A stretch of 64,000 nucleotides of DNA. Source: an uncultured virus (IMG/VR IMGVR_UViG_3300018080_007205). Taxonomy: Duplodnaviria; Heunggongvirae; Uroviricota; Caudoviricetes. The stretch is taken from the IMG/VR virus record IMGVR_UViG_3300018080_007205; one strand, given 5' to 3'. Shown here in pieces: positions 1 to 64,000 of the stretch. The translations under genes were made by a program, and so were the position numbers. Every line of letters starts with the position of its first letter. The stretch's first letter is position 1. The notes beneath the pieces are model-generated. The model ran no database searches. It was given only the letters and a program-made list of their open reading frames with translations, and was not told the DNA's origin.

Positions 1-135
1 ACCAACGACGGCAACCAGGAGGTTCATGGCGCGCTCGACCCTGTTATCCCTCTTAAAAGAAACCCCGGCTTCTTCCGCAACCAGAATGTCGTCCAGCATC
101 TTCTGCGGGTCCTCATATCTTTCTTCGACTTTCAT
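1..135 (-). CDS. hypothetical protein, N-terminal part (runs off window edge)
   Basis: Hand-translated open frame MKVEERYEDPQKMLDD... starting just after the 148..657 stop. Confidence 0.55.
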   Translation of the reverse strand, partial: MKVEERYEDPQKMLDDILVAEEAGVSFKRDNRVERAMNLLVAVVG

Positions 136-147
136 CTTACAGCCTTT

Positions 148-657
148 CTATTTCTCGTAGCGGCACGGGTCAAACAGGCTCAGCATGGCATCGATGTGAA
201 CGTCGCTTCCGCTGATTATCCTGCCCGCTTCGCCGGCGCGCGGCTTCTGGAAGCACGGCTTGCTGGCCAGGCCGTAGAGCATCCATCTAAGCCCGCGCCG
301 CCTGCCGTACAGCCTGCGCATATGCTCGCGGAACGACGGGGGAGCAACGTAGATCTGCTTGACCTCGGTTCGGAAACTTGTTACAACCCCCATGCGGTGC
401 CTGCGCTTGTACAGTGCCTGGGCTACAACCAGGTCCTCGCCAGGAGCGTGAAGGAACCCGATGGCGGGAATGAGATTCTCGCATACGAACTCGTCAAGAT
501 CCCCCAGCGTCAGGAATTTGAAATTCCTGACCTTCCTGCGCATCCACTCGGGGATAGCGTCGTCCCCGTCGAAGAACCGGCACCCCAGCCTCTTCGCCAG
601 CTTTTCGCCGACGTAGTTTTTGCCGACCCCCATCTCGCCGAACAGCAGGTAGATCAT
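148..657 (-). CDS. P-loop kinase, gluconokinase/shikimate kinase-like
   Basis: N-terminal GEMGVGKN Walker A followed by FFDGDD. Confidence 0.7.
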   Translation of the reverse strand: MIYLLFGEMGVGKNYVGEKLAKRLGCRFFDGDDAIPEWMRRKVRNFKFLTLGDLDEFVCENLIPAIGFLHAPGEDLVVAQALYKRRHRMGVVTSFRTEVKQIYVAPPSFREHMRRLYGRRRGLRWMLYGLASKPCFQKPRAGEAGRIISGSDVHIDAMLSLFDPCRYEK

Positions 658-905
658 GGTCGCTTCTTTCTAGGATCGGTGCCGCCGGGAAAGCACTTCT
701 GGCAGCGGTCGTTCCTGAACGGCCTGTCGTCCGTGTACTCGATGGCCATCATGTCCACCTTGGTGCCGCAAGCCGGATATCCGCCCTCGTTCCTGTGAAC
801 CCTGTGAAGCCTCCACCCCTTGTACAGAAAACAGTACGCATGCGCCTGGTAGTGCTCGATCGCCTTCATTTCTTTCCCCGTCAGCTGTGATGCGTGAACA
901 CCCAC
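654..905 (-). CDS. hypothetical protein, Cys-containing
   Basis: ORF coupled to neighbours; ACG...RCQKC. Confidence 0.5.
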   Translation of the reverse strand: MGVHASQLTGKEMKAIEHYQAHAYCFLYKGWRLHRVHRNEGGYPACGTKVDMMAIEYTDDRPFRNDRCQKCFPGGTDPRKKRP

Positions 906-1285
906 AGCCTGATGTCAATCCCGTCTATCTCTTCGTCTCTGCCCGGCAGGAGCTTCTTGAACTCGTCGCGAACCTCCTGAACATCGCTATCCAGCAGCTC
1001 GTACGAGACCAGCGGCATCGATGCCGAGTCATGCCTGCTGTTCTCGCTCACGAACAGCGCCCGCCCGAACATCTCGTACTCTCCGGCATAACAGTCGAGA
1101 CAATGTACGAACCTCCCGCCATCATGCGCCTGCCTATCTCCGTATCGCTCGGAAACCGACGCATTGTGGTTGTCGATCTCCTCCCACTCCTCGTCGGTGG
1201 TTGCGGCATCCTCGTCCAGGAGCAGACCACCGAGCGGCTTGATGTCAGCGCCGACCATGACTATGTTCCGCCAGTTCACTCCCAT
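881..1285 (-). CDS. hypothetical protein
   Basis: 134-aa acidic ORF with upstream AAAGGAAA RBS. Confidence 0.65.
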   Translation of the reverse strand: MGVNWRNIVMVGADIKPLGGLLLDEDAATTDEEWEEIDNHNASVSERYGDRQAHDGGRFVHCLDCYAGEYEMFGRALFVSENSRHDSASMPLVSYELLDSDVQEVRDEFKKLLPGRDEEIDGIDIRLWVFTHHS

Positions 1286-1300
1286 AACGTTTCCTTTCTG

Positions 1301-1441
1301 TGCCCCCGCCAGGAATCGAACCTGGATCTCAGAAGATGCTTGTAGGCTCCGCAGCGTTGGTCCAGCAGGACCGAGTAAGAGAGCTGATGTTGCTCTTTTC
1401 AGGCTTGAATGGCCTGTGACCTACCATTGGTCTACGGGGGC
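1301..1441 (-). ncRNA. tRNA-like RNA (anticodon loop CATTCAA, Glu-TTC-like) with ~75-nt module in variable arm
   Basis: Acceptor GCCCCCG/CGGGGGC, D stem GACC/GGTC, anticodon stem CAGGC/GCCTG, T arm CCAGG-TTCGATT-CCTGG; insert carries ACTCGG and GCCTACAAGCA. Confidence 0.85.
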
Positions 1442-1447
1442 AAATTT

Positions 1448-1572
1448 GGCACGCGAGCGAGAGGGCTGGATGACGCAAAGGGCGGGATTTGAACCCGCGA
1501 CCTTCTGTTTATCATACAGACGCTCAACCAACTGAGCTACTTTTGCTTGTAGGCCCTGTTCTTCTGCGTGCC
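1448..1572 (-). ncRNA. tRNA-Ile(GAT)-like core (1475-1546) enclosed by outer helix carrying the shared module
   Basis: Cloverleaf core GCAAAAG...CCTTTGC, loop ATGATAA; flanks pair (GGCACGC/GCGTGCC, AGGGC/GCCCT) and include CTACAAGCA. Confidence 0.85.
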
Positions 1573-1575
1573 TAG

Positions 1576-1710
1576 CAGGGGAGGAAGGATTCGAACCTTC
1601 ATGTTTGCTTGTAGGCTTCAAATAATGGGTCTCGACAGACCCGAGTGGTGAAGCTGGATGCGTTACGCTGGTTTTGGTGTCCAGTGCCTAATCCATTCGG
1701 CCACTCCCCT
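1576..1710 (-). ncRNA. tRNA-like RNA (loop CACCAAA, CCA-like) with module in variable arm
   Basis: Acceptor AGGGGAG/CTCCCCT, D arm GCC..GGC, T arm GAAGG-TTCGAAT-CCTTC; insert CAGCTTCA..ACTCGGGTCT/AGACCCA..TGAAGCCTACAAGCA. Confidence 0.85.
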
Positions 1711-1784
1711 GAAAACTTATTCTAACCTTCCGGAAGCAACTGGGCCTCCTGAAAACTCTCTGCGCGGATCATCCGCTCACATTG

Positions 1785-1921
1785 TGGGGGAGGCAGGATT
1801 CGAACCTGCAAATGCTTGTAAGCTTTGAGTGGTGGCTCCGATGGAGCCGAGTGGCAAAGCGGTTGAACAGTGATGTTCTGACTCCAAATGTCAGCGCCTT
1901 TTCCAGTTTGGCCACTCCCCC
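1785..1921 (-). ncRNA. tRNA-like RNA (loop ATTTGGA, Gln-TTG-like) with module in variable arm
   Basis: Acceptor GGGGGAG/CTCCCCC, anticodon stem CTGAC/GTCAG, T arm GCAGG-TTCGAAT-CCTGC; insert GCTTTG..ACTCGGCTCC/GGAGCCA..CAAAGCTTACAAGCA. Confidence 0.85.
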
Positions 1922-1946
1922 AGTATTATTTAGACGCCAATTATCG

Positions 1947-2082
1947 TCCCCCCGGAGGGATTCGAACCCCCATCTCACGGGTTGCGCCGGCGACCGGAAT
2001 CGAACCGGCGTGCGCCATCGTCGGACGTCTGCATCCTACTCGCCAACAAAAGCCCGGTGTTCTGCCGTTGAACTACGGAGGG
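1947..2082 (-). tRNA. tRNA (probably Lys-TTT) with ~64-nt tRNA-like insertion in anticodon loop
   Basis: Acceptor CCCTCCG/CGGGGGG, D stem GTTC/GAAC, T arm GGGGG-TTCGAAT-CCCTC; removing 1984-2047 gives loop CTTTTAA (junction ambiguous). Confidence 0.75.
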
Positions 2083-2133
2083 ATATGGGAACTTTGTACC
2101 CCTCCATGCGTTTCAATCTATCCATCCTCATAC

Positions 2134-2400
2134 TTATCTCCTCACTCTGATACAGGCAATAGTTCTACACTTACGCCCGCACTTTTTTTGGCAGGCGTCA
2201 CGGGATGCCTTGTCCGCAACCTTCTTTGTGCGAGCCCATGCCGTCGCATCGCATTCGCCCTCATTGAATGCCGGAACCGACATACACACCCACGGTCTAC
2301 GCTGCTTGACTGCGGCGGTGGTTCTCACCGGCGCGCTCAGCATGATCAGCGCAGCTACAACAACAGCCATCAGTACAACAGTCATTGCTTTCTTTCTCAT
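2134..2400 (-). CDS. small secreted Cys-rich protein
   Basis: Basic N-terminus plus hydrophobic signal peptide; six Cys. Confidence 0.6.
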   Translation of the reverse strand: MRKKAMTVVLMAVVVAALIMLSAPVRTTAAVKQRRPWVCMSVPAFNEGECDATAWARTKKVADKASRDACQKKCGRKCRTIACIRVRR

Positions 2401-2420
2401 TCTCTTGCCTTTCTTTCCAG

Positions 2421-2507
2421 TGGGGGCCGAAGGAATCGAACCTCATGCCTGTACAGGAAGTGGGTTACAGCCACCTGCGGGACCATCCCGCCTTATTGGC
2501 GACCCCC
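2421..2507 (-). tRNA. non-canonical tRNA-Tyr(GTA)
   Basis: Anticodon arm GGTGG-CTGTAAC-CCACT, long variable arm CCTG/CAGG, TTCGATT T loop, A73; 6-bp D stem. Confidence 0.75.
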
Positions 2508-2515
2508 CCGAAATT

Positions 2516-2632
2516 GCCAAACCCCCCCTCCGACTCAGGACGCGCACGCGAGAGTCGCCGGACGTCATTCTCTTCGCGCTAGGGAATGCTCTCCGCCGAA
2601 GCGGCATATCCGGCATCCCATCAGGGTTCGGC
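2516..2632 (-). ncRNA. structured intergenic RNA of unknown class
   Basis: Terminal stem GCCGAACCC/GGGTTTGGC enclosing GCCGGA/TCCGGC, CCGC-TTCG-GCGG, CATTC/GAATG and GACTC/GAGTC helices. Confidence 0.55.
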
Positions 2633-2634
2633 AG

Positions 2635-2705
2635 AGACCGCGACGGGATTTGAACCCGTGTTGCCGCTTTTGCAGAGCGGTGCCTATCCTCTTGGCTACG
2701 CAGTC
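2635..2705 (-). tRNA. tRNA-Cys(GCA)
   Basis: Canonical cloverleaf, loop CTGCAAA, U73 discriminator; no encoded CCA. Confidence 0.95.
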
Positions 2706-2888
2706 TGATCTTCGCCTCCCGCATCCGGAAGCGGACACCACTCCGGTGGTATCACAAATGTGGCAACGCCATCACAATCCAGCCTACATATCGTATTCGG
2801 CCACCACATTTTGCCATCAACCTCTTTCGACCCACCACATATCGGCGTATCCCGATGAATACAATCTAGTGGTCATTTCCAGCCTTTC

Positions 2889-3932
2889 TTAAAACAAACC
2901 ATGCGGATGGCTCTCTCGCACGCCCGCGGCAGTCTGGCGCATAAACGCAGCATGCTTTCGGAAAGTATCCAGGTCACGAGCGTTCAAGTATGTCATTGAT
3001 GATCTGAGCCCTTCCTCTAGCGCCTTGAAAATTGGCTCAACAGATCCCTTGTATCGCACCTTCTTCCGCTCACCCTCAATGGCTCTAGCATAACCCTTCC
3101 AGCTCTCTTGCGCTTCTCTGGAAGCCATGCCGCGGTAGATCTTGTATGTGTTCCACTGATCTCCGCTCTCAGAAAATACCTTACCAGGGGTCTGCTCGGT
3201 ACCGGCAAAAAGACTGCCTACCATCACAGCATCCGCACCAGCCGCTATAGCCTTTGCGATATCACCGGACTGCCTGATGCCGCCGTCCGCTATCACAGTT
3301 ATCGGTCTGTCTGCTTTTCTTGCAACCTTCGACACATCGATGACGGCTGTGAGCTGTGGTATTCCCACTCCTGTTTGAATTCGCGTAGTACATAAGCTGC
3401 CTGGTCCTACGCCCACTTTCAAGCAATCAGCGCCAGCTCGAATGAGCCTATGGGCACCATCCTCCGTGGCGATGTTTCCAGCTATCACAGGAAGGGTCTT
3501 CCACTCCGACTCTTTCAGCCATCTTATTTGCTCTACCATGGCGTCGCTGTCGCCATGAGCAATGTCGACCAACACCGCGTCGCACTTCTCGCCTATTTCA
3601 TGCATGCGGTCCCTGGCACGGGCACCAACACCAATGCAGCCAACCTTCAGGATGCTGCCCAAGTCGTGTAGCTGTTTGCGCTGCTCCTCAGGAGTCATAA
3701 AACGATGGATAATTCCCAACCCGCCCATCTTATGAATCGCCCGCGCCATCCTGTCCTCTGTCACAGTGTCCATATTCGCAGAGATTATGGGGACAGAGAT
3801 GTATTTGCCTATCGTCGGAAATATGTTGGTGCGCGTACTGACCTCTTCTACGAACCGCGAACTGATCGTATTGTGTACGGGCACCAGCTGTACATCGTCA
3901 TACGTGAGACCTGTTTCTTCCAGAATTCGCAT
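2889..3932 (-). CDS. guaB: IMP dehydrogenase / GMP reductase family (no CBS domains)
   Basis: [14 protein letters not shown], catalytic loop [23 protein letters not shown]; start moved to MRILEE because upstream part overlaps tRNA-Leu. Confidence 0.88.
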
Positions 3933-3956
3933 AAGTTGCCGACTTTCTTGTTCATG

Positions 3957-4036
3957 TGCTGCCGAGAGGATTCGAACCTCCAACCTCCTGGTCCTGGTCC
4001 TGAACCAAGCGCCTCTTCCTGTTGGGCTACGGCAGC
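3957..4036 (-). tRNA. tRNA-Leu(CAG)
   Basis: Cloverleaf, loop TTCAGGA, variable arm, A73. Confidence 0.9.
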
Positions 4037-4043
4037 ACAAACT

Positions 4044-4077
4044 AAAAACGCCCTGGGTCCGCTAGGAGCCAGGGCGT
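4044..4077 (-). terminator. intrinsic terminator-like hairpin
   Basis: ACGCCCTGG/CCAGGGCGT followed by T run on minus strand. Confidence 0.6.
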
Positions 4078-4310
4078 CGAGGGAGACAGTTTCTGCGCGT
4101 CTTGCTACCCGCCCGGGCTCCTTGGATCCTGCTTCAGGGAGACGCACTCGTCGGCTACGATGGCATACGGTCCCTCGGGCAGGAGTCCTGCTTCGATGCT
4201 CGAGAAAACGCAATTGTCCCAGCAGCGACCAGCGCCGTGAGACGATGTATGCTGTTTTTGCGTTCTCAACATCGATGACATTGGAATCTCCAGACGGTTG
4301 AAAATGCTAA

Positions 4311-4432
4311 ACACGTGAGTGAGAGGGCTGGGTTGACGCAAGGACGGGGATTGAACCCGCTACCTTCTGTGTGTAAAACAGACGCTCTACCTGGTGAGCT
4401 ACATTGCTTGTGAGCCCTTTTCGGTTACGTGT
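4311..4432 (-). ncRNA. tRNA-Val(TAC)-like core (4338-4407) enclosed by outer helix carrying the shared module
   Basis: Same architecture as 1448-1572: ACACGT/ACGTGT, AGGGC/GCCCT, TCACAAGCA, CTCACTC; loop TTTACAC. Confidence 0.85.
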
Positions 4433-4439
4433 CTTGCCG

Positions 4440-4560
4440 TGGGGATGGAAGGAATCGAACCTTCATAACATTGCGTGTAGGCTTCAAATCGTGGCTCCCA
4501 AGGGAGCCGAGTGAGGAAGCTGAGTATAGCATCGGCTTTTCCAGTTTTGCCTACATCCCC
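4440..4560 (-). ncRNA. tRNA mimic lacking an anticodon arm (replaced by shared module)
   Basis: Acceptor GGGGATG/CATCCCC, D arm GGC..GCC, T arm GAAGG-TTCGATT-CCTTC; only the module lies between D and T arms. Confidence 0.85.
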
Positions 4561-4571
4561 AAATTATTTCG

Positions 4572-4681
4572 TGGAGGCGGAGGGAATCGAACCCCCTATT
4601 GTGCTTGTATGCTTCAAGCGTTGACCCTCCAGGGTCGAGTGGCGAAGCGGTATCAAACGTGATGATCCATTCATCGCCCCC
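4572..4681 (-). ncRNA. tRNA mimic with tmRNA-like ends (G3-U70), no anticodon arm, carrying shared module
   Basis: GGGGGCG/CGCCTCC-A, T arm GGGGG-TTCGATT-CCCTC; GCTTC..ACTCGACCCT/AGGGTCA..GAAGCATACAAGCA. Confidence 0.8.
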
Positions 4682-4687
4682 ATCTCG

Positions 4688-4759
4688 TAGCGGAAACCAG
4701 ATTCGAACCGACGACCTTCGGATTATGAGTCCGACGCGCTGCCTCTGCGCCATTCCGCA
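4688..4759 (-). tRNA. tRNA-Met(CAT), initiator-like
   Basis: Cloverleaf, loop CTCATAA, unpaired 1:72, GCGGAA/TTCCGC acceptor. Confidence 0.88.
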
Positions 4760-4896
4760 TCATCTGCCTTCCGTACCCATTACTATAGCTCACGGACAGG
4801 AAGGTCGACACTTTATGCTAAGAAAATTACAACTACGCATAATAAATACAGAAAACAATCCTGCAACGACGAACATAAAGGATTGCAAAAAACTTT

Positions 4897-4917
4897 GGAT
4901 GCATCAACGCGCGCGCG
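4897..4917. repeat. 21-bp intergenic motif GGATGCATCAACGCGCGCGCG, copy 1
   Basis: Identical to 37202-37222. Confidence 0.8.
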
Positions 4918-4919
4918 CG

Positions 4920-5201
4920 TTACTCATCGCACACCGGGCATACGCGCGACACTGATGTGAACAGCTGGACTTCCCTGGTCTCCGCGCCGCATTCAGGACA
5001 CGGATTCCCTGCCTGCTTTGCGTATATCAGAGAGACCCCCTTGGGCAAGGGTTCCACCTTTAGAATATGTCTGGCTATTCCTTGGTAATCTAGGAAAAAA
5101 TGTGCTGAGAAGGCGCGCTGTATCATGTACTTCTCGATCTCAGCAGCCATCCTTTCGTAAGCATTGATGCCTCTACTCATCCTCTTCGTCTTCTTCCACA
5201 T
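4920..5201 (-). CDS. hypothetical protein with C-terminal zinc ribbon
   Basis: CPECG...LFTSVSRVCPVC; similar tail in 12135..12377. Confidence 0.65.
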   Translation of the reverse strand: MWKKTKRMSRGINAYERMAAEIEKYMIQRAFSAHFFLDYQGIARHILKVEPLPKGVSLIYAKQAGNPCPECGAETREVQLFTSVSRVCPVCDE

Positions 5202-5757
5202 TCATCGATGGCAGGCACTCGATCGCCCGCGAAGTGTCGTACTCCGCAACCACGGTGACTCCGCATACCTCGGCAGCTGCGGTGCCGTCATCCATCTCCA
5301 TCCACTGGCTCTGCTCGGTCAGATCAGGATTGTTGTTCCTGAGCCTGGCCGCCAGCGCCAAAGCCTCCTCAAATGTTTCAGCCTCGACCTCGGCGCACAT
5401 CTCATACACCTCTTCCCAGCTGACGCTCCACTTCTTGCGGCAGTCCGGAACCGTGACCGTCTGGTTGACTAAGCGCGGATCGCCAGTGCTTACTATCTCG
5501 AACTTGACATCCAGCGGAGACCCGTCCTCAACACTGGCATAGTCGACCTTCACCTCTCCCTCGGGGTCGGACTTGGCAACCTTGATCGCTTCAGCCACTG
5601 CATCGTCCGCAGGTTTGAAAACCTTCATGTTCTTTTCCTCCTCAGAGCACATGCGGCATTTGCCGAGCTTGCGCCCGTGTCGGCACATGCCGTTGGTTAA
5701 GAGCCACAAAAAGAAGCGCGCTTCTTCGTCAGGATGCGACATCCGAACTTTCCTCAA
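5173..5757 (-). CDS. hypothetical acidic protein (start may be 5628)
   Basis: ORF fills gap; GAGGAGG RBS precedes MKVFKP. Confidence 0.6.
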   Translation of the reverse strand: MRKVRMSHPDEEARFFLWLLTNGMCRHGRKLGKCRMCSEEEKNMKVFKPADDAVAEAIKVAKSDPEGEVKVDYASVEDGSPLDVKFEIVSTGDPRLVNQTVTVPDCRKKWSVSWEEVYEMCAEVEAETFEEALALAARLRNNNPDLTEQSQWMEMDDGTAAAEVCGVTVVAEYDTSRAIECLPSMNVEEDEEDE

Positions 5758-6451
5758 ACGGCTTGCGCACAGTGTACCTGTAGCTCATCCACACGGGACC
5801 GGCATCGCTGCTCTCGTCGCGCGCCACAACCTCCAGGCCGCCGTCGGCGACCGTTGTTTCGATCTCACCGGGGTCTGCGCAGTACATTTCCATTGTCGGC
5901 CTGAAGCCGGCACCAGATCGCGCCACTGTACTCTTTGCCCCAGACTTCGAATCGTACGGAATCTGGAACACGGCGATGCCGCCTGGGGCAAGAACCCTGG
6001 CGAACTCTCCGACATAAGCCTTCATATACCGCGGCTCCATGTGCTGCAGCACTATGTTGGAGTATACCAGATCGAAAATACCGTCGGCAAACAACAGCAA
6101 GTCGGGCTCGGTGTTCAGGATGTAGCTGCAGTTCTTCCTGACAGCCAGCTGCTCTGCCTTCTCGATCATGGACGGCGCTATGTCCACGCCGCGCACTTCT
6201 CCGTAGTGTAGCGCCAAAGCCTCTGTCAGGCGGCCGACTCCGCATCCGAAATCCAGCGCAAGGTCTTTTTTTCTGTCTGGGGCTACGCTGTCCAGATGTT
6301 TCATGAGAGCCTTCACTTCCGCCTCGCCCGTGGCGAAAAACTCCCTGAGGTCCCACCTGCCATGCTGCTTGCCTGGTCGGGCAAGAATAAACCACAGGGG
6401 GTCGGCGCGACCCATGGCATCCCAGTGAAGCTGCAGATCTACGATGTCCAT
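5729..6451 (-). CDS. class I SAM-dependent methyltransferase
   Basis: ALDFGCGVGRL motif I, GVDIAPSM, FDLVYSNIVLQH, RVLAPGG. Confidence 0.9.
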   Translation of the reverse strand: MDIVDLQLHWDAMGRADPLWFILARPGKQHGRWDLREFFATGEAEVKALMKHLDSVAPDRKKDLALDFGCGVGRLTEALALHYGEVRGVDIAPSMIEKAEQLAVRKNCSYILNTEPDLLLFADGIFDLVYSNIVLQHMEPRYMKAYVGEFARVLAPGGIAVFQIPYDSKSGAKSTVARSGAGFRPTMEMYCADPGEIETTVADGGLEVVARDESSDAGPVWMSYRYTVRKPFEESSDVAS

Positions 6452-6452
6452 G

Positions 6453-7022
6453 CTAGAACCTTATCATCTCCCCCGGAGTCATGTCCATGTGCCAGCCGTC
6501 CGACTGTATGATGAAGGACACAATTCTGTTTACGCATTTGTCGACATCCTGTAAATCCGTGCGAAGCCGCAAATGTAACCCGATGGGAGGCTCATACGGC
6601 GCATCAACACCTGTCAGACCCTTAATATCACCGCGCCTGTGCTTTTCATAAAGACCTTTGGGGTCCCTCTTTCGGCACACTTCAACAGGGCAGTCGACAT
6701 GTATCTCGAAAAATGGCTTGCCGCTATCCTCAATCCTTTTCCTGGCATCTTCGCGACCGGAGGCATAAGGCGAAATTATGGCGCACACGGCCACCAAGCC
6801 AGCTTGCGCCATCAAAAGCGCCACCTCATAGGTGCGGCGGACATTTTCCACCCGACTCTCTTTATCCAGACCAAGCCCTGAGCACAAACCGCCCCTAAGC
6901 CTATCTCCGTCCAAAACATACGATTGTATACCAAGCTCCGAAAGCCTGGCATATAGCGCATCAGCCAAAGTAGTTTTTCCGGATCCGGGAATGCCTGTCA
7001 GCCAGACTACCGCGCCAGCCAT
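6453..7022 (-). CDS. cysC: adenylyl-sulfate kinase
   Basis: WLTGIPGSGKTT, LDGDRLR, ISPY, RDPKGLY, TGVDAPYEPP. Confidence 0.95.
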   Translation of the reverse strand: MAGAVVWLTGIPGSGKTTLADALYARLSELGIQSYVLDGDRLRGGLCSGLGLDKESRVENVRRTYEVALLMAQAGLVAVCAIISPYASGREDARKRIEDSGKPFFEIHVDCPVEVCRKRDPKGLYEKHRRGDIKGLTGVDAPYEPPIGLHLRLRTDLQDVDKCVNRIVSFIIQSDGWHMDMTPGEMIRF

Positions 7023-7030
7023 GTTACCTG

Positions 7031-7144
7031 CTACTCCACTTTCCCGAGCTTTTCACTGAGCTTCTTGTATCCCAGCTTGAGAAGGTACACCAGGAACGGG
7101 CTCGCAACCGCTCCGATGATAAGTCCGTAGAAAAATGGGCTCAT
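7031..7144 (-). CDS. small membrane peptide (37 aa)
   Basis: AGGAGG RBS; MSPFFYGLIIGAVASPFLVYLLK. Confidence 0.6.
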   Translation of the reverse strand: MSPFFYGLIIGAVASPFLVYLLKLGYKKLSEKLGKVE

Positions 7145-7209
7145 TTTCTTTTCCTCCTGTGACGGCCGATCGTGCGACCTACTATACATTGCTAGAATAT
7201 TGATAGGTT

Positions 7210-8517
7210 TCAGCCGGAATCGGAATCGTACACAAGCTCTGCGCGCCGGAACTTCCTTTTCCCGACCTGTAGCAGGTACGACCTGCCGCCGCGCAGCTCG
7301 GAAAACTTGTCCAGGATCCTGTGGCCGTCCACCTTGACTCCCCTTCCCTCTATCATGCGCCTGGCGTCGGACACGCTGGAGCACATGCCGAGATGCTTCA
7401 GAAGATGGGCAACGGGAAACTGCGGCACTTCCGACCATGACACCGTGACCGGCTCAAGGTCCGGAGCGACCCTTTCCTGCCCCTTGGGAGGATGCAGCAT
7501 GTCGAACTGGTTCCGGGCTTCCTCGGCAGCCTCCTCGCCATGGATGCTACTGACGATGTCGAACGCCAAAGCGACCTTCTCGGCCTTGCGCCCGCGCTGC
7601 GCGGCAGCCTGCCTCTCGCAGTCGTCGCCCGCCCACAGCAGCTCGTACCACTGGTCCATCGTCTCGTCCGAGATGCTCATGATCTTCCCGAACATCCCGT
7701 CCCTGCTGCCGATGTTGTACGGCGGGTCGCTGAGCGGTATATGGTTGTCCAGAGACTTGGACATCTTGCGCTTGCCGTCCAGGCCCAGAAGAAGATCGAC
7801 GGTGAGGATAATCTGCGGCTTCTTTCCGCAGGTCTCCATTAGGTCCCTGCCGACTGACAGGTTGAACAGCTGGTCCCTGCCGCCGAGCTCGATGTCCGGC
7901 TCAAGCACGACGGAATCATGCGCCTGCATGATCGGGTACATCAGCTCGTGCAGGCCGAGCGAAGCCCCGTCGTCCATGCGCTTGCGGAAATCGCGCCTGG
8001 CCAGCATCTGCTGTGTCGTGAATTTCTCAAGTATTCCCATGAACTCCGGCAAATCCATCTCCTCGAACCACCAGCTGTTGTACGAGAAGGCCGTGAGCCT
8101 GTCGTCAAGGAACTCCGTGATCTTGTCCAGGAATGGCTTCGCGTTGGCCTCCGCCTCGCCATGCGACAGCTTCGGCCTCTCGGCGCTGCGCCCCGTCGGG
8201 TCGCCGATCCTGGCCGTGAAGTCCCCGATAACCAGGCGCACGAAAAAGCCGGCCTCCTGGAACTGCCTCAGCTTGTTTATCAGGACGAAATGCCCTAGGT
8301 GCGGATCCCTGATTGTCGGATCAAATCCGCATTTGACCTGTAGCATGGTCTTCTCGCTGGCGCGCCTGCGCAGCTCCGGAAGCGCGGATTCCCACAGCTC
8401 CCTCGTCATGCCACGCGCCAGTTCGCTTTCGCCGGGGATGGGCGTGCTCTCCGGAGGAGGGTCCACATCAAACCCACCGGACTTCAGAACTTCCTTCTCG
8501 TCATCGCTCATCATCAC
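7210..8517 (-). CDS. tyrS: tyrosyl-tRNA synthetase
   Basis: GFDPT, HLGH, IGDFTARIGDPTG, YPIMQAHD, GGRDQLFN, KMSKS, C-terminal S4-like domain. Confidence 0.96.
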   Translation of the reverse strand: MMMSDDEKEVLKSGGFDVDPPPESTPIPGESELARGMTRELWESALPELRRRASEKTMLQVKCGFDPTIRDPHLGHFVLINKLRQFQEAGFFVRLVIGDFTARIGDPTGRSAERPKLSHGEAEANAKPFLDKITEFLDDRLTAFSYNSWWFEEMDLPEFMGILEKFTTQQMLARRDFRKRMDDGASLGLHELMYPIMQAHDSVVLEPDIELGGRDQLFNLSVGRDLMETCGKKPQIILTVDLLLGLDGKRKMSKSLDNHIPLSDPPYNIGSRDGMFGKIMSISDETMDQWYELLWAGDDCERQAAAQRGRKAEKVALAFDIVSSIHGEEAAEEARNQFDMLHPPKGQERVAPDLEPVTVSWSEVPQFPVAHLLKHLGMCSSVSDARRMIEGRGVKVDGHRILDKFSELRGGRSYLLQVGKRKFRRAELVYDSDSG

Positions 8518-9599
8518 TACATTTTCCTAATGGCACCCATAAACAGGGGAATGCTGTTGTTGTCGACGATCGCAAACGCGAACGACCTGTCCGCGCGCAG
8601 TATCATGTCCGGACTTTCACAGCATCTCCTGAGACACATTGCGGTGGCTGCCGCGGCCTCTGAGCCCTTCTCGTCAACCTCTATCTTGGCCTTGTGGACG
8701 ATTCCACCCACGAAAAGGTCGTTGCTCTCGGCGATGCCGGAAAAATCCGCCTCCCCGGAAACAAAGGCATTGGGCATCCCCATCTCCCGCAGATGGCTTG
8801 CCAGCATGTATTCCGTCGACTCGCTGAACTTCGGAATGTACATCCGCACATCGCGCTCAACGAAGCGGGTCCGGAGGGATGCCGCAAGGGCATCGGCAAG
8901 GGATGTTCCCTTTTCCGGCAGCGCAATCACCATGCGGCAGCTCCCGTCGCCGTACGGAAGAGCAGCTGCCTTGACGATGCTGTTTGAGAAAAACGGAATG
9001 TCGTCGCCTTTTCTGTACATCATGTCCACAACGACTTCCGTGCCGTCGTCATTGAAGAACGGCGACTGGCTGGTATGCCTGGCATTGAACGGCACCGCCC
9101 AGTCAGCCTTAAAATACACGGCATTTGCCAGCACCATAGCTGTCGCCCTGATCATGTCGGGGGACAAGAGGTCGCTGATCAGACCGCGCGTCTTTTCGGA
9201 AACCCACTTGTTGACCTGGTCGCACACAGCCTCCGCGTCCTTGAAGTCGACGCGGCGGACCATCTCACACGCCTCTCCGACGAACGACAGATATGAGTCC
9301 TTGACCGCCAGCTTTTCGTCGATCAGCGCGGCATTGGCGGAATCGATCCGGACGCTTCCGGTGGACATGTCCCTCTGCCGCAAAAGCTCCAGAGCTGCCA
9401 TGTCGCCGAACCCCAGCACATCCTTCATCTGCTCGAACGTGTCTCCGTTGGCTCCCGCCATCGCAAGCGACAGGGCGCTCGCTATGCTGAAGGGTGAAAT
9501 GAAAGCGTTCTCGTCTTTCGGCAGCCTGCCAAGCAGCTCCAGACCGAAATGTGTGAGTCCACCGCGCAGCGCGCTGGTGTTTTCATTCAGTATCTTCAT
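8517..9599 (-). CDS. serpin (serine protease inhibitor)
   Basis: NAFISPFSI, INKWV-like motif, NAVYFKADW, IEVDEKGSEAAAAT hinge, ADRSFAFAI, LFMG. Confidence 0.94.
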   Translation of the reverse strand: MKILNENTSALRGGLTHFGLELLGRLPKDENAFISPFSIASALSLAMAGANGDTFEQMKDVLGFGDMAALELLRQRDMSTGSVRIDSANAALIDEKLAVKDSYLSFVGEACEMVRRVDFKDAEAVCDQVNKWVSEKTRGLISDLLSPDMIRATAMVLANAVYFKADWAVPFNARHTSQSPFFNDDGTEVVVDMMYRKGDDIPFFSNSIVKAAALPYGDGSCRMVIALPEKGTSLADALAASLRTRFVERDVRMYIPKFSESTEYMLASHLREMGMPNAFVSGEADFSGIAESNDLFVGGIVHKAKIEVDEKGSEAAAATAMCLRRCCESPDMILRADRSFAFAIVDNNSIPLFMGAIRKM

Positions 9600-9609
9600 T
9601 TTACAATCC

Positions 9610-9999
9610 TCAATCTTTCGGCGGCGCGCCGCCATGCCCGTTCTCGCAGCATGGTCCGGACGGCGTGCGATACTGCGCCTCTCCGCACACGGAGCACAAC
9701 TCCCCGTTCAGCGGCCAGTCGATCACTTTTTTGCTATGAAACTTCGGAGGGAGATCATCATCTCCGACATGCCTGCGAACCAATCCCACATTGGCGTGCC
9801 AATCCTGAACCGGATGGTTCTCCGCTAAAAAATCGGCCCATTGCCTAAGTTCGTCCTCGCCTTTTTTAAGCTCCTTTATGCTGCGCGCAAGCTCCTCCTT
9901 TTGCTCTGCCACCTTGTCGCGCAAAGGGGCAAGGAACTTGTTCGTCTTATACAGCATCTTCTGCGCATTGCGCACTATCGGGGAAATTTCAGCCATCAC
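9610..9999 (-). CDS. hypothetical protein (coiled coil + Cys motif)
   Basis: Coupled ORF; CSVCG...CENGHGG. Confidence 0.6.
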   Translation of the reverse strand: MMAEISPIVRNAQKMLYKTNKFLAPLRDKVAEQKEELARSIKELKKGEDELRQWADFLAENHPVQDWHANVGLVRRHVGDDDLPPKFHSKKVIDWPLNGELCSVCGEAQYRTPSGPCCENGHGGAPPKD

Positions 10000-10292
10000 A
10001 CATCCCTCGTGTACATGCCGTAGTCCACGCCGCAGCAGGCTCCGACATAATTGATGAAGTCGACCACTATAGCCTTGCGGATCTCCCTCAGTTCGCCTGG
10101 CTTGAACGGAAAAAACACCTCATGCTCGCATTCCTCACCCGCGGGAACCCATCCGTACAGAGTCAGGCGACCGTCGGCCGCCAGCTTCGCCCACCCCTTC
10201 TTCACGCCGTCCTGGTCCCTGATCTCGCCCTTCTGGTCGTCGCTCCTGCCGCGCTCGTCCATGGCAAAGAATATCTGTGCTGCGGTGCTCAT
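9996..10292 (-). CDS. hypothetical protein
   Basis: AAGGAAG RBS, coupled stop/start. Confidence 0.6.
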   Translation of the reverse strand: MSTAAQIFFAMDERGRSDDQKGEIRDQDGVKKGWAKLAADGRLTLYGWVPAGEECEHEVFFPFKPGELREIRKAIVVDFINYVGACCGVDYGMYTRDV

Positions 10293-10509
10293 CTTCCTTA
10301 GAAGCTCCCCGCTGTTGGGGGTGCTTTTTAAACTGCAGGACCGGCTTGGCCTTTTCGAGGTATTCGGAAATGACCCTTTCGGCTTCGGCAGCTATGTCCG
10401 CCTTGGTGCCTGAATCCACGCTGTTCATATGGCTGTTGCGCCTGACGGATCCGTCCGCCTTCCCCTTATACTCCTCGCCCCACGCGCTGACTATCTCAAA
10501 CGGCTTCAT
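10135..10509 (-). CDS. hypothetical protein (3' end overlaps next gene)
   Basis: ORF fills 10290-10509 gap; long overlap makes the end uncertain. Confidence 0.4.
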   Translation of the reverse strand: MKPFEIVSAWGEEYKGKADGSVRRNSHMNSVDSGTKADIAAEAERVISEYLEKAKPVLQFKKHPQQRGASKEDEHRSTDILCHGRARQERRPEGRDQGPGRREEGVGEAGGRRSPDSVRMGSRG

Positions 10510-10590
10510 GACGACATGACTCCATTCATGAAAACGGCCACAGCGATCATCGCCCCAGCCCAGAAAACGGCCTCCGGCAGGGACAGGCTG

Positions 10591-11046
10591 CTAATGTCCA
10601 TCAGGATATCCTCCTCCGTATCGCTCGACCAGCTCGTCGAGCATCGTCTCGAACACCAGATAGTTGACGGTGAAATCCCTGACGGGCTCGTCATTGTAGT
10701 ACACAGAAATGGCGTTGGCCATGCTCAGGCTCCTGCTGGTCCCCATCAAACAGTGGAGTATGACATGCTCCACGCCCGTCCTCTCCAGCATGTCTACAAC
10801 CTTGGCAGCCATATGCCTGTTGAACGGCACGCATCCCGCACACGACAGCAGCTCGTCCGGCGGAGGCAGCGGATTCCCCCACCTGCCGATGTCGCTAAAA
10901 GCAAGGTACAGCACCTCTCGCGTATGCTCGTTCGTGACCGGCTTTGGACGCTCATCCTTCGGGAAGCATATGGACACTATGGCATGCGGCTCGCGCAGGT
11001 CGTTGCCGGCTTCAGCCGCCTCCAAGTTCTTGACGTACAGTCTCAT
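10591..11046 (-). CDS. protein-tyrosine/dual-specificity phosphatase-like
   Basis: CX5R loop HCLMGTSRS, LAFSDI; start at ATGA overlap. Confidence 0.8.
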   Translation of the reverse strand: MRLYVKNLEAAEAGNDLREPHAIVSICFPKDERPKPVTNEHTREVLYLAFSDIGRWGNPLPPPDELLSCAGCVPFNRHMAAKVVDMLERTGVEHVILHCLMGTSRSLSMANAISVYYNDEPVRDFTVNYLVFETMLDELVERYGGGYPDGH

Positions 11047-11252
11047 GACTTGATGATAAACGCGACAAAAATGATCAGCAGTATCAAGACCATAAAAGAG
11101 ATGGGCATCCAGAGCGGTGCCGTGACCCAGAACCACGACCATCCGATGTGCCCCGTAAGCTTCAGCACCATGAAGATCAGAAACATGAGCCCGAAAATCC
11201 CTATGGACGGTCCGGTCTTTACAGTGACCTTGTCTTCCTTTTTATCTCCCAT
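11043..11252 (-). CDS. small membrane protein
   Basis: FMVLKLTGHIGWSWFWVTAPLW, two hydrophobic segments. Confidence 0.75.
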   Translation of the reverse strand: MGDKKEDKVTVKTGPSIGIFGLMFLIFMVLKLTGHIGWSWFWVTAPLWMPISFMVLILLIIFVAFIIKS

Positions 11253-11282
11253 TATCCTTCCTTTTGGACAGTGTAGAAACAG

Positions 11283-11828
11283 CTACCACACACAAAAACA
11301 CAGCAAAGCGAAAAACTCTACAATCCAAACTATGCCGCCAAACGCCAGCCACTTGACCGTTCTGTTGGCGTTTTCCAGCTTCCAGCTCAAGCTCTTGTTC
11401 TCCGCCTCCATATCCTTCACAACATGCCAAACATCCCCGCGATACGGCGCCCCTGACGGCTCGATTTTCCTCCGCATCGTGGACCTGACAGCCATGTGCT
11501 CCGTACGCTGTGCGATATCGCAAGCGCCGTCGGCCACCGCGACGATTTTGCGTTCAACCTTCTTAATGCGACCGAGATCCCTAGCCTCATCCGTAATTCT
11601 GAACGGAAGGTCGTTCGCCATAAGCGCTTCGACGGGAATGTCTGTCTTCTTTTCTGCGCAGGCCAGGCAGACTTTCAGCATCTCCATGTAAGTACAGATC
11701 GGGGCGGAAAACGAACGACCGCATTCCTTACAAATGATCCCATGTGAAACTACGCCCAAGTCGTTTCCTCCATACATTCTGACTTTCTTCTTCATTTCCT
11801 CGTCGTAGCACCCAAGGTCGTCTGGCAT
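11283..11828 (-). CDS. hypothetical protein, Zn-binding N-terminus, C-terminal TM
   Basis: CKEC/CLAC pairs, hydrophobic tail. Confidence 0.6.
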   Translation of the reverse strand: MPDDLGCYDEEMKKKVRMYGGNDLGVVSHGIICKECGRSFSAPICTYMEMLKVCLACAEKKTDIPVEALMANDLPFRITDEARDLGRIKKVERKIVAVADGACDIAQRTEHMAVRSTMRRKIEPSGAPYRGDVWHVVKDMEAENKSLSWKLENANRTVKWLAFGGIVWIVEFFALLCFCVW

Positions 11829-11829
11829 G

Positions 11830-12129
11830 TCAGCCTCCCCTTCCCCTGCGCCTCGTCCCCTTGGCTCTGCGCGCCTTGTACCTGCGCCCAGGTGGCTTCT
11901 TGGCGACCCATTTTAGAAACTTCTGAAACGACTCGTCGGAAAGCAGCGACTCGACGCTGCCGAACTCCTCCTCCAGCCGCTTGTTCGTGTACAGGGCATG
12001 GATCTGGCTGTGGCAGTCGTTGCAAATCGCCTCCGTGTCCCTGCCGCCCCTGCTTCTTGGCACCAGGTGATGGTCGGACATCTTGACGCCGTCGCGCCCG
12101 CACAGGGGGCACATGCCCATTTGCCGCAT
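11830..12129 (-). CDS. HNH endonuclease (small)
   Basis: CPLC...DHHLVPRSRGG...ICNDCHSQIH. Confidence 0.88.
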   Translation of the reverse strand: MRQMGMCPLCGRDGVKMSDHHLVPRSRGGRDTEAICNDCHSQIHALYTNKRLEEEFGSVESLLSDESFQKFLKWVAKKPPGRRYKARRAKGTRRRGRGG

Positions 12130-12134
12130 TTAAG

Positions 12135-12377
12135 CTATCCACTACACTTGGGGTTGGGGCATTCCTTGGCTACGGATGTGAACAGGGGCACGTCCACAAG
12201 CCTGGTCCAGCACTTCGGGCATCTTTTACCCCCACTTACTTCTTTTCGCTGCGCTCTTCTGTGCTTCTCGATTTCCGAAACACGCTTTAGCAGTTCCATG
12301 ATATGCCGGTCTTCAAAACTGTTTCTGGAGGGAAACCTGCCGACATATTTGGGAGTTCCCAAGATGAAAATTTCCAT
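12135..12377 (-). CDS. hypothetical protein with zinc ribbon
   Basis: CPKC...LFTSVAKECPNPKC. Confidence 0.6.
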   Translation of the reverse strand: MEIFILGTPKYVGRFPSRNSFEDRHIMELLKRVSEIEKHRRAQRKEVSGGKRCPKCWTRLVDVPLFTSVAKECPNPKCSG

Positions 12378-12416
12378 GAAAAACCTCTTGACAAATGCGG
12401 TCGCCGGAGGATACTT

Positions 12417-12854
12417 TTAAATCGACCGCGCAGGGGAGGGGGTTTGGGGTTCCTTATATATACACTCTATACTATCTACTACTTTATCTAGTCTTTTCTT
12501 TATATCACATTCCCACACTTGTATTACCCGCCATCCCATTTTCTCAAGCTCGGCAACGACCCTCTTGTCCCTTGCCTTGTTGCGCGCGAGCTTCTTGCGC
12601 CAATAATCGGTGTTCGACTTGGGCTCCCTGTAGCATCCCTCATGACCGTGCCAAAAGCATCCGTGGCAGAACACGGCAAGTTTCTTTCTGTGCATTACCA
12701 TGTCCGGCTTACCGGGCAGCTTCTTGGAGTGGAGCCTGTAGCGCATGCCCCGCTTGAACACGGCTTTCCTGAGACGCAGTTCGGGCTTGGTGTCTTTGCT
12801 GCGGATGCGTGACATCACCTCGCTGCGCTTTTTCTTGGTGAATATGTCAGCCAT
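12417..12854 (-). CDS. vsr: very short patch repair endonuclease
   Basis: RSEVMSRIRSKDTKPE, LPGKPD, FCHGCFWHGH, WRVIQVWEC. Confidence 0.95.
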   Translation of the reverse strand: MADIFTKKKRSEVMSRIRSKDTKPELRLRKAVFKRGMRYRLHSKKLPGKPDMVMHRKKLAVFCHGCFWHGHEGCYREPKSNTDYWRKKLARNKARDKRVVAELEKMGWRVIQVWECDIKKRLDKVVDSIECIYKEPQTPSPARSI

Positions 12855-13107
12855 TTAAATGATCGCGCACGCTCGCGCAGTCGCCCTTCTCCAGCGCGTC
12901 TATCAATGGGTTGACCCACGTGTCCCTGTACAGCTGAGTTCTCCTGCGTATGAACTCCGTGACTTCCTTCTCCGTTTTCGGAAGAGGGTCGCCCTCGGAA
13001 CATCCTATCCTCCCAAAATGCGCGTTTTCAAAGTTGACGAGACTCCTAAGCTGCTTCAGGACCTGCCTCCGCCATTTTGGCGTCTTCCCTTTGCCGTCAG
13101 TTGTCAT
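12847..13107 (-). CDS. hypothetical protein
   Basis: Coupled ORF with GGAG RBS. Confidence 0.6.
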   Translation of the reverse strand: MTTDGKGKTPKWRRQVLKQLRSLVNFENAHFGRIGCSEGDPLPKTEKEVTEFIRRRTQLYRDTWVNPLIDALEKGDCASVRDHLNG

Positions 13108-13810
13108 AGCGCTCCGCCTTTTCGACCATCTCGCGGCGCAGCTCGTCTTCCACCATGACCATCACCTTCTCGGTGTTCGTCCGCTCCTGCCATGCCATGT
13201 ATGCGGAAAGACCCATGATGATCGCAATGAGCCACTGGCCGTACGCCACCGAAACGGCACCGACGACTGAAGCTAGGATATACGTTGTTATCTCGGCAAT
13301 CTTTGTGGCTTTCCTCGGACCTTTCCTGATGGATAGGAGCCCTCGCAGGACACGACCTCCATCCAGCGGAAACACGGGAACCAGGTTGAATACGCCGACG
13401 AGCGCGTTCACCCAAAACAGGTAATACAGCATGAAGTTTTCCGGCCACATGGCGTACAGCGGATAGCTGGCGGCTGCCAGTATCGCGGACGCCGCGGGAC
13501 CGGCCAAGGCGACCCTTATCTCGTCTTTCGGAGGATAGAGGCACAGGGGCGCGTCCATGTTGGCGGCGCCTCCGAGTCCGTGGAACACGACGCTCCTGAC
13601 GCCAATCCCGACGCGCTTCGCCACAAGCACATGGCCATACTCGTGGAACAGGATTGACGCCGATATGAGCACAAACAGCCCGAGCCCGACCGACACTCCA
13701 AGGGCCGTCACGGCAAGTAGCAGTATAATGACTACGGAGAAATGAATGTGAAGCGGCACGCCAAGCGGCCGCAGCTTTGTGTCGAAACTCATTTGAGGGG
13801 TCATCTTCAC
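13097..13810 (-). CDS. M50 family site-2 metalloprotease
   Basis: HEYGH, VALAGP, FNLVPVFPLDGGR, multiple TM helices. Confidence 0.93.
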   Translation of the reverse strand: MKMTPQMSFDTKLRPLGVPLHIHFSVVIILLLAVTALGVSVGLGLFVLISASILFHEYGHVLVAKRVGIGVRSVVFHGLGGAANMDAPLCLYPPKDEIRVALAGPAASAILAAASYPLYAMWPENFMLYYLFWVNALVGVFNLVPVFPLDGGRVLRGLLSIRKGPRKATKIAEITTYILASVVGAVSVAYGQWLIAIIMGLSAYMAWQERTNTEKVMVMVEDELRREMVEKAERYDN

Positions 13811-13819
13811 CCTTTCGGT

Positions 13820-15586
13820 TTAGCCGTATCCGTCTTCGCTTTTCTTTTCTTTCGGTCTGGCTGCCCTGATGAGCCTGACCAGCTTGCCGTGCTTCCCCCT
13901 AATTGCGCATCCGGCGGCGAACGGATGCCCCCCGCCGCCCATTGCCTTTGCGATCTCCGACACGTCCAGCCTCTGGTTGGACGTGCGCAGCCTGACCTCT
14001 CCACCTGGTGATATGAGACACACGGATTCGCTCATGCGGGACATGATGGACATGATGTCGGTGATTGCCCACGACGGAACAGGTTCGCTGATCCGCACTA
14101 TCATGAACCCGTTGCGGCACCTGGACGTCCTTGCAGACTGCATGGCCGACAGGACGATGCCGCTGTTGATCTGGTCGACGACCCACACCGTCTCCTGGGC
14201 TATGCTGTCCTCGACGTCCAGCGTGGTCAGAAGCTGCGCCATTTCGGACATTCTCCTTCTAAACAGCGTATCGCCGTAGATGCCGGCTATCAGTATGTCG
14301 TCCCTGATGCCGAAGCACCTGACGAGGATCCCGGCGGTGCTGCACATGTCGATTACGAACACGCCGTTCTCCGGGTCGTGCTTTTTTATCCTGGTGGCGT
14401 GGTGGTCGATATTTAAGATTGGAAGGTCTCCGACTTCCCACCCGATGCGTTCTTTTTCCCATCCGGAATCCAGCACGATTATCTGTTCGGCGTCCTCCGG
14501 CATTTTTTTGAACGACGCTTCTGGCGGCACCATGTCCGCCAAGTTGGAAGGCATGTCGCCCTCCAGCCTGATAGACGACGGCACTCCGTGCTCCGCGAGG
14601 TGCCTGTGAACTGCCACGCACGACGACACCGCATCGGCGTCTGGGTGCGCATGCGCCGTTATAACCGATTTTCTTAGGGGAATGGCATACAGTTTCGTGC
14701 GTTTTTCGATGATGTCTGCAATCTGGTCCGGTGCGGTGACGACCTCCCACAATAATCCGCATTCTATATAGTGCCTAATTTTTGGATGGTCTTCGTCGTA
14801 GGGCGGCTTGCGCGACTGACCAAGTCCATCGACTTCGACCCATACCTCGGTGTTATTGTTAAGGTACACGATAAAGTCGCAACTCCACCAACGCTTGTAT
14901 GTGATTCGCACATCCCCGGCGTATCCGCGGATTTTTCTTGACAACTTCATGGCGAAAAGCTCATCCGCAACGAGCATATTCAGGTTCGACGCGTATTGTT
15001 TGCCATCTTGACCAGTATACTCCGGTCTGCCCTTGTCCTTGCGTATTGACTCGTAGTCCAGGCCGCAAGCCTCAAGCGTCTTTTTCCACGACCCCAGGAA
15101 CTTCTCAGCAGCCCTGAGAAGCTTTGGATGGCGGTAGTAGGCATGCTTGTAGTTCAGCGGCTCAGATGCGTCCTGAAGCTCTCTGACAGCCTCCAGTACC
15201 CTGTTCCTGTCCCACTCAGGCTCTTCGGACGCAACGCCAGCCTGCTCCAAGGCGGAATTCCACGACCCGAACTCCCGCTTGGCGGCACTGTACAGCCCCG
15301 AGGCGCTTTTTCCTATTGTTTCCGGAGAGATATCTTTGCCAGCAAGCGACAGTCTTCCTATCTCCGCAATAATGCGACCTTTTGTCCAATTGTGCGTCGC
15401 CTTGAGTTCGTAGTCGACCCCGCATGACTCAAGAGCCTTGCGCCACGATCCGAACACAGAGCGTGCAGAACCGTACAGGGAAGGATATTCCTCCCTGATT
15501 GCCCCGCCGCCGAGATAGACCCCGTCCGCATCCAGCGCCTTGATGGAAGCGCGGATCTTCTCTTTCGACCATACGCTGCTGTTCAT
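13820..15586 (-). CDS. fusion: helical DNA-binding repeats + PD-(D/E)xK-like nuclease + DHH/DHHA1 phosphoesterase
   Basis: Three FGSW..AL...G repeats; CDFIV...WVEVDG; HAHPDADA, IDHH, GDT, GGGGH. Confidence 0.8.
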   Translation of the reverse strand: MNSSVWSKEKIRASIKALDADGVYLGGGAIREEYPSLYGSARSVFGSWRKALESCGVDYELKATHNWTKGRIIAEIGRLSLAGKDISPETIGKSASGLYSAAKREFGSWNSALEQAGVASEEPEWDRNRVLEAVRELQDASEPLNYKHAYYRHPKLLRAAEKFLGSWKKTLEACGLDYESIRKDKGRPEYTGQDGKQYASNLNMLVADELFAMKLSRKIRGYAGDVRITYKRWWSCDFIVYLNNNTEVWVEVDGLGQSRKPPYDEDHPKIRHYIECGLLWEVVTAPDQIADIIEKRTKLYAIPLRKSVITAHAHPDADAVSSCVAVHRHLAEHGVPSSIRLEGDMPSNLADMVPPEASFKKMPEDAEQIIVLDSGWEKERIGWEVGDLPILNIDHHATRIKKHDPENGVFVIDMCSTAGILVRCFGIRDDILIAGIYGDTLFRRRMSEMAQLLTTLDVEDSIAQETVWVVDQINSGIVLSAMQSARTSRCRNGFMIVRISEPVPSWAITDIMSIMSRMSESVCLISPGGEVRLRTSNQRLDVSEIAKAMGGGGHPFAAGCAIRGKHGKLVRLIRAARPKEKKSEDGYG

Positions 15587-15606
15587 AATTTCCTTTTGGA
15601 AGGATG

Positions 15607-15903
15607 CTACATGTTTTCTGACAAAAAGCGGTCTATTTCTTCCTGAGAACGCAGACCTGTCAGGCGCGCGCACATACACCCCTTGTCCCTGACCAGGACA
15701 AGAGTTGGAATGGACCTTATACCGTATTTCACGGCAACTGACGGGTCCTCGTCTATATTGACGCTTTCCAGCTTGACCCCGCCGTGCTTTTCCATAACCG
15801 ACTCCAGAACGGGAGCTATTGCCTTACAGGGGGCGCACCACGGTGCCCAGAATTTCAACAGGAGGGGCTTGTCCTTTTTTTCAACACCGGCATCAGTTGC
15901 CAT
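15607..15903 (-). CDS. trxA: thioredoxin
   Basis: FWAPWCAPCK, IRSIPTL; GGAGG RBS before 15903. Confidence 0.93.
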   Translation of the reverse strand: MATDAGVEKKDKPLLLKFWAPWCAPCKAIAPVLESVMEKHGGVKLESVNIDEDPSVAVKYGIRSIPTLVLVRDKGCMCARLTGLRSQEEIDRFLSENM

Positions 15904-15939
15904 TTCCACAGTTCCTCCGTAGGCGAATTCAAAAACTAC

Positions 15940-15967
15940 AAAAGCGACGGCAATCCTAAGCCGCCGC
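15940..15967 (-). terminator. terminator-like hairpin upstream of thioredoxin
   Basis: GCGGCGGC/GCCGTCGC followed by TTTT. Confidence 0.55.
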
Positions 15968-15995
15968 AAGAAACCAGTTCCCGGAGTATGGTTGA

Positions 15996-16045
15996 TTATT
16001 GATAGTGTCCGGCGAACGCAATTATCCGCCGGACACTATCAATAA
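15996..16045. repeat. perfect 19-bp inverted repeat, 12-nt spacer
   Basis: TTATTGATAGTGTCCGGCG ... CGCCGGACACTATCAATAA. Confidence 0.9.
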
Positions 16046-16127
16046 AGATGAGCCAAGGGGAATGCGGACGAGAGGCATAAAAGCAATTCGCACGCCGGCA
16101 GCACCCTTGGCGGGCTTCCGCCCATTG

Positions 16128-16358
16128 TTACCCGATGCGAAGAAAGACGGTGTTGGGAACAATGTTCGTCAGCTTGTAAGTCCTGTACGGCATCGTATCC
16201 TGCGTCCCGTCAAGGATGCGCTTTACATTGATGCCCTTGATGTGAGTGTCGCTGATGTCCTCGACGCGAAGCTGCACATTTTGTACTGGCTCGCGCGAGC
16301 GCTGCGCCTTGTAGGTGAAGTTGACGATGTCCCCTGACTTCAGGTCTTTGATACTCAT
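16128..16358 (-). CDS. small protein, possibly stand-alone WYL-like domain
   Basis: VNFTY...YRTYKLTNI resembles WYL Y...RxFxxxxI pattern. Confidence 0.5.
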   Translation of the reverse strand: MSIKDLKSGDIVNFTYKAQRSREPVQNVQLRVEDISDTHIKGINVKRILDGTQDTMPYRTYKLTNIVPNTVFLRIG

Positions 16359-16376
16359 TTTCTTTTTCCTTTCCGT

Positions 16377-16763
16377 TTACGGGGAAACGTAGGGCTTCCC
16401 CTTTTCCACAACCACTGGCTCGCTGCGCCTGGAATCCTGCCTGCGGTTTCCCTGCGGTTTGCCTTTGTCTTTTTTTCTGCGCTTGCGGCGCTTATCCTCT
16501 TTCTGCCTCTTTGCTATAAGCTCGTCTGTGTTTTTTGCGCGGAGTGGGCAGCCCGAGCATTCATCCATGTCCCTTTCCCACTCGCCGATCGGACAGCTTT
16601 TGTAGCGCAAGTTTCGCCACCACATGATATGCGGCGATAGCGGGCATGAAAATTCCACTTTCCATGGTACTAGCCTAGGCATCCTTCGCGTATGCTCGTC
16701 GGGGCGCACGCTTTCTCCAGCCCTCATCAGGCGCTTTAGCGAAATTGCTTGTTTTCTTGCCAT
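16377..16763 (-). CDS. hypothetical basic protein
   Basis: GGAGG RBS; four Cys, K/R-rich tail. Confidence 0.65.
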   Translation of the reverse strand: MARKQAISLKRLMRAGESVRPDEHTRRMPRLVPWKVEFSCPLSPHIMWWRNLRYKSCPIGEWERDMDECSGCPLRAKNTDELIAKRQKEDKRRKRRKKDKGKPQGNRRQDSRRSEPVVVEKGKPYVSP

Positions 16764-16773
16764 GGCAATCTCC

Positions 16774-17280
16774 TTACCTCCCGTGGCATCTCTTGAATTT
16801 CACGGGCTTTCCATTTTTTTTCCTGCCGCACGGGCACGGATCGTTTCGCCCGACTTTCGTCGGCTTGTCTATCAGCAACACGCCGTCCAAATGGTCTGTC
16901 TCGTGCTGTATGGCAACGGCCGGCTCGCCCTCGGCCACAACGCCGTTCGGATGCAGATCGTCCTTGAAGACTATTTCGTTGTATCTCCATATGTTGAACC
17001 TGCGGTTCGGTATGCTCAGGCACCCCTCCCCCTTGTTGAGAAACATGCGCCTTACGTCAACAATCTCAGGGTTGATCAGATTTATGTGTACACCATCCAT
17101 TCGCACGATTGCAACGCGCTTGCGAATGCCTATTTGCGGAGCTGCCAGTCCGGCACCATCCACCGGATGGACCGCTAGTTCGTGCTCCAGGCGCTTGATA
17201 ATCGCCTGTGCCTCCTCTTTTCCGGCAGTCCCGCTTTTCCTATGGAGACTTTCAAGGTTTTCGCCTATCGTTAGTATCAT
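16774..17280 (-). CDS. def: peptide deformylase with C-terminal SEC-C motif
   Basis: GAGLAAPQIG, EGCLS, QHETDHLDG; GRNDPCPCG...KFKRCHG. Confidence 0.95.
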   Translation of the reverse strand: MILTIGENLESLHRKSGTAGKEEAQAIIKRLEHELAVHPVDGAGLAAPQIGIRKRVAIVRMDGVHINLINPEIVDVRRMFLNKGEGCLSIPNRRFNIWRYNEIVFKDDLHPNGVVAEGEPAVAIQHETDHLDGVLLIDKPTKVGRNDPCPCGRKKNGKPVKFKRCHGR

Positions 17281-17840
17281 TTTCCGCCTCCTCCGGATGG
17301 CACGAACACGACCGAAATGGCATGCGCTTCAATTTCGGCTGGACCTTCTGCCTGTAGGTTTTCATCGTCCATCATGTCCATGAAACGTTCCATGGTGTTG
17401 CGCCCGGTGTCTATCATGTGCTGGTGCTCTCGACCGCGAAACCTGACAACCACTTTTACGCGATTGCCCGATTCCAAAAATCCAATCGCCCGTTTTACAC
17501 GATAGCCCATGTCGTGGTCAGAGGTGTTTGGACGGAGCTTGATCTCCTTCGTTTGCGTTTTTTTCGATTGCTGGCGAACCTTGCGGTCCTTCTTCGACTT
17601 GTCAAACTTCCACTTTCCGTAGTCTACCATTTTACACACAGGAACGCCATTCTTGCCTGGCGCTACCTGTACAAGATCCAAACCGTCCCTCTTGGCAATC
17701 GCAATGGCGTCCCTGAGCGCAATCACGCCGAGATTGTCGCCGTTTCCCCCTATCGCCAGTACGCTGTGCGCCATTATCTCGCCGTTAACCGGGTCGGCGT
17801 TTGCCGGCCGTTTTTGTGGAGCGCCTTTTCCTCGCCTCAT
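17277..17840 (-). CDS. infC: translation initiation factor IF-3
   Basis: GLDLVQVAP, PVCKMVDYGK, KEIKLRP, VRFRGRE. Confidence 0.95.
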   Translation of the reverse strand: MRRGKGAPQKRPANADPVNGEIMAHSVLAIGGNGDNLGVIALRDAIAIAKRDGLDLVQVAPGKNGVPVCKMVDYGKWKFDKSKKDRKVRQQSKKTQTKEIKLRPNTSDHDMGYRVKRAIGFLESGNRVKVVVRFRGREHQHMIDTGRNTMERFMDMMDDENLQAEGPAEIEAHAISVVFVPSGGGGK

Positions 17841-18916
17841 TCGCAGTACCCCGACCTAGGAAATTTTTGCATGTTCCTCCTTGAAATTCATACTGTTGAA
17901 ATACGCCGGCGCATTACATAATGTGTAGTCCGACAGTGCCATGTCAGAAGTTTTGAAAGTTTTTCTTATGAACGATTCGATGTCCGAGCACGACTTGCGC
18001 CCGCGCTCCACAACCTCCTCCGGAAGCGGATCTGGGGGATTGTTATACACTTTAAACCCGTCGTACTGACCGGGATCACTCCATAGTACGATGTCGAACT
18101 TTTCGCTGGCACAGCCGTCCTGTAGCTTCTCTCTCAGAATGGTTCCGAGCCTGCCAATCAGGAGGTCGCGCGCCAGGAGAAACGCGGGGTCCCAGCTTTC
18201 GCCGTTCTTTCTCAGTACCGGAACCAGGAAAAACGAGTCCTTTCCGTTCACGCCGTCCAGAAAGACGCTGTACCTGCCGGAGGAGTTGCGGCAGCTTCCG
18301 TAGAAAACATACGGTCTTCCAAGCACGCGTATGACAACCGGCGCAATGGTTGGCGGCACCAGCAGTTTTGGTTCCGCGGCATTTTCATGCGACACTGATT
18401 CCTTCTTAGCCTCCGAAAGTTTTGACCTGAGTTCGCTGAACTTTCTTCTCTGCTTTGCGGAGGGTTCAAGGCGCTCTTTCAACAGGTCTTCCTTGGACCC
18501 TGCCAACAGCAGCTCCAGCTCCCCCGCAGCCTCAGGAAAATTCGAAGCCCATATTTTTAGGCGCTCTTGGCGCGCACTCATGTTTCGCCTGACAGCTACA
18601 AATGCCGTAGCTGTGGTTCCGAAGCACGGCAGAAGATTGACGCAACTGCGTCCCAGACCTGCCTTCTGCAGGAATGAAAGGGGAATTCGCACGCGATCCA
18701 TGCTCACTTTGATCTTCCCCGCCAGTTTCCAGTCTTCCGTGTCTGAGTACGATCCGTTTGCGGAAAGCACGACCTCCCCTTTCCTGAAGAATGCCCTGAC
18801 ATCCTTCTCCCGGTTCCACCCCATCATGAAAACCACCCGCCGCGGTATCTCTATCCGCCCGTCGCTCTTGGGCATCAGCGTGGACGCCGGAGAAATCAGC
18901 ATGTGAATTAGGTCTT

Positions 18917-22171
<3,255 letters not shown>

Positions 22172-22198
22172 ATGTCAATGTTTTACGCCTGCAACCGC

Positions 22199-24631
22199 TC
22201 ATTTTCCGGGTCCCATCTCGTACAGGAACTTCCGCACATTCTCAATTTTCCTGCTCTTCGGCACACCGCTCGGGAGGCTCGCAAGGAAAATCCCGCCATA
22301 CGGCTTGACGGCTATCCTCTGGTCCAGCACCACCACGACTCCCCTGTCGCTCATGCTGCGTATCAGCCGCCCGAATCCCTGCTTGAAAGCGATTACGGCC
22401 CGGGGAACGCTGTACGACATGAACCAGCTGTCGCTCCTGGCTGAGATGGCATCCAGGACTGGGTCGTCCGGCGTGGGAAACGGCAGTCTGTCGATCACGA
22501 CGCACGACAGGGAGTCTCCCGGCACGTCCACTCCGGCCCAGAACGACTCCGTTCCCAGCAGCACGGAATCCTTGTCGCTTCTGAACATTTCCACAAGCGA
22601 GGTTCTGGGAGCCTCGCCCTGCCTCATGACGCTCTGTTTGAGCCCTGCAGCCAAGGCGGTCTCGTGCGCCAGCGCAAGGTTCTTGTACGATGTGAACAGT
22701 CCCAGCACGCGCCCGCGAGCCAGCTTGATGGTTTCGACAACGGCATCGGCGACTGCCTGCGGGTACTTGGTCCTGTCAGTGGGCATGGGCATTCCGTCCG
22801 GCACGATCAGCAGCGCCTGCTCTTGGAACCTGAATGGGCTGTCCACTACCAGCTCGTCGGCGACCGCGCATCCCAGCTCGTTTTTCAAATGCCCGAACCT
22901 CCCGTTGACCGCAAGCGTCGCAGATGTCGTAACAACGCTTTTGGAAGACTTGAAGAGCGCCTCGTCCAGCATCGCGCTGACGGAAATGGGTTTCCCCTTC
23001 AGCACAACCGCCTTGTTGCTCTGGATTTCCTCCAGGAAATACACTTCGTTGCTTTCAGCCAGCGTCATTGCGGCGCGGACGTTTCCGGCGATCCGGGCGG
23101 CTGCAGCCGCCGCCTTGGCGTACGATGCCTTCTCATCCCGCTCTACAGCGTTGATCATGGCGCTTCTGAACACCAGCCTGACCTTGTCAAGGGATTCGCA
23201 CAGCGGCTTCCACGCCACGCCCTTCGGCGGCTTCTTGAGCCGTGTTTTGTACTGGCGCGACCTGTACAGCTTCCCGAGGTCGTAGAACATCTGCGACGAC
23301 TGCTCCTTGAGATCCCGGTACAGCCTGGACGGGTCCTCCTCCCCCTCGGCGTGCCGCAGCTTGCTGAGCGGGCTGGCCGCGAATGTGATGCTGCGTTCAG
23401 ACACCCTGAATCCGAAAAAGTCCCTGGCTATGTCCGCCGCCTTGTGCCCTTCGTCGCAGACCACAAAGTCGTAGTCCGGCAGCACGGAAGCCGTACCATC
23501 AGAGGACATGCGGACCTTCAGGTCCGCGAACAGGAGATGGTAATTCGTCACGAACACATTGGCGGACGATGTGCCAGCCTTTGCTCTTTCCGCATAGCAC
23601 TCATCGCGCGACTTGCAGTCGCTGCCCTTGCACTCGTCGCTCGTAACGGAGAACATCCGCCAGATGTCGCCGTACGGCTCGAAGTCCAGCTCGGACTTGT
23701 CCCCGGCGCGCGTGGCGCGCCCCCATTTGATTATGTCGCGGTACTGCTTGAGCCTGACCCTGCTGCTGCGCCCCTTGAGGCTGCTGTCACTCTGCTCCGA
23801 CTGCCAGCGGTCGACGCACAGGTAGTTGTTCCTCCCCTTGATGAGGGCGAACGTGAAATCGATCGGCAGCGCTTTCTTGAGGAACGGCAGGTCCTTGCAG
23901 AACAGCTGCTCTTGCAGGGCGATGTTGGCGGTTACTATTGCAACTTTGACATTTTGCTGTACTGAGCAGTAGGCGGCAGGTATACCATAGGCTATGGACT
24001 TGCCTGTATTGTGCGTCACTGTGAAATCATCTAGTAGATATCTACCATCGCCATCCAACGAAAACCCGAAATAGTCTTCAATCTTTCCGGTCCTCGAAAC
24101 AGAGAATCCTGTTCTTAGAACATTTTTTTTCTCAACTCTGAAAAGTTGATAAATATGTTTTCGGCTTGTCGACCATTCTTCCCATTCTCTAATCGGCACA
24201 TCCAAAACCTCTCCGTCTCTATAATCCTTGCTGCCGGTTTCTATGGGTGGTTTCGTGTTAGTGCGAACAAGCGTTAGGATGTGGCTCCTATTCACGCGCC
24301 ATGCGTTTCCCTTGGTGGGGATGATGTCAACCATTTCTTCACGACCACGGCAGAGCGATAGTACGGTTCTGGCATGGTCATCTGGTCCCATGAGTTTGTC
24401 GCCGACTATAATGTCCTCTACCGTTTTAAGAGACCCGTCGTACATAAGAATTTTCTGACCGGCAGCATGACATCCGGTCGGTCCCTCAACCATCAGATGG
24501 CGACTCTCCCGGAACGACCTGTCAACCGCCCTTGCCATCTCCACCTGTCCGGGGCGCGGCTGATAGTCGTCGAAATGCTTGGAGAGTATGCCGCCCGGAC
24601 CGAACACTTCCGCTATGTATCTTGGCTCCAT
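22199..24631 (-). CDS. DinG/YoaA-family helicase containing an intein
   Basis: RPGQ Q-motif, EGPTG|TGKS Walker A, KGRNNYLC, FeS Cys, DEGH, TSATL, FWAGVDVPG, QGFGRLIRS. Confidence 0.95.
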   Translation of the reverse strand: MEPRYIAEVFGPGGILSKHFDDYQPRPGQVEMARAVDRSFRESRHLMVEGPTGCHAAGQKILMYDGSLKTVEDIIVGDKLMGPDDHARTVLSLCRGREEMVDIIPTKGNAWRVNRSHILTLVRTNTKPPIETGSKDYRDGEVLDVPIREWEEWSTSRKHIYQLFRVEKKNVLRTGFSVSRTGKIEDYFGFSLDGDGRYLLDDFTVTHNTGKSIAYGIPAAYCSVQQNVKVAIVTANIALQEQLFCKDLPFLKKALPIDFTFALIKGRNNYLCVDRWQSEQSDSSLKGRSSRVRLKQYRDIIKWGRATRAGDKSELDFEPYGDIWRMFSVTSDECKGSDCKSRDECYAERAKAGTSSANVFVTNYHLLFADLKVRMSSDGTASVLPDYDFVVCDEGHKAADIARDFFGFRVSERSITFAASPLSKLRHAEGEEDPSRLYRDLKEQSSQMFYDLGKLYRSRQYKTRLKKPPKGVAWKPLCESLDKVRLVFRSAMINAVERDEKASYAKAAAAAARIAGNVRAAMTLAESNEVYFLEEIQSNKAVVLKGKPISVSAMLDEALFKSSKSVVTTSATLAVNGRFGHLKNELGCAVADELVVDSPFRFQEQALLIVPDGMPMPTDRTKYPQAVADAVVETIKLARGRVLGLFTSYKNLALAHETALAAGLKQSVMRQGEAPRTSLVEMFRSDKDSVLLGTESFWAGVDVPGDSLSCVVIDRLPFPTPDDPVLDAISARSDSWFMSYSVPRAVIAFKQGFGRLIRSMSDRGVVVVLDQRIAVKPYGGIFLASLPSGVPKSRKIENVRKFLYEMGPGK
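24008..24472 (-). mobile_element. mini-intein (155 aa) in helicase Walker A
   Basis: Starts CHAAGQ, block-B-like NRSHILT, ends VTHN before +1 Thr; no endonuclease domain. Confidence 0.93.
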
Positions 24632-24993
24632 CAGCCTTGCTCTTCCATATCGTGCGACGACCTCATTTTTGACGACTGGATAGTATCGATGATTGTTTTC
24701 CTGAGATCGGATCCGGCCGGCGTCGTGTCCTTGATAAGGTGGCTGAAGCACGGCATACACAAAGTAAGCGTGTCATGGATGCTGGTGTCGGAATCCGCCC
24801 CCTTCCCGTTGAAGAAGTGGATGTCCAGCACGCACCGCCACACGTGGTCGGTACAGATATCGCAAGTACACGCATCGCACGGTCGCGACTCAGCGCGCTT
24901 GCCGCATGCCGGAATGTCGCATTTGCGGTACGTGACAGTTTCCGTGATCTCCATCTCAATCACCCTGCTGTTCGTTGCTGTTTTCCGAGACAC
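24631..24993 (-). CDS. hypothetical Cys/His-rich protein
   Basis: CDIPAC, CDAC, CTDH, CMPC. Confidence 0.6.
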   Translation of the reverse strand: MSRKTATNSRVIEMEITETVTYRKCDIPACGKRAESRPCDACTCDICTDHVWRCVLDIHFFNGKGADSDTSIHDTLTLCMPCFSHLIKDTTPAGSDLRKTIIDTIQSSKMRSSHDMEEQG

Positions 24994-25489
24994 AGTACCA
25001 CTCTTGCCTGCCGCTAAGCGGGCCCATGCTCATCGCAACCGCGCTGTCCGGAACCCCCGCCAGCGGATTGTTCTCATCCCCATCGCGGTACATACCGCGC
25101 TCGCCCTCGCCGACATAGCGCATGACGTATCCGCCCTTGTCCAGCCTTTTTTCCAGCTTGCGCATTATTCTATGGACCCTCTCCCGGCTTTGTACGTCGC
25201 CAAGATGTAGCACCTGGGCGATCCCTCCCGAGTAGTGCCAGTCCACTTTGGCTTCTGACCGCCTGGCAACCTCGCGCACCCATTCTTCAACCTGCCACGA
25301 GCTGCCGCAGACCAAGGCGACGGACGAACCTTCTTTGAAGATTTTCGAGTCGCATCTTGGAGGGTAAGGTCGTTTGTTCTGATCATCCGTTCGCGGTTCT
25401 TTTCCGATGCCCAGCAGGCTTCCTAGGAGTTTCCTGATTATACCGCTTATCCTCTCATCTTTTCCCACAGCGAAAGCCATGCCTTGCAA
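24956..25489 (-). CDS. hypothetical protein (start uncertain)
   Basis: VEEWVREVA...VDWHYSGGIAQVL core. Confidence 0.6.
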   Translation of the reverse strand: MQGMAFAVGKDERISGIIRKLLGSLLGIGKEPRTDDQNKRPYPPRCDSKIFKEGSSVALVCGSSWQVEEWVREVARRSEAKVDWHYSGGIAQVLHLGDVQSRERVHRIMRKLEKRLDKGGYVMRYVGEGERGMYRDGDENNPLAGVPDSAVAMSMGPLSGRQEWYCVSENSNEQQGD

Positions 25490-26358
25490 GCCACTTGCGG
25501 AACGACGCAGTTGCCGAGGACCCGCAGTCGGTCAGCCCAGGCGGGAGGCCTTGAAGAACCTCCACGAACCGCGGGTTCAAGATCATCCGGCATTTCTCGC
25601 CACCGCTCATGCTCGCAAGGGCTCGGAGGGAATGGCGAACTGGGCCAACGCGCCCCTTTGCGCCGCCACGATTCGAGCCGTACGAGGATGCCACCGGAGT
25701 TGGCCACATCTCCCCCACAGCATCCGGCAGCGTCATGTCGCTCCATTTCCTCTGCTTTCCATCCCTTGTCCGCTTGCTCCAGTCCGCAGCGCCTTTGTGG
25801 TCCCTCGCTGCCGGGGTCGGCGTCGGCCAGGATTTCTTGCCGGCAGGCGAGGATGAAGAGCCGCTTTCTGAGCTGCGGGGCTCCGACTTCCTCCGCGCTG
25901 TATATTCCTGCTTCAACGCGGTAATCCATTCCCCAAAGCTTTTCACATACTTCTTTGAACCCTTTGTTGAGGAGGTTTGGGACATTTTCGAAGAAGCATA
26001 TAGGAGGCGACACCTCTCCGACAATGCGGGCGATGTCTGGCCAGAGGTGACGAGGGTCTTTCGTTCCCTTCTGTTTTCCCGCGACGCTAAACGGCTGACA
26101 CGGAAAGCCTCCAGTAATGAGATCCACTTTTCCACGCCACGGCTTGCCGTCGAAGGTCTTGATGTCGTCCCAGCAAGGAGCTCGATCCAGGACCTCGTCC
26201 TGAATCCTCGCCACGATAACGGTCGCAGCGTAGGCTTCCCGCTCGACATAACAAACAGTTCGGGCTCCTGGGTTTGCGAGCCTGATTCCAAGTTCGAGCG
26301 CTCCGATTCCGGAGCAGAGGGACAGTATTCTTGGGGAACATACAGCCACACTTATCAC
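25447..26358 (-). CDS. DNA (cytosine-5) methyltransferase
   Basis: LSLCSGIG, GGFPCQPFS, ENV, RKRLF, LGNCVVPQ. Confidence 0.92.
   Translation of the reverse strand: MISVAVCSPRILSLCSGIGALELGIRLANPGARTVCYVEREAYAATVIVARIQDEVLDRAPCWDDIKTFDGKPWRGKVDLITGGFPCQPFSVAGKQKGTKDPRHLWPDIARIVGEVSPPICFFENVPNLLNKGFKEVCEKLWGMDYRVEAGIYSAEEVGAPQLRKRLFILACRQEILADADPGSEGPQRRCGLEQADKGWKAEEMERHDAAGCCGGDVANSGGILVRLESWRRKGARWPSSPFPPSPCEHERWREMPDDLEPAVRGGSSRPPAWADRLRVLGNCVVPQVACKAWLSLWEKMRG
25455..26351 (-). CDS. nested alternative-frame ORF of the C5 methyltransferase (WPTP repeats)
   Basis: 298 open codons from ATG; WPTP x2, TLPDAV, LNPRFVEVLQGLPPGLT. Confidence 0.6.
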   Translation of the reverse strand: MWLYVPQEYCPSAPESERSNLESGSQTQEPELFVMSSGKPTLRPLSWRGFRTRSWIELLAGTTSRPSTASRGVEKWISLLEAFRVSRLASRENRRERKTLVTSGQTSPALSERCRLLYASSKMSQTSSTKGSKKYVKSFGEWITALKQEYTARRKSEPRSSESGSSSSPAGKKSWPTPTPAARDHKGAADWSKRTRDGKQRKWSDMTLPDAVGEMWPTPVASSYGSNRGGAKGRVGPVRHSLRALASMSGGEKCRMILNPRFVEVLQGLPPGLTDCGSSATASFRKWLARHGFRCGKR

Positions 26359-26373
26359 CGCCGCTTCCTTGTT

Positions 26374-26817
26374 TTATCTGGTCTTCTCATCTTGCTCCTC
26401 AACTGGTTTGCCAAAGTAGACTTCGCCCAATTCACTGTTGTATTCCGGGCAACACCCAAACTCATCCAGCTCCGGCTCTTTCTCGGCCCACAGGGACTCC
26501 GAGATCACCTCTCCGGTTCCCCTATCTTCTGGCGAGTAAAATTCTCCTTCCAAATACATACCACCCTCTTCGCTTGTTGTGCCGCGAGCTGGTGCCTTGT
26601 ATTTGGATAGGCATGTAAAGATCATCGGACCACCAGACCACGGGTCAAGCTGTACTTCTTCACGTACATACGACTCACCATCGAACCACTCGCCCAGCGG
26701 CACCTCTTCACCGAACATTCCGCATGTCCAGTTTCGTGACTCCACCACTGGCACAAAAGACTTGACGATTTTTTTAGCCTCTTTTGTTAGCCCTATGTAC
26801 TGTGTAGAGCGAGACAT
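26374..26817 (-). CDS. hypothetical protein
   Basis: Coupled ORF; RSTQYIGL...PWSGGPMIFTCL. Confidence 0.7.
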   Translation of the reverse strand: MSRSTQYIGLTKEAKKIVKSFVPVVESRNWTCGMFGEEVPLGEWFDGESYVREEVQLDPWSGGPMIFTCLSKYKAPARGTTSEEGGMYLEGEFYSPEDRGTGEVISESLWAEKEPELDEFGCCPEYNSELGEVYFGKPVEEQDEKTR

Positions 26818-27299
26818 CAGACCTTCCCTTTTAGCTTCAGAGGATCCTTGCCATCGCCCAGTTCAATGGAAGGGTTGAGCGTATCATCTATGTAGTCCAA
26901 GTATTCCCCATGCCTGTGACCCCAGCTGATGGTCGCAGACATTATGCCCTCCGCCATGGGTATCCTGGTGTAGCCTAGGTCCGTCATGTGCTCGCCGAAA
27001 GACCTGACAGCAGCCTTGCGCTTTTCGCTCCATTCATCGCATTTCTGCCTGTGGCTTGCGACGACTTCCTTGGCTTCGGCAATCGTCATGTGGTCTGGGA
27101 ACTTGTCAATTGTCTGCGACATGTGTAGCTTCGGTCTCTTGCCGGCTTTCTCGAATTCGTCTCTGACTTTGAGAAACGCCGCCATGGCCTTCTCAGCGTC
27201 CTGCTCCAGCTGCTCCTCTGTGATGTGATCCGGGGCGAGCAGGTGCGTCGTCGCGCTCCATTCGCCGCAACGGTTGTGCTCTATCCTGACGAGTTTCAT
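26817..27299 (-). CDS. hypothetical protein
   Basis: GAGG RBS, coupled ORF. Confidence 0.7.
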   Translation of the reverse strand: MKLVRIEHNRCGEWSATTHLLAPDHITEEQLEQDAEKAMAAFLKVRDEFEKAGKRPKLHMSQTIDKFPDHMTIAEAKEVVASHRQKCDEWSEKRKAAVRSFGEHMTDLGYTRIPMAEGIMSATISWGHRHGEYLDYIDDTLNPSIELGDGKDPLKLKGKV

Positions 27300-27312
27300 T
27301 TCAATGCCTCTG

Positions 27313-27341
27313 AAAAAACCGGGCGGGACAAGCCCGCCCGG
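27313..27341 (-). terminator. intrinsic terminator
   Basis: CCGGGCGGG/CCCGCCCGG + T6 right after OmpA-domain gene stop. Confidence 0.85.
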
Positions 27342-27344
27342 CGG

Positions 27345-29693
27345 TTACTCCTTGGGATCGATGATAATAAACTCGACGCGACGGTTTTTTGACATGCCGT
27401 CGACGGTTTCCGTTGTATCAACGCGCCTGGATTCGCCATAGCCGATCTTATCCAGGCGGTCCGGACTGACACCATGTTCGATCAAGTAATTGTACACGCT
27501 TTTTGCCCTGCGCTTCGACAGGTCGAGGTTGTACTCGTCGCTTGCGCGATGATCCGTATGACCCTCGACCATCACCTTGCGCACCCACAAATGCTTCCTA
27601 AGCAGCTCAATAACCTTGTCCATGGTGGCTCGACTCTGCGGCAGGATGACATCCTTATCGGTTGCAAAGTAAACCGGAGGAAGAAAGATGGTCTGCTTAA
27701 TGATCTTCACCTTGACCGGAACGGGCACGACCACGGTTCTTGTTTCAGTTCTAACCCTTGTCTTCACAATGGTCCTAGGATTTGGACAGACCTTCTCCGG
27801 ACGTCCGTACTCCCACGACAGACCGGCGAGCACGCGCCACTGCGGTACACCAATGCCGCGTGTCAACCCGGCACCGCCGCCGATGTCTGCCGCCAACCCA
27901 TGCGGAAGGTATGTGCGAAGTCCACCGATCAGTTCGGCAGATCGCTCTTCTGTGTCAAACTCAAAAGCAGACATGGCAAAGCTGGCATCGCCGATGAAAT
28001 CGAGCTTCTTCTTCCACAGTGGTATGCGTACACCAAAACCAGCAGTCATACCATCATCAAGCGTGATCGTCTGTTCGCCAAACCGAACGGTGTCGTCTAT
28101 CCTTGTCTGCCAGCCGATGCTTAGGCTCGCATCGAAGCGCTTGTGGTAGACGGTCGCCACGGCCTCCGGGGCAAAAAACACGCCTGTGCTGTTTCCCAGC
28201 AGCTGTGATGTCCTGCCGCTAGGAAGACCGAGGGTTCCGACCAGAGCCAAAGCCGCATTGTCGTTTGCTCCAAGAAGAACCTTGGTCGAAATACGGGCGT
28301 CTCCCCAGCCACCCAGGATGTTGCTGGTTCGTCCGAGCGCTGCGATGTTTCCGTCTTCCTGGTGTAGAGTGACTGGCATTGCGATGCCAACCTCCAGCCT
28401 GTCGAACAGACCGAAGGCGACCATGAAATCGATGTCAGCGCGACCTTTGATGACCGTGTCAACGAGCTTGCCATCGCTTGCGCGCTGTAAAGCCAAGGGT
28501 CGGCGCGCATAGTTGAATAGAAAAGACGAACGAAAATGCCCATGATTAGACACTTTCGCCCCATCAACTGAATAGTAGCCGCCGGCATGCGGGGTCGGCG
28601 CCAAGCCTGGGACTGGAAGGGTAAGATCGTCTGCGCCAGCCGTGGCTGGCAATAGAACCAGAAGCGCCAAAACTAGAAGGCCTGTAGCGCGCCGTCTGAG
28701 CAGGAGCAGCCCAGCAGCCAGGAGACCAAGCAGGGCGATGCCGCCTGGAGAACTTTCGTTTGTCATGGAACATCCTCCTCCCACGAGTTCAAGAGCCTTC
28801 TTTGGCTCCGGTTTTGGCTCTTCAAATCCGTTCGGACAGTTACATGGACCGTCCGACGCCATGATCACTTTCATGTCCACTGTCGCAGAAACGCCAGCAT
28901 CCAAGATAGGCATTGGTCCGCCTCCGCTGTCCGGTTCCAAAGTTCCGGCATCTGCCAGAACGGTGCTGTCGGGGACCACATCGGCGCTGTCAGGATCCGG
29001 CACTGTGCTATCCGGAATCGAAATGGCGCTGTCAGGATCCGGCACGCGAGGGTTGTCCGGGGCGGAAGACGCGTCTGGCAATGAAACTTGAGTTATGTCC
29101 GGCGCCAAAATGTCTGGTTTTGCGCCGGCATCCTGCTGTTGCCCAGCTGTCCCGTCCGGAATTTTTGCTAACGAATCCGGCTTTGGAGGCAAAACGAACG
29201 AATCGTGACGCGATATGTAGGCATCCGTGTTTGAAGACGGACCGGCATCGCACAGGCATGGCGGGCATTTCGGATCGCAAGGTCTGCACACTTTTTTGTA
29301 CCTACAGCACTTTTTCGTGATACAGTGCTGCTTGCATGACAGGCATTTGCCAAGGTAATCGCCATGCGCCAAATGCGCAGCAACCGCCGGCTGCCCGATA
29401 CAGATCGTGTGGGCGTTTTGCGGATTACCGGGAGGAATGTGACATACCACCCGCTTGTAACCACTACATTTCGGGGCTTTTATCTCATTGGAACATGGTC
29501 GTTTGTTCCAGCACTTCTTGATGATCCTACACTCTTTGACAATTTCCGTGCCGCACCGGCATTCCTTGTCGCATTGGCAGATACATCTCTGCTCCTTGTT
29601 GCCACACGCCTCGGAAGATTCGGGCAGCGACAGAAGCGCGGCAGCTACTACGGTCGCTACAAACTGCAATTTCATTACTGTTTCTCCTTTCAT
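27345..29693 (-). CDS. secreted Cys-rich / MYXO-CTERM-like / beta-barrel / OmpA-domain surface protein
   Basis: Signal peptide, Cys-rich region, PD-rich linker, GGGCS...LLLLRRR, barrel-like strands, EGHTD...NLDLSKRRA...GYGE...NRRVEF. Confidence 0.88.
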   Translation of the reverse strand: MKGETVMKLQFVATVVAAALLSLPESSEACGNKEQRCICQCDKECRCGTEIVKECRIIKKCWNKRPCSNEIKAPKCSGYKRVVCHIPPGNPQNAHTICIGQPAVAAHLAHGDYLGKCLSCKQHCITKKCCRYKKVCRPCDPKCPPCLCDAGPSSNTDAYISRHDSFVLPPKPDSLAKIPDGTAGQQQDAGAKPDILAPDITQVSLPDASSAPDNPRVPDPDSAISIPDSTVPDPDSADVVPDSTVLADAGTLEPDSGGGPMPILDAGVSATVDMKVIMASDGPCNCPNGFEEPKPEPKKALELVGGGCSMTNESSPGGIALLGLLAAGLLLLRRRATGLLVLALLVLLPATAGADDLTLPVPGLAPTPHAGGYYSVDGAKVSNHGHFRSSFLFNYARRPLALQRASDGKLVDTVIKGRADIDFMVAFGLFDRLEVGIAMPVTLHQEDGNIAALGRTSNILGGWGDARISTKVLLGANDNAALALVGTLGLPSGRTSQLLGNSTGVFFAPEAVATVYHKRFDASLSIGWQTRIDDTVRFGEQTITLDDGMTAGFGVRIPLWKKKLDFIGDASFAMSAFEFDTEERSAELIGGLRTYLPHGLAADIGGGAGLTRGIGVPQWRVLAGLSWEYGRPEKVCPNPRTIVKTRVRTETRTVVVPVPVKVKIIKQTIFLPPVYFATDKDVILPQSRATMDKVIELLRKHLWVRKVMVEGHTDHRASDEYNLDLSKRRAKSVYNYLIEHGVSPDRLDKIGYGESRRVDTTETVDGMSKNRRVEFIIIDPKE

Positions 29694-29806
29694 ACTCCGG
29701 TATGTCCGAAACCTCCGGACCCTCTACAGGTAGTTCCTAGTTTATCAACCCAGCCGATGGGGTCCCGTCTTATGGCAGAAACAACCAGCTGTGCTATCCT
29801 AGAACC
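29690..29806 (-). pseudogene. dut: dUTPase C-terminal fragment
   Basis: Hand-translated GSRIAQLVV...RGSGGFGHTGV* (motifs IV, V). Confidence 0.92.
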
Positions 29807-30967
29807 GTTCCCTTAAACTTGGACATTTTGTCCAGAGTCTTTGGGTTTGTACAGGGCACCGTAAGGTCCCTGAAGAAATCGCGAAAGTATGTTAGAGGCA
29901 GCATTTACATCTGCGTTTTCGCTGTAGTCACATTTCAAACATCTAAATACTTCGCCTTTGCGATTTCCCCTCTCGGTATGACCACAATTAGAACAGCGTT
30001 GAGAAGTATGAGCAGAGGGCACAGATCGAAAAGTAATACGATTACTTTCCGTTGCCTGTTGTAATCTGCTCAACCAATAACGATAATTCCAACTACCAAG
30101 AGAACGACGCATATTTTTATTCAAGCGCCGTTTGAGTTTTGTTTTATAATTTAAGTTCTTAAGTTTCTCTACAACAATCAGTTGCGGGCCTTCATTTACA
30201 ATTTCTTTAACTGTTTCATTTATGTATTGTTTTAAAGCATTTCTTCTTCGTTTTTGACTCTTCGAACCATATTTACATCTTTTAATCTTTTCAATATGTT
30301 GTTCAACTTCTTTTCCAAATTGTTTTCCATCAGAAGTAGAAGCAAGTGCTTTGATGCCCGTGTCTATTCCAATTAACTTACCAGAGGTTTTCTTTGGTTG
30401 AGTTTTTATCTCGAACACAAATTGAACATAACCTGGTGTAATTATATAAGCGTTTAGTCGTTTCCCTTTACTATTCCACTTATTGAACTGCCTGTGATAT
30501 TTAATTGGAATGTCTATAATTGTTTTATTTCCAATTGAAGAAAGATGTAACCATGCGTCAAATGAAGTATTCTTGTTTGACTGTAGATCAGCAATGGTTG
30601 AAGAACAACACATTCTTTTACCTTTGTGAATGGGCATCTTAATTTTGCTTGGTTTGTTCTTCCATCTTTGTTTTACAGATTGAATCATATCTATTGCTTC
30701 ACGAGCAGCAACTTTTCTTAACCTCGCAGATAACCAAGTTTCGGGCAGGTTAACCACATCTTTTAGCAATTGTGCTTTACCTATATTTTTGTCCCAAAAA
30801 TATTGAATAAAGAAATTACATACTTTGCCGTATTCAACAAGAATAGTTTCCAGTTTTTGTTTCTTATATTGTGTAGCAAATTTAATACTACATTTAACGG
30901 ATCGTGTGAATTTCATTTATTCCTCTTTTGTCTAAAAATGTCCAAGTTTATTGGCTACTGTTTAATA
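29805..30967 (-). mobile_element. TnpB-only insertion sequence (IS607/IS1341-like) inserted in dut
   Basis: AT-rich 1163-bp insert with GGT at both junctions; 16-bp inverted repeats at 29814-29829 and 30935-30950. Confidence 0.9.
29813..30916 (-). CDS. tnpB: TnpB RNA-guided endonuclease
   Basis: RuvC GIDTG, VVEKL, NADVNAA; TSQRCSNCG...FRCLKC zinc finger. Confidence 0.93.
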   Translation of the reverse strand: MKFTRSVKCSIKFATQYKKQKLETILVEYGKVCNFFIQYFWDKNIGKAQLLKDVVNLPETWLSARLRKVAAREAIDMIQSVKQRWKNKPSKIKMPIHKGKRMCCSSTIADLQSNKNTSFDAWLHLSSIGNKTIIDIPIKYHRQFNKWNSKGKRLNAYIITPGYVQFVFEIKTQPKKTSGKLIGIDTGIKALASTSDGKQFGKEVEQHIEKIKRCKYGSKSQKRRRNALKQYINETVKEIVNEGPQLIVVEKLKNLNYKTKLKRRLNKNMRRSLGSWNYRYWLSRLQQATESNRITFRSVPSAHTSQRCSNCGHTERGNRKGEVFRCLKCDYSENADVNAASNILSRFLQGPYGALYKPKDSGQNVQV

Positions 30968-31287
30968 CCCTTTGGCAAAGATACCGTCCTGTTTTCTAGG
31001 TTCACCAGGCAGACCTGAATCTCTCCCCTATATCCGCAGTCAACCGTCCTAGGAGAGTTCAGCACGGTCACCCCATGTTTTACCGCCAGCCCTGATCTGG
31101 GTCTTATCTGCCCTTCTGTTCCTAGGGGCAGCTCGACCGCTATCCCGCATGGTATCAGTTCGTATGCCCCAGGAATGATGGTCGCATCCTGGCATGAGAA
31201 AAGATCGACTCCTGCGTCTCCTGGCATTGCCCTGCGCGGCAGCTTTGCATCGACATGTAATCGCTTTATTTTTATCATCTTATTCAC
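30967..31287 (-). pseudogene. dut: dUTPase N-terminal fragment
   Basis: AGVDL, RPRSGLA, VDCGYRGEI; truncated at IS junction. Confidence 0.92.
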
Positions 31288-31681
31288 TCCTGGCTATAAA
31301 TCGGTCTTTGGAGCGCCTGACGATTTGCCAATCCAGCTGCCTAATAATGCGGTCAAGGCTGTATGGTCTTCCGTTTTTTGCGGGGTACATTTCGACAACC
31401 GCATAGGCTCCATTCCTGCTTACGCGCCTTATCTCTTTTATGAGGTTTCGGCGTTCCCGTTCAGTCATAAAACACATTAGGTAGTTGCACAATATGAGAT
31501 GGGCGCATCCGTCCTCGGCGGGAATGGGATCCCTCCCGAGATGGGCCTGTATGCCATAGTCTCCGGCAGCATCGACGGATATTACATTATACCCGTACAT
31601 GGATGCCAGGTTTGAGTTTCTCAGATTTCCGCAGCCCAAGTCGATGGCCACGACCCCCGGCCACCTTGGGATGCCTGGCAA
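31280..31681 (-). CDS. small class I SAM-dependent methyltransferase (5' end probably frameshifted)
   Basis: IDLGCGNLRNS, ILCNYLMCF. Confidence 0.75.
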   Translation of the reverse strand: MPGIPRWPGVVAIDLGCGNLRNSNLASMYGYNVISVDAAGDYGIQAHLGRDPIPAEDGCAHLILCNYLMCFMTERERRNLIKEIRRVSRNGAYAVVEMYPAKNGRPYSLDRIIRQLDWQIVRRSKDRFIARSE

Positions 31682-31732
31682 ATGCTTTCGCAGATAGGGC
31701 GTGGCTATCCTTTTTATGGCAGCGAAACACTC

Positions 31733-32905
31733 TCATTGAACAAGGATGGTATCGTCGTAGCTGAGAGTCAGGTCGTGCCGCCCGCCGGTCCCAAAGTTGA
31801 TGCCGGCAGCCTCCATCGCCTTGGTGGTCAGACGAATGCGTCCCCAGCGATCTACGGTGAATAGGCGTATCGTGGCCGCATCGACAAACTGATCTGCTTT
31901 GTCTAGGCGGATTCCATTGGCTTCGCGAACTGCGCGCACCTTGGTGCCCTCGGTCCACCCGAGCCGCGAAATCCACACGCCCGGAATCTCAAGGCGACCG
32001 TCACCTTTCTGAATCCGCGTACATGTCCTGGACGCCACGTTCAGCACGCGCGTCGAGGGGGTCGATGAAGATGATGTGATGAAAAGCTGCTGGACCGGCG
32101 CAGCTGTGGGTGCAGGTGCCGGAGCCGCCGGCGCGGCAGCCGGTGCCGGCTTGCTTTGGGGACCTCCGTCCGCCTTTGGCGGCGGAAGCGCCTTCTGGCT
32201 TCGCTTTCCGTTGTCGTACTCGTTGGGATCGGTGGTCAGGTGGTGGTACAGGAACGCCGGCACCGACTTTCCGTTTTTCAGGGTGACATTGATGGTCGTG
32301 CGGATGTACCCATGGTTGTCCATCTTTCCGTTGGCGTACGCCGTGCGCACGAGGTGCGCCACCTCGCGGTGCCGTGTGACCAGACCGTCCTGCTTTGCCT
32401 GGTTGCTGACATCCAGGCTGGTGAACGATTCCATGTCGCCACAGAGCCCGTCGATGATCTCGTGCGTCTTTGTTTCGGTGTTCATTTCGTTCTCCCTTCC
32501 GGTTTCTTCACATACCAGCGGCGCCCCGCCGTACTTTGGCACTTTCTTGTTTTTTTTCTTACTGAAGACATACCTTCCCGGCTCCTTCAGCACATGCGGA
32601 TTTCCATACTGTATGCGTATGATTTTGAGCTTTTCGTCTCGGTCCATCTTGGACCACGGCTTGAATTCTTTTCCCAGACCAGGGCTGTTAACCAGCATGT
32701 TGTCTACCCTGACCTTTATATCGCTGATGATATGGTCAAGCGCGTCAGCACAAGTGCTACATCCCGACATCATGCTTTTTCCGTCCCTTGAAACAAACCA
32801 TTCGACTTTCGCAGGCGACCAAGCAGCCTTCTCAACCTTTATCACGAAGCCTTTATAGATTTCTTCAACCATGAAAGGCTTGCCGTTGGCATAGCGTATC
32901 AGCAT
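31733..32905 (-). CDS. hypothetical protein with C-terminal AbrB-like repeats (possible internal start 32485)
   Basis: FTSLDVSN, P/A linker, DGRLEIP and VDRWGRIRL motifs. Confidence 0.65.
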   Translation of the reverse strand: MLIRYANGKPFMVEEIYKGFVIKVEKAAWSPAKVEWFVSRDGKSMMSGCSTCADALDHIISDIKVRVDNMLVNSPGLGKEFKPWSKMDRDEKLKIIRIQYGNPHVLKEPGRYVFSKKKNKKVPKYGGAPLVCEETGRENEMNTETKTHEIIDGLCGDMESFTSLDVSNQAKQDGLVTRHREVAHLVRTAYANGKMDNHGYIRTTINVTLKNGKSVPAFLYHHLTTDPNEYDNGKRSQKALPPPKADGGPQSKPAPAAAPAAPAPAPTAAPVQQLFITSSSSTPSTRVLNVASRTCTRIQKGDGRLEIPGVWISRLGWTEGTKVRAVREANGIRLDKADQFVDAATIRLFTVDRWGRIRLTTKAMEAAGINFGTGGRHDLTLSYDDTILVQ

Positions 32906-32908
32906 CGG

Positions 32909-33223
32909 TCAGTCCAACCTTCCCCATTCAAACTCTGTTCTTATTCCGTGATCCTCCAGAAACTTCTGCGCAGCATCGACGCAGTAGCTTCCATCGCTCT
33001 GACCGGGCGAGCCCACGACGAGCTTCCTGCGAGGATACCTGGCGCGCGGGGGAGCATACGCAACCGACAGACCGGCACCCAGCACGCACGAGCCGAAATC
33101 CCCCGGCTTTCCCGGACCGTACATGGACTTGCGCCAGATTTCATAGGCTGCCGCAAACAGATGGCTCAGTTTCTCCAGATCCCCGTCCTGGTACGCCTCG
33201 GTGCCGTTGGCGAACTTTCTCAT
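32909..33223 (-). CDS. hypothetical protein
   Basis: GGAGAGG RBS before MRKFANG. Confidence 0.65.
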   Translation of the reverse strand: MRKFANGTEAYQDGDLEKLSHLFAAAYEIWRKSMYGPGKPGDFGSCVLGAGLSVAYAPPRARYPRRKLVVGSPGQSDGSYCVDAAQKFLEDHGIRTEFEWGRLD

Positions 33224-33523
33224 TTTCCTCTCCATAAAAAAGTGCCTAGGGCGGGTGTCTCTTCCGCCACAAGCCGTAGCGCGATTCGGAAGCCGCAATC
33301 GCCCGGGAGTATCCCGCCTTTCGCGAAACGACCGCTGACAACTAAACACGCCCGCTGTGCCGCATGGCGGTTACCCATACGGTTTGTGGATGGGCGGCAT
33401 CTGACCCGGCAACTCAGACAAAAGTTCACTTTTGTAATAATAGAAGATGAGCGGATACTACATATATGCCAGCTGCCCTATTTATAAAAACCATTACTAC
33501 AAAAAAAGTGAAAACGCTCCCTC

Positions 33524-33886
33524 CTATCCCAGCATGCGCCTCCACCATGAAACCAGCCACCAAGGGCGCATTGATTTCCTATAGTTCAAAGCCGCCTGTA
33601 GGATCCCCAGTTTGGCTTCAAGTTTATCGATTTCTCCCTTTATTTGTGAGATCTCGCGCTTGATGTCGTAATCCGTGCCCATGCCGTCGTTGTGCCAGGC
33701 AGACATCTCCCCCTTCACGATCCCAAGCGCCATGGAGCACTCGGTATCTTTGGCGGACATCTCCGCTTCCAAGGAGGCTATTCTGGCATGTGCGGCTTCA
33801 AGATCGCTGCGGTACGGTCCATCCCGCCCGTCTTCCTTCTGCTTGCGCGTTTCCTCGAACATCGGATCAAGATCAAGTTTGCTCAT
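33524..33886 (-). CDS. coiled-coil hypothetical protein
   Basis: MSKLDLD..., GPYR, heptads, RPWW tail. Confidence 0.6.
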   Translation of the reverse strand: MSKLDLDPMFEETRKQKEDGRDGPYRSDLEAAHARIASLEAEMSAKDTECSMALGIVKGEMSAWHNDGMGTDYDIKREISQIKGEIDKLEAKLGILQAALNYRKSMRPWWLVSWWRRMLG

Positions 33887-33888
33887 TC

Positions 33889-34671
33889 TTACAGCTCCGC
33901 GACAATCGACCCGGATTGGATGGACAGCGAGCCGGCAATCAATGCTCCCCTGGAAGCCATGATATGAAGTCCGATGTGGTTCATCAGCTCCCCAGGATGG
34001 TTGGAGGAATCGAACGTGGCGCACCCAGGCTTGTATACGATGATTCTCATTTCCCCGATTGCCTCGGCGTACGCTTTCCTTCTTTTGCCGACGGATGTGA
34101 GCATGCCGTGGTTCCTTGCCGACAGCAGGCTCGTCACCAGGTCGAGCACGCATATGTCGGTACAACAGCCCACTATAACCACATCGCGCACATCCTTAAG
34201 CTCATCGACGAGCTGGTTGTAGTAGGAGTTTTTATATGGACGCTGTATTTCCGCCCCGACAAACCCGTTGATACAATCCTTGTCAATAGATGAAACACGA
34301 CCACCCCTGCGCTTGCCCCACAGCCAGCCAAGATCGGGGTCCAGGTCTTCTTCCCCGGTGCCCTTCACGCAATGTGGCGGATAGGGCGGCTCCGGAACAT
34401 CCGATCTGTGACAGTCCCTCAAAATTACTATGCGCCCGTCTCCACGGCTGTAGCGGCTCAGGAACGCCTTGGACAGACGGCAGATATGAGCAACCATCGG
34501 AGCCATGGATTTTCTGTCAGCCAGCGCCCCGTGCTGTGTAAACCCACGAACCGCATCCACTATAATAAGCACAGCGCTGCTGTTGCCATTGTGATCCGTG
34601 TCGCCACCGCCATGACGGAGCATGATGTCTTGTATGTCGACCGTCAGATGCTGCTCAAGAGACTGTGTCAT
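33889..34671 (-). CDS. pncA: nicotinamidase (cysteine hydrolase family)
   Basis: IIVDAVRGF, DCH, YPPHCVKGT, KDCINGF, VGCCTDICV. Confidence 0.85.
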   Translation of the reverse strand: MTQSLEQHLTVDIQDIMLRHGGGDTDHNGNSSAVLIIVDAVRGFTQHGALADRKSMAPMVAHICRLSKAFLSRYSRGDGRIVILRDCHRSDVPEPPYPPHCVKGTGEEDLDPDLGWLWGKRRGGRVSSIDKDCINGFVGAEIQRPYKNSYYNQLVDELKDVRDVVIVGCCTDICVLDLVTSLLSARNHGMLTSVGKRRKAYAEAIGEMRIIVYKPGCATFDSSNHPGELMNHIGLHIMASRGALIAGSLSIQSGSIVAEL

Positions 34672-34937
34672 CCTCTCGCCTTTTGCTTGTGCTTGTGGTT
34701 TTCAAACCACATGCAGAGCCGTTTGGTGTTTCGCTCAGCTACCTGGACAAGCTCCTCCGTTATCTCATCGGGACCCTTGCCGTCGTAGTAATGGACGCCG
34801 CCCCTACAGTCGCCAGAGCACCAGACACAATACAGAGCGGCGGCCAGCGCCTTGTTCTTTTTCTCCAGCGCCTCGCGCATTATGGTGATTTCCCGCCGCA
34901 GGTTGGCTATGATCTCATCCTTGTCCTTCTTGACCAT
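34668..34937 (-). CDS. hypothetical protein
   Basis: GGAGG RBS; VWCSGDC.GG, AERNTKRL. Confidence 0.7.
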   Translation of the reverse strand: MVKKDKDEIIANLRREITIMREALEKKNKALAAALYCVWCSGDCRGGVHYYDGKGPDEITEELVQVAERNTKRLCMWFENHKHKQKARG

Positions 34938-34950
34938 TTTTGACCTCCAG

Positions 34951-35421
34951 CTAGATGACCATGCAGCACCCGCCGGGGGCTGGCAGCTCGGTTCCGTCCG
35001 AGTTGTTCCTCAGGACGACCCTGCCGTCGTCCGCAACCCTGTCCACAGTCCAGCGGTTTGGTCGTGACCGGGGCAGCGGCGGAGGCTCAAGAGCCACTGT
35101 GGCGCCAATCAGGTGGCGGTAGCTTTTCTTGTCCGGAGCCTCTTGCCGACCACCAGCCGCATCGAAGAGGGCGTCCGCGACCTTTTCCCATTTTACCAGA
35201 GGTATCGACCGGTTGTCCGTTTCTTTCTCCCAGTACACATCCCACCACGCATTGATGCCGTCGCCGTCCATTCTTATCCTGACGTTGTTGTCGATCGGGA
35301 GGAACCCGCGCACATTGGCTTCCGCAGAAGCACGACCGGCATCCTTAAGCAGCTCAAGCACTATGTCCCGCGTAAAGCCGTGCTGCGACACCATCCTGTT
35401 CAGGAACTCAAGGCGCGTCAT
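34951..35421 (-). CDS. hypothetical protein
   Basis: ATGA-coupled to PARP gene. Confidence 0.65.
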   Translation of the reverse strand: MTRLEFLNRMVSQHGFTRDIVLELLKDAGRASAEANVRGFLPIDNNVRIRMDGDGINAWWDVYWEKETDNRSIPLVKWEKVADALFDAAGGRQEAPDKKSYRHLIGATVALEPPPLPRSRPNRWTVDRVADDGRVVLRNNSDGTELPAPGGCCMVI

Positions 35422-36896
35422 TGTTTCGACTGAAATTCCACTATGTAGCGCAGCCTATGCTGCTGTCCGGACCCGGACGACTGGTATGTCATGTTCTCCG
35501 AGTTGTACAGGGACCTGCCCGGCACGGCGTACACGCTGTGGTGCCCCCGCGGCGGCTCCCTGAAAAACTGCGACGAGTACACGATGTGCGGCTGCCCCAC
35601 GATGACATCCTCCAGGAACAGGTACGATCTCTCCTGCCTGCTGTCCCCCGCCCAGTACGATCCGCGGCAGCCGGTATAGTTCATCGACTTCGACGAGCTT
35701 TCGGCATGGTACAGGGCATCTCCGAACATTGATCCTGTGTGGACGGCTCCGGCAGGGCGTATGAGCAGCCCGCGGGTGATGATGCCGACCATGTTCTGCG
35801 GTCTCGTTCCGTGCCACAGCGGCCAAACATTGGCGGTCGTAAACAGCTTCCGCTCGCCCTTCGACAGGTCGGGTCTCACCAAAGTGGTGTACTTCGGCTG
35901 CGGACATTTACCCTTCACCTCGCCGGCTATCTTCTCGGCCGATGCCATGAAGTGGCTTTCCTCATTGCTTCTGGCCAGCCTGAAAGCGTCGAACACTTTG
36001 ATGTTGCCCAGAAAGCCATGGTTGCTGGCTCGCGTCTCGCGAACCAGCTTCTCGATCCACTTGAAAACCTTGTCATTGCGGTCGATCCACTTTAGTTCAG
36101 CCTTGAGTTCGGCGTACTGGGAATCGACGGGCGACTTTTTGGACAGCACCGACGCCACATTCTTGGCGTCCAGGAATGTGTCCAGCGTGTCCTCCTTGGT
36201 CATGATCTTGTCAATGTTGTCGAGCCTTAGTTCGTCCGTGTTGATCTTGCGCGGCAGGACATGCGGAATAAGGCTGTAGAACTGCGAAGTCAGCACATCA
36301 TACTGTGACAAGGACGTCTTTGCCTTTGCCAGCACGCGCTTGCGACACTCTTCGAGAACATCGCGCCCCTTGTCGATTTGGTCCTTGGTCAGCTGCCCGA
36401 GCGGGCATTTCAGGGTCATCTCGACAAACTGCTTCGTGTCCCCGAACCATGTCCGCACCAGCCGCTGCACCTCCGGGTGGAGCGAGCTGCCGGACGCCTT
36501 GACCTTCACGCCCTTGATGTCGCCCATTGGCTTGGTGATCTGCTTGGCTCCGTCGGAGCCCACGCTGGTGATCGCCAGCTCTACCTCGCGATACGGGTTC
36601 CTCTTCCGGTCGCGCTTCTTCTTGATCAGGGATTCGTAGTCGTTTAGGCACGCATTCTCGGACGGATAATATCGGTATTCTTTCGTTCCAGAAACCCCCA
36701 CGCGCCCGTAGACTGTATGAATGCGCGCTCGTCCATTGCTGGCTACCTGGATTTCTGCATGGTAGAACTTGTTGGAGTTCTTAGATAATTCTGTGCAGTT
36801 CCCCTCCCACCGTTTCGTGACCTTATAGTCCGAAGGGAAGTCTGGCTGCCCGGAGTCTTTGGCTTTCCAGGCTTTAACTTTCATCGACGCCCCCAC
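35418..36896 (-). CDS. WGR-domain poly(ADP-ribose) polymerase-like protein
   Basis: NKFY..YGRVG (WGR); PLGQL, FYSLIPH (regulatory); WHGT, GSMFGDALYHA, SKSMNY, NSE (H-Y-E). Confidence 0.92.
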   Translation of the reverse strand: MGASMKVKAWKAKDSGQPDFPSDYKVTKRWEGNCTELSKNSNKFYHAEIQVASNGRARIHTVYGRVGVSGTKEYRYYPSENACLNDYESLIKKKRDRKRNPYREVELAITSVGSDGAKQITKPMGDIKGVKVKASGSSLHPEVQRLVRTWFGDTKQFVEMTLKCPLGQLTKDQIDKGRDVLEECRKRVLAKAKTSLSQYDVLTSQFYSLIPHVLPRKINTDELRLDNIDKIMTKEDTLDTFLDAKNVASVLSKKSPVDSQYAELKAELKWIDRNDKVFKWIEKLVRETRASNHGFLGNIKVFDAFRLARSNEESHFMASAEKIAGEVKGKCPQPKYTTLVRPDLSKGERKLFTTANVWPLWHGTRPQNMVGIITRGLLIRPAGAVHTGSMFGDALYHAESSSKSMNYTGCRGSYWAGDSRQERSYLFLEDVIVGQPHIVYSSQFFREPPRGHHSVYAVPGRSLYNSENMTYQSSGSGQQHRLRYIVEFQSKQ

Positions 36897-36897
36897 C

Positions 36898-37134
36898 TCA
36901 ACTGCCCCCAGCCTCTGTCATAACAATTGTAGACGGACCTTCTGGATCAAGCCTGCGGCAAGCTGTCTTCTTGGTGTCAATCCAGACCTCCTCTCCTTCG
37001 TCGCCCGCGTTGCCTGCGGCTAATTTTCTGGCCTCTTTGGAATTTTTGGCACGTACTACTACGCCAAATACCTTGTCGTAAGGGTTATCCCAATCTTTGA
37101 CATTCGGTCTTGCCTCTACAACATAGATAGCCAC
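36898..37134 (-). CDS. hypothetical protein
   Basis: GGAGG RBS; YD...VVRA....EARKLA. Confidence 0.7.
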   Translation of the reverse strand: MAIYVVEARPNVKDWDNPYDKVFGVVVRAKNSKEARKLAAGNAGDEGEEVWIDTKKTACRRLDPEGPSTIVMTEAGGS

Positions 37135-37151
37135 AAGTCACCTCCAAACAA

Positions 37152-37180
37152 AAACGGCACGCCAAAAAGGCGTGCCGTTT
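37152..37180 (-). terminator. intrinsic terminator
   Basis: AAACGGCACGCC/GGCGTGCCGTTT hairpin with T run. Confidence 0.8.
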
Positions 37181-37201
37181 GAAACGATTGAATTTTGCAA
37201 G

Positions 37202-37222
37202 GGATGCATCAACGCGCGCGCG
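37202..37222. repeat. 21-bp intergenic motif, copy 2
   Basis: Identical to 4897-4917. Confidence 0.8.
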
Positions 37223-37225
37223 ATG

Positions 37226-37432
37226 CTATTTCTCCAGGAAATTCTCTTCTATGTGCTGCTTGACTGCAGAGGGCTTGATCTGGTCTCCCCTCTCGAACCG
37301 GATGTCGCGAGCGACGCCGTCCGGACCCCTGACACACACCCATATCGTGCGCCCCCAGCAGCGCGACTTGCTGACCTTCCACTCCCACTCCTGTCCGTCG
37401 ATATGTATTTTCCTGCTGTTCTTCCATGCCAT
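37226..37432 (-). CDS. hypothetical protein
   Basis: GGAGG RBS; RKIHIDGQEWEWKV...IKPSAVKQHI. Confidence 0.7.
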   Translation of the reverse strand: MAWKNSRKIHIDGQEWEWKVSKSRCWGRTIWVCVRGPDGVARDIRFERGDQIKPSAVKQHIEENFLEK

Positions 37433-37499
37433 TGCGCTGCCTCCAGAAGTTACAAAGCCAGGTGACTTTGTACAGCACCCGCTCCGCATAGCGTATTTG

Positions 37500-37955
37500 C
37501 TACGCAAACCACCCTTCGTTCGCCAGCTTCCTGGTCCACCTGGCGGCAAACCGGTCTGCATACGGCTCGGCTACCGACGGCTTCTTCCACCTCCGATCCT
37601 TTTCGCCGTATCTCATGTAGGCGAAGAGGTGACCCATCTCGTGCAGGATGATTCTGCAGATCTCCCTCACCGTTTCTTTGCCGAGACCGGCGTGCACATG
37701 GATGGTGTTGGTGGTCGCATTGCAGAATCCGAACGGCTCGTAAGCGGGCATGCTGAGATCGCCCTCTTCAAACTCTTCGTCTTCTCCCCCCTCGCAGTCA
37801 TACCAGTACCTCTTTAATTCCTCCTCCGTCATGTGGACAACCAATGACGCTTGCGGATATGTCGACGGCAGCCTCTCTTTCACTTTAGAGAAGGCCCTGA
37901 TGACCTTCTTGAGGCGCCTGACCTTGTCCTTCAATTCCTGGGTCATGTGCGGCAA
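37500..37955 (-). CDS. zincin-like metallopeptidase domain protein
   Basis: IILHEMGH ... EPYADRFA. Confidence 0.75.
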   Translation of the reverse strand: MPHMTQELKDKVRRLKKVIRAFSKVKERLPSTYPQASLVVHMTEEELKRYWYDCEGGEDEEFEEGDLSMPAYEPFGFCNATTNTIHVHAGLGKETVREICRIILHEMGHLFAYMRYGEKDRRWKKPSVAEPYADRFAARWTRKLANEGWFA

Positions 37956-38000
37956 CCTCCGACAATTGTTAACATTCTTAACTAATGCCGGAAAAATGAT

Positions 38001-38031
38001 AGAGCCGGGACCCCCGCGAGTGCCCGGCTCT
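38001..38031 (-). terminator. hairpin after Hsp20 gene
   Basis: AGAGCCGGG/CCCGGCTCT, T-rich tail. Confidence 0.55.
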
Positions 38032-38055
38032 GCTCAAGCTGCCGTGATCTTTTGG

Positions 38056-38499
38056 CTAGTCTCCCAGCCTTTTTTTCTCCCTGACCTCGATTTCGACGCG
38101 CCGCGGCTTCGCTTCCTCCCTTTTGGGAATTGTAAGCGTCAATACACCATTTTCGGAAACCGCCGAAATCTTTCCGGTATCCGCGGGCGCCGGGAGGGAA
38201 AACGACCTCTCGAACGATCTCGAAAAGGATTTCTTGTTTACTTCCGAAAAGTTGCGCGCTCCCCGAACCGTCAGGTTGCGCCCTTCCGCCTCCACGCGGA
38301 TTTCCGAGGGGTCAACGCCCGGAAGGTCCATCGAGACCGTGTATTCGGCGTCTCCGTGCCTTATATCGGCATCTGGGAGCCATGAGGCCCCTCGCAATCC
38401 CCTGTCGTCGTAGACGACCAGGTCATTCATAAGGCGGTCGAAATCCCGAAGCAAATGCTTGCCGTTCTCGAAGGGGTCGATTCTCATAAGGTCGAACAT
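38056..38499 (-). CDS. Hsp20/alpha-crystallin small heat-shock protein
   Basis: DLPGV, FERSFSLP, ENGVLTLTIPK. Confidence 0.94.
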   Translation of the reverse strand: MFDLMRIDPFENGKHLLRDFDRLMNDLVVYDDRGLRGASWLPDADIRHGDAEYTVSMDLPGVDPSEIRVEAEGRNLTVRGARNFSEVNKKSFSRSFERSFSLPAPADTGKISAVSENGVLTLTIPKREEAKPRRVEIEVREKKRLGD

Positions 38500-38543
38500 A
38501 GCAGCACCTCCTTGTTCATGCTGAAAAAAGTTGCCATAAGAAC

Positions 38544-38571
38544 AAGGTAATCACTACAAGCCGGCTGTCAA
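38544..38571 (-). promoter_or_regulatory. sigma70-like promoter of Hsp20 gene
   Basis: TTGACA-N16-TACCTT upstream of AAGGAGG RBS. Confidence 0.6.
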
Positions 38572-38589
38572 CCCCTTCGCAGAAAAAAA

Positions 38590-38985
38590 CTACAGACCAA
38601 CCTCTTCAAAGTTGACGGTCCATGTAACCGAGCAAACATGCCCGGCGCTATCGGAAACATCATGAGTGATCTCACCGATATATCCATCGTTCGATGTGTG
38701 GAGCAAGACTGTCACGTCATGCGTGCGACCATCATAGTCGATGTACGTGAGGGCATCCAGCTCCTGAGTGCCACAGACGCGAAGGTAGTCGTACTCCTCG
38801 ACATCATGTACATACAGCGTGTAGATGTCCAGAAAATCCGGGGCATCATCACAGTCTCCCTCAGACATCAGGGCCATGCCCATGAAATCTCCAAGCGGAC
38901 CAATACATGGTTCCTCATGAACAACATCTCCGCATCCGGCAGCCAGCAGAAGCGCAACGGTCAGTGCCAGGATTGTCTTCTTCAT
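38590..38985 (-). CDS. lipoprotein
   Basis: MKK + hydrophobic core + LAAGC lipobox. Confidence 0.8.
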   Translation of the reverse strand: MKKTILALTVALLLAAGCGDVVHEEPCIGPLGDFMGMALMSEGDCDDAPDFLDIYTLYVHDVEEYDYLRVCGTQELDALTYIDYDGRTHDVTVLLHTSNDGYIGEITHDVSDSAGHVCSVTWTVNFEEVGL

Positions 38986-39048
38986 TTCAATCTTCCTTTC
39001 TTGTAAGGGGTCCCTTCGGCGGGCAAGCATGCCGTTCGCCGGAGCCTG

Positions 39049-40455
39049 TCACACGGCACTGCAATCCGACGGCGGCGCAACCGAGCACCCGTTTCCGTTT
39101 CCGGCGTTTTCTATTATGCGTTTGATTTGCAACTCCAGCGAGTCCTGCTCGGCCTGGCTGAGTGTGGCGCTCCTGTCCGGGATTGCCGCAATGGTCTTGA
39201 TTTCGTCGATCTTCGTCGATATCACTTCCTCCACCGGAAGGATGGAGCACTGTAGCGCCACCTCCCGCAAATCGGATCTCGACATCCCGTCCGTCTTGTC
39301 AACAAGCTTTTCAATGTTTCCGTTGAACACGCGCACGCCATGGATGCTCATGTACGCTTTCAAGAGCAGGCGCCTCTGGTCCGGCGTCGGCAGCACGAAC
39401 CTGACCGTCTCGTCGAACCTCCCCGTTCTCCTCATCGCCTGCGGTATTGTCGTAATGTCGTTGACGGTGCCTATAATCAGCAGGTCGGACGACAGTGCGT
39501 TCAGCCTCTGTATCTCTCCGAGCAGCCCCTCGATATCACCCGCCCTGTCCATGTCGTCGAAAAGCAGTACGCCGGGGCGCACCAGATCTATGAGCGGCTT
39601 GAGGGGTATGTCGCTGCTGCTGATTGTCTGCAGGGCGGTAGACTCTATCGCCATCATGTGCGTTCCCATGAGGTCCGCGATCCTGGCTGCGAACATCGTT
39701 TTGCCAACCCCTGGAGGACCCCAGAAAAGGCTTGCGCGGCTGATGCCTTTGGTTTGAAACTTCCTGACCGACTCCAGGTACTTGTTTTCGTTGTCCAAGG
39801 GAACGTAGCATTCCGGCTTGTCGGACGTGGGCATCAGCAACATGATATGCGCCCATTCGTCTCTTACAACGCGCATGGAGATGTGACCGTCGACCGTCTC
39901 ACGCAGCGTCTTTGAAAAAGCCTCTGTGGCTTTCTCCTGGCTCTCCGCCCACATGCCGTAGCACCTGCGCTCATCTTCCTCACTGGTCATTGCGTAAAGC
40001 GGCATCCCCATGAGATTGTATGTATTCAGAAGAGTCCCGCGACTGCCGATGCCTTGTGTTTCTACGCGTTCGAATCGCATCTGCCGCATGGTCGAGAACA
40101 CCAGTTCCTCCATGTGCGTGAAGACTCTGACGAGCCCATGGTCTTTTTCAAGTATGTCGGCTAGGCTCTTCTCTTTCTTGTTTTTGGAGAAGACCGAATC
40201 GATAGCCTCGAAAGTCGACACCATGCAGTTCCCGACATGTAGCGGATTTTTGCTCTTGATCGCCAAAGTGGCATCGATGCCGACCCGGAGAAGCCTGAGC
40301 CCCATGGAGATTTTTTTTCTGACTTCGGTCAATGGGTTCTCTTTTTCCGAAATCTCTAATGTCCTGGGTGCCCTGATTTTCACCTTCGCCTCAGCCACGG
40401 GACATTCTTGGTCTTTATTGTACATTTTACACTCCGTTAGCAGAATATTACCCAC
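39049..40455 (-). CDS. AAA+ ATPase
   Basis: GPPGVGKT, LLFDDMD, GTVN, RRTGRFD. Confidence 0.9.
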   Translation of the reverse strand: MGNILLTECKMYNKDQECPVAEAKVKIRAPRTLEISEKENPLTEVRKKISMGLRLLRVGIDATLAIKSKNPLHVGNCMVSTFEAIDSVFSKNKKEKSLADILEKDHGLVRVFTHMEELVFSTMRQMRFERVETQGIGSRGTLLNTYNLMGMPLYAMTSEEDERRCYGMWAESQEKATEAFSKTLRETVDGHISMRVVRDEWAHIMLLMPTSDKPECYVPLDNENKYLESVRKFQTKGISRASLFWGPPGVGKTMFAARIADLMGTHMMAIESTALQTISSSDIPLKPLIDLVRPGVLLFDDMDRAGDIEGLLGEIQRLNALSSDLLIIGTVNDITTIPQAMRRTGRFDETVRFVLPTPDQRRLLLKAYMSIHGVRVFNGNIEKLVDKTDGMSRSDLREVALQCSILPVEEVISTKIDEIKTIAAIPDRSATLSQAEQDSLELQIKRIIENAGNGNGCSVAPPSDCSAV

Positions 40456-40823
40456 ATGAGATGTCCAAGCCCCCAGATCGCAAGCACGCCAGAAACCACA
40501 AAGGTCAAAAGGATTCCCATTATCTTGGCGAATGACTTGAAGTCGAAAGATTCTGACGACGATATCCAGTGCTTGCGCTCCTCCGCTCGCTCCGGCGCCG
40601 TCAGAATCCAGTACATTCCATAACCTATAAGTGCCAAGCCCACAACCGCACCAAGGAAGTATCCCGCTCCGGCAGCCATGATGTTCTCAAAACCAGCATC
40701 AACGGCACATCCCTTTTCTGATATCACTCTCCATGCCAGGATGGTCCCGGACGCTATGCCGCCGGCTACGCCCGATGCTGCTCCGACAGCAAGGGCAATT
40801 GTGATTTGCTTTTTCTCTGTCAT
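40437..40823 (-). CDS. membrane protein
   Basis: Three hydrophobic segments. Confidence 0.7.
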   Translation of the reverse strand: MTEKKQITIALAVGAASGVAGGIASGTILAWRVISEKGCAVDAGFENIMAAGAGYFLGAVVGLALIGYGMYWILTAPERAEERKHWISSSESFDFKSFAKIMGILLTFVVSGVLAIWGLGHLMWVIFC

Positions 40824-41869
40824 AGCTGGAACCCAGCCCCAACATTAACAACCACGCCCCCGGCAGAATCGATCCCGATCTGCGGCGACAGATACAGGTT
40901 TGTCAGCACCGGGATAGGTCGCCCCAGATTGAACAACGCCGGGGCGAACGACAGATGAGCGGCTTGCCTGTCCGCGTCATAGCCCGCGGCGAACCTGAAG
41001 AATCGCCACATGCTATCCACTTTGTTCTTCCCGTATGAGGACAGGGACATTCCCAAATCGCCGCCGAATGAGAACAACTCCCCCGATCTCCCAGGTCCGT
41101 CGGCAAATCCGTACACCTTTCCGCCGGCGAAGAAACTGACATCCAGTCGCGGGTTCCACCAGTACATCCTGTCAGATTCCGGAATCTGCAGGTATTCGGA
41201 CGTCTCGAGTTTGATCGGGTACAGCTTTTCCGATTTGCCTGGCACGCCGTACTTCAGCTGGTGATGGAACACCATCTGCCCGCTGTCCTTGGTGCTGACC
41301 GCCGTTAGGAGACTGTATTTCCTCCCGTACACTTCGTAGCCCCATGGGGCTTTCTTGGAGGCGTCGAAGGTAGCCTGCGCCACCGGAGCCTTATTGGAAT
41401 CCTCAAGCTCTTTAACCTGTGGATTCTTGGTGTATCCATGTATATCCACCAAACGCCCGTCGTCGCATTTCTCAACCTTGGGGTTTTCGGGACCGATGCG
41501 GTCGCTCTCCTGCAGCTTCGTCACTTTTTGTTTGAGACTACCAACCGTCCTGCCCACCGCCGTCAACTGCGCCCCCACCCTGCGAATGTCCCGCTCCAGA
41601 GCAGCGCGGTCGTCTTTGGTCAGCAGGTCTTTGAGGCTGTTCTGTAGATCGTCCTTGGTTGCCCACCTGGTGCTTGAACGCACAAGCGTCTCGGTAAGAG
41701 AACGAAACTGCGTAACCTCATTGGCAAGCCGTGCGTTTGTATCATGTAGCTGCTTTAGATACCACCCAAGCACCCCAAGCGCGCACACAAGCACGAAAAA
41801 CCCAGCAAAAACCAAAAGTACTTTCAGTTTTCCGTGGGATGTAACAACCACTATCTTCTCTTCAGCCAT
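40820..41869 (-). CDS. membrane-anchored coiled-coil protein with beta-rich C-terminus
   Basis: N-terminal TM, heptads, C-terminal GAGFQL. Confidence 0.7.
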   Translation of the reverse strand: MAEEKIVVVTSHGKLKVLLVFAGFFVLVCALGVLGWYLKQLHDTNARLANEVTQFRSLTETLVRSSTRWATKDDLQNSLKDLLTKDDRAALERDIRRVGAQLTAVGRTVGSLKQKVTKLQESDRIGPENPKVEKCDDGRLVDIHGYTKNPQVKELEDSNKAPVAQATFDASKKAPWGYEVYGRKYSLLTAVSTKDSGQMVFHHQLKYGVPGKSEKLYPIKLETSEYLQIPESDRMYWWNPRLDVSFFAGGKVYGFADGPGRSGELFSFGGDLGMSLSSYGKNKVDSMWRFFRFAAGYDADRQAAHLSFAPALFNLGRPIPVLTNLYLSPQIGIDSAGGVVVNVGAGFQL

Positions 41870-42197
41870 CCCTCTTCTCCGGCTTTAAGGGCACACTTGT
41901 GTAATACAGGACCAGAACACTGCCGCTAGAGCAAGGAATAACCTTGGCAATCTCATCATTTTGGTGCCTTGCCAGCCAACTGTTCATGCTTGTTATTAGC
42001 ACTATTTTCGACCTCATCATCTCTCCGGCATGCCGCCTTACCGGCATTGCTTCAGAGTATGCCTTGAAGCGTTTCGAATCGCTCATCAACTTCCCCTTTG
42101 CTCGAACTGACCCCAATCTTTCGGCTTCCTTTTTGGAGGAAGCTCGATTCCTTTGAGATCCTTCTGCCGCCAATTTTGCTGCCCCTGCCATTCTCAC
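41862..42197 (-). CDS. hypothetical protein
   Basis: Coupled ORF. Confidence 0.5.
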   Translation of the reverse strand: MRMAGAAKLAAEGSQRNRASSKKEAERLGSVRAKGKLMSDSKRFKAYSEAMPVRRHAGEMMRSKIVLITSMNSWLARHQNDEIAKVIPCSSGSVLVLYYTSVPLKPEKRDG

Positions 42198-42503
42198 TCA
42201 CTTATTGTACTCCAGTATTTTATTCATAGACGCTATGTTTTTTATGGTTTTGAAACATTGTTCTTCAGCCTCCGCATCGCTGGCATGCGCCCACCAACTG
42301 TCATGAAAACAATTTCCGGACTTAATGCGCGACCAGAATTGCCCGCCTTCGTATTTCCACAGGTGCTCCCATGACAACGGTGAAAATAAGGTTGCGACGC
42401 GACATTGGCTGCTGCGCAGGAGTTCCAGAAAACGCCCCTGTCTTCTTTCGCATTTCGGACAGACCTTGAATAATGTCTCCGCTAACGCTAACTTTATTGC
42501 CAA
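42198..42503 (-). CDS. hypothetical protein
   Basis: GAGGAG upstream; CPKC; HDSWWAHA. Confidence 0.5.
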   Translation of the reverse strand: MAIKLALAETLFKVCPKCERRQGRFLELLRSSQCRVATLFSPLSWEHLWKYEGGQFWSRIKSGNCFHDSWWAHASDAEAEEQCFKTIKNIASMNKILEYNK

Positions 42504-42542
42504 TGAACTGAACTTTGTGCATTTTTGCTCCTCGCAATAACC

Positions 42543-43931
42543 TTACAAACTCTGCGCCACGCATTCTTCAGGCTTCTTGTCCGATCGACCCTTGAACACT
42601 GGAAACCTTACGGCATGTACGCCGTTTTTTGGCGGCTGTCTTGAATCGAACTCTACTTTGATGGTCCACCCCACTGCGTCATCTCCGTAATACTCGACTC
42701 TCTGGGCGTCTGACAAACCCCCGCCGCACTTGCCGCACTTGATTCTTTTGCCGGTTTTGGGATGTACCTGCTCGATATAGAATCCGCCGAGCTTGCCGGA
42801 GTTCTTCCCGGTTCCCTCATAGGTGCCAACCACTATGAACTCCTCCTCGTACTTCGGTTTGCGTTTCCAGATGCCGTCCGGTCTTTTGGCATCGCCGTCG
42901 AACGAGTACGCTTTTCTGCCGTACACTGCGTCCGCCGACAGGACAACGAACCCCTCCGCCCCGATTCTCTTTGCTAGGTCGATGTCTTCCAAAGAATTCG
43001 TCTTGAATATTTTGACAGGACCAACATGGTGCTTGCGCAGCATAGCTTCGCGGCGCCTGCTTTCCGCCAAATGGACTTTCGCATCGAGCGACAACCCGGT
43101 GTTCAGCCGAAGGCGCGGATCCAGCTTAGAGAACAACTCCCTGAGGATTGACAGGCGATCGCGCACCGTGGAATAGCGCGCCAAATCGTCCCCTCCAAGA
43201 AACGCCACGTCGAACACATAAAACGCCGTCTTGCCCAAGGGTTTCTTGTTTTCATGACCCTTTGGGAATGTACCCATGCCTTGGTATGCCAAGGCTAACG
43301 GTGGATCGCTCCTACAAATGCTGCTTAGGTCCAAAAATCTGTCAACTCCTTTGTCGCCAAGCAGAACGATCTCTCCCAGCAAAACCGACTTGCCCGGAGC
43401 ATCAAGCATATTGAGAGATTTGACGATGTGCGGAAACCTCTCGGTTGCCTTGTCCATACGTCTGGTATAGATTTCCCAGTCGCCGCGGATTCCGACGGCA
43501 ACATGCATCATTCCGTCGCGCTTGAGGGTCCAAATGGCTTTGCGGCTTTTCTCCAGTTTGGTGAGTTTGCCGTCAGAAATTTTCGTTTGCGGCTTGTAGA
43601 AAGTCAGGTTTTTCGGCAGCGGCAGATCAAGGTCCACAACCGTGGCGACCTTGCACATCGGTCTCCCGTCGCAGAACTCCACATAGCCGTGTTCTTTCTT
43701 CCTCCTAATGTCGCGCGCCATGCAGAACAGCGCATAATGGTCCGCCGTTTGATAGTCGGCGTGACCTTCCACCCCGCATGACCCAGGTCTATCGCGGGTC
43801 TCCTGGATCGCTCCATCGAGCATGCCCCATCTGGTTACCACGATTTCCGGGTCTTTTTCATCGATTCCGATGTACCATACCCTGGGGCGTTCAGAAAGCC
43901 CGGTTTCTTTTCGAAACTCTCGCAGTTTCAT
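42543..43931 (-). CDS. ATP-dependent DNA ligase
   Basis: KRDG motif I, LLGEI, YVFDV, EGFVV, KRKP, OB fold (GGG.SD, VRFPVF). Confidence 0.92.
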   Translation of the reverse strand: MKLREFRKETGLSERPRVWYIGIDEKDPEIVVTRWGMLDGAIQETRDRPGSCGVEGHADYQTADHYALFCMARDIRRKKEHGYVEFCDGRPMCKVATVVDLDLPLPKNLTFYKPQTKISDGKLTKLEKSRKAIWTLKRDGMMHVAVGIRGDWEIYTRRMDKATERFPHIVKSLNMLDAPGKSVLLGEIVLLGDKGVDRFLDLSSICRSDPPLALAYQGMGTFPKGHENKKPLGKTAFYVFDVAFLGGDDLARYSTVRDRLSILRELFSKLDPRLRLNTGLSLDAKVHLAESRRREAMLRKHHVGPVKIFKTNSLEDIDLAKRIGAEGFVVLSADAVYGRKAYSFDGDAKRPDGIWKRKPKYEEEFIVVGTYEGTGKNSGKLGGFYIEQVHPKTGKRIKCGKCGGGLSDAQRVEYYGDDAVGWTIKVEFDSRQPPKNGVHAVRFPVFKGRSDKKPEECVAQSL

Positions 43932-43940
43932 GAGGCTCTC

Positions 43941-44129
43941 CTAGAATGACCGGGAAATTGTTTCCGCCAGCGAATTGAACAGGCTGGACAAAGTAGATAC
44001 TACCACAAACACGGCTAACATACATGCCGCCACAAGAACCAAAGCCACTCCTATCTTGGCAGCTGTGCGCGGCTTCTTCAATTCGTCTTCGAACGCCTTC
44101 AGTTTTTCGTCTTTTTCTGGGTCGTACAT
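43941..44129 (-). CDS. small membrane protein
   Basis: GGAGG RBS, single TM. Confidence 0.6.
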   Translation of the reverse strand: MYDPEKDEKLKAFEDELKKPRTAAKIGVALVLVAACMLAVFVVVSTLSSLFNSLAETISRSF

Positions 44130-44261
44130 TTGTTCACGCTACCTCCCAACCAGTCGTCGTTCCATAGCACAAGGTCATGCCCCCCTGACAATACGGTGCC
44201 AGAAAGCCCATAGTATCCCCTGAACGCTTCCGGCTCAAGAACCCATGTGACCTTTTCCATC

Positions 44262-45176
44262 TTAGTCCCAATCCCTTAATTTGTATCCTTTGTAGCTTAG
44301 CCAGTTCCTCTGCTCTGCTGACAGTGATTTCATACATATCCAGTCGCGCCCCCAACTTTCTTTCGCATGCCCTGGCGGACCGTATATATGTACCCACCCC
44401 AGCCTTTCCAACTCTTGCTGGTTCTTCTTGAGTACAAACTTGGCGCATTTAATATGTAGCCTTGAAGCGCATCCATAAAACCTCCCTCCGCGGTCGAGAT
44501 ATCCGGCGTCCTGCGCTGGATCGTCAAGCGCAGTTCCATGCCAGTCTAAATCCTCCAACCTGTTCGCCTGGACCTCACCAAGCACCTCATCGCATTCGCC
44601 GACCGGCGTTTTCCCGCCGACCATGTTGTAGTACCATTTTCCGCTTTCACTTAATTCATACCAAAACGGAGCGCTCTTTTTCTCTGTGGAGCCATATGCC
44701 TGCCTGACAAGCCGAAAAGTGTACAGTGTGTCATCCGTATGGCAATCGCGCGGCACAATCTGCCAGGCTTTCTCCCCCTCGGTTCCTGTATATGGGCGCA
44801 GAATCGCGGTAACCTTGTACACATCGCTGTCCTGATCCAGGTCTCTCCACAGGTTCTTGGAAAGACCTATATACAGGAACGATGCCACATCGTTGATCTT
44901 ACTCGTACAAATGTCATGTACCCAGGTGCCATGGCATGGGCGGATAAACACTGGGAGCATCGTGTCATAATCAAGTGGAAAATCTCGCGCATCCATAGCA
45001 TAGACTCCTTCCAAATCCAGGCTAGGTTTTGGAAAAAACTCCACCGAAACGACCTCTCCGGGCTCCATGGCGTCGCGCAGCTGGCATTCTCCGGCTCCCA
45101 TGTCGATTATCTTGCGCCCCTTTGCGTACTTACGCAGGAACAATACCAACTCGTCGGTTATTTCACAGAACTTCAT
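44262..45176 (-). CDS. hypothetical protein with methyltransferase-like N-terminus
   Basis: IIDMGAG; FIRPCH; GYLDRGGRFYGC. Confidence 0.65.
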   Translation of the reverse strand: MKFCEITDELVLFLRKYAKGRKIIDMGAGECQLRDAMEPGEVVSVEFFPKPSLDLEGVYAMDARDFPLDYDTMLPVFIRPCHGTWVHDICTSKINDVASFLYIGLSKNLWRDLDQDSDVYKVTAILRPYTGTEGEKAWQIVPRDCHTDDTLYTFRLVRQAYGSTEKKSAPFWYELSESGKWYYNMVGGKTPVGECDEVLGEVQANRLEDLDWHGTALDDPAQDAGYLDRGGRFYGCASRLHIKCAKFVLKKNQQELERLGWVHIYGPPGHAKESWGRDWICMKSLSAEQRNWLSYKGYKLRDWD

Positions 45177-45245
45177 TTTGTCACAGATACTGTCTCTTCA
45201 ACGGTAAGGACCAGTAAAGAAGCTCTGTACCAAAACATGTACGCT

Positions 45246-45548
45246 TCAGTTCAGGCATATCGGTCGAAACTGCTCAAGGTGATTGAGAAGGCGCTTTCCC
45301 AGTTGTATGGTGCTCCAACCCAAGCTGCTGTTAATTTTGTGGAAAACATCCGGATGTACCAAAGCTGTGATGGTACATGAAAACTGTTCATAATTTTCTT
45401 CTAAATGAACATCATGAAACACTTTCATGCGGTTGTTTTTATTGCCGCACGGCGCGAGCACAAGAATGGGATCCCAGTTCAATACGGCATCATGTATTCC
45501 TGCGACAGTCGGAATGTATTTGTGCTTGGTAGGGATACCTTCGCGCAT
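45246..45548 (-). CDS. hypothetical protein
   Basis: GAGG RBS; ORF fills gap. Confidence 0.55.
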   Translation of the reverse strand: MREGIPTKHKYIPTVAGIHDAVLNWDPILVLAPCGNKNNRMKVFHDVHLEENYEQFSCTITALVHPDVFHKINSSLGWSTIQLGKRLLNHLEQFRPICLN

Positions 45549-45552
45549 TATG

Positions 45553-45993
45553 CTACCTCTCGTCGTCCGTGGGAATTGGCACTGAAGCTACCACCTTGGA
45601 TCTCGCACCTCTTCGCCTCCAGCTTGTCCGCCTGGTGCGACCCTTAGATTTGCGCAAGCGCCTGAGAGCCTCTCTCTGTTTGCGCCGCTTTTTCTCCGAC
45701 GGCTTCTCGGCATGCCGGCGCCGCTTCAGCTCCTGTAGAAGCCCCTCCTTGGACATGCGATTCTTCAGCACGCGCAGTGCCTGACCGACATCTCCATAAC
45801 GAACATCTACCTCTACAGGACGGATGGTTTTTTCCTCAAGAGGTGGAAGTTCCCTACGCCGGTTATGCTGACCAGCACCATGCCTATCGCGCTGTCGGTA
45901 TCCTCCGCTGCGCCCGCGCTGTTGCTGCTGTTGTCGACCGCCTCCTCGCCAGGCTGGTTGCTGCTGCTGTTTTCTCTCGTCTGACAATATCAT
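45553..45993 (-). CDS. rpsU: ribosomal protein bS21 with N-terminal Q/R/G-rich extension
   Basis: VEVDV..GDVGQALRVLK...EGLLQELKRRRHAEKPSEKKRRK. Confidence 0.88.
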   Translation of the reverse strand: MILSDERKQQQQPAWRGGGRQQQQQRGRSGGYRQRDRHGAGQHNRRRELPPLEEKTIRPVEVDVRYGDVGQALRVLKNRMSKEGLLQELKRRRHAEKPSEKKRRKQREALRRLRKSKGRTRRTSWRRRGARSKVVASVPIPTDDER

Positions 45994-46075
45994 TCTCCTT
46001 CGGGAATTCCTGTCATTCCACTTTTCGTCTGTCTACCGCCCGTGTCCGCAACCCATTCGCGGAACCTGTGGCATT

Positions 46076-47488
46076 TTATTCCGATTCACGCCCAGGCATT
46101 CCGCACCTAGGACATCTGTCGACATCCGGATGCGGCCACATATGCCATTTATCACAGCACTGATGGGCGCATTTCTCATGAGCTTCGCGCAGGCTTTCAT
46201 GCATTCTCACTGGCACTTCCGTCCCCGGATCCAGAGATGAAAGGTCGTACCCCAGAGGAAGCGAGGCAAGGGAGGACAGGTTTGCGCTACAGTACGATCT
46301 CATTGCCGGCAAACCGATCCTCGTTCCGTCTACCTTGCGCCCGCGGCGAAGGCAGCAGTCCATTAGCTGTGTCAGCTCGCAGGAGTCATCCTCGACCGCC
46401 CCGTCAAGCGCCACCAAATGTACCCAGGATCCATTCCTCTGATCCAGGAACACCCGCTTTCTGCCCGGCATGGACGCTTTGCCTGGCGATAGCTTCATGA
46501 GCGGTTTGTTGGAACTGTCGTCGTACACAATCTTATACACTATGCCTAGGGACGGCACATCGTCGGACACTGCCAGCTTAGTTCCGACACCGAAGGCGTC
46601 TATCGGAGCGCCTGAACTCACCAAAGATAGTATGGCGTGCTCGTCCAGGTCTCCGGACACTATGATTTTCGTTCCCGTTTTTCCAGCTCTGTCTAGCAGC
46701 TGTCTGGACACCATGGAATCCCGGCGCAGGTCCCCCGAATCTATCCGTATGGCGTCCAGGACCCCGACTTTTGCGGCGTTCTCCACACCCTTCAGCGTGT
46801 CATGGGTGTCAACAAGCATTGTGGCACCCGGAACCCATTTTGAAAAAGTACTGAACGCTTTTCTCTCATCATCGAAAGACATGACCCACATGTGCGCCAT
46901 TGTTCCTGAAACTGGTATGCCGAATTGTTTTCCAGCTTCAATGTTTGATGTTCCGTCGAAGCCGGCCAGGTATGCTGCCCTGGCCGCCCTTATGGCGGCC
47001 TCGTGATGCGTTCTGCGGGTTCCGAAATCGTACACAGCTCGCCCTTGAGCAGCAAGAACGATCCTTGCCGCCTTGGACGCTATCTTGATGTCGTGGTTGA
47101 GGACGGACAGTATGATAGTTTCTACCAGCTGCGCCTCAGGGAGCGGTGCTGTGATCTGTACGAGCGGCTCTCCGGCGAACACCACCTCGCCCTCGCCCAT
47201 CGCCCACATGTCTCCCGTAAACCGGAAGTTCTCAAGCCATTTCACAAACTTGTCGGTCATGGCCTTCCTGAGTGCTGGAATCTCCGACAGATATTCGATG
47301 TCAGACCTGTTGAACCTGATGCTCGACAGGATGTCGCGTATCTCTTCGGTGCCCGCCATCACCATGAACCTGCGCTGCGGCGGCAGCCTTCTGGCAAAGG
47401 CCTCGCATGTGACGCGCCTGTCCTCCATGCCGGAGTTGACATACGCGGCCGCCATCGTTATCTGATATAGATCTGTCTTAAGTATCAT
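46076..47488 (-). CDS. pncB: nicotinate phosphoribosyltransferase
   Basis: TDLYQITM, DFGTRR, GTSN, GTMAH, LVDT, IRIDSGDL, FGVGT, VYK. Confidence 0.94.
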   Translation of the reverse strand: MILKTDLYQITMAAAYVNSGMEDRRVTCEAFARRLPPQRRFMVMAGTEEIRDILSSIRFNRSDIEYLSEIPALRKAMTDKFVKWLENFRFTGDMWAMGEGEVVFAGEPLVQITAPLPEAQLVETIILSVLNHDIKIASKAARIVLAAQGRAVYDFGTRRTHHEAAIRAARAAYLAGFDGTSNIEAGKQFGIPVSGTMAHMWVMSFDDERKAFSTFSKWVPGATMLVDTHDTLKGVENAAKVGVLDAIRIDSGDLRRDSMVSRQLLDRAGKTGTKIIVSGDLDEHAILSLVSSGAPIDAFGVGTKLAVSDDVPSLGIVYKIVYDDSSNKPLMKLSPGKASMPGRKRVFLDQRNGSWVHLVALDGAVEDDSCELTQLMDCCLRRGRKVDGTRIGLPAMRSYCSANLSSLASLPLGYDLSSLDPGTEVPVRMHESLREAHEKCAHQCCDKWHMWPHPDVDRCPRCGMPGRESE

Positions 47489-47588
47489 TCCTCGCTCTTC
47501 CTCGCTCCTCTCGATCGTTCCGCATAGCATGCACCATATGCTGCCGCCGCCCACATCTGTAAACTGATGCCGACATCCGTTGGCAATC

Positions 47589-47954
47589 TCAGCCTTCGTT
47601 TTTGGCATTGTCTTTCTTGCTTCCCTGAAACTCCACTCCGAGTTCGCGCCTTGTCAACAATACGGACTGTAGGATGTGCATGTAGCATTGTCGCCTGCGT
47701 TGGTACTCCTGGTCGCTCTCGATGGGAAAACATTCCCACACGCCCTCGTCCGGTATCCTGAGAATGTTTGCCCGCCTGTTCGGGTTCCTCTCCGGAGCGG
47801 GAAAGATGCCTTTATCCTCCTGCTCTTCCGAGCAGTCGGACGGCACGATGCTGCCCGAGTCGATCAGGTGCCGGCGCAACTCTGCGCATTCCTCATCGGT
47901 CGCATACTCCTCATTTACGAACTGCTGTCCCTGCTTCGCGCTTTTCTTGCTCAT
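47589..47954 (-). CDS. hypothetical protein
   Basis: ATGA-coupled to ThiF gene. Confidence 0.6.
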   Translation of the reverse strand: MSKKSAKQGQQFVNEEYATDEECAELRRHLIDSGSIVPSDCSEEQEDKGIFPAPERNPNRRANILRIPDEGVWECFPIESDQEYQRRRQCYMHILQSVLLTRRELGVEFQGSKKDNAKNEG

Positions 47955-48826
47955 TGCTTCCCTTTCTCCCAGCTCCTGAGCCGCTCGGGATCGACTTTTG
48001 CCAAATTGTCCTTGGTGTTGAAGAGGGTTCTGAAAGAATTGTCGATGTTGAACACAACGCCGTGGGACATCATGTCCTCCTTGAGCAGAACCTTCTGTAG
48101 GAAGTTCATTACGATCGTAGCAGCTGTCACGTTCGTCATCATGTTCTGCGGAGCCGACTCCGCATTTTCCGCGCATCCGGCATCCGAATTGAACTTGGCT
48201 TCGTCCTCGTTCAGGTCTGGATACAGTTCCAGAACCGTGGGCATGCTGAAGCTGCTGCTGTCTAAGTAGTCCATATCAATCGGATAATATCCGCACACAA
48301 CATCAATCGGATAATATCCGCACACAACTTGCCCCCCTCGCTCTTCATTGCCAGAGTCGATCCAGAACTTCCCGCTATCGTTCCATCGGCTGCTGTGGGG
48401 ATTGTCCAGAAACCACTCGCTTATCACCTTTCTGGACGCGTTGTTGTCCACACACCCTACCACTACACCGTCGCTTCCCAACACGCCGGATATCTGGTCG
48501 GCAGATCTGATCTCTTTGCTGATGGTGACCATATTTAGCCCGAACGCTGCCGAGTACCTGTCTGCAAGCACCTCGGCTTTGTTCCTGCCCAGGTCCTGCG
48601 CTATGAAGTGTTGGCGCTCCAGGTTTTTCTCCTCTACAATGTCCCCGTCTGCCAGAACCATAACGGCTCTGCTGCTTTCATCTATCCCCTTCAGGAACCT
48701 GGCAAGGCTGGCAGCCACATACGCCCCTGTTCCGCCGCATCCTATCACCATAACTTTTTTGAATTTGGAGAACCGTCTTTGATGAACAAAAGTCCTGATG
48801 CCAGACAGCAAGGCAGCGTCCATCAC
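47951..48826 (-). CDS. ThiF/E1-like activating enzyme (PRTRC-type)
   Basis: IGCGGTG, DGDIVEEKNLERQ, NKAEVLA, GCVDN, WIDSGN, GQV, catalytic Cys GCAE. Confidence 0.92.
   Translation of the reverse strand: MMDAALLSGIRTFVHQRRFSKFKKVMVIGCGGTGAYVAASLARFLKGIDESSRAVMVLADGDIVEEKNLERQHFIAQDLGRNKAEVLADRYSAAFGLNMVTISKEIRSADQISGVLGSDGVVVGCVDNNASRKVISEWFLDNPHSSRWNDSGKFWIDSGNEERGGQVVCGYYPIDVVCGYYPIDMDYLDSSSFSMPTVLELYPDLNEDEAKFNSDAGCAENAESAPQNMMTNVTAATIVMNFLQKVLLKEDMMSHGVVFNIDNSFRTLFNTKDNLAKVDPERLRSWEKGKQ
48275..48328. repeat. 27-bp perfect tandem duplication (VVCGYYPID x2) in ThiF gene
   Basis: ATCAATCGGATAATATCCGCACACAAC twice. Confidence 0.9.
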
Positions 48827-49578
48827 AGCCCCCAGTTCCTGTCGCGGTACCCCATTTCAAAAAGATCCCTTGTGTCCTCGTCCAGGAACGCGCGCGCCCA
48901 TCTGCGCACTTTGCCAGGCTTCACGGACCCCTTCCACTCCTCCGGGAAGGTCGCGCCCAGGTCGATCGGCCCGCGGTCGAACAGGTTCCTCCAGTCGTCC
49001 GACAGGTCCATGCCGGCTATCCTTAGTCTCACAGACACTTCCGGGAAGAGGTTTTTTCTGAGACCGCCGACAACCACATAGAACGCATCGGCAAGCTCGT
49101 CGGCATCATCAACCGAGGAGAATGCGGCATTCATGTCGCAGTGGCTGTGGATTTCGCCGACGGACACCTGCGCCCCATAGTCTATTGGAACCTTGGTGAA
49201 CCTGACCGACGACATAGTGACGACCTGCTCGGGGCACACGAGACGGTGCCTTCTTTCCTTGCGGTCGTACACCATCTGCAGCATTGCCTCTGCGGCATGC
49301 TCATCCATCACATAGCGGAAGAACGACACTGCTGTGCCCAGGAGCCTTGCGGATATTTTGGGCACCGACATGTCGAACCTCTCTTCCCTCATGGTGGTCG
49401 GAAGACCGGCGACCTTTGCCGGGGCTATATGCCTGGTTGAGACGCCAAGACCTCCCTTGCGTATCTCCCACAGACCGTTTCCCTGCAAGACATAAGTCAC
49501 CGGCTTTTTCAGCATTGAGGGTTTTTCGCCCACCACGTGGTCGACAAGGTTTTTCTGGATGTCTGTTGCGCTTCTCAT
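48823..49578 (-). CDS. JAB/JAMM peptidase (PRTRC protein A-like)
   Basis: AEAM..., EIHSHCDMNAAFSSVDDADE. Confidence 0.9.
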   Translation of the reverse strand: MRSATDIQKNLVDHVVGEKPSMLKKPVTYVLQGNGLWEIRKGGLGVSTRHIAPAKVAGLPTTMREERFDMSVPKISARLLGTAVSFFRYVMDEHAAEAMLQMVYDRKERRHRLVCPEQVVTMSSVRFTKVPIDYGAQVSVGEIHSHCDMNAAFSSVDDADELADAFYVVVGGLRKNLFPEVSVRLRIAGMDLSDDWRNLFDRGPIDLGATFPEEWKGSVKPGKVRRWARAFLDEDTRDLFEMGYRDRNWGL

Positions 49579-49579
49579 T

Positions 49580-50266
49580 TTACTCTCCCATGAAGCCGTC
49601 TTTGACTACCTTGTTGGCGGGCTTCAGTATCTTTGCTGGAAACATCTCCTTGCCCTCAAGCCAGTCTATGAGTGTCTGTAGGTTCACCACACCGACTGGC
49701 GGTCGGAAGGCTCCGGTGCCGTGGACCAAATGCCCGCTGAACACGGAGCTGAAAAACCTGTTTATCACGCTGTCGAGAACCACCGGAGTGGTGATGTTGA
49801 ACGAGCCTGTCTTGACGGACCCCCAGCATATGTTTCCGTTCTCGTACACATTCCCAAGGGGAAACCAGTACAGCCTGGCATTCTCGCTCAGGACTGGGGG
49901 CGCACATGCAAACAGGCGCGTGGTGGCTATGTCTCCGCCCTTGACATGGAAGAAGAACATGGTTGACGGAACCGGAACCGCCTTGGAGAACTTTCCTGCT
50001 CCGGAAATGCTGAATGACAAAGTCCTGACGGACCCGGGAACCTCGATGCCTATCGTATACTCCGACTTGCCGCCGGAGAAACATCTGGTTCCGAAAGGCA
50101 GGATGCCGGTTGCCATCTTCATTGTCTCCACCATGGCTGCCGCCAGCCCGTCGGTGGACACGGTTTTCCTGTTGGACGTCCCGTCCCTGGACTCCACGAC
50201 CACGGCCCTGTCGTCATACAGCTCTATCGTTAGCTTGTCCGGTCTGGATATGTGTACACCCCTCAT
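49580..50266 (-). CDS. prokaryotic E2-like protein (PRTRC protein B-like)
   Basis: LYWFPLGNVYENGNICWG, FFSSVFS. Confidence 0.87.
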   Translation of the reverse strand: MRGVHISRPDKLTIELYDDRAVVVESRDGTSNRKTVSTDGLAAAMVETMKMATGILPFGTRCFSGGKSEYTIGIEVPGSVRTLSFSISGAGKFSKAVPVPSTMFFFHVKGGDIATTRLFACAPPVLSENARLYWFPLGNVYENGNICWGSVKTGSFNITTPVVLDSVINRFFSSVFSGHLVHGTGAFRPPVGVVNLQTLIDWLEGKEMFPAKILKPANKVVKDGFMGE

Positions 50267-50952
50267 GTGACCCTTCCGTTATGTGCCGTCATGGCCCTTT
50301 CGAATTCCGCCTGATGCTGCGACATTACCTGCTGCCTGTTATCGTCCCTGTAGTCCGCGGCGTATTCGATGGCGGCATCCAGCCTTGCCTTCCATGTCAT
50401 GACGGCCTTGGCAGCCTGGTAAAACCGGCATTCCGACGCCTCTCTTTCGCCCCTGTTCCAGCGGCGCCTAGAATACCTGTTCAATCCCGGACTCATGTCA
50501 GCACTCACAATCACTCTCTTCGGAAGACCGCCAGCATCTATGAATCCACACTCGTGCGGAGACAGCCTTGTCACAGCGATGTACTCATCCAAACTTTCGA
50601 TCCTCCTTAACTTTCTGACTACCGACAGCTGAGGCATGATTTTGAAATCCAGCAAGCCTGGCGACTTCTTTATGGCGAACTTCTCCTTGCTGAAAACGAA
50701 TTCCAGAAACCTCCTGAACAGCTTCATAAGCTGGTCCTCAGCTGCGTCTATCTTCCCATGCTTTTCCAGAGCATCCTGACTGTGCCATCGCCTGCCGCCT
50801 CGCGACCTCGGGGCAGCCTTGCCTTCCTTGGCGGCAGCAGCAGGTGTTTTTCTTCGACATCTGATGCCAAGATCGCTCATGAGCTTGTATAGCAGGAGAA
50901 AATCCGCCTGTATGTACTGGACCGGGCGCAGCACGCTAGATGAATGCGACAT
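50263..50952 (-). CDS. hypothetical protein in ubiquitin-like operon
   Basis: Coupled ORF between E2 and Ubl genes. Confidence 0.6.
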   Translation of the reverse strand: MSHSSSVLRPVQYIQADFLLLYKLMSDLGIRCRRKTPAAAAKEGKAAPRSRGGRRWHSQDALEKHGKIDAAEDQLMKLFRRFLEFVFSKEKFAIKKSPGLLDFKIMPQLSVVRKLRRIESLDEYIAVTRLSPHECGFIDAGGLPKRVIVSADMSPGLNRYSRRRWNRGEREASECRFYQAAKAVMTWKARLDAAIEYAADYRDDNRQQVMSQHQAEFERAMTAHNGRVT

Positions 50953-51187
50953 CGGTCCTCTCCGGGTCCATCATCCCAACTCTCTTCCGCATTGCCTTGG
51001 CGCTTGCCGGCTCGCTGTCAATCCGCCTCATTTCCGAGAGCATTTTAAAAATCTCGTCCGCATCTATGCTGTCCGGGTCGGGCGTTGAGTCGATACTCAG
51101 GATGGTCTCCAGGAGACGCTGCTGTTGCCTTGTCATGCCGTTCCATTCGGGAACCCCCAGCACCGCCTCGAACAGATTCATGCCCAA
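50936..51187 (-). CDS. hypothetical protein in ubiquitin-like operon
   Basis: Coupled ORF. Confidence 0.55.
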   Translation of the reverse strand: MGMNLFEAVLGVPEWNGMTRQQQRLLETILSIDSTPDPDSIDADEIFKMLSEMRRIDSEPASAKAMRKRVGMMDPERTDVAFI

Positions 51188-51372
51188 CCCTTGCTCCCGG
51201 CGCGGGTCATGAACTCGATGACGCCGTTCGTATGCTCGATGATCTCCGCGTTCGTCAAGTCGGGATATACAGCCGACCAGGCTTTGCGAACCTCCTCCGG
51301 CGGCTGCCCGCTGTCGTCCTTGACCTCAAGGGAACCGTACCGGTAAATGCGAATGTTTTCTTGGTTTGACAT
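51178..51372 (-). CDS. small ubiquitin-like modifier (PRTRC protein C-like)
   Basis: RIYRY...PEEVR...YPDLTNA...F..RAGSKG(WA); GGAGG RBS. Confidence 0.8.
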   Translation of the reverse strand: MSNQENIRIYRYGSLEVKDDSGQPPEEVRKAWSAVYPDLTNAEIIEHTNGVIEFMTRAGSKGWA

Positions 51373-51381
51373 TGTTTCCTC

Positions 51382-51783
51382 CTAGAATGAAAAAGTGATT
51401 CTCGGCAGGTGATCCTGACCGTCTTCAAAATTGAAATCGCCACCCTCAAGCTCCAGCTCCTCAACGGCCTTGTCAAACTCGGATTCCGTCATGGTGTCGT
51501 CGAAGATGTTCTGATGGTCCTGGCATCCGCCGTCATGGCAGCACAGGCACTCGTTTTCGTCAGCCTGACAAATTTCCTCTTTGACTTTCTCGCTAGACGC
51601 AAGCAGGACCCTCGCTTTGTGAAGCGCATCCCCGACGCTATGGAAACTGACCGCTGCAGCTTCCGGGTAGTCCGGAACCTTCAGCATGGCAGCATATCCT
51701 TCGCCGTTTTTTCCTAGGCGCAGCGAAAAATCGCCGTGCTTTTCAATTGCGCGCACTGCGGCGCTGATGGGTAGCCTGATCAT
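51382..51783 (-). CDS. hypothetical acidic protein
   Basis: AGGAG RBS, ATGA overlap. Confidence 0.6.
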   Translation of the reverse strand: MIRLPISAAVRAIEKHGDFSLRLGKNGEGYAAMLKVPDYPEAAAVSFHSVGDALHKARVLLASSEKVKEEICQADENECLCCHDGGCQDHQNIFDDTMTESEFDKAVEELELEGGDFNFEDGQDHLPRITFSF

Positions 51784-52724
51784 GCTTTCTCCTTTTTCTG
51801 TTTGCGCCGCATGGCGCGTAATATGTTTTGCGCGATGGTCGTCACGACCGGAACGGGCACTGAATTTCCTATTTGCTTGTACGCCTGCGTTTTGTATGGC
51901 GGCAACTTGAACTTGTCCGGAAAGCCCTGTAGCCTGGCGCATTCCCGAGGAGTCATGGTTCTCAGCCGGTTTTCATCCAGCAGCATGATGGTGCCGTTGG
52001 CAGTGAGCGTCCTGCTGATCTCGTCTGGGGTATGAAGGGCTGGCAGGAACCTCCCGCCGCGACCAGGACCCCGCTGTTTCAGTTTCGCTATGTACCCGAC
52101 GACCATTGCCCGAGATGCGTCGAACTCAGGACCCACCGACTCTCTGATGATCGACCGGATCGAATTCCTTATCCTCGGCGGCTCTGGAAACTCGAACTTT
52201 CCGGCAAACTCGCGGCTCCTGAAACCCACTATAAACACTCTTTCGCGCCTCTGCGGCAGTCCGAAATCTGCTGCGTTGAACATTCTCCATGATGTCAGGT
52301 ACCCCAGCCCGCGCATCTTGCCCAGAATCGCATCCAGCACCGCGCCGCCGTCGTGATGGACCAGCGCCTTGACGTTCTCAAGCAGGACTGCTTTTGGCCT
52401 GCTGCTCTTCATGAGCCTGGCGACCTCGAAGAACAGCCTGCCGCTGTCGGTGTCGGCAAACCCTCGCCGCTTCCCGATGGGAGAGAACGGCGTACACGGA
52501 AAGCCGGCGCACAGCACATCCGTCCTGTGCGGAAGGCGCTTGACAGACCTGATGTCCTCGTGCTCAGAGCCGCTGTTTTCGAAATTGGCCTTGTATGTCT
52601 CGCGCGCCTTTCCGTCTATCTCGCAGAACCCTGAGCATTTGAACCCGGCGCTTTCCATTCCTAGGCGCATACCGCCCATGCCCGCAAAAGCATCGAAGAA
52701 GGTTCTGCTGCCTCCGGCTAGCAT
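51780..52724 (-). CDS. DNA (cytosine-5) methyltransferase
   Basis: FAGMGG, AGFPCTPFS, LLENVK, PQRRERVF, RLQGFP, IGNSV. Confidence 0.96.
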   Translation of the reverse strand: MLAGGSRTFFDAFAGMGGMRLGMESAGFKCSGFCEIDGKARETYKANFENSGSEHEDIRSVKRLPHRTDVLCAGFPCTPFSPIGKRRGFADTDSGRLFFEVARLMKSSRPKAVLLENVKALVHHDGGAVLDAILGKMRGLGYLTSWRMFNAADFGLPQRRERVFIVGFRSREFAGKFEFPEPPRIRNSIRSIIRESVGPEFDASRAMVVGYIAKLKQRGPGRGGRFLPALHTPDEISRTLTANGTIMLLDENRLRTMTPRECARLQGFPDKFKLPPYKTQAYKQIGNSVPVPVVTTIAQNILRAMRRKQKKEKA

Positions 52725-52727
52725 TTG

Positions 52728-53336
52728 TCAGTCCACCACTTCGTCTGCCAGACCCATTTTCTGGCAGTCCTCCGCGCCGAAGTACCAATCGTGCTGCAGC
52801 AGCTCGGACAGCCTGTCCTCCGGTATGCGCGCGTGCTTATCGTACACTTCCCTGATGGTCGCCATCAGCTTCTCCGAGTTCTCCACGCGGTCCTTGATCT
52901 CAGTCAGCTTGCCGCACATGCCTGTCGACAGCTCGTGGATGAGCATGTAGGCGCTTCTCCTTATCAGCCGCTTCTTCCCGACAACCGACAGAAGCGTGGC
53001 TGCCGAAGCGCTGACGCCTTCCACAATCGTGTGGACCGGAACACTGCAGCTGCGGATGGTGTCCATGCCGGCGAACCCGGCAAACACGCTGCCGCCGTAG
53101 CTGCTGATGTGCAGGTGTATGGGCGGGGGCTCGATGTCGTGGTGCGCGGACACGACCTTCATCTCCGCCTCCGCCTTGCGGAGGTGCTCGGTGAGGTTCA
53201 GGATAGACCCGTGCGTCACGCCCTCGTAGAAGTAGATGTGGTTTTTGACCGTTTTGGTGCTGCCGCCAGACAGTATTGAAGCGTCCTTCCCCCAGATTAG
53301 GTCCTTGTTGGATGTGTTGTCTTCTTTCTTGCTCAC
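52728..53336 (-). CDS. ClpP-like serine protease
   Basis: IHLHISSYGGSV, SASAAT, MLIHE, MGLADEV. Confidence 0.88.
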   Translation of the reverse strand: MSKKEDNTSNKDLIWGKDASILSGGSTKTVKNHIYFYEGVTHGSILNLTEHLRKAEAEMKVVSAHHDIEPPPIHLHISSYGGSVFAGFAGMDTIRSCSVPVHTIVEGVSASAATLLSVVGKKRLIRRSAYMLIHELSTGMCGKLTEIKDRVENSEKLMATIREVYDKHARIPEDRLSELLQHDWYFGAEDCQKMGLADEVVD

Positions 53337-53719
53337 TCGTCATCCTCCTTACAGAATTCTTCCATCCCCTCCACATCTTCGTACGGGACCCACACCCACG
53401 CCTGAACATAGCATCCCTGGTCTCCGCCGCCGCAGCTCAATTGCGCGTTGCTGTCTATCTCCAGCTCGCCATCCTCACCGTACATTTCGCGCGCCGCCCC
53501 CCGCACCAGCTCGGCCTTCTCCGGCGGCAAACCGTCAGTCTTCACCAAGATATGCCCCAAACCCCTCAAAACGGACAGCTTCTCGCGCGCCGTCTGTCCA
53601 TTCATTTCAAACAGGCGACCTTCCAAGTTAGCAAGGCTCTTGATTGCCCTAAAATCAGTTTCATCCATTACGCAGCTCCGGGATGCTTGGTTCCATCCAA
53701 GGCGAGGTCCGTCCAGCAT
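53333..53719 (-). CDS. hypothetical protein (start probably ~53668)
   Basis: DGELEIDSNA...GCYVQAWVWV. Confidence 0.65.
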   Translation of the reverse strand: MLDGPRLGWNQASRSCVMDETDFRAIKSLANLEGRLFEMNGQTAREKLSVLRGLGHILVKTDGLPPEKAELVRGAAREMYGEDGELEIDSNAQLSCGGGDQGCYVQAWVWVPYEDVEGMEEFCKEDDE

Positions 53720-54435
53720 CTACGGCATGCCGTGCACGCTCCATTGAGCGGCAGCACCCCCGCATCCACCGGGCATGTAGTATGCGGATCGTCGTATTCC
53801 AGTTCCTTCTTTTTCTGCTGAAGGTTGAAAACAACCCGCGCCCCCATGGTATTCTCGCCCATTTCTTCTCTTATGTAGCTATAATAAAGCCTCGGATGCC
53901 GGCACCTGGAGATCAAAACCCTGCGCTTTCTGCTGGCTGCCGACTTGTCCAGCGAGAACATGAGATACAGGTTCTCTGCTTTGCGGCTGATCTTGGCTGC
54001 CAGCTCCGGCTTGCGCGTGACTACCCACAGCACATCGCCCGGATGCTTCTCGACCATGACGTTGATGACGGTCACGGCCTTCGGAAACAGGTCGCCCACG
54101 CCGTTCCACCGCAGGAAATCCATCTTGCGCCTTACATATTCCCCGTGTATCTTGTCAGCCACTTCCTCCGGGTCCGCTTCCAGGAAATACCTGTGCACCC
54201 GCACCATTTTGCGCAGCGAGGCGCTCCAGGTGATCGGTCTTCCCCTCATCCTGCCATAGCATACCTTCACACATGCCGGCGTAGGCCTGCAGGTTTTCCA
54301 CGCGGGAAAGTTGAGGCTGAATCCGGTCTTCGAATTCGAACTACATATCGGGTCCTTGGGACCGATCGGAGGTATCTCGCTTTCGTCCCCCAGAAACTCC
54401 TCCGCCCTTTTTCTCAGGTTTATGGTTTTTCTCAC
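53668..54435 (-). CDS. phage Gp88-like / radical-SAM-like protein
   Basis: NSKT, TC....AC...CY, LRWNGVGD, CTACRRC. Confidence 0.7.
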   Translation of the reverse strand: MRKTINLRKRAEEFLGDESEIPPIGPKDPICSSNSKTGFSLNFPAWKTCRPTPACVKVCYGRMRGRPITWSASLRKMVRVHRYFLEADPEEVADKIHGEYVRRKMDFLRWNGVGDLFPKAVTVINVMVEKHPGDVLWVVTRKPELAAKISRKAENLYLMFSLDKSAASRKRRVLISRCRHPRLYYSYIREEMGENTMGARVVFNLQQKKKELEYDDPHTTCPVDAGVLPLNGACTACRRCWTDLALDGTKHPGAA

Positions 54436-54629
54436 TAGAGTTTGCCATTCCGAGCCGCTTCAACGCCCAGTCGTTGATCAGGATTCCAATTCCCGATAGC
54501 ACGGCTCCGTGCGCCGCCAGGAACACAATCTCCCCAGGCATGCCGGTGGCTAGCAGTATGACTGCCACGGCGGCGAGAGCGGCGAAAAGCGCCGCAAACA
54601 ATTTAAAAGCCAGCCTGAAGGCACCGCCC

Positions 54630-54956
54630 TCAAGCAAAAAACGACTTATCCTCATCGTCAGGTATCTTTCCAGAATCGACGGTGTCCCATGCGGAGTCGC
54701 CGATCACCTTCATTCCGCGCATAGCGCTCATGATATCCTGGCAGTCGCTAACAAGCTCCATCACCTTCGGCCATTTTTTCGGGTCGCTCTCAAGAGCGCA
54801 GGTCATTCTCCTAACCCTGTCGACCTTATCTCCCAGTTCGCCAAACACCCTTAGAGCATCCTGCTTTGCAAGTTCAAGGCTCAGCACCAGCTGAGCCACC
54901 TGCTTTGTAAGCGCTTTGGCTACGAGTTCTTCGGTGATCCTGTCGTCATGGCACAT
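54630..54956 (-). CDS. hypothetical protein
   Basis: AGGAGG RBS. Confidence 0.6.
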   Translation of the reverse strand: MCHDDRITEELVAKALTKQVAQLVLSLELAKQDALRVFGELGDKVDRVRRMTCALESDPKKWPKVMELVSDCQDIMSAMRGMKVIGDSAWDTVDSGKIPDDEDKSFFA

Positions 54957-55167
54957 TGCTCCTCCTGTACTCCTCCGCTTTTTCGGCTTCTACATAGCAT
55001 CGCGAGCACAGACCCACCTCCCTTTTTATCTCCCATCCGCTCACGACCCCGATCCTCTTGCCCTCCTTGTCAAGAAGCTCGTAAGCTCGTTCGCGCTTTT
55101 CAACAACCCAAGGTCTTCTTCTTTCCCCAGGCTTCGACGCCTCAAAGCATGCTTCGCATACAAACAT
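54946..55167 (-). CDS. hypothetical Zn-binding protein
   Basis: MFVCEAC...GWEIKRE..LCSRC. Confidence 0.65.
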   Translation of the reverse strand: MFVCEACFEASKPGERRRPWVVEKRERAYELLDKEGKRIGVVSGWEIKREVGLCSRCYVEAEKAEEYRRSNVP

Positions 55168-55168
55168 C

Positions 55169-55429
55169 CTAATCTCCTTCCGTTATGAAAAGATATGTCG
55201 GCACAACCGGAGCTGGCGGCTTCGATGGGACCTTCCGCTCCCATACAGTCCTGCCGCACCTCTTATTGCGGCATTTCCACGACAGCTGTCCGGCAGAGCC
55301 GGACGCCCCGCGCGGTCTCAATATTCCCCCGCAGTGCTTACAGAGGATGGCGTTCGGATTCTTTTTCTTCCTCCTTGCCTCCCTGCTCCTGCGCTTGTTC
55401 TGTTTCTTGTCGTACTTTCCTTTTCCCAT
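55169..55429 (-). CDS. basic zinc-ribbon protein
   Basis: CKHC...CRNKRC. Confidence 0.6.
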   Translation of the reverse strand: MGKGKYDKKQNKRRSREARRKKKNPNAILCKHCGGILRPRGASGSAGQLSWKCRNKRCGRTVWERKVPSKPPAPVVPTYLFITEGD

Positions 55430-56189
55430 TTTCTAATCTCTTTCCGATTTTGATTTTTTCGCGCACCAGCGCGTCCGCCATCCACTGCCTATTCATTAAT
55501 GAACGCATCTCCCCTATCACCGGCACGAGTGTGCCAGCCGCCATGCCCACCGCAAACCTCCATGCCTTGTGCTTCTTCGGATCGCACTCGCATGCGTCCA
55601 GGATTTCCAGAAGATGCCTGGCAAGCTCCTCCGGTCTTTCTCCGAATGTCACCGAGCCCTTTTCGTGGAACTCGTCCAGCGCCGATACGATCCTGTTCTC
55701 GGACACCGGCGCAAACCCCCACTGGTCCACGCCGACATTCAGGTTCTTTCCGTTCGTGAGCCATTTCTCATGCACATGACCGCACAGGACGAAATCGTGC
55801 TTTTTGAACTCATTATCCAGGTCCAGCCCCTTGTACTGGCGCGGATTGCCCACCCCGACCGGGATGTGCGTCAGAATACATTTCCATTTGCCAACCTTTA
55901 TGCTGATCCAGTCGTGGACCTCAGCATAAAGGTAGTCGAACTTCCTGTGGTCGTGGTTCCCGCGCACGAGGATAATCCTGCCGTTCAGGTGATGAACATG
56001 CCTGTTCGGGCGGAACGATGTGTCGCCCAGATTGTACACCGTATCTTCCGGCGCAACCCTGCTGTTCCACAGCCTGGTCATGTCCTTGTTCATCTCATGC
56101 GTGCTGGCATACGGCCGGTCGCAGTAGTCTGGGCGTATGATATTCTTATGACCGAAATGCGGGTCAGCTATGAACCATTTCCTAGACAT
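55338..56189 (-). CDS. calcineurin-like metallophosphoesterase
   Basis: DPHFGH, LGD, GNHD, THIP, GHVH, NVGVD. Confidence 0.92.
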   Translation of the reverse strand: MSRKWFIADPHFGHKNIIRPDYCDRPYASTHEMNKDMTRLWNSRVAPEDTVYNLGDTSFRPNRHVHHLNGRIILVRGNHDHRKFDYLYAEVHDWISIKVGKWKCILTHIPVGVGNPRQYKGLDLDNEFKKHDFVLCGHVHEKWLTNGKNLNVGVDQWGFAPVSENRIVSALDEFHEKGSVTFGERPEELARHLLEILDACECDPKKHKAWRFAVGMAAGTLVPVIGEMRSLMNRQWMADALVREKIKIGKRLENGKRKVRQETEQAQEQGGKEEEKESERHPL

Positions 56190-56246
56190 GCGACCTCAAA
56201 GAATTCTGTATTAATTGAAAGTGGCGCTCCGCCTCATTTCTGTGGC

Positions 56247-56708
56247 TCATGAGTAGTCCTCCGATTTCGTCGGCCAGAAATATGGGAGGTCGTCCGCTTC
56301 CATCCATCCAAACTCTGAATAGTGTTCTGGTTTTTTCCTGAGCAGATTCGATCTGTGACTGGCATGTAACCGTTCATCGCCCAGCCATGGTGGCATTTCG
56401 GGATCATCTGCCAAGTCTGGTCTATAGGTCTCATGCCGGTACCCGCGCTTTTCCCACTCCGCTATGATGGCTGCCAAATACACCTTAAGCGCCCCCTCAT
56501 ATCCCTTCCACATGAGAACAGCAGGATGGCGGCTATAGCCGCCGGTTCCTTTGGCAAGGATAGTCAGTATAGCCTTGCACTCGCCTCTCTGATTTCCAAG
56601 CCTCCTGCGATCAAGCACCGCTGCCGACCTGGCAAAATCCTTGTACGGAAGAAATGTTTGCAAAGTTATCCATGCCCCTAAGTTTTTTGATGCTTCTCCA
56701 GATAGCAC
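56247..56708 (-). CDS. pyrimidine-dimer DNA glycosylase superfamily protein (start probably at LQTFLP)
   Basis: QTFLPY, LDRRRLG.QR.E, HPAVLMWKG, HASHRSNLLRK. Confidence 0.85.
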   Translation of the reverse strand: MLSGEASKNLGAWITLQTFLPYKDFARSAAVLDRRRLGNQRGECKAILTILAKGTGGYSRHPAVLMWKGYEGALKVYLAAIIAEWEKRGYRHETYRPDLADDPEMPPWLGDERLHASHRSNLLRKKPEHYSEFGWMEADDLPYFWPTKSEDYS

Positions 56709-56740
56709 AACATCCTACTTATTGAACTCGTGTTGAGCCA

Positions 56741-59104
56741 TCAGCTTGGGGAACTACGGTCGTCCACCAAACATGTCTGTGTCTCGCAAGCCTGGGTGGC
56801 GTGCGCACTGAGAAGCATGATGTCCAACGCAGCTTTCACATCATCCACCTTGTGAATCGTGATGTTCCTGAGTGCCTCCTCAGGAATGTCCTTGAGATCG
56901 TGCTCATTGTCACGCGGAATGACGACTTCCGCGATTCCCGCGCGATGGGCTGCCAGGATTTTTTCTCTAACCCCGCCTATGGGCATGACCCTTCCGCGCA
57001 GGCTGATTTCCCCGGTAGCCGCAACATCGTTTCTGACCGGCTCTCCGGACAGCAGTGACACTATAGAGGCGGCTATCGCAACCCCTGCGCTTGGACCGTC
57101 TTTGGGAGTTGCCCCGGACGGCACATGTACATGAATGTCCAGCTTGTCCATTTCCTCAGCGCTAATAGACAGCGCCTTACAATTGGACCTGATCCACGAT
57201 TTCACAATCGATGCCGACTCTTCCATGACTTTGCCGAGATTCCCCGTGAGCTTGATTCTTCCTTTTCCACCATCCTTGGACACGGACTCTATGAACAAAA
57301 TCGTGCCCCCCGAAGGGGTCCAGGCTAGACCAGTGCTCAAACCAACAGCGGGGGCGTCAGCCTTCTTCTCAGAGAAAATACGGGGGGCACCGAGAAGTTC
57401 ACCAACCATACCTTCTGATACTGTTGAAGGGATGTTTTTACCAGCCGCCACCTTGACAGCCAATTTGCGCATGACATTTCCGCATTCGCGTTCAAGAGAT
57501 CTTACGCCAGCCTCACTAGTGTACTCTTCCACAATCTTTCCGATCGCCCTGTCGGAAATAGTGACCTCCTCGTTTACCAAACCGTTTTCAGACTTTTGTT
57601 TAGGAACGAGATAGTGTTTGGCTATCTTTATCTTGTCGAATGGAGAATAGCCAACAACCTGTACAATGTCCAGCCTATCGCGCAACGCAGGGTGGAGTTT
57701 TGTAATGTCGTTTGCTGTAATAATAAACATAACACTCGACAGATCAAACCCAACCGCAAGATAGTTGTCCATAAAGGCAAAGTTTTGCTCAGGATCAAGT
57801 ACCTCAAGCATTGCGGCTGATGGATCACCCCCGTGACCGCGCCCCATTTTATCCATCTCGTCAATCATGAACACCGGATTTTTTACTCCAGTTTGCTTGA
57901 TAAGCTGTATTACCCTACCAGGAAGCGCTCCAATATATGTGCGCCTGTGTCCGCGAACTTCTGCCTCGTCGGAGATCCCGCCCACCGACATGCGTATAAA
58001 CCTGCGGTTCATGGCACGCGCAATGCTTTTGCCTAAGGATGTTTTTCCCACGCCAGGAGGTCCGGAAAAACACAATATGGATCCTTTTTTGCTGGCGCAC
58101 AGCTTGCGCACTGCAAGGAACTCCAAAATGCGATCTTTGGGCTTGTCCAGACCGTAATGGTCCTCATTCAGGACATTTCGCGCTTCGTCGATATCGATCC
58201 TGTCTTCAGTCTCCTTTTTCCACGGCAACGAAACCAGCGTGTCCAAGTAATTTATGGATACTGCGAAATCCGCCATGTGCGGCGGCATGAGCTTCATGCG
58301 ATGTAACTCCGCTTCCGCCACGCGCCCTGCTTCGTCAGTCATGTCGGCTGCCGCTATGGCACGGCGCAGTCGTTCTATTTCGCGCTCCTTAGGATCAGTC
58401 GGAAGAGGGGTTTTGCCGCCAGACCCTGCCAACGACTGTGACCCGGATGCCTCCTTCTCTATGAGCCGCTCGCCCTCCTCTTCCGCAGCTTTCTTCAGGG
58501 CGACATGTAGCATCTCTATGCGCTTTTCCGGGTCGGCTTCGTCAAGCAGCTCGATGCTGCTTTTCATGTCAATCGGAGAGTAGTACGCAATCCGGTCTAC
58601 AAACAGGGAAAGCTGCTTGGAATTTTTCGGCTGCCTCATCGGTTTAAACGACGATGTGTTCTCCAAGTTGATTGCCATTCCCTGCAAAGACATCGCCAGA
58701 GCACTCAGATGCTCCGATATGTCGCCGCCTTTCGGCTCAACCATGTGTTCGCACTCGCCCATAAGGTACGAATTATCTTTTGACAACAGGCTTTTCCGTA
58801 TATTAACGCGGCTTTCCCCGGACACTATGACCTTTATCCGTTCCGCCCCATTGACGGACGGCAAAGGTTCTGTCTTGAGAATGACGCCCTCCACGGCAGC
58901 CGTCCATACCACGGCTTTGGAAGGGTCGGACTCCTCCCTGTCCTGCTGTGTCGCGAACACAGCCCTCCCCTTGTAATCTTGTAGAGCCGCCTTAACGGCG
59001 GCCACCGACATTTTTCTGCCGATCTCATACTTTGCCGAAACACCTGGAAAAAGGGCTGACCGCGAACTTCGCAGCGATATCATGGGCAGGGAAACAAGCT
59101 CCAT
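56741..59104 (-). CDS. lon: Lon protease
   Basis: DHYGL, GPPGVGKTS, GHRRTYIGA, DEMDK, TPKDGPSAG, catalytic Lys in GGVREK. Confidence 0.97.
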   Translation of the reverse strand: MELVSLPMISLRSSRSALFPGVSAKYEIGRKMSVAAVKAALQDYKGRAVFATQQDREESDPSKAVVWTAAVEGVILKTEPLPSVNGAERIKVIVSGESRVNIRKSLLSKDNSYLMGECEHMVEPKGGDISEHLSALAMSLQGMAINLENTSSFKPMRQPKNSKQLSLFVDRIAYYSPIDMKSSIELLDEADPEKRIEMLHVALKKAAEEEGERLIEKEASGSQSLAGSGGKTPLPTDPKEREIERLRRAIAAADMTDEAGRVAEAELHRMKLMPPHMADFAVSINYLDTLVSLPWKKETEDRIDIDEARNVLNEDHYGLDKPKDRILEFLAVRKLCASKKGSILCFSGPPGVGKTSLGKSIARAMNRRFIRMSVGGISDEAEVRGHRRTYIGALPGRVIQLIKQTGVKNPVFMIDEMDKMGRGHGGDPSAAMLEVLDPEQNFAFMDNYLAVGFDLSSVMFIITANDITKLHPALRDRLDIVQVVGYSPFDKIKIAKHYLVPKQKSENGLVNEEVTISDRAIGKIVEEYTSEAGVRSLERECGNVMRKLAVKVAAGKNIPSTVSEGMVGELLGAPRIFSEKKADAPAVGLSTGLAWTPSGGTILFIESVSKDGGKGRIKLTGNLGKVMEESASIVKSWIRSNCKALSISAEEMDKLDIHVHVPSGATPKDGPSAGVAIAASIVSLLSGEPVRNDVAATGEISLRGRVMPIGGVREKILAAHRAGIAEVVIPRDNEHDLKDIPEEALRNITIHKVDDVKAALDIMLLSAHATQACETQTCLVDDRSSPS

Positions 59105-59120
59105 CTCAAACACTCCTTTT

Positions 59121-60488
59121 CTATAAAACGCGGTCTCTGCTGGACCGCTTCTTTGCGTCGGCGCGCAATTTGGACCGCGTTTTTGCCTTGATGTCCGACA
59201 TTTCAGCCACACGGCGCATCTGTTTGATCTGAGACGGCAGCGGATCAAATCCTATCACGGATACGCGTTTGACTATTTCCTTCAAATAGGCACCTGTCAT
59301 TCCATCAGTAAGGGTTGACAGGTCTTCCATCTGGTCTTTGGTTAATTCAACATCCAGATGTTTAGCATAGGCTTCTAGGATTTTTTTACGCAGCCTCTTG
59401 TTCGGAGCCTTGAACTCAACAATTTCGTCGAACCTACCCGGTCTTCTGAGCGCCTTTGGAACATCCTCGACATCGTTAACCGTAGCTATGATCAGGCGGT
59501 TCCTGTTGTTTCTGACGCGTCTATTCAACTGCTCGATTTCGTTTAGCATATCTTCGGGACGCCACACCCTGTCCATATCGTCGAATAGGACAACCGCCGG
59601 ATCAACCATTTCGATGATGTTCTCTAGCGCATTGAACTTCAGTTGATCCAGGCTTTTTGGGCTGACAACCAAGAGCTTCCCCTCCATGCGACCGGCTATT
59701 CTGGCGGCTAGCGTTGTTTTCCCAGAACCTGGCGGACCGAAGAACAGCAACGACCTGTTGATGTTGAGCATATAGAACTTGTTGATATTTTGTACAAGCT
59801 CGCTTTCGTCAATGTGACTGACATACACCTCACTGCCGAGGTCCAGGTCCGTCAGGTATGGAGAGTTATCCCAGTTCTTCACCATGGTTTCGATGGATAT
59901 CACGGATCCCATGTGTTCCTCTACGAGCTGGGAAAATGCATTGACAAAGCGCTTCTTGTTCAAGACCCACGGTCCGCGCACGCGTTCGTAATCTTCATCG
60001 TTCTTCTGTAGGCAGAAATATACCTTTTCTCCGTGAATTTCGTACTCTTCGATTTTTTCCGGATCTTCCCCGTCCTTATGCTCCTCCTCCTCCCACAATT
60101 TCCTACATGGTATGTCAAGGTTCTTGAATGTCAGGTGCGTAAATCCGCTCATGGACGGGAATACAAGCGATGCGCCAAGCTCCTTCATCTTGTCCTGGCT
60201 GGACTCACCCTCGCCTTCGAAGATGTCGGCAACTATGCCGTAGGTCGAAAGTGCCCCCAGACCGATCGATATGGGATCCTTCCGCTTTACAGCCCAATAC
60301 ACATACAGTGCTTCCCTAGCCGCTGCGGCTATCTTGCTGATGGTCTTGTGGACTTTGCGCTGCTTTGACTTGGATGTTGCGCGTCTGATAAAGGGAGACT
60401 TCTCAACAACCTGTTCGACCCCTTCCAACTCTTTCCTTCCGGCTATGTACGACACAAGACTGAAGTCAGTCATCACGCCTCCGTTCAT
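59121..60488 (-). CDS. AAA+ ATPase (paralogue of 39049..40455)
   Basis: GPPGSGKT, VLFDDMDR, ATVND, RRPGRFD. Confidence 0.9.
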   Translation of the reverse strand: MNGGVMTDFSLVSYIAGRKELEGVEQVVEKSPFIRRATSKSKQRKVHKTISKIAAAAREALYVYWAVKRKDPISIGLGALSTYGIVADIFEGEGESSQDKMKELGASLVFPSMSGFTHLTFKNLDIPCRKLWEEEEHKDGEDPEKIEEYEIHGEKVYFCLQKNDEDYERVRGPWVLNKKRFVNAFSQLVEEHMGSVISIETMVKNWDNSPYLTDLDLGSEVYVSHIDESELVQNINKFYMLNINRSLLFFGPPGSGKTTLAARIAGRMEGKLLVVSPKSLDQLKFNALENIIEMVDPAVVLFDDMDRVWRPEDMLNEIEQLNRRVRNNRNRLIIATVNDVEDVPKALRRPGRFDEIVEFKAPNKRLRKKILEAYAKHLDVELTKDQMEDLSTLTDGMTGAYLKEIVKRVSVIGFDPLPSQIKQMRRVAEMSDIKAKTRSKLRADAKKRSSRDRVL

Positions 60489-61722
60489 CTCTCACAAGTT
60501 TCCGCACGAGCGCTTTGAGGCGGTCCCACTTGCTGTCGTATATGAGGAACATCATCGTCTTGATAACCGAATGCTGGCGCACGGCAATGGCTGCGAAGCC
60601 TTTGCGATGCTCCTTGGTCCCTGGAAGAGGCGGATCCTTCTTGCGCGCAACTGCCGCAAACATAACGTCCGCCGACGCCTCGCCGGCCTTTTTGCCAGCC
60701 TCGCACATCCATGCCCTGGCATCTTCGACAGCGGCTGTGTACCTGGCATACAGCTCTTTGGCCGACTCGATGATTTCCCAGTCATAGTCACATTTTTTCA
60801 AGTACTCAGCCAGATCATCCTCGGAACCGATGTTCGACATCTCCGCAAACTCTGTAATCGTGGAGTACTTCATGTTGGACTTCAGCCTGTGGTGCGCCAA
60901 GTACCAGGCGCTCTTAACCTTAACTAGGATCGTGTTTCCGCGCTCGTCGAAGCATCTTGTAACCACACCCTCCGTCTTCCAGTCGCGCACCTCCGACATC
61001 AGCTCCGCCGGGTTCCTGGGAAGTTCCTCGCGCCTAACCAGGTTGAGACCGCCGGACTTGGCTGCCATCTCCAAATAACTCCAGTCAGCAAGCTTAGGGG
61101 TCGGGTGCTTCATTTCGTAGCTGTCCGGAATCATGTTCTTAGGGTATGTCAGGACTGCGCCGACGAGCACCAGGTCCGGCTCGCCGTACCTCACCACTAT
61201 CGTATTGTCGGGAGCGACATACTCGAAAAGGAGCGAGTCCATGCGCCAGCATGTCGGATCCAGCAGTTTAGGGTACTTCTTCTCCGCCACGGCGCGGAAG
61301 CGCTCTGAGAACGTCGGTCCCCTGTCATCCATGGATGACTCTCCGAACAGAGTTCCGCGAGTGCGCATGACAACCTTGCCATCGATCACCGACCGTATAC
61401 AGAGAGTTCCGTCCTCTTTGTGCGTGAACAGGACGCGCCCTTCAGAGAGTGCTCTGTTCAGGATCTCCGTGTCCTCTTGAAATTCCCCATAATTGCCGAA
61501 CTTGGGAAACGAGCAGGACACCACGATTCCCTTGTGGTTCACCATCACGGACCTGAGCCAGCGCTCCTCCGGCACCCAGTCCCACTTGTTCTTTTTCGGA
61601 CAAACCAGCGTCAGCAGGCTGTCGTCATCCTTGACTATCTTGAATTCGCTCGTGCTGATCTTATTCAGATCAAGCCTGAGGTCGTCGTCAGTCCTGTGCC
61701 ACATATTTACTTGCCTCCCCAT
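60466..61722 (-). CDS. T4 Rnl1-like RNA ligase
   Basis: SFPKFGNYGE, KEDGT, LLFEY, EGVV, KVKSAWY. Confidence 0.88.
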   Translation of the reverse strand: MGRQVNMWHRTDDDLRLDLNKISTSEFKIVKDDDSLLTLVCPKKNKWDWVPEERWLRSVMVNHKGIVVSCSFPKFGNYGEFQEDTEILNRALSEGRVLFTHKEDGTLCIRSVIDGKVVMRTRGTLFGESSMDDRGPTFSERFRAVAEKKYPKLLDPTCWRMDSLLFEYVAPDNTIVVRYGEPDLVLVGAVLTYPKNMIPDSYEMKHPTPKLADWSYLEMAAKSGGLNLVRREELPRNPAELMSEVRDWKTEGVVTRCFDERGNTILVKVKSAWYLAHHRLKSNMKYSTITEFAEMSNIGSEDDLAEYLKKCDYDWEIIESAKELYARYTAAVEDARAWMCEAGKKAGEASADVMFAAVARKKDPPLPGTKEHRKGFAAIAVRQHSVIKTMMFLIYDSKWDRLKALVRKLVRDERRRDD

Positions 61723-61915
61723 TCGGTACAGCCGAAAGCTTACGGGACAGCCTCCTCCTTGTATCCCTCAAGGAACTCTCGGACTTCCGCAGGCTTTCGC
61801 GCGTGTGCTTGTGCTCCTTGCGCTCCCTGACGAGTTCCTCTGCCAGCATGGTTTCGTCTGAAAATCTGGACATCGCAATCACCAGGTCTTTATGTGTCCA
61901 TGATATTCCAGCCAC
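61688..61915 (-). CDS. coiled-coil hypothetical protein
   Basis: GAGG RBS, coupled. Confidence 0.5.
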   Translation of the reverse strand: MAGISWTHKDLVIAMSRFSDETMLAEELVRERKEHKHTRESLRKSESSLRDTRRRLSRKLSAVPNGEASKYVAQD

Positions 61916-62172
61916 CTAAATACCACCTCGGCCGCTATTTGGCATTCCTCATGGCTGCCCAAGCACAAGGCGGGGACTTTCTGCTCCAGGTGGTATGCTA
62001 GGTCCGCTGCTAGCTCCTGCGGCTCTACCTTGTGTACCAGCGCCCTACAATCCGGACACTCGCCCCACGGCATTATCTCCCCCGCCAACACGCGCTCAAG
62101 GATCCCCTTTTCCCTCAGCTCCACGAGATCGACTTCCCGCAAAAGCTTCTTACAGTTCTGGCATTCAAACAT
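61879..62172 (-). CDS. hypothetical Zn-binding protein
   Basis: CQNC...ERV.AGEIMP.GECPDC. Confidence 0.7.
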   Translation of the reverse strand: MFECQNCKKLLREVDLVELREKGILERVLAGEIMPWGECPDCRALVHKVEPQELAADLAYHLEQKVPALCLGSHEECQIAAEVVFRWLEYHGHIKTW

Positions 62173-62191
62173 CTTGTTCTCCTAGACTTGG

Positions 62192-62392
62192 TCAGAGGGC
62201 CTTTTTTACCAGGATATAAAGCATTATGACTGGCCAAAAGGGGGATAAAAGCGTCATTCTTGCCGCCGTTCTCTGGGGGTCCACTTTAGCTTGACCTGTT
62301 TCAAGGTCTGCTGACAACCAGAAATATAAAACAAATTGGACGAGCCCAAGCACATATATCAAACCAGCAATAGATAGAACCACCATATCCAT
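62192..62392 (-). CDS. small membrane protein
   Basis: Two hydrophobic segments, FWP. Confidence 0.65.
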   Translation of the reverse strand: MDMVVLSIAGLIYVLGLVQFVLYFWLSADLETGQAKVDPQRTAARMTLLSPFWPVIMLYILVKKAL

Positions 62393-62985
62393 CAGTTATT
62401 CTCTATTGCCTGGACCAGACCCTTCATTCCCTCGTCCATCTGACCTTCGGGCAGATCGTACACATACACATCCCACTCAAAAAGCATGGTGCGAATAATG
62501 AACTCGATCATATCCCAGTCGCCGCCCCCAATTCCGCACCCGATCCTCGGCATGTGAATCGTAGTATCCTCAAGCTCGTCAGGAACCAACATGTCCACTT
62601 TGTGGCTCTCATAGTTCCTGATCCATTGCGCAAGGTTGTGTAGACAGATGTGAACCGAGTCATATGACACGGGCACAGGGTTGTCAGGCGTCTTGTACCC
62701 TGCTTGTGCGATCATGTTGACGACCGCCACCCTCGGGGCAACGGGCACCACCTGGATCCTGCCATGGTGCTCATGAAGCATCTCTCTCTTCGCCCACAGG
62801 CGGTAACGCTCCTCTGGCTGCTTCCACTTCTTGCTTAGCGCAAGGACATATCCTGATCCCCATCCCCCCACATCGTTACAAATATGGGGAAGTAGCCGCA
62901 AGCCATAACCAACCACTGGCTCAGTGGCGTCGCCCCTGAGGTATGTGATGTTGCTTGTTCTGCTCATGACACCCAAGCCCCTCAC
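62392..62985 (-). CDS. macrodomain (ADP-ribose processing) protein
   Basis: GDAT, HICND.GGWGSG, NMIAQ, MPRIGCGIGGGDW. Confidence 0.9.
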   Translation of the reverse strand: MRGLGVMSRTSNITYLRGDATEPVVGYGLRLLPHICNDVGGWGSGYVLALSKKWKQPEERYRLWAKREMLHEHHGRIQVVPVAPRVAVVNMIAQAGYKTPDNPVPVSYDSVHICLHNLAQWIRNYESHKVDMLVPDELEDTTIHMPRIGCGIGGGDWDMIEFIIRTMLFEWDVYVYDLPEGQMDEGMKGLVQAIENN

Positions 62986-63401
62986 ATATCTACTTCCAGC
63001 GCCCGGCCGTACGACTTGCCGCTGTCAGCAGCGGCGATATAGGCGCTGTTTGTGACCGAGAACTGCTGCTTCCAGTGCCACCTGTCCATGACGAACTGGG
63101 AGAACTCGCCTGCGGTCAGCTTAACCTCATCCTCCACGCTCATCTCCAGCATGCGGATCGCCTGGTCGTATTCTGGAGTCTGGTTCATTGGGAACACGAG
63201 ACCATGGCCTCTCGGAACGCGCTCGCCCTTCCTGGCACGATCCAGCTGATCCTCCAGCTCTTCGATCACCTTCTGCTTGAAAACCCCCAGCGCATCCTCG
63301 AACACCTCCAGGTGGTTCTTGCGGTTCTCTCTCAGGACTTTCAGGAGTTCTTCCTTCTTGACTTTCACAGACTCCATTCGCCTTCTCCTATTTCGCCACA
63401 T
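62982..63401 (-). CDS. conserved hypothetical phage-type protein
   Basis: V.K.ELL..L.ENR..H...YDQAIRMLEMS...EF.QFV.D.W.W. Confidence 0.7.
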   Translation of the reverse strand: MWRNRRRRMESVKVKKEELLKVLRENRKNHLEVFEDALGVFKQKVIEELEDQLDRARKGERVPRGHGLVFPMNQTPEYDQAIRMLEMSVEDEVKLTAGEFSQFVMDRWHWKQQFSVTNSAYIAAADSGKSYGRALEVDM

Positions 63402-63936
63402 CCGCCAGGTTCCTAGGAAACCTGCGGCGCGTTATCATTTTGAACAGTTTGTTGTTCTTCTCGGTCCACGCTCTCTTGTACGCCTTGGTGAGCCACAGGA
63501 TCTTCAGGTGGTACTTCCCGTTCCCGCCATACCAGTTGTAGTGGCGCATCCAGTGAAAATTTTTGCTGCGGTGGGTGTGCGACGACAGGCACGAGTCTCT
63601 GATCACCTTCATCAGCTTCGTGCCGTGGTTGACATTACATTCCAGTTTCAGCAGGTCGCACTTGCGAAGACCGAACCGCTTTTGCGCCATCCTGGACGGG
63701 GAATGGATCTGCATCAGCCCATAGTCACCGGTCGCCCCCCGAAGCCACGGCGTCATGTTGGACTCGTGCTTTGCGACCGCCAGCACCATAACGGGGTCCA
63801 AGGATCTCATGGCTGCATATTTGCAGATGACCTTAGACATCCTGTACAGTCGTGCAAGCCTGTTAATCCTGTGCTCGAACGGTGTGGAGCACAGCGCCAT
63901 GCCGGTTATCATTGCCGCGCACGCCGAGGCGCCCAT
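63388..63936 (-). CDS. SLT-like lytic transglycosylase domain protein
   Basis: LAVAKHES (catalytic Glu), DYGLMQI, HYN. Confidence 0.8.
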   Translation of the reverse strand: MGASACAAMITGMALCSTPFEHRINRLARLYRMSKVICKYAAMRSLDPVMVLAVAKHESNMTPWLRGATGDYGLMQIHSPSRMAQKRFGLRKCDLLKLECNVNHGTKLMKVIRDSCLSSHTHRSKNFHWMRHYNWYGGNGKYHLKILWLTKAYKRAWTEKNNKLFKMITRRRFPRNLADVAK

Positions 63937-64000
63937 CTACTTACACAGCCTTTCCACCTCCGACACCATCTGTAGCAGCGCCAGGTGGTAGGATATCAGG

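What the first reader, a model, noticed from the sequence alone, without database searches (positions are those of the whole stretch)
1301..4681. Family of seven tRNA-scaffolded ncRNAs sharing one portable non-tRNA RNA module
Seen: seven tRNA-shaped genes (1301, 1448, 1576, 1785, 4311, 4440, 4572) contain the same module on the minus strand: C(A/C)GCY-stem / 2-4 nt / ACUCG + GC-rich hairpin / CA + 4-7 nt / stem-GC / (C)UACAAGCA. The helices differ in sequence but keep pairing (GCTC/GAGC, GCTTCA/TGAAGC, GCTTTG/CAAAGC, GCCCT/AGGGC; apical GGTCC/GGACC, GGGTCT/AGACCC, GGCTCC/GGAGCC, GACCCT/AGGGTC). The internal-loop nucleotides are nearly invariant. The module sits at three different positions of the cloverleaf. 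Inference: it is a protein-binding or processing element carried on tRNA scaffolds. The closest known concept is the bacterial Y RNAs (YrlA, tRNA mimics with a Ro60/Rsr-binding bulged helix), but no Ro60/TROVE gene is in this window and the topology differs. Possible roles are decoys for host anticodon nucleases or adaptors for a phage RNP.
Basis: partly seen in the sequence, partly recalled or inferred. Interest (0 to 1): 0.95.

Follow-up and report, generated by a model that had tools for sequence, protein, structure and literature searches.

The report
Intron-like RNA module in phage tRNAs
A huge phage carries a conserved, folded RNA element of about 55 bases that sits exactly at the joints of its tRNA genes (inside them, around them, and in related phages around tRNA genes written back to front), which looks like an undescribed kind of tRNA intervening sequence.

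Summary
On the minus strand of 1301-4681 lie five contiguous copies of one RNA module and two split copies that bracket tRNA-Ile and tRNA-Val. The module has two covarying helices (P1, P2) and invariant single-stranded letters: ..CC, NCUCG, YNACA(A/C)|GC.

It matches no Rfam family. It recurs in the huge-phage contigs I fetched, and in none of 100 pattern-matching loci from cellular genomes.

The G after ACA(A/C) is always a tRNA landmark. It is nucleotide 1 in 14 units and the first base of the variable loop in about 42. Removing the module in silico gives a tRNA call in 28 of 31 units, against 0 of 31 before removal. Relatives also hold nine circularly permuted tRNA genes bracketed by the same module.

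Best reading (about 0.5): an intron-like processing element whose helices bring two cut sites together, working like archaeal bulge-helix-bulge introns but with a different motif and no EndA. Nuclease and ligase are unknown.

Main rival (about 0.3): the module is kept as a protein handle or clamp, as in YrlA. The YrlA order and some letters do resemble it, but Rfam scores are far below threshold and no Ro60 gene is present.

No RNA data exist. I found no prior description.

The parts
1301..1441 (-). Unit E1: tRNA-shaped gene (Glu UUC after in-silico removal) with the module inserted after the anticodon arm
   Evidence: Rfam tRNA 51 bits with a long insert. ARAGORN calls Glu(UUC) in 16 of 27 cut variants, and nothing without removal.
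1335..1388 (-). Module copy in E1 (P1 GCUC/GAGC, P2 GGUCC/GGACC, UUACUCG, CUACAA|GCA; the G after ACAA is at 1339)
   Evidence: Model R1 36.6 bits, E 5.7e-6. Junction G at 1339, 14 nt before the T stem.
1448..1473 (-). Trailer half of the split module around tRNA-Ile: linker UCAUCCA, P1 5' strand GCCCU, CUCGCUCG, P2 5' strand GCGUGCC
   Evidence: Read. The P2 strand GCGUGCC pairs with leader GGCACGC (7 bp; 4 of 200 shuffles as good). The minimum-energy fold encloses the tRNA.
1474..1546 (-). tRNA-Ile(GAU), ordinary cloverleaf, no CCA encoded; nt 1 (G1546) follows CUACAA directly
   Evidence: ARAGORN. Rfam 67 bits. 48 nt from G to the T stem.
1547..1572 (-). Leader half of the split module around tRNA-Ile: P2 3' strand GGCACGC, J AGAAGAAC, P1 3' strand AGGGC, CUACAA
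1576..1710 (-). Unit E2: tRNA-shaped gene (Trp CCA after removal) with the module after the anticodon arm
   Evidence: Rfam tRNA 39.6 bits. ARAGORN calls Trp(CCA) in 13 of 27 variants.
1604..1658 (-). Module copy in E2 (P1 GCUUCA/UGAAGC, P2 GGGUCU/AGACCC; junction G at 1608)
   Evidence: R1 75.2 bits; this copy was used to build the model. The minimum-energy fold shows P1 and P2.
1785..1921 (-). Unit E3: tRNA-shaped gene (Gln UUG after removal) with the module after the anticodon arm
   Evidence: Rfam tRNA 49.9 bits, above gathering. ARAGORN calls Gln(UUG) in 21 of 27 variants.
1811..1864 (-). Module copy in E3 (P1 GCUUUG/CAAAGC, P2 GGCUCC/GGAGCC; junction G at 1815, 6 nt before the T stem)
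4309..4336 (-). Trailer half of the split module around tRNA-Val: linker UCAACCC, P1 AGCCCU, CUC ACUCA, P2 5' strand ACGUGUUU
   Evidence: Read. P2 of 8 bp with leader AGACACGU; P1 AGCCC/GGGCU. Fold.
4337..4407 (-). tRNA-Val(UAC), ordinary cloverleaf; G4407 follows CACAA
4408..4434 (-). Leader half of the split module around tRNA-Val: AGACACGU, AACCGAAA, AGGGCU, CACAA
4440..4560 (-). Unit E6: acceptor, D arm and T arm of a tRNA, with the module at about nt 38/39 of the anticodon arm
   Evidence: Sequence. ARAGORN calls a tRNA in only 4 of 27 variants, with an unstable anticodon. The placement at 38/39 is my manual parse: 10 nt from G to the T stem, read as 5 nt of stem plus 5 nt of variable loop.
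4470..4524 (-). Module copy in E6 (P1 GCUUC/GAAGC, P2 GGCUCCC/GGGAGCC, CUACAC|GCA; junction G at 4474)
   Evidence: R1 71.1 bits; this copy was used to build the model.
4569..4681 (-). Unit E7: acceptor stem with G3·U70, T arm, and the module where the anticodon arm should be; not a tRNA after removal
   Evidence: tmRNA model matches the two ends only, 30.2 bits, below gathering 47. ARAGORN 0 of 27 variants.
4600..4652 (-). Module copy in E7 (P1 GCUUCG/UGAAGC, P2 GACCCU/AGGGUC, AUACAA|GCA; junction G at 4604)
   Evidence: R1 68.9 bits; this copy was used to build the model.
60466..61722 (-). T4 Rnl1-type RNA ligase gene (possible sealing enzyme; link to the module is inferred only)
   Evidence: Pfam RNA_lig_T4_1, E 1.9e-9. 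PHROG 562, RNA ligase, E 7e-28.
21548..22171 (-). P-loop kinase of the polynucleotide-kinase type (possible end-healing enzyme; inferred only)
   Evidence: Pfam AAA_33, E 3.6e-22. PHROG 505, polynucleotide kinase, E 6e-12.

Best explanation
The module is an intron-like processing element of phage tRNA precursors. Helices P1 and P2 form either within one stretch (the insert type) or between a leader and a trailer (the split type). In both cases they bring two junctions of the precursor side by side.

Proposed cuts:
- One cut falls right after the invariant ACA(A/C), just 5' of a G that is tRNA nucleotide 1, nucleotide 44, or in one case about nucleotide 39.
- The other cut falls in the A/C-rich linker between the tRNA body and the 5' strand of P1.

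Proposed outcomes:
- Around tRNA-Ile and tRNA-Val the two cuts simply release the tRNA, which then needs CCA addition.
- In the insert type (1301, 1576, 1785, perhaps 4440) the two tRNA parts are then joined. This gives tRNA-Glu(UUC), Trp(CCA) and Gln(UUG).
- In the permuted genes of related phages joining would circularise the tRNA, and RNase P plus 3' trimming would open it at the acceptor end.

Shown: the structure, its covariation, its spread in huge phages, and the exact coincidence of its 3' edge with tRNA landmarks in all three gene layouts.

Inferred: that cutting and joining happen at all, and who does them. Candidates are an unknown nuclease or the RNA itself, and for joining a ligase such as the Rnl1 and kinase encoded in this window, or a host RtcB.
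For: Structure.
- 12 of 12 pairs of P1 and P2 show changes on both sides.
- 92.8% of cells pair against 64% in shuffles and 33-52% when partners are slid (31 sequences).
- The same holds on 68 distinct copies found independently through a neighbouring gene: 91.9% against 63%.
- G·U pairs outnumber A·C 69 to 16 in 82 distinct copies, so pairing is on the tRNA sense strand.

Invariant letters in the 68 distinct copies:
- CUC 100%, ACA 100%, the junction G 100%;
- the C before P1 97%.

Junctions, in 14 sources.
- The G after ACA(A/C) lies 46-48 nt before the T stem in the window's two enclosed tRNAs and 41-48 nt across all 14 enclosed tRNAs (13 of them at 46-48, one at 41). It therefore equals nt 1.
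- In 42 other units it lies 3-20 nt before the T stem. The counts are 5 nt (14 units), 6 nt (8), 7 nt (8), and 9-20 nt (6 units), at least three of which (L178, L180) hold a hairpin that looks like a class II variable arm. This is roughly the length distribution of tRNA variable regions.

In-silico removal with the 3' edge fixed at that G gives an ARAGORN tRNA call across the joint in 28 of 31 units. Without removal the figure is 0 of 31. Of the 28 units with a call, 24 receive three-letter anticodons, 19 of them different, and four get two- or four-letter loops.

Split form.
- 22 of 23 open units (14 enclosing a whole tRNA, 9 enclosing a permuted tRNA) have a leader-trailer P2 of 6-12 bp, with a different sequence in each.
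- 19 of the 23 are matched by at most 4 of 200 shuffles.
- An example of compensation: GAAGCAACC/GGUUGCUUC against GAAGCGACC/GGUCGCUUC.

Permuted genes.
- Nine units have the T arm and the acceptor 3' strand upstream of their own acceptor 5' strand, separated by the discriminator base and 3 to 12 further nt.
- They need some processing to be tRNAs at all.

Other points.
- Minimum-energy folds of single units give cloverleaf plus P1/P2, or P1/P2 around the tRNA, with z scores from -2.3 to -3.5.
- The window encodes an Rnl1-type ligase, a PNK-type kinase and a phosphoesterase.
Against: - No RNA evidence of any kind exists: no RNA run holds this DNA.
- No nuclease candidate was found. EndA is in 0 of 5 genomes and MazF/PemK in 0 of 5.
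- No ligase is universal. RtcB is in 2 of 5 near-complete module-bearing phage genomes. Rnl2 gives one weak match in 5. The Rnl1 searches were silent, controls included.
- The 5' edge is not defined. Linkers vary from 6 to 17 nt and share only a terminal C-rich end, so precise joining is hard to picture.
- Three of 31 units give no tRNA after removal, among them the window's 4569-4681. Four more get anticodon loops that are not 7 nt.
- Several module-bearing tRNAs lack U33 (my reading).
- In five related phages the module is confined to one small cluster of 2-4 contiguous copies, while 29-49 ordinary tRNA genes lie elsewhere.
- In one of those phages two clustered anticodons (Arg UCU, Asn GUU) duplicate ordinary genes.
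- A sealed 7-bp acceptor stem is known to be opened by RNase P and given CCA in M. smegmatis YrlA (passages of PMC4201824). Permuted units could therefore work as two-piece RNAs held by P1/P2, without any cutting at the module.
- Both alignments used for the pair counts were fitted to the model, which favours the structure.
Confidence: 0.5

Rival explanations
1. The module is kept in the mature RNA. It acts as a protein-binding handle or as a clamp, like the terminal bulged stem of bacterial Y RNAs (YrlA).
- Insert-type units would be tRNAs or tRNA mimics with an extra arm.
- Permuted units would be opened by RNase P at the sealed acceptor and stay as two pieces held together by P1/P2.
- Around tRNA-Ile and tRNA-Val the paired leader and trailer would be a handle on the precursor, or would be released as a small duplex RNA.
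Only ordinary enzymes are needed (RNase P, 3' trimming, CCA addition).
For: - The YrlA consensus has the same order of parts as the permuted units. It also shares CUAc before the V loop and AcUuG in the 3' internal-loop strand.
- The YrlA model touches the permuted units at 28.1 and 22.8 bits.
- RNase P cleavage and CCA addition of a sealed acceptor are documented for M. smegmatis YrlA (passages of PMC4201824).
- No new nuclease or ligase is required, and none was found.
- Unit 4569-4681 has no anticodon arm and is not a tRNA after removal.
- The module cluster is separate from the main tRNA arrays and partly redundant with them.
- P2 is often capped by a GNRA-type loop, as in stable structural RNAs.
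Against: - YrlA scores are far below the gathering score of 69 and cover only the tRNA-like part. Dimeric tRNAs are a known source of false positives, according to the paper's own methods passage.
- TROVE is in 0 of 5 genomes and in none of the window's 63 scanned ORFs.
- The module is tethered by long unpaired linkers rather than stacked on the tRNA.
- Class II tRNAs keep their own variable arm downstream of the junction, so such tRNAs would carry two extra arms.
- The conserved GC(A) is paired in the acceptor stem in one layout and unpaired in the variable loop in the other. That is odd for a binding site but natural for a cut site.
- Around Ile and Val the module must come off anyway for the tRNA to work.
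- At 4440 a retained module would break the anticodon arm.
Confidence: 0.3
2. The module is a new small self-cleaving, and possibly self-joining, RNA. It acts at ACA(A/C)|G and needs no protein for the cut. This is a special case of the best explanation.
For: - About a dozen invariant unpaired nucleotides surround two short helices, with a variable, even openable, peripheral helix P2. Natural circular permutation is typical of small ribozymes.
- No nuclease candidate was found.
- HDV-like theta ribozymes next to phage tRNAs set a precedent (abstract of PMC10879173, seen in the listing).
Against: - No hit to any ribozyme family of Rfam at E up to 10 in 1200-4900.
- I could find no conserved pairing partner for CUCG or ACAAGC (by eye).
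- Two cuts are needed, but there is only one conserved junction motif.
- Nothing was tested at the bench.
Confidence: 0.12
3. It is a DNA-level repeat, such as a recombination site or a miniature mobile insertion, that happens to land in and between tRNA genes and has no role as RNA.
For: - Several copies lie in one small region, and copies are portable between positions of the cloverleaf.
- Homing endonuclease genes sit nearby in relatives.
Against: - G·U pairs outnumber A·C 69 to 16.
- All 76 copies next to the ThiF-like gene are on its strand and downstream of it.
- Helices covary while the loop letters stay fixed.
- Leader and trailer pair across a whole tRNA with unit-specific sequences.
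- The edge coincides with tRNA nt 1 or nt 44 to the base.
Confidence: 0.03

Closest known systems
Archaeal and eukaryal bulge-helix-bulge (BHB) tRNA introns, including split tRNAs and circularly permuted tRNA genes
   Same: One RNA motif is used at several positions of the cloverleaf, between a leader and a trailer, and around permuted genes. The motif brings two junctions together. Removal restores a canonical tRNA.
   Different: There is no BHB geometry: the junctions lie in 6-17-nt linkers on either side of P1. Sequence letters are invariant, which BHB does not require. No EndA was found in 0 of 5 phage genomes. The carriers are huge tailed-phage-like contigs, and the one related GenBank record is classed as Caudoviricetes. 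Cutting and joining are not shown.
YrlA, bacterial Y RNA (Rfam RF02553; Chen et al. 2014, PMC4201824, passages read)
   Same: A tRNA-like body is joined to a stem with conserved internal loops. The permuted relatives have the YrlA order: stem, CUAC, V loop, T arm, sealed acceptor, D arm, stem. The letters CUAC and ACU(U/C)G are similar.
   Different: Scores are 19-28 bits against 69. No Ro60/TROVE gene is present. A complete anticodon arm is present in most units. The stem leaves the body at the variable loop or the acceptor end, not at the anticodon stem. The window's units are not permuted.
The 'enigmatic' tRNA introns of Lak megaphages (Devoto et al., preprint 10.1101/356790, passages read; Table S6 of PMC6784885 searched)
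   Same: Inserts in tRNA genes of huge phages, with unknown splicing. The authors note that such tRNAs may be common in large phages.
   Different: Lak inserts lie in the anticodon loop, and some hold a nested tRNA. ACAAGCA does not occur in their Table S6. The window's other insert, at 1947-2082, is of the Lak type; the module is not.
Two-piece tmRNA from permuted ssrA genes (recalled)
   Same: A permuted gene whose product could stay in two pieces held by base pairing. Unit 4569-4681 has a tmRNA-like acceptor with G3·U70 and a T arm.
   Different: There is no tag reading frame and there are no pseudoknots. The score is 30.2 bits against 47. The unit is 113 nt long.
HDV-like theta ribozymes beside phage tRNAs (PMC10879173; abstract start seen in a search listing)
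   Same: A small structured RNA directly attached to phage tRNAs, proposed to shape tRNA ends.
   Different: No HDV-like fold or Rfam hit. The module also lies inside tRNAs, and upstream as well as downstream of them.

Membership tests
YrlA / bacterial Y RNA (RF02553) | Rfam covariance model at or above its gathering score (69 bits) | tested here: not met
   19 and 20.2 bits in the window. 28.1 and 22.8 bits on permuted units of L117, covering model positions 29-81 only.
YrlA / bacterial Y RNA (RF02553) | Ro60/Rsr (TROVE) gene in the same genome, usually adjacent | tested here: not met
   No TROVE among 63 window ORFs. 0 of 5 near-complete module-bearing phage genomes; the control rang in D. 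radiodurans. A host Rsr cannot be excluded.
YrlA / bacterial Y RNA (RF02553) | tRNA-like domain in the order V loop, T arm, sealed acceptor, D arm, with the RNA's ends in a bulged stem | tested here: inconclusive
   Met by 9 permuted units in 6 related loci. Not met by any of the window's seven units.
YrlA / bacterial Y RNA (RF02553) | Conserved YUAY at the start of the V loop (as stated in PMC4201824) | tested here: met
   Y/N-U/C-A-C-A precedes the variable loop, and ACA is invariant in 68 distinct copies.
BHB tRNA intron system (EndA plus ligase) | Two 3-nt bulges separated by a 4-bp helix at the splice sites | tested here: not met
   The consensus structure has a 4-6-bp P1 flanked by unpaired linkers of 6 nt (3' side) and 6-17 nt (5' side).
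BHB tRNA intron system (EndA plus ligase) | Splicing endonuclease EndA (PF01974) | tested here: not met
   0 of 5 genomes; the control rang in four archaea. None among the window's 63 ORFs.
BHB tRNA intron system (EndA plus ligase) | Same motif serves introns at several positions, leader-trailer junctions and permuted genes | tested here: met
   33 insert-type, 14 enclosing a whole tRNA, 9 enclosing a permuted tRNA, and 1 unassigned, in 14 sources (with two labels corrected by hand). This is a likeness of logic, not of family.
Group I self-splicing tRNA introns | Core of about 200 nt or more with P3-P8, and a terminal G | tested here: not met
   The module is about 55 nt and ends in A. No Rfam intron hit at E up to 10.
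Known small self-cleaving ribozymes (hammerhead, twister, twister-sister, pistol, hatchet, HDV-like, hairpin) | Match to the family's Rfam model | tested here: not met
   None listed at E up to 10 in 1200-4900, nor at E up to 1 in L117 2800-4000.
tmRNA (for unit 4569-4681) | tRNA-like ends plus tag reading frame and pseudoknots; gathering score 47 bits | tested here: not met
   30.2 bits from the two ends only, with 70 nt in place of 328 model positions.
Circularly permuted tRNA genes | 3' part (T arm, acceptor 3' strand) encoded upstream of the 5' part, the two acceptor strands complementary and joined by a short linker | tested here: inconclusive
   Met in 9 units of L117, L152, L155, L165, L173 and L185 and in GenBank KX853510.1 (read by eye). 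Not met by any unit of the window.
Lak-type phage tRNA introns | Insert in the anticodon loop, some holding a nested tRNA | tested here: not met
   The module lies at 43/44 or 73/1. ACAAGCA is absent from Table S6 of PMC6784885.

The most novel reading that the evidence does not exclude
The module is a new class of small catalytic RNA that cuts at ACA(A/C)|G and re-joins the flanks. On this reading huge phages of bacteria would have a protein-independent way to splice, release and circularise tRNAs, including tRNA genes written in permuted order.
Probability: 0.12. Interest if true: 0.97.

Novelty: new variant of a known kind. Interest (0 to 1): 0.82.

Why it matters
Known tRNA intervening sequences are of two kinds: group I introns in bacteria and organelles, and bulge-helix-bulge introns in archaea and eukaryotes. 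Permuted tRNA genes are known from a few algae and one archaeal lineage (recalled).

This would be a third kind of tRNA intervening element, with its own sequence motif, in viruses of bacteria. It comes with what look like the first permuted tRNA genes of phages. I found no earlier description. If the splicing reading is right, an unknown nuclease, or a new ribozyme, and a joining activity are waiting to be found.

It would also explain why tRNA finders miss genes in huge phages. ARAGORN saw 5 of the 12 tRNA-shaped genes in this array. A GenBank record holds two unannotated units.

If the retained-handle reading is right instead, it extends Y-RNA-like tRNA mimics to phages that have no Ro60. 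Either way the covariance model makes the question testable.

Tried and rejected
- No RNA holder listed for 1280-4800. Only two DNA runs were found, one probably the source.
- The first, looser pattern scan of viral contigs gave 116 loci. I judged all of them chance matches, using a script's stem and T-loop filter plus inspection of the roughly 60 best-ranked rows.
- blastn of 1290-1930 against deposited phages found only ordinary tRNAs similar to tRNA-Ile.
- Search for a trans-acting guide complementary to both conserved strands: only the antisense of the modules themselves and two chance-level hits in coding DNA.
- tblastn of all window ORFs of at least 60 aa against 13 module loci. Apart from reading frames laid over the tRNA and module DNA itself, the hits were a ThiF-family protein (five loci), a helicase (L167) and an APS kinase (L185). 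There was no shared nuclease.
- The VWA-domain protein beside the L167 cluster was checked as a possible diverged Ro60: no PDB relative.
- ORF 5173-5757, just upstream of the window's array, is not a ThiF relative. PHROGs gave no hit for the seven small ORFs in and around the array.
- Rnl1 searches in five genomes, by family and by the window's own protein, were silent and so were the controls. They are uninformative.
- MazF/PemK was tried because ACA and UAC are MazF-type sites (recalled): 0 of 5.
- I looked by eye for pairing of the variable J2/1 strand with the 5' linker, or of CUCG with the T loop. Nothing was consistent.
- The earlier findings of this scan held nothing at this place or for this sequence.
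- No whole genome is held for the window.

Full report
WHAT IS THERE

The minus strand of 1300-4760 is a tRNA array of a huge phage. The window also encodes a TyrRS-like enzyme, ribosomal protein S21, Cpn60, Lon, ClpP, a PARP-like protein, a TnpB-like protein and an Rnl1-type RNA ligase.

ARAGORN finds five ordinary tRNAs: Ile GAU, Cys, Leu CAG, Val UAC and Met.

The Rfam tRNA model also spans three genes with an insert of about 65 nt after the anticodon arm: 1301-1441, 1576-1710 and 1785-1921. It spans 1947-2082 with a different 67-nt insert in the anticodon loop. The tmRNA model touches only the ends of 4569-4681. No Rfam family matches the inserts at E up to 10.

THE MODULE

Read as RNA, the module runs as follows:
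- an A/C-rich linker ending in CC;
- the P1 5' strand (4-6 nt);
- two or three pyrimidines, then (A)CUCG;
- the P2 hairpin;
- 6-10 poorly conserved nt that usually start with A;
- the P1 3' strand;
- one nucleotide, then UACA(A/C), then GCA.

Five copies are contiguous (1335-1388, 1604-1658, 1811-1864, 4470-4524, 4600-4652). They are the only hits of a covariance model in the whole window. The simple pattern occurs 4 times against 0.14 expected.

There the module is split and circularly permuted:
- The leader carries the P2 3' strand, the joining strand, the P1 3' strand and YACAA. tRNA nucleotide 1 follows at once.
- The trailer carries a 7-nt linker, the P1 5' strand, CUC-(G/A)CUC(G/A) and the P2 5' strand.
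- Leader and trailer pair: 7 and 8 bp in P2.
- Minimum-energy folds enclose the cloverleaf in P1/P2.

IT IS A FAMILY

A pattern that adds the T loop found 75 viral loci. I gave 29 of them, picked by eye from a script's listing, to the model together with the window. The model gave 31 hits at E up to 1. Five are the window's own copies and 26 lie in 13 of the 29 loci, nearly all in contigs of 100-500 kb.

Covariation:
- All 12 pairs show double-sided changes.
- 92.8% of cells pair, against 64% in shuffles and 33-52% with slid partners.

A second, independent route started from a ThiF-like gene that lies next to the cluster in relatives:
- 72 loci hold that gene.
- 39 of them carry at least one contiguous module.
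- All 76 hits are downstream of the gene and on its strand.
- On the 68 distinct copies, 91.9% of cells pair against 63% in shuffles. CUC, ACA and the junction G are invariant.

G·U pairs outnumber A·C 69 to 16. Both alignments were fitted to the model, which favours the structure.

Of 120 pattern matches in bacterial and archaeal genomes I screened 100. None holds the module; there was one 18-bit hit away from the pattern match.

THE JUNCTION RULE

In the window and the 13 loci I listed every YACA(A/C)G site that is followed by a T arm.
- In 14 units the G lies 41-48 nt before the T stem (13 of them at 46-48) and opens an acceptor stem. It is nucleotide 1 of a complete tRNA, and each of these trailers has an xCUC(G/A) motif. 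Nine of these rows were mislabelled by my script's acceptor test, and I corrected them by hand.
- In 42 units the T stem follows within 3-20 nt. The counts are 5 nt (14 units), 6 nt (8), 7 nt (8), and 9-20 nt (6 units), at least three of which hold a hairpin that looks like a class II variable arm. The G is then the first base of the variable region.
- Nine of these 42 are permuted. The T arm and the acceptor 3' strand are followed, after the discriminator base and 3 to 12 further nt, by the matching acceptor 5' strand, D arm and anticodon arm, and then by the module's 5' half. One window row, 4604, was wrongly flagged as permuted by a G·U-tolerant match.
- Among the 23 open units, 22 have a leader-trailer P2 of 6-12 bp with unit-specific sequences.

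Cutting the module out in silico, with the 3' edge at the G and 27 trial 5' edges, gives an ARAGORN call across the joint in 28 of 31 units. Before removal the figure is 0 of 31. Of the 28 units with a call, 24 receive three-letter anticodons (19 different ones); four get two- or four-letter loops; three give nothing, among them the window's 4569-4681. ARAGORN tolerates many 5' edges, so the 5' cut site cannot be placed this way.

HOW IT MOST LIKELY WORKS

One motif sits at the acceptor end, at 43/44, and once at about 38/39 (my manual parse of 4440-4560). It also brackets permuted genes. Its 3' edge coincides with a tRNA landmark to the base.

This is the logic of archaeal bulge-helix-bulge processing. 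My best reading is therefore an intron-like processing element:
- P1 and P2 juxtapose two cut sites.
- The cuts release tRNA-Ile and tRNA-Val.
- The cuts excise the insert from the Glu, Trp and Gln genes.
- A ligase joins the parts.

The window has an Rnl1-type ligase, a PNK-type kinase and a phosphoesterase.

Nothing of the chemistry is shown, and the case has real gaps:
- No RNA data exist.
- EndA is in 0 of 5 genomes, MazF in 0 of 5, RtcB in only 2 of 5, and Rnl2 gives one weak match in 5. The Rnl1 searches were uninformative.
- The 5' linker is variable.
- Some units are not tRNAs after removal.
- Several lack U33.
- In five near-complete relatives the module is confined to one cluster of 2-4 contiguous copies plus open units, while 29-49 ordinary tRNAs lie elsewhere.
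- In one of them, Arg UCU and Asn GUU of the cluster duplicate ordinary genes, whereas Ser GGA does not.

THE MAIN RIVAL

The Rfam YrlA consensus has the order of the permuted units and similar letters at two places. M. smegmatis YrlA is opened by RNase P at its sealed acceptor and then receives CCA (passages of PMC4201824).

A retained module would need no new enzyme. It could be a protein handle, or a clamp that holds a two-piece tRNA together.

Against it:
- YrlA scores of 19-28 bits against 69.
- No TROVE gene.
- Long floppy linkers.
- Class II tRNAs that keep their own variable arm.
- A conserved GCA that is paired in one layout and unpaired in the other.
- The need to remove the module from Ile and Val in any case.

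I give splicing or processing about 0.5 (of which about 0.12 for a ribozyme), retention about 0.3, a DNA-level element about 0.03, and leave the rest open.

WHAT IS KNOWN

I saw listings only, apart from passages of two papers. I found no description of this motif or of permuted tRNA genes in phages.

Devoto et al. reported 'enigmatic' tRNA introns in Lak megaphages and guessed they are common in large phages. Their Table S6 contains no ACAAGCA, and their inserts lie in the anticodon loop. That is a different element; the window's 1947-2082 resembles it.

GenBank KX853510.1 (Virus Rctr197k) holds an unannotated permuted unit and an unannotated enclosed tRNA downstream of its ThiF-like gene (read by eye).

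VERDICT

This is a real, conserved, RNA-level module in huge phages, and I found no prior description of it. Its function is not shown. It is most likely a new variant of tRNA intervening or processing element.

Noticed in passing
window 1947-2082 (-): A tRNA (anticodon loop reads as Lys UUU) with a different 67-nt insert in the anticodon loop. The insert has its own T-arm-like hairpin and short acceptor-like pairing. It resembles the Lak megaphage 'intron that encodes a possible tRNA'. RNase P and RNase Z acting on the inner tRNA-like part would leave ends that an Rnl1-type ligase can seal (inference).
   Followed up: partly
window 2422-2507 (-): A tRNA-Tyr(GUA)-like gene with a class II variable arm and an extra GC hairpin in the D-arm region. 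ARAGORN misses it. Rfam gives only 23.5 bits, to tRNA-Sec.
   Followed up: no
window 1301-1441 and 1576-1710; L117, L155: Several module-bearing tRNAs lack the near-universal U33: A33 in the Glu and Trp units here, and G33 or C33 in relatives. Four relatives have anticodon loops that are not 7 nt.
   Followed up: partly
L312-L383 (for example L312 123-3154): In related huge phages the module cluster lies directly downstream of a conserved same-strand block: a ~320-aa protein (40 loci), a ~130-aa protein with a weak Prok-JAB match (36 loci), an ~85-aa protein (33 loci) and a ~195-aa ThiF-like adenylyltransferase (59 loci). This looks like a ubiquitin-like conjugation or sulphur-carrier operon. 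The window has no such ortholog next to its array; its ThiF-family gene at 47951-48826 is of the PRTRC type.
   Followed up: partly
L117 3864-3956 (+): A bacterial-type small SRP (4.5S) RNA gene, at 57.7 bits above gathering, follows the last permuted tRNA unit directly.
   Followed up: no
L117 about 2890-2960 (+): An 'empty' split module: leader half, CACAA|GC, about 11 nt, then the P1 5' strand, UCUCG and the P2 strand, with no tRNA in between.
   Followed up: no
L117 3628-3744; L152 2412-2511: P2 can be extended to 12 bp and carry 45-60 extra nucleotides. P2 is therefore a tolerant, peripheral helix.
   Followed up: partly
L384 5190-5660 (GenBank KX853510.1, Virus Rctr197k): A deposited virus record holds a permuted tRNA unit and a module-enclosed tRNA(CAC) with an 11-bp leader-trailer helix. 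Neither is annotated.
   Followed up: partly
window 22199-24760 (-), 13820-15679 (-), 29813-30916 (-): A helicase with a Hint/intein domain, a DHH phosphoesterase with a homing-endonuclease-associated repeat, and a TnpB/Cas12f-like gene. Selfish elements are frequent in this phage.
   Followed up: no
window 2889-4040 (-): The longest frame of the IMPDH/GMP-reductase gene overlaps tRNA-Leu 3956-4036. The true start is probably further downstream.
   Followed up: no

Follow-up and report, generated by a model that had tools for sequence, protein, structure and literature searches.

Oversized tRNA-shaped genes in the window

The window, i.e. the whole stretch of 64,000 nucleotides analysed here, derives from an uncultured virus of the Caudoviricetes (IMG/VR IMGVR_UViG_3300018080_007205). 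Three oversized tRNA-shaped loci, copies A (1301..1441, 141 nt), B (1576..1710, 135 nt), and C (1785..1921, 137 nt), are found on its minus strand, at exactly the coordinates given in the original prediction. In searches with the Rfam tRNA model RF00005 (gathering score, 29 bits), A, B, and C scored 51.0 bits (E 3.3e-9), 39.6 bits (E 4.5e-6), and 49.9 bits (E 6.7e-9), respectively, and the scores with covariance model R1 were 57.6, 81.7, and 81.2 bits. All three are cloverleaves that exceed the gathering score of the tRNA model and cover its positions 1-71. The extra bases, 60-70 nt in total, fall between the anticodon arm and the T arm and comprise a two-helix module of approximately 48 nt plus single-stranded linkers. 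The folding energy was below that of shuffled sequences in every case (z = −3.43, −2.87, and −3.24 for A, B, and C, respectively).

Copy A combines a fully paired acceptor stem (GCCCCCG/CGGGGGC, 7/7) with a standard D arm and a hairpin at the anticodon position whose loop is CAUUCAA; next comes the module, separated from the T arm by a small hairpin (AUCU-UCUG-AGAU). In copy B, whose acceptor is also paired at 7/7 positions, the D stem spans 3 bp and encloses a long loop, and the stem of the anticodon-position hairpin, CUGG(A)-CACCAAA-(A)CCAG, closes with an A.A mismatch; the module follows. In copy C, an anticodon arm (CUGAC-AUUUGGA-GUCAG) and an extra hairpin (GAACA-UCAC-UGUUC) precede the module. 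It had been noted that two of the three loops carry A rather than U at position 33, and this holds for A and B, whereas C has U33 and the triplet UUG. A module common to all three had likewise been proposed, and its helices P1 and P2 are fully paired in each copy. In copy A (1337..1384, minus strand), P1 is GCUCU/GGAGC (5/5), J1 is CUUACUC, P2 is GGUCC/GGACC (5/5), and J2 is AACGCUGC, followed by CUACAAGCA. The module of B (1606..1654, minus strand) is formed by P1 GCUUCA/UGAAGC (6/6), J1 CCACUC, P2 GGGUCU/AGACCC (6/6), and J2 AUUAUU, again followed by CUACAAGCA, and that of C (1813..1860, minus strand) by P1 GCUUUG/CAAAGC (6/6), J1 CCACUC, P2 GGCUCC/GGAGCC (6/6), and J2 ACCACU, followed by UUACAAGCA.

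The count of three was incomplete for the window, which holds five copies with a capped module plus two split modules around normal tRNAs. The two additional capped copies were detected with model R1 on the minus strand. Copy F (4440..4560, 121 nt; 74.9 bits) is composed of an acceptor (7/7), a D arm, the module (4472-4520) with the motif variant CUACACGCA, and a T arm; its 5' part is only 34 nt long and lacks an anticodon hairpin. Copy E (4572..4681, 110 nt; 54.1 bits) is composed of an acceptor, one short hairpin, the module (4602-4648), and a T arm. Copy E coincides with a sub-threshold match to the tmRNA model RF00023, which skips 328 positions of the model and, at 30.2 bits, falls short of the gathering score of 47. 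This match runs through the acceptor and T arm only. Copy E was rejected as a tmRNA, and no tmRNA was called in the window by ARAGORN.

The split modules enclose two tRNAs on the minus strand. A unit at 1448..1572 surrounds a normal tRNA-Ile (1474-1546), which was called by both ARAGORN and RF00005. Its leader contains one P2 strand (1572-1566), a loop, and one P1 strand with CUACAA (1557-1547), and its trailer contains UCAUCCA with the other P1 strand (1473-1462) and CUCGCUC with the other P2 strand (1461-1448); P2 and P1 are paired at 7/7 and 5/5 positions, respectively. The second unit (4311..4432) surrounds a normal tRNA-Val (4337-4407), with P2 ACACGU/ACGUGU (6/6) and P1 AGGGC/GCCCU (5/5); UCACAA precedes the tRNA, and the trailer contains CUCACUC. 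The P2 helices of the Val and Ile units differ by two compensatory double changes. This leader/trailer form was also found in another sequence (L192). Five normal tRNAs are present in the window, of which those for Ile and Val have the module and those for Cys, Leu, and Met do not.

The window also encodes an Rnl1-like ligase, a polynucleotide kinase, a phosphoesterase, and, at 29813-30916, a TnpB/OrfB protein. The Rnl1-like ligase gave distant T4-like and actinophage matches in tblastn, and the Rnl1 HMM had no match in the related records, nor in the controls. RtcB is encoded in two of five related records (G002 and G004) and was absent from G005. No EndA-type endonuclease (PF01974) was detected in any of five phage records, whereas four archaeal controls were positive. 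The six neighbouring small ORFs (148-657, 654-905, 881-1285, 2134-2400, 4920-5201, and 5173-5757) had no PHROG match, and the sole Pfam match among them was a weak one to a P-loop kinase at 148-657.

The module in capped and permuted genes

The module is laid out as a C-rich 5' linker, P1, an internal loop (one strand contains YCACUC), P2 starting with GG, a second loop, and YUACAAGCA. By inspection of the alignments and units, P1 has 5-9 bp and the internal loops on either side of it have 4-9 nt; the linker between the anticodon stem and P1 measures 6-17 nt. The motif YTACAAGC occurs nine times in the window against 2.43 occurrences expected, a count that was reached by none of 100 shuffles; four of the nine lie within 1338-1821. 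Many matches to the pattern YUACAAGC elsewhere are genuine tRNA-Val(UAC) genes, some with a CCUACAA loop. The motif was rejected as a tRNA-Val anticodon loop within the module, where its flanking bases form no consistent stem. UACAAG is complementary to a 6-mer of 16S rRNA helix 28; pairing with that helix was set aside because a 6-mer is too short to be meaningful. No Rfam ribozyme or riboswitch family matched the insert at E up to 1, and the manA riboswitch (20 bits against a gathering score of 55.2) was discarded. On inspection, a kink-turn was rejected for want of tandem G.A pairs, and an RNase III site was rejected because the helices are too short and the loops large.

In total, 27 capped copies of 110-145 nt from 14 sources (phage and MAG contigs) were aligned to R1 at 42-82 bits. 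They sit among ordinary tRNA genes, have a canonical T arm, and retain a 7/7 acceptor stem in all 27 cases. Paired cells accounted for 91.0% of the alignment positions concerned, compared with 64.0% in shuffles, and 14 of the 16 pairs showed changes on both sides. The covariation score was 0.707 against 0.188 for shuffled alignments; it was reached by none of 500 shuffles, and versions with slid partners gave at most 0.16. The most conserved part of the capped copies is the module, in which the unpaired CUCG and UACAAG are invariant across the aligned copies, whereas the tRNA body varies. The helices of the module are kept by compensatory change, and its conserved unpaired bases are invariant. 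No Rfam match above threshold was obtained for this family, and full-text literature searches returned no description of it. Copies A to C are real members of this apparently undescribed family, in which all the tRNA-shaped RNAs centre on a single conserved module of two helices.

The anticodon position is far less regular. Of the 27 capped copies, 12 have a 7-nt loop with U33, seven have a loop of the same length in which position 33 is A or C, and six have a loop of 6, 8, or 9 nt; the hairpin is absent from two, both in the window. Only 7/27 combine U33 with a purine at position 37, and among A to C only C conforms. Canonical loops do occur in some phage copies, among them C (UUG) and copies bearing GUU, GUA, and ACG. 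The copies are longer than the 70-95 nt of standard tRNA genes, and ARAGORN missed every copy tried, i.e. A, B, C, and the other two of the window as well as those in L205, L232, and L234, so that these genes fall into an annotation gap. When region 1250-2150 was compared with the phage records by blastn, only the ordinary tRNA-Ile was matched. A scan with the D-arm sequence common to C and a unit of the phage G004 returned 17 loci, most of them in coding sequence or in other tRNA-like genes, and none of the 17 was an uninterrupted counterpart.

The module was also found in circularly permuted genes, in one 437-kb phage (G004) and, by a pattern search, in 95 of 401 sampled Myxococcota genomes. 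In these units the 3' half precedes the 5' half and a short spacer separates the acceptor strands, an arrangement absent from A to C. G004 has three of them (L032). Among 36 permuted units, P2 had at least six contiguous pairs in 35, the acceptor at least 6/7 pairs in 35, and the end of P2 lay exactly 14 nt from UACAMGC in 34. P2 measures 6-12 bp in permuted units and 5-7 bp in capped copies. In several host units the loop closing the acceptor is ACCA plus 3 nt. An R1 search over 151 genomes of one order, in which 30 of the hundreds of candidates per genome were scored, found only the Archangium genome G007. The family is thus widespread and links huge phages with about a quarter of the sampled Myxococcota genomes, and the same fold being capped in phages and permuted in cells offers a natural handle on which of its parts matter.

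Single chromosomal copies are kept across Archangium and Vitiosangium, away from tRNA clusters. The neighbouring genes in Archangium (a histidine kinase, a metallophosphoesterase, and M1 peptidases) are not informative on function. A tandem pair occurs in these genera, the second unit of which has no anticodon hairpin and a covarying stem (UGAGA/UCUCA, CGAGC/UCUCG, CGAGA/UCUCG). When one false hairpin and the single phage unit were left out, U33 was present in 18 of 20 host anticodon loops and a purine at position 37 in 15 of 20, with C32 and A38 being common. One ortholog group had ten different heptaloops among the 17 genomes listed, and those of three close relatives differ (CUCCGGA, UCCUGAC, and UUCGGGA). 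In G007, 81 matches to the tRNA model were found, and ARAGORN called a full conventional tRNA set, including Arg-CCG twice and Lys-CUU three times. The permuted units of G004 repeat the anticodons Phe GAA and Lys CUU of normal tRNAs encoded in the same 3-kb stretch.

Comparison with known RNAs

Class II tRNAs (Leu, Ser, bacterial Tyr, and Sec) resemble A to C in having an extra helix between the anticodon and T arms, and B and C combine a D stem of 3 bp with a long D loop, as is typical of that class. Class II variable regions are roughly 10-25 nt long, far shorter than the arms of A to C, as the original prediction had pointed out; here, the arm is approximately 48 nt and has two helices with conserved loops, plus linkers. 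The species 1 and 2 RNAs of phage T4 (rnaC and rnaD) are stable RNAs of about 140 nt that lie inside the phage tRNA cluster and are released by tRNA-processing enzymes; we know of no module that they have in common with this family. The two-piece permuted tmRNA of alpha-proteobacteria and cyanobacteria is tRNA-like, has a circularly permuted gene, and is held together by helices, whereas copy E has no reading frame, tag, or pseudoknots. A group I intron was rejected because RF00028 had no match in 1200-5200 at E up to 1 and the insert of about 60-70 nt cannot accommodate a catalytic core, which takes at least about 200 nt. Another sequence (L005) does contain a true group I intron, at positions 1-205.

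In Archaea, the bulge-helix-bulge (BHB) is one motif that marks introns, permuted junctions, and excision from precursors. BHB-dependent permuted, split, and intron-containing tRNA genes occur in Cyanidioschyzon merolae, green algae, and Archaea (for a review, see PMC3978253). Like the BHB, the module appears in several contexts (capped, permuted, and leader/trailer), and the permuted units likewise place the 3' half upstream with matching acceptor strands. On the other hand, the bulge(3)-helix(4)-bulge(3) geometry is not seen in the module, the family is bacterial and phage-borne, and many of its copies would be unable to yield a canonical anticodon loop. Moreover, BHB introns are located at 37/38, whereas the module is located in the variable region or at the top of the anticodon stem.

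Most YrlA RNAs (RF02553) "resemble circularly permuted tRNAs" (10.1101/312249), and the YrlA RNAs of bacteria and some phages share with this family a modular tRNA-like core (T arm, D arm, and acceptor helix) and a long stem with internal loops, their order of T arm, closed acceptor, and D arm being exactly that found in the Myxococcota units and in those of G004. With the YrlA model, an end-to-end alignment to one permuted Archangium unit scored 34.9 bits, the best score, against a gathering score of 69; in the window, the model gave only 20.2 bits at 4384-4465 and had no match to A to C. The Myxococcota and G004 units do have a permuted tRNA-like core, whose acceptor is closed, and a stem built from the 5' and 3' ends, whereas A to C have an open acceptor and a capped stem. 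The consensus of the YrlA model does not have the conserved YCACUC and YUACAAGCA, and many units of the present family, in contrast to YrlA, keep a separate anticodon arm, so that the module lies in the variable region. YrlA and Y RNAs are usually encoded beside a Ro60/Rsr gene, whereas Ro60/TROVE (PF05731) was found in none of the five genomes and records searched (G007, G008, G002, G004, and G005), the Deinococcus and Bacteroides controls being positive.

Possible roles of the module-bearing RNAs

The original prediction had left a choice between a new intron position and stable non-decoding mimics. Part of it stands on either side: the lax loops and the conservation of the module favour a mimic, and the three gene contexts and the ligases keep an intron alive. 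Our tentative preference, held at slightly below an even chance, is that A to C and their relatives are stable, oversized, non-decoding tRNA mimics with the module as their functional surface and not interrupted tRNA genes. The anticodon loops of the phage copies, with only 12 of 27 being of 7 nt with U33, point in this direction, as do the invariant bases of the module against a variable tRNA body, the conserved copies without an anticodon hairpin (F at 74.9 bits and the second unit of Archangium/Vitiosangium), the triplet that is not fixed among orthologs, the covarying helices and intact acceptor stems of the 27 capped copies, and the RNA-repair genes of the window. The full conventional tRNA set of G007 suggests that the hosts do not need the module-bearing genes for decoding, and the end-to-end alignment of the permuted unit with YrlA indicates a topology like that of a known tRNA mimic. 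Several observations argue against a mimic. No Ro/TROVE gene was detected in the five genomes and records, and the neighbouring genes suggest no partner protein. The tRNA-like loops of the hosts are what would be expected of a decoder or of something read like one. The split module must be cut off to make tRNA-Ile and tRNA-Val and so acts there as a processing element, and the loops of ACCA plus 3 nt that close the acceptor in several host units hint at the release of a CCA end.

If the RNAs are mimics, the tRNA-like half would allow host RNase P, RNase Z, and the CCA-adding enzyme to excise the RNA from the tRNA-cluster transcript and to stabilise it, and the module would be retained as the working surface; we infer the stability, the ends, and this retention. 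The anticodon-position hairpin of the phage copies would not serve decoding. By analogy with the end stem of Y RNA/YrlA, which binds Ro60, the module would most likely be a platform that binds a factor common with the host. Permuted, closed-acceptor forms of the module are found in Myxococcota and several capped copies in huge phages; the phage copies are therefore probably imitations of an RNA of the host, by which its partner would be exploited or titrated. In view of the polynucleotide kinase, phosphoesterase, and Rnl1-type ligase encoded in the window, the RNAs could plausibly act as decoys in a conflict centred on tRNAs. Mimics of this kind would point to an RNA-protein system copied by phages.

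The main alternative, possible but doubtful, is that the module is a processing motif of disrupted tRNA genes, BHB-like in role and structurally different. Both conserved single strands beside P1 would be cut by an endonuclease, one near AUCC and the other after UACAA, and the exons would then be joined by RtcB or Rnl1. Capped genes would be intron-containing, permuted ones would mature via a circle opened by RNase P/RNase Z, and release alone would suffice for the Ile and Val units. The occurrence of one module in three gene topologies (capped; permuted in G004 and 95/401 Myxococcota; leader/trailer), as with the archaeal BHB, speaks for such a motif, and so do the regular geometry of the permuted units (35/36 for P2 and for the acceptor, 34/36 for the 14-nt spacing) and the ligases, with the Rnl1-like enzyme of the window accompanied by a kinase and a phosphoesterase, and RtcB encoded by G002 and G004. 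A cut after UACAA would leave GCA plus 2-5 nt, a near-normal variable loop, in most copies, and in the Ile and Val units the 5' end of the tRNA falls at the same site; furthermore, host loops resemble real anticodon loops, and some phage loops (UUG in C; GUU, GUA, and ACG elsewhere) are canonical. However, no EndA-type endonuclease was found in the five phage records, G005 has no RtcB, and a P1 of 5-9 bp with loops of 4-9 nt departs from 3-4-3. No simple excision would give a 7-nt anticodon loop in units without the hairpin, 15 of the 27 phage copies have no canonical loop, and the 6-17 nt linker would leave irregular variable regions after splicing. In addition, the part supposedly discarded is the most conserved one, and the permuted units of G004 duplicate the anticodons of Phe and Lys tRNAs encoded nearby. 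A processing motif would be the first bacterial counterpart of archaeal/eukaryal tRNA gene disruption and would bear on the question of what bacterial RtcB ligates. It is unlikely that Myxococcota and huge phages own a whole disrupted-tRNA-gene system (intron-containing, permuted, and leader/trailer-embedded genes), comprising a non-BHB motif (P1 flanked by AUCC/YUACAA, YCACUC-GG-P2), a putative endonuclease, and rejoining by RtcB/Rnl1; such a system, if real, would constitute the first bacterial pathway for tRNA splicing and permuted tRNAs and provide a natural substrate for bacterial RtcB.

It is quite improbable that the module is a mere cis-acting clamp or stability element of tRNA-cluster transcripts with no later function of its own, holding leader and trailer or permuted halves together during RNase P/RNase Z processing, with the tRNA-shaped RNAs as by-products or spare tRNAs with a long side arm. 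Such a clamp would need no new enzyme and would account for the compensatory P2 changes around tRNA-Ile and tRNA-Val and for the longer P2 where two strands need holding. The invariant unpaired CUCG/UACAAG and the fixed 14-nt spacing would be superfluous for it, three of the five normal tRNAs in the window do without the module, and the single copies of Archangium and Vitiosangium are conserved away from any tRNA cluster. Decay of A to C as tRNA pseudogenes, each with a small mobile insert (MITE-like or IS200/IS605-related), might be suggested by a similar insert in several tRNA-like genes and by the TnpB/OrfB gene of the window, and we consider it extremely improbable. The sequences inspected showed neither terminal repeats nor target duplications, and copies from the same genome differ in helix sequence yet keep their pairing, unlike the products of recent transposition. 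Furthermore, the acceptor stems are intact at 7/7 in 27/27 copies, and the module also occurs split and permuted, with its strands covarying.

Oversized tRNA-like loci and their module in the window

The window appears to be a segment of a huge phage. Its long reading frames all lie on the minus strand, and its genes include those for a TyrRS-like synthetase, IF3, peptide deformylase, a chaperonin, ribosomal protein S21, a serpin (8517–9635), a PARP-like protein (35418–36896), Lon and Clp proteases, and, for RNA repair, an Rnl1-type RNA ligase, a polynucleotide kinase, and a phosphoesterase. Adjoining genes for a ThiF-like E1, a JAB protein, and a prokaryotic E2 (47951–50266, minus strand) amount to a phage-borne set for ubiquitin-like conjugation. 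A Hint (intein) domain was found in a helicase gene (22199–24760, minus strand), and a DHH-family protein with a homing-endonuclease-associated repeat is encoded at 13820–15679 (minus strand). A TnpB/IS605 OrfB-like gene (29813–30916, minus strand) lies within the sole low-GC stretch of the window (0.44 at 30001–32000 versus approximately 0.55 elsewhere) and is likely a recent insertion.

The tRNA cluster is located at 1300–4760, and ARAGORN identified five ordinary tRNAs in it (Ile, Cys, Leu, Val, and Met). The original prediction had placed three oversized tRNA-like genes with odd anticodon loops at 1301–1921. All three matched the Rfam tRNA model over the full length of the model, with scores of 51.0, 39.6, and 49.9 bits for A (1301–1441), B (1576–1710), and C (1785–1921), respectively, and no Rfam family other than tRNA matched them. 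An extra 60–70 bases separate the anticodon and T arms in each, and the anticodon loops were those described earlier, CAUUCAA and CACCAAA with A33 and AUUUGGA with U33. In addition, their folding was better than that of shuffled sequences (z of −2.9 to −3.4). Since the model scores, the insert position, the anticodon loops, and the folding all hold, the earlier observation was confirmed.

On the RNA strand, the two-helix module between the anticodon and T arms starts with a C-rich linker (AUCCA, CAACC, or similar), which is followed by P1 of 5–6 bp, an unpaired YCACUC, and the hairpin P2, always with GG at its start and CC at its end. An unpaired stretch usually beginning with AC, the P1 return strand, and YUACAAGCA, located 3–11 nt before the T stem, complete the module. 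P1 varies yet pairs (GCUCU/GGAGC in A, GCUUCA/UGAAGC in B, and GCUUUG/CAAAGC in C), and P2 likewise differs among the three loci while staying paired. The 8-mer YTACAAGC was over-represented in the window (nine copies versus 2.4 expected).

A covariance model, R1, was built from the module and T arm of nine sequences. A, B, and C scored 57.6, 81.7, and 81.2 bits, respectively, and two additional matches were obtained in the window, F (4440–4560, 74.9 bits) and E (4572–4681, 54.1 bits). Both have perfect acceptor stems and lack an anticodon hairpin; E is also a sub-threshold match of the tmRNA model. Furthermore, the ordinary tRNA-Ile and tRNA-Val are each flanked by the two parts of a divided module. 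The leader consists of a P2 strand, a loop, a P1 strand, and CUACAA or UCACAA directly abutting tRNA base 1, and the trailer of UCAUCCA or UCAACCCA, the P1 partner strand, CUCGCUC or CUCACUC, and the P2 partner strand. P2 pairing was 7/7 in the Ile unit and 6/6 in the Val unit, with two compensatory double changes between these units; therefore, their pairing is also under selection.

Two other elements were noted in the cluster. A fourth oversized tRNA (1947–2082, minus strand; RF00005, 48.5 bits) has a 67-nt insert inside its anticodon loop. Within this insert, a 7-bp acceptor-like helix closes a T-arm-like hairpin (GCCGG-UUCGAUU-CCGGU), giving the impression of one tRNA, in miniature, inside another. 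The YUACAAGC motif is absent from this locus. The second element, at 2412–2512 (minus strand), is tRNA-like in having both an acceptor and a T arm; it scored weakly with the tRNA-Sec model (23.5 bits) and R1 (20.5 bits) and contains UGUACAGGCA, reminiscent of the module-family motif.

Capped and permuted copies in other phages

When IMG/VR was scanned by pattern, 22 loci were obtained, five of which (L001, L005, L010, L017, and L020) held six true copies with 7/7 acceptor stems. The remaining 17 loci were ordinary tRNA-Val anticodon loops or chance matches. R1 matched all five whole records searched, and the complete genomes of 436, 437, and 388 kb gave 7, 5, and 4 matches, respectively (E up to 0.01), including several arranged in tandem. 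L091 came from a second scan. Capped copies, in which P2 is closed as a hairpin and the acceptor is open, numbered 27 from 14 sources when aligned to R1. Pairing was observed in 91.0% of the cells of this alignment versus 64.0% in shuffles, and 14 of the 16 pairs showed two-sided changes. The covariation score was 0.707 versus 0.188, a value reached by none of 500 shuffles, and slid controls gave at most 0.16. Loci A–C are real and belong to a family much larger than first noted.

The tRNA cluster of the 436-kb phage also contains a group I intron (L005, 1–205; RF00028, 69.2 bits), adjacent to the arrayed module-bearing RNAs and cut off by the locus edge. Separately, a complete tRNA-Phe(GAA) (L025, 2291–2379, equivalent to G002:C1:100365-100453) is apparently nested in an outer shell: an acceptor 5′ strand precedes it, and UAACAAGCA, a T arm, and an acceptor 3′ strand come after it.

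Three weaker R1 matches in the 437-kb phage (G004) were circularly permuted genes. Each unit is located directly 3′ of a normal tRNA and is followed by the next normal tRNA. The first part runs from the P2 return strand through CCCGCC, the P1 return strand, and MUACAAGCA to the T arm and the acceptor 3′ strand. After a spacer of 22–24 nt with a small hairpin, the second part opens with the acceptor 5′ strand, followed by the D arm, an anticodon arm (with the loop CUGAAGA, AAGUAAC, or CUCUUAA), a linker, and the P1 strand; ACACUC or CUCACUC, GG, and the P2 strand complete it. The P2 strands are wholly unlike in sequence, yet complementary (AUGUCAGUC/GACUGACAU, AUGUCGUC/GACGACAU, and ACGCUCGAUU/AAUCGAGCGU). 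Therefore, the P2 hairpin cap is dispensable, and closure of the fold can take place at either P2 or the acceptor.

Permuted units in Myxococcota chromosomes

A scan of 185,579 species, one genome each, gave 54 loci. Strong R1 scores, all of capped copies, came from MAG contigs (two MAGs of Myxococcota and one of an unclassified proteobacterium), and moderate scores from the chromosomes of Archangium gephyra, Archangium sp., and Vitiosangium, where the copies were permuted units. Two locus types were conserved. One is a tandem pair, in which unit 1 has an anticodon arm and unit 2, lacking it, carries the module atop a loopless equivalent of the anticodon stem; in Archangiaceae and related genomes (L205, L214, L224, L230, etc.), the pair is followed by a hairpin resembling a terminator and by an M1 aminopeptidase gene. 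The other is a single unit, which in Archangium and Vitiosangium (L234/L235/L236; L278, 5447–6151, minus strand) ends approximately 25 nt upstream of the start codon of a calcineurin-like metallophosphoesterase gene and could be a leader element of this gene.

The permuted signature (UACAMGC, T loop, 70–100 nt, and CACUCGG, in that order) was present in 95 of 401 genomes sampled from Myxococcota, the phylum of Archangium, and the reversed-pattern control gave two matches. The capped signature was found in one of the same genomes versus two control matches, and that case consisted of two adjacent permuted units. Among the 36 distinct permuted units whose DNA was examined, P2 had at least six contiguous pairs from GG in 35, the other P2 strand ended exactly 14 nt before UACAMGC in 34, and the acceptor paired at least 6/7 in 35. 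The single outlier lies in coding sequence and appears to match by chance. Separately, 14 tRNA genes are densely packed into 1.4 kb of an Archangium chromosome (L245, G007:C1:2913550-2914980); this is unusual for a bacterial chromosome, and the array may be of phage origin.

Decoding, mimicry, and known systems

The YrlA model (RF02553) aligned over its entire length to a permuted unit, although the 34.9-bit score is below the threshold of 69, and no Ro60/TROVE gene was found in the five genomes searched, a search whose positive controls matched. On this basis, the module family would act in the manner of a Y-RNA-type modular tRNA mimic without itself being a member. According to a preprint on YrlA structure, most YrlA RNAs resemble circularly permuted tRNAs, and one is cleaved by RNase P and given CCA (10.1101/312249). 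Full-text searches on permuted tRNA in phages and bacteria, Y RNA, and tRNA-like RNA in Myxococcus/Myxococcota gave no description of the family. The part available of a survey of 10,006 viral structured-RNA candidates treats tRNA-like motifs only generically, and its supplementary tables could hold the module motif.

Among the 27 phage capped copies, 12 had a 7-nt anticodon loop with U33, seven had A or C at position 33, six had loops of 6, 8, or 9 nt, and two had no anticodon hairpin; U33 and a purine at position 37 occurred together in only seven. Such lax loops speak against decoding in these copies. The phage copies are clearly more relaxed in the anticodon loop than the host units, in which 18 of 20 loops had U33 and 15 had a purine at position 37 (one false hairpin and one phage unit excluded). 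The host evidence on decoding points both ways. Host units that lack an anticodon loop are conserved and show covariation, the conventional tRNA set of Archangium G007 is complete, including the anticodons shown by its permuted units, and the triplet is not fixed among orthologs (10 heptaloops among 17 listed genomes of one group). On the other hand, because host loops keep the anticodon-loop shape, the host RNAs may be read by something that recognizes a real anticodon loop. Several acceptor-closing loops of host units consist of ACCA plus three bases, as if RNase P could open them.

The functions of the module-bearing RNAs are throughout those that we infer. We tentatively favor, at somewhat short of even probability, the reading that the phage copies are stable, non-decoding tRNA mimics that imitate a host RNA, in which the conserved module would be the functional surface. 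The main rival, that bacteria and phages possess a system of disrupted tRNA genes marked by the module, appears rather unlikely. The three gene contexts of the archaeal BHB motif are paralleled by the module, but the geometry differs. RtcB was detected in two of five phage records and an EndA homolog in none of five, and the YrlA preprint states that no bacterial splicing endonuclease is known (10.1101/312249). It is improbable that the module is a plain clamp or processing helix, as a third reading holds; the unpaired CUCG and UACAAG are invariant in the 27 capped copies. All 27 have 7/7 acceptor stems and lengths of 110–145 nt, and a fourth reading, that A–C are insert-bearing pseudogenes, is very improbable.

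As a separate observation, the anticodon loop CCUACAA, with C instead of U at position 33, occurs in many phage and some bacterial tRNA-Val(UAC) genes, for example at L044, L045, L089, L103, L117, and others in IMG/VR and at the genome loci L198, L218, and L223.

What the first reader, a model, noticed from the sequence alone, without database searches (positions are those of the whole stretch)
1947..2082. tRNA with a second tRNA-like element nested in its anticodon loop
Seen: the 64-nt insert (1984-2047) has its own acceptor-like stem (GTTGGCGA/TCGCCGGC), T arm (CCGG-TTCGATT-CCGG) and small D-like hairpin, but no clear anticodon arm. Removal restores a 7-nt loop. CTTTTAA (Lys) is simplest, but junction shifts give TTC or TGC. 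Inference: host tRNA end-processing nucleases could excise the inner mimic and the phage Rnl1/PNK could rejoin the halves, giving splicing without a dedicated endonuclease.
Basis: partly seen in the sequence, partly recalled or inferred. Interest (0 to 1): 0.75.

Follow-up and report, generated by a model that had tools for sequence, protein, structure and literature searches.

The report
tRNA-shaped intron in phage lysine tRNA
A large sediment phage carries a lysine tRNA gene whose anticodon loop is split by a 64-base insert shaped like a miniature tRNA, which hints that ordinary tRNA-trimming enzymes plus the phage's own RNA ligase could splice it, although no RNA data yet show this.

Summary
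Rfam calls a tRNA at 1947-2082 (-) with a large insert in the anticodon loop. The 64-nt insert (2047..1984) is a 7-bp acceptor helix stacked on a perfect T arm, with a GG-containing linker and no anticodon arm. Deleting it leaves a canonical 72-nt tRNA-Lys(UUU).

This is not chance: a strict acceptor/T-arm motif is expected 0.11 times per window.

In IMG/VR I found 12 further families of phage tRNAs whose anticodon loop holds a tRNA mimic starting at the 5' junction. In 8 of 13 families, this one included, the insert ends at the last encoded nucleotide of the N73-CCA register. The window's other tRNA genes keep C74 only (11 of 13), as does the insert (G-C|AA).

The 3' cut must fall after C74, and a kinase is not needed.

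Nothing is shown at the RNA level, close relatives are lacking, and ligase co-occurrence is not enriched.

tRNA-like introns in phage tRNAs were noted, unexplained, in Lak megaphages in 2019. This scan has reported similar inserts on other DNA.

The parts
1947..2082 (-). Interrupted tRNA-Lys(UUU) gene, 136 nt
   Evidence: Rfam tRNA 48.5 bits with a loop insert. ARAGORN calls Lys(ttt) after removal of the insert.
2048..2082 (-). 5' exon, 35 nt: acceptor 5' strand, D arm, anticodon stem 5' strand, and loop C32-U36 (CTTTT)
   Evidence: Sequence and script.
1984..2047 (-). 64-nt insert (candidate intron): tRNA-like minihelix plus G73 and C74
   Evidence: Its removal restores a 7-nt loop CTTTTAA.
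2041..2047 (-). Inner acceptor 5' strand GTTGGCG. The predicted RNase P site lies between 2048 and 2047.
   Evidence: 7 of 7 pairs with 1986-1992. U at -1 and G at +1 read directly from the sequence.
2020..2039 (-). Inner linker hairpin (core GGATG-CAGA-CGTCC, 2023-2036) holding the D-loop-like GG (2035-2036)
   Evidence: MFE fold. AGG/GG motif shared with other inner elements. The variant at 2027 keeps the pair as G-U.
1993..2009 (-). Inner T arm GCCGG-TTCGATT-CCGGT
1986..1992 (-). Inner acceptor 3' strand CGCCGGC
1984..1985 (-). Inner discriminator G73 (1985) and C74 (1984). The predicted 3' cut lies between 1984 and 1983.
   Evidence: Loop arithmetic. Same N73-C74-nonC style as 11 of 13 tRNA-like genes in the window.
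1947..1983 (-). 3' exon, 37 nt: A37 A38, anticodon stem 3' strand, variable loop, T arm, acceptor 3' strand, and discriminator A
60466..61722 (-). Rnl1-family RNA ligase, 418 aa: candidate sealing enzyme
   Evidence: PF09511 38.1 bits. T4 Rnl1 structures 2c5u/5tt6 at E 1.7e-4 to 8e-4, with KEDG aligned.
21548..22171 (-). P-loop polynucleotide-kinase-like protein, 207 aa, kinase domain only
   Evidence: AAA_33 E 3.6e-22. Best solved relatives 4gp6/4jst at E 3e-8 and mammalian PNKP kinase domains at E 2e-3.
55338..56189 (-). Calcineurin-like phosphoesterase: a possible 3'-end healing enzyme (inference only)
   Evidence: PF12850 E 9e-9.

Best explanation
The gene is transcribed as a 136-nt precursor of tRNA-Lys(UUU). 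Its anticodon loop is interrupted between U36 and A37 by a non-decoding tRNA mimic. The mimic is an acceptor/T-arm minihelix with a D-loop-like GG, a discriminator G73 and C74.

Because the insert looks like a tRNA, the host's tRNA end-processing enzymes act as the splicing nucleases. RNase P cuts 5' of the inner G+1 (window 2048|2047). An RNase Z/BN-type 3' endonuclease cuts after the encoded part of the CCA register, here after C74 (1984|1983).

The two exons stay held together by the acceptor, D, anticodon and T helices. They carry a 3'-OH and a 5'-phosphate in the anticodon loop, and the phage Rnl1-type ligase (60466-61722) seals this nick to give a 72-nt tRNA-Lys.

Shown: the anatomy, the exact restoration of the loop, the ligase and kinase genes, and the class-wide regularity of the insert ends.

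Inferred: every enzymatic step, and that splicing happens at all.
For: 1. The outer gene is a complete, high-scoring tRNA (48.5 bits). Removing 64 nt gives a canonical Lys(ttt) cloverleaf.

2. The insert is a 12-bp acceptor/T stack with a consensus T loop. Its 5' end abuts the exon with U-1/G+1:C72/G73/C74. Such a motif is expected 0.11 times per window by chance.

3. The arrangement recurs. Four pattern scans and a structural filter (402 matches, 24 rows) gave 12 other families in which a tRNA or minihelix starts within 5 nt of the outer anticodon stem. Five outer genes checked by Rfam (this one, L057, L127, L130, L136) score 43.8-51.8 bits.

4. In 8 of 13 families, the number of nucleotides that must go after the inner acceptor equals 1 plus the length of the encoded CCA prefix. 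Of the 7 families needing 4 nt, 5 read exactly N-CCA (P about 2e-8), and all 5 also encode CCA on the outer tRNA. Both families needing 1 nt lack C74 on the inner and the outer element.

5. In this window, 11 of 13 tRNA-like genes have C at 74 and none has C at 75 (P 7e-6). The insert has the same G-C-A-A tail.

6. In one family (L142 against L147), the exons are 69 of 70 identical. The insert is only 27 of 42 identical, and 5 of its 7 acceptor pairs are changed on both sides yet still pair.

7. Rnl1 and a polynucleotide-kinase-like gene are present.

8. Passages read in PMC7479834 state that some RNase Z enzymes cut just downstream of an encoded CCA, and that E. coli RNase BN removes 3' ends from precursors ending in CA or CU.
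Against: - No RNA run holds this phage, so no spliced junction has been seen.
- No close relative with or without the insert was found, so conservation of this particular insert cannot be tested.
- A textbook RNase Z cut after N73 would leave an 8-nt loop. A cut after C74 is an assumption.
- 5 of 13 families do not fit the end rule (L296, L433, L019, L055, L130).
- My filter demanded intact outer and inner helices, so intactness of the outer genes is not independent evidence.
- Any clean DNA insertion also restores the loop when it is deleted.
- Folding energy is not better than shuffles.
- Rnl1 (PF09511) was found in only 3 of 14 carrier records, and in 1 of the 3 that are at least 90% complete. 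Counting either ligase family over its cut-off gives 2 of 3 near-complete carriers, the same as the 2 of 3 near-complete controls.
- The related Lak-type inserts have 29-36 extra nucleotides 5' of the minihelix, and RNase P alone cannot remove those.
Confidence: 0.4

Rival explanations
1. The insert is a DNA-level insertion, for example a copy of a processed tRNA-like RNA or a small mobile cassette dropped into the anticodon loop. It is never spliced. The gene would then be a recently killed tRNA-Lys, or it would yield only tRNA halves and a free minihelix.
For: - Deleting any clean insertion restores the loop.
- Insert ends that equal mature tRNA ends, including CCA, are also what a copied mature RNA would carry.
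- Whole tRNAs nested in other tRNAs exist (L055, L019, L296).
- Earlier notes of this scan read such nests in CPR bacteria as gene replacement.
- The genome is rich in selfish elements: an intein in the helicase, a TnpB, and an HNH repeat.
- No RNA evidence exists.
Against: - The inner element cannot decode, so it cannot replace the tRNA it splits.
- The outer gene shows no decay: 7 of 7 acceptor pairs, 4 of 4 D-stem pairs and 5 of 5 T-stem pairs.
- I saw no flanking target duplication in the sequence.
- In the L142/L147 family, the exons stayed 69 of 70 identical while the insert diverged with compensatory changes. This argues for a working, spliced gene there.
Confidence: 0.2
2. The insert is removed at the RNA level by other nucleases. 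One option is a staggered double-strand cut of the RNase III type across the near-continuous helix formed by the outer anticodon stem, loop pairs and the inner acceptor. Another is an unidentified phage endonuclease. Rnl1 ligation follows.
For: - The proposed junctions leave 2-nt 3' overhangs on both products (G73-C74 on the insert, U35-U36 on the exon).
- U33-A38, U34-A37 and U36-G73 can pair, giving a rod of about 21 bp (read from the sequence).
- RNase III products are 3'-OH/5'-phosphate (textbook knowledge).
- Earlier scan notes proposed this route for hairpin mini-introns in phage tRNAs.
- Several ORFs of 300-390 aa in the window have no family.
Against: - It does not explain why a consensus T loop and a GG linker are kept.
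- It does not explain why other families have 1-nt or 4-nt (N-CCA) tails instead of a constant 2-nt overhang.
- No RNase III gene is seen among the 85 ORFs scanned.
Confidence: 0.2
3. The unspliced or merely cleaved RNA is the product. It could be a decoy or sponge for host nucleases that attack tRNA-Lys(UUU). Or it could be a source of a free tRNA-like minihelix with its own function, with no mature tRNA-Lys intended.
For: - The same array holds at least five other non-canonical tRNA-like genes (1300-1441, 1576-1710, 1785-1921, 4439-4560, 4569-4681), so this phage makes tRNA mimics.
- tRNA-Lys(UUU) is a known target of anticodon nucleases (recalled: PrrC).
- The inner element resembles a tmRNA-type tRNA-like domain.
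Against: - The exons keep every feature needed for a decoding tRNA, including a loop that becomes CUUUUAA only after exact removal. A decoy would not need this.
- Class-wide, the loop arithmetic always allows a 7-nt loop (partly imposed by my filter).
Confidence: 0.15
4. Assembly or chimera artefact.
For: The contig comes from a metagenome.
Against: - The stretch lies inside a 68-kb contig of run X1 with no differences.
- It is also in a second stored record with 1 difference in 1299 nt.
- Analogous structures recur in unrelated contigs.
Confidence: 0.01

Closest known systems
'Enigmatic' introns in tRNA genes of Lak megaphages (Devoto et al. 2019, PMC6784885; passages read, Table S6 seen)
   Same: Both are short inserts in the anticodon loop of phage tRNA genes. 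One Lak insert was noted to 'itself encode a possible tRNA'. No self-splicing core and no mechanism are given. In my loci of that type (L012, L081, L091, L106, L107, L137, L282, L443, L469), the insert also ends in a minihelix followed by N73-C74.
   Different: Lak-type inserts have a further 29-36 nt, including a hairpin, between the exon and the minihelix. Here the minihelix abuts the exon directly. The host phage here is an unrelated 55% GC sediment phage (the paper gives 26% GC for Lak). The paper gives no rule for the ends and names no enzymes.
Phage T4 tRNA repair: PrrC anticodon nuclease, Pnkp and Rnl1 (recalled; review PMC3400036 seen only in a search listing)
   Same: An Rnl1-family ligase and a polynucleotide kinase sit in the same genome as a broken-loop tRNA-Lys(UUU). 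The proposed last step is the sealing of a nick in the anticodon loop.
   Different: In T4 the break is damage made by a host defence nuclease, and its ends need healing. Here the break would be programmed by an insert and made by tRNA-processing enzymes, giving ends that need no healing.
Protein-spliced tRNA introns of archaea and eukaryotes (bulge-helix-bulge motif, splicing endonuclease plus ligase; review PMC4090602 seen in a listing and abstract)
   Same: Both are a short intron in the anticodon loop, removed by protein enzymes and a ligase rather than by self-splicing.
   Different: There is no bulge-helix-bulge here; the junctions lie in a 5 x 4 internal loop. The position is 36/37, not 37/38. 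No splicing endonuclease or RtcB was found among the window's ORFs. The recognised structure would be the intron itself.
Group I introns in bacterial tRNA anticodon loops (preprint 10.1101/2020.01.27.920355, abstract seen)
   Same: An insert in the anticodon loop of a bacterial-type tRNA gene.
   Different: 64 nt is far below group I size. No Rfam intron or ribozyme family matches.
tRNA-like elements used as processing signals: tmRNA tRNA-like domain, mitochondrial tRNA punctuation, MALAT1 mascRNA (recalled)
   Same: An acceptor/T-arm mimic without an anticodon arm, recognised by RNase P and RNase Z to release flanking RNA. The inner element's only Rfam similarity is to the tmRNA acceptor/T-arm frame.
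   Different: Here the flanks would be rejoined into a tRNA. The element has no alanine identity pair, no messenger part and no CCA.

Membership tests
tRNA (Rfam RF00005), outer gene | Covariance-model score above the gathering threshold, with all four arms | tested here: met
   48.5 bits against 29, model positions 1-71. After removal of the insert, ARAGORN calls Lys(ttt), 72 nt.
tRNA (functional), inner element | An anticodon arm with a 7-nt loop | tested here: not met
   Only a 5-bp hairpin with a 4-nt loop lies between the acceptor and the T arm. No tRNA hit is listed on the insert alone at E up to 10 (3 lower-scoring overlapping same-clan matches are left out of that output).
tRNA-like minihelix (RNase P / RNase Z substrate type) | A 7-bp acceptor stacked on a 5-bp T stem, a T loop of TTCRANN type, and a single-stranded N73 | tested here: met
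   Strict motif hit at 1986-2047. MFE fold.
tRNA-like minihelix (RNase P / RNase Z substrate type) | Actual cleavage by RNase P and RNase Z | not testable with these tools
   Needs in vitro cleavage or RNA sequencing. No RNA run is available.
Lak-type phage tRNA introns (Devoto 2019) | An insert in the anticodon loop of a phage tRNA that ends in a tRNA-like element followed by N73-C | tested here: met
   Tail G-C-A-A here. Tails N-C-A/T in 9 of 9 Lak-like loci.
Lak-type phage tRNA introns (Devoto 2019) | A 5' hairpin segment (29-36 nt) between the exon and the minihelix, as in my Lak-like loci and Table S6 | tested here: not met
   The minihelix starts at the first intron nucleotide.
Group I intron | A conserved catalytic core, with length of about 200 nt or more | tested here: not met
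   The insert is 64 nt. No Rfam intron hit.
Archaeal/eukaryal protein-spliced tRNA intron | A bulge-helix-bulge motif at the junctions, and a splicing endonuclease | tested here: not met
   The junctions lie in a 5 x 4 internal loop between two helices. No endonuclease family was found among the 85 ORFs scanned. The rest of the contig was not seen.
T4 Rnl1 family (protein 60466-61722) | A nucleotidyl transferase domain with the KxDG lysine motif | tested here: met
   PF09511 38.1 bits against 28.3. KEDG aligns with T4 Rnl1 2c5u.
T4 Rnl1 family (protein 60466-61722) | A C-terminal tRNA-specificity domain, and sealing of anticodon-loop nicks | not tested
   The alignment to T4 Rnl1 stops at query residue 329 of 418. 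No fold or assay was done.
Bifunctional polynucleotide kinase-phosphatase (protein 21548-22171) | A P-loop 5'-kinase domain | tested here: met
   AAA_33 E 3.6e-22. 4gp6 E 3e-8. That 4gp6 is the kinase domain of a bacterial Pnkp is recalled.
Bifunctional polynucleotide kinase-phosphatase (protein 21548-22171) | A 3'-phosphatase domain in the same protein | tested here: not met
   The protein is 207 aa and only kinase-type families match.

The most novel reading that the evidence does not exclude
Phages use a third, so far undescribed route of tRNA splicing. The intron is itself a tRNA mimic, so the universal tRNA end-processing enzymes (RNase P at its 5' end, an RNase Z-type enzyme at the end of its encoded CCA register) serve as the splicing endonuclease. 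A repair-type RNA ligase (Rnl1/Rnl2) serves as the splicing ligase. The route is widespread, with at least 13 families in IMG/VR-type data. In this phage it matures the very tRNA (Lys-UUU) that host anticodon nucleases target.
Probability: 0.35. Interest if true: 0.85.

Novelty: new variant of a known kind. Interest (0 to 1): 0.7.

Why it matters
Bacteria and their viruses are thought to have only self-splicing tRNA introns. Enzyme-spliced tRNA introns are a hallmark of archaea and eukaryotes.

A tRNA-shaped intron removed by RNase P, RNase Z and a repair ligase would be a new and very simple splicing pathway built from housekeeping parts. It would also explain the 'enigmatic' Lak megaphage introns, and it would give phage RNA ligases a role beyond damage repair.

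The end rule found here makes exact, cheap predictions for where each insert is cut: the insert ends at the last encoded nucleotide of its own N73-CCA register, matching the style of the phage's other tRNA genes.

The finding also matters for annotation. Standard tRNA finders missed this gene, so phage tRNA sets are under-counted.

Tried and rejected
- RNA evidence: no RNA holder is listed for this DNA. Laying the two DNA runs gave only tRNA cross-matches and no insert-free form.
- Whole genome: none is held, and the record behind L141 cannot be searched. The remaining 42 kb of the contig was therefore not examined for a second tRNA-Lys or for nucleases.
- Relatives: the phage collection gave only generic tRNA matches. 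The TyrRS neighbour has no relative in viral contigs. The neighbouring 134-aa protein has 2 relatives, on contigs of 937 and 9983 bp that I could not fetch. An exon-anchored pattern in metagenome contigs found only the window's own record.
- Identity of the outer tRNA by similarity: BLAST of each exon hits tRNAs of many different specificities and does not separate Lys from Glu or Ala.
- ARAGORN with introns allowed is too permissive to fix junctions: many junction pairs pass.
- L029/L126, the only locus with BLAST similarity to the gene's 3' part, has two T arms but no recognisable outer tRNA. I dropped it.
- Ligase co-occurrence: PF09511 was found in 3 of 14 carrier records, and PF09414 in 5 of 10 at E up to 1e-3 (4 of them over the cut-off). 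No RtcB was found in 5 records. Controls had each family in 2 of 4 records. No enrichment is shown.
- Thermodynamics: z-scores near +0.5.
- Known ribozymes or introns in the insert: none.
- Literature: searches found no paper on tRNA-like introns spliced by RNase P/Z plus ligase. Al-Shayeb 2020 (PMC7162821) has no occurrence of 'intron'. Crisci 2021 (PMC8346664) only restates that Lak tRNAs contain introns. The Devoto supplements have no occurrence of 'spliced'.

Full report
**What is there**

Rfam finds seven tRNAs in the window. Two of them (1785-1921 and 1947-2082, minus strand) are about twice the normal length. ARAGORN in default mode misses both.

The alignment for 1947-2082 places all four arms and leaves 67 nt unaligned in the anticodon loop (48.5 bits, gathering 29). 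Read on the minus strand, the gene is:
- acceptor CCCTCCG/CGGGGGG;
- D arm GTTC-AACGGCA-GAAC;
- anticodon stem CCGGG/CCCGT;
- loop CTTTT, then 64 nt, then AA;
- a 5-nt variable loop;
- T arm GGGGG-TTCGAAT-CCCTC;
- discriminator A.

The 64 nt (2047..1984) begin with GTTGGCG, which pairs 7 of 7 with CGCCGGC at 1992..1986. A 5-bp T stem and a TTCGATT loop (2009..1993) sit immediately inside that 3' strand. Between the acceptor's 5' strand and the T arm lie 31 nt, holding a small hairpin and a GG. G73 and C74 follow the helix.

The minimum-free-energy fold of the insert is this minihelix.

**Is it more than chance?**

Folding energy says nothing here: z is +0.49 for the insert and +0.50 for the gene, and GC-rich shuffles fold as well.

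The motif does carry information. I scanned for a strict acceptor/T-arm descriptor (5 of 5 T-stem pairs, a TTCRANN loop, 7 of 7 adjoining acceptor pairs). It hits the real window three times: tRNA-Leu, tRNA-Cys and the insert. In 100 dinucleotide shuffles it hit 0.11 times on average. One hit also falls exactly in the loop of another tRNA.

The DNA is in a 68-kb contig of the likely source run. It is also in a second stored record that differs at one base in 1299. That base (window 2027) turns a G-C pair of the inner hairpin into G-U.

**What the spliced product would be**

Joining the exons in a script gives three readings:
- removing 64 nt gives a 72-nt tRNA-Lys(UUU) with loop CTTTTAA;
- removing only the minihelix plus G73 (63 nt, the textbook RNase P plus RNase Z outcome) gives an 8-nt loop;
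- shifting both cuts by one or two nucleotides gives Glu(UUC) or Ala(UGC).

Exon BLAST does not decide between them. The discriminator A and the end rule below favour Lys.

**Context**

The window is part of a large phage genome. It carries Lon, GroEL, TyrRS, IF3, peptide deformylase, ribosomal protein S21, a PARP, a ThiF/E2/JAB set, cytosine methylases, a TnpB and an intein-bearing helicase.

- 60466-61722 is an Rnl1-family ligase. PF09511 scores 38.1 bits, and T4 Rnl1 structures match at E 1.7e-4 with the KEDG motif aligned.
- 21548-22171 is a kinase-only P-loop protein. Its best solved relatives are 171-aa chains 4gp6/4jst (E 3e-8), which I recall to be the kinase domain of a bacterial polynucleotide kinase-phosphatase.
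- A calcineurin-like phosphoesterase lies at 55338-56189.
- No RNase III, RNase Z, RtcB or splicing endonuclease family appears among the 85 ORFs scanned. About 42 kb of the contig lies outside the window and could not be read.

**Relatives of this gene**

None are usable. The phage collection, a neighbouring-gene search and an exon-anchored metagenome pattern returned only generic tRNA matches or the window's own record. No RNA run holds the phage.

**The same build elsewhere**

I then filtered 402 matches for four features: a perfect inner acceptor, a perfect outer acceptor, an outer D stem, and an outer anticodon stem at the right distances.

Twenty-four rows passed. Two are this window's DNA. 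The other 22 split as follows:
- 15 rows (12 families) have the inner helix starting within 5 nt of the outer anticodon stem, as here.
- 6 rows have 29-36 extra nucleotides first. This is the type shown in Table S6 of Devoto et al. 2019 for Lak megaphages.
- 1 row is odd.

The inner elements range from bare minihelices with 9-14-nt linkers to complete tRNAs. Of the seven short ones, six have AGG and one has CGG near the start of the linker. The window's insert has GTAGGAT at the same place. This suggests a D-loop mimic that docks on the T loop (inference).

Rfam recognises the interrupted outer genes of L057, L127, L130 and L136 at 43.8-51.8 bits.

**A rule for the ends**

Assume the 5' junction is the first nucleotide of the inner helix. 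The number of nucleotides that must be removed after the inner acceptor to leave a 7-nt loop then follows from arithmetic alone.

In 8 of 13 families, that number equals one (the discriminator) plus the length of the CCA prefix encoded after it:
- four nucleotides reading N-CCA in five families (L266, L281/L147, L335/L348, L367, L375);
- one nucleotide, followed by T, in two families (L337, L394/L416);
- two nucleotides, G-C followed by A, in this window.

Seven families need four nucleotides. Five of them have exactly CCA, and the chance of that is about 2e-8.

The outer tRNA genes share the same style. All five N-CCA families encode CCA on the outer gene too. The two one-nucleotide families have no C74. 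Here the outer gene reads A-CGA.

In this window, 11 of 13 tRNA-like genes have C at position 74 and none has C at 75 (P 7e-6). The insert's tail therefore looks like the 3' flank of an ordinary tRNA gene of this phage.

Five families break the rule or are ambiguous (L296, L433, L019, L055, L130).

In the nine Lak-like loci, the tail is always N-C followed by A or T. A cut after C74 gives sensible anticodons where the body constrains the choice, for example a long-variable-arm body with UAA in L012. In L081-type genes the reading (GUU or GUA) stays open.

**Evidence that such inserts sit in working genes**

Two variants of one tRNA-Gln family (L142, L147) were found with a pattern that fixed only the exon ends. 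Their exons are 69 of 70 identical. Their inserts are 27 of 42 identical, and five of the seven acceptor pairs are changed on both strands yet still pair.

This is the pattern of a maintained structure inside a maintained gene. It is one family, not this one.

**Mechanism**

The insert's ends are those of a mature tRNA. The simplest reading is that the enzymes which make such ends cut it out.
- RNase P would cut at U-1/G+1. That context, with G+1:C72, a purine at 73 and C74, is the favoured one by textbook knowledge.
- A 3' endonuclease would cut so as to spare encoded CCA nucleotides.

Passages I read in PMC7479834 state that Thermotoga RNase Z cuts just downstream of encoded CCA, that RNase E can directly generate a CCA end, and that E. 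coli RNase BN removes the 3' ends of precursors ending in CA or CU. Behaviour of this kind would give the 4-, 1- and 2-nt tails seen.

Both enzymes leave 3'-OH and 5'-phosphate, the ends that an Rnl1-type ligase joins directly (textbook knowledge).

All of this is inference. The cut after C74 in particular is an assumption.

**Rivals**

A clean DNA insertion of a copied, processed tRNA-like RNA would produce the same ends without any splicing. My filter's demand for intact helices removes the argument from intactness.

An RNase III-type staggered cut fits this gene's two junctions exactly: 2-nt 3' overhangs on a roughly 21-bp rod with U33-A38, U34-A37 and U36-G73. But it explains neither the T loop nor the 1- and 4-nt tails elsewhere.

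The RNA might also act uncut, as a decoy. The array holds at least five other odd tRNA-like genes.

RNA ligase genes are not enriched in carriers. PF09511 is in 3 of 14 carrier records. Among near-complete records, either ligase family (over its cut-off) is in 2 of 3 carriers and in 2 of 3 controls.

**Novelty**

Devoto et al. 2019 reported conserved introns in Lak phage tRNAs, stated that introns in phage tRNAs had not been reported before, and noted one intron that may encode a tRNA. They gave no mechanism, and their supplements contain no occurrence of 'spliced'.

Six full-text searches found no paper proposing RNase P/Z plus ligase splicing in phages.

Earlier notes of this scan describe similar inserts on other DNA, including the same idea for a tRNA-Tyr insert. 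They are leads, not support.

New here are:
- the direct-abutting variant in an unrelated high-GC phage;
- its location in tRNA-Lys(UUU) next to an Rnl1/kinase set;
- the CCA-register rule linking insert ends to each phage's own tRNA gene style.

Noticed in passing
window 1300-1441, 1576-1710, 1785-1921, 4439-4560, 4569-4681 (all minus strand): Five over-long tRNA-like genes share a module between the anticodon region and the T arm. The module is a stem (GCTTC/GAAGC type) enclosing (C)CACTCG, a hairpin and a variable strand, followed by CTACAAGCA. Some keep an anticodon arm with an odd loop (ATTTGGA, CATTCAA or a 21-nt loop), and two lack the arm. Four other phage loci carry the same module before a T arm (L184, L187, L188/L191; L172 in part), among 114 pattern hits that were mostly chance. 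No Rfam family fits; the best is manA RNA at 20 bits against 55.
   Followed up: partly
window 4569-4681 (-): This tRNA-like RNA has no D arm or anticodon arm. Its acceptor helix has a G3-U70 pair and it gives a 30-bit tmRNA-frame match (gathering 47). It might be chargeable with alanine. I did not test this.
   Followed up: no
window 2422-2507 (-) and 7210-8517 (-): An 86-nt element (weak tRNA-Sec hit, 23.5 bits) has an acceptor, a T arm, a CTGTAAC loop (GTA, Tyr) on a 4-bp stem, a long variable-arm hairpin and an extra hairpin. It lies 5 kb from a phage TyrRS gene and may be its cognate tRNA.
   Followed up: no
window, 3' flanks of 13 tRNA-like genes: Position 74 is C in 11 of 13 genes and position 75 is never C. 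These genes therefore encode only the first C of CCA (P 7e-6).
   Followed up: partly
window 2027: This is the only difference between the window and the stored metagenome record L141 in 1299 nt. It lies in the inner hairpin stem and changes a G-C pair to G-U.
   Followed up: yes
L055, L019, L296 (viral contigs): Complete tRNAs (for example a tRNA-Phe of 72.4 bits in L055) sit inside the anticodon loop of another, intact-looking tRNA gene. If processed as proposed, one gene would yield two tRNAs.
   Followed up: partly
L142/L145 and L147/L148 (viral contigs): Two variants of one interrupted tRNA-Gln(UUG) gene have near-identical exons. Their minihelix inserts have acceptor stems that differ at 5 of 7 pairs on both strands.
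   Followed up: yes
window 29813-30916 (-), region 30001-32000: A TnpB/Cas12f-like gene (PF07282) lies in the only low-GC stretch of the window (0.44 against about 0.55). It is probably an IS605-type insertion.
   Followed up: no
window 22199-24760 (-), 13820-15679 (-): The helicase carries a Hint/homing-endonuclease (intein) domain. A DHH/DHHA1 phosphoesterase carries a homing-endonuclease-associated repeat. Selfish elements are common in this genome.
   Followed up: no
window 2889-3923 (-): An IMP dehydrogenase/GMP reductase family gene (E 1.4e-102) sits in the middle of the tRNA array. It explains the 'Listeria phage' fragment hits.
   Followed up: partly
window 47951-50266 (-), 35418-36896 (-): A ThiF-like E1, a prokaryotic E2 and a JAB-domain protein lie in a row. 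A WGR-PARP gene is also present.
   Followed up: no
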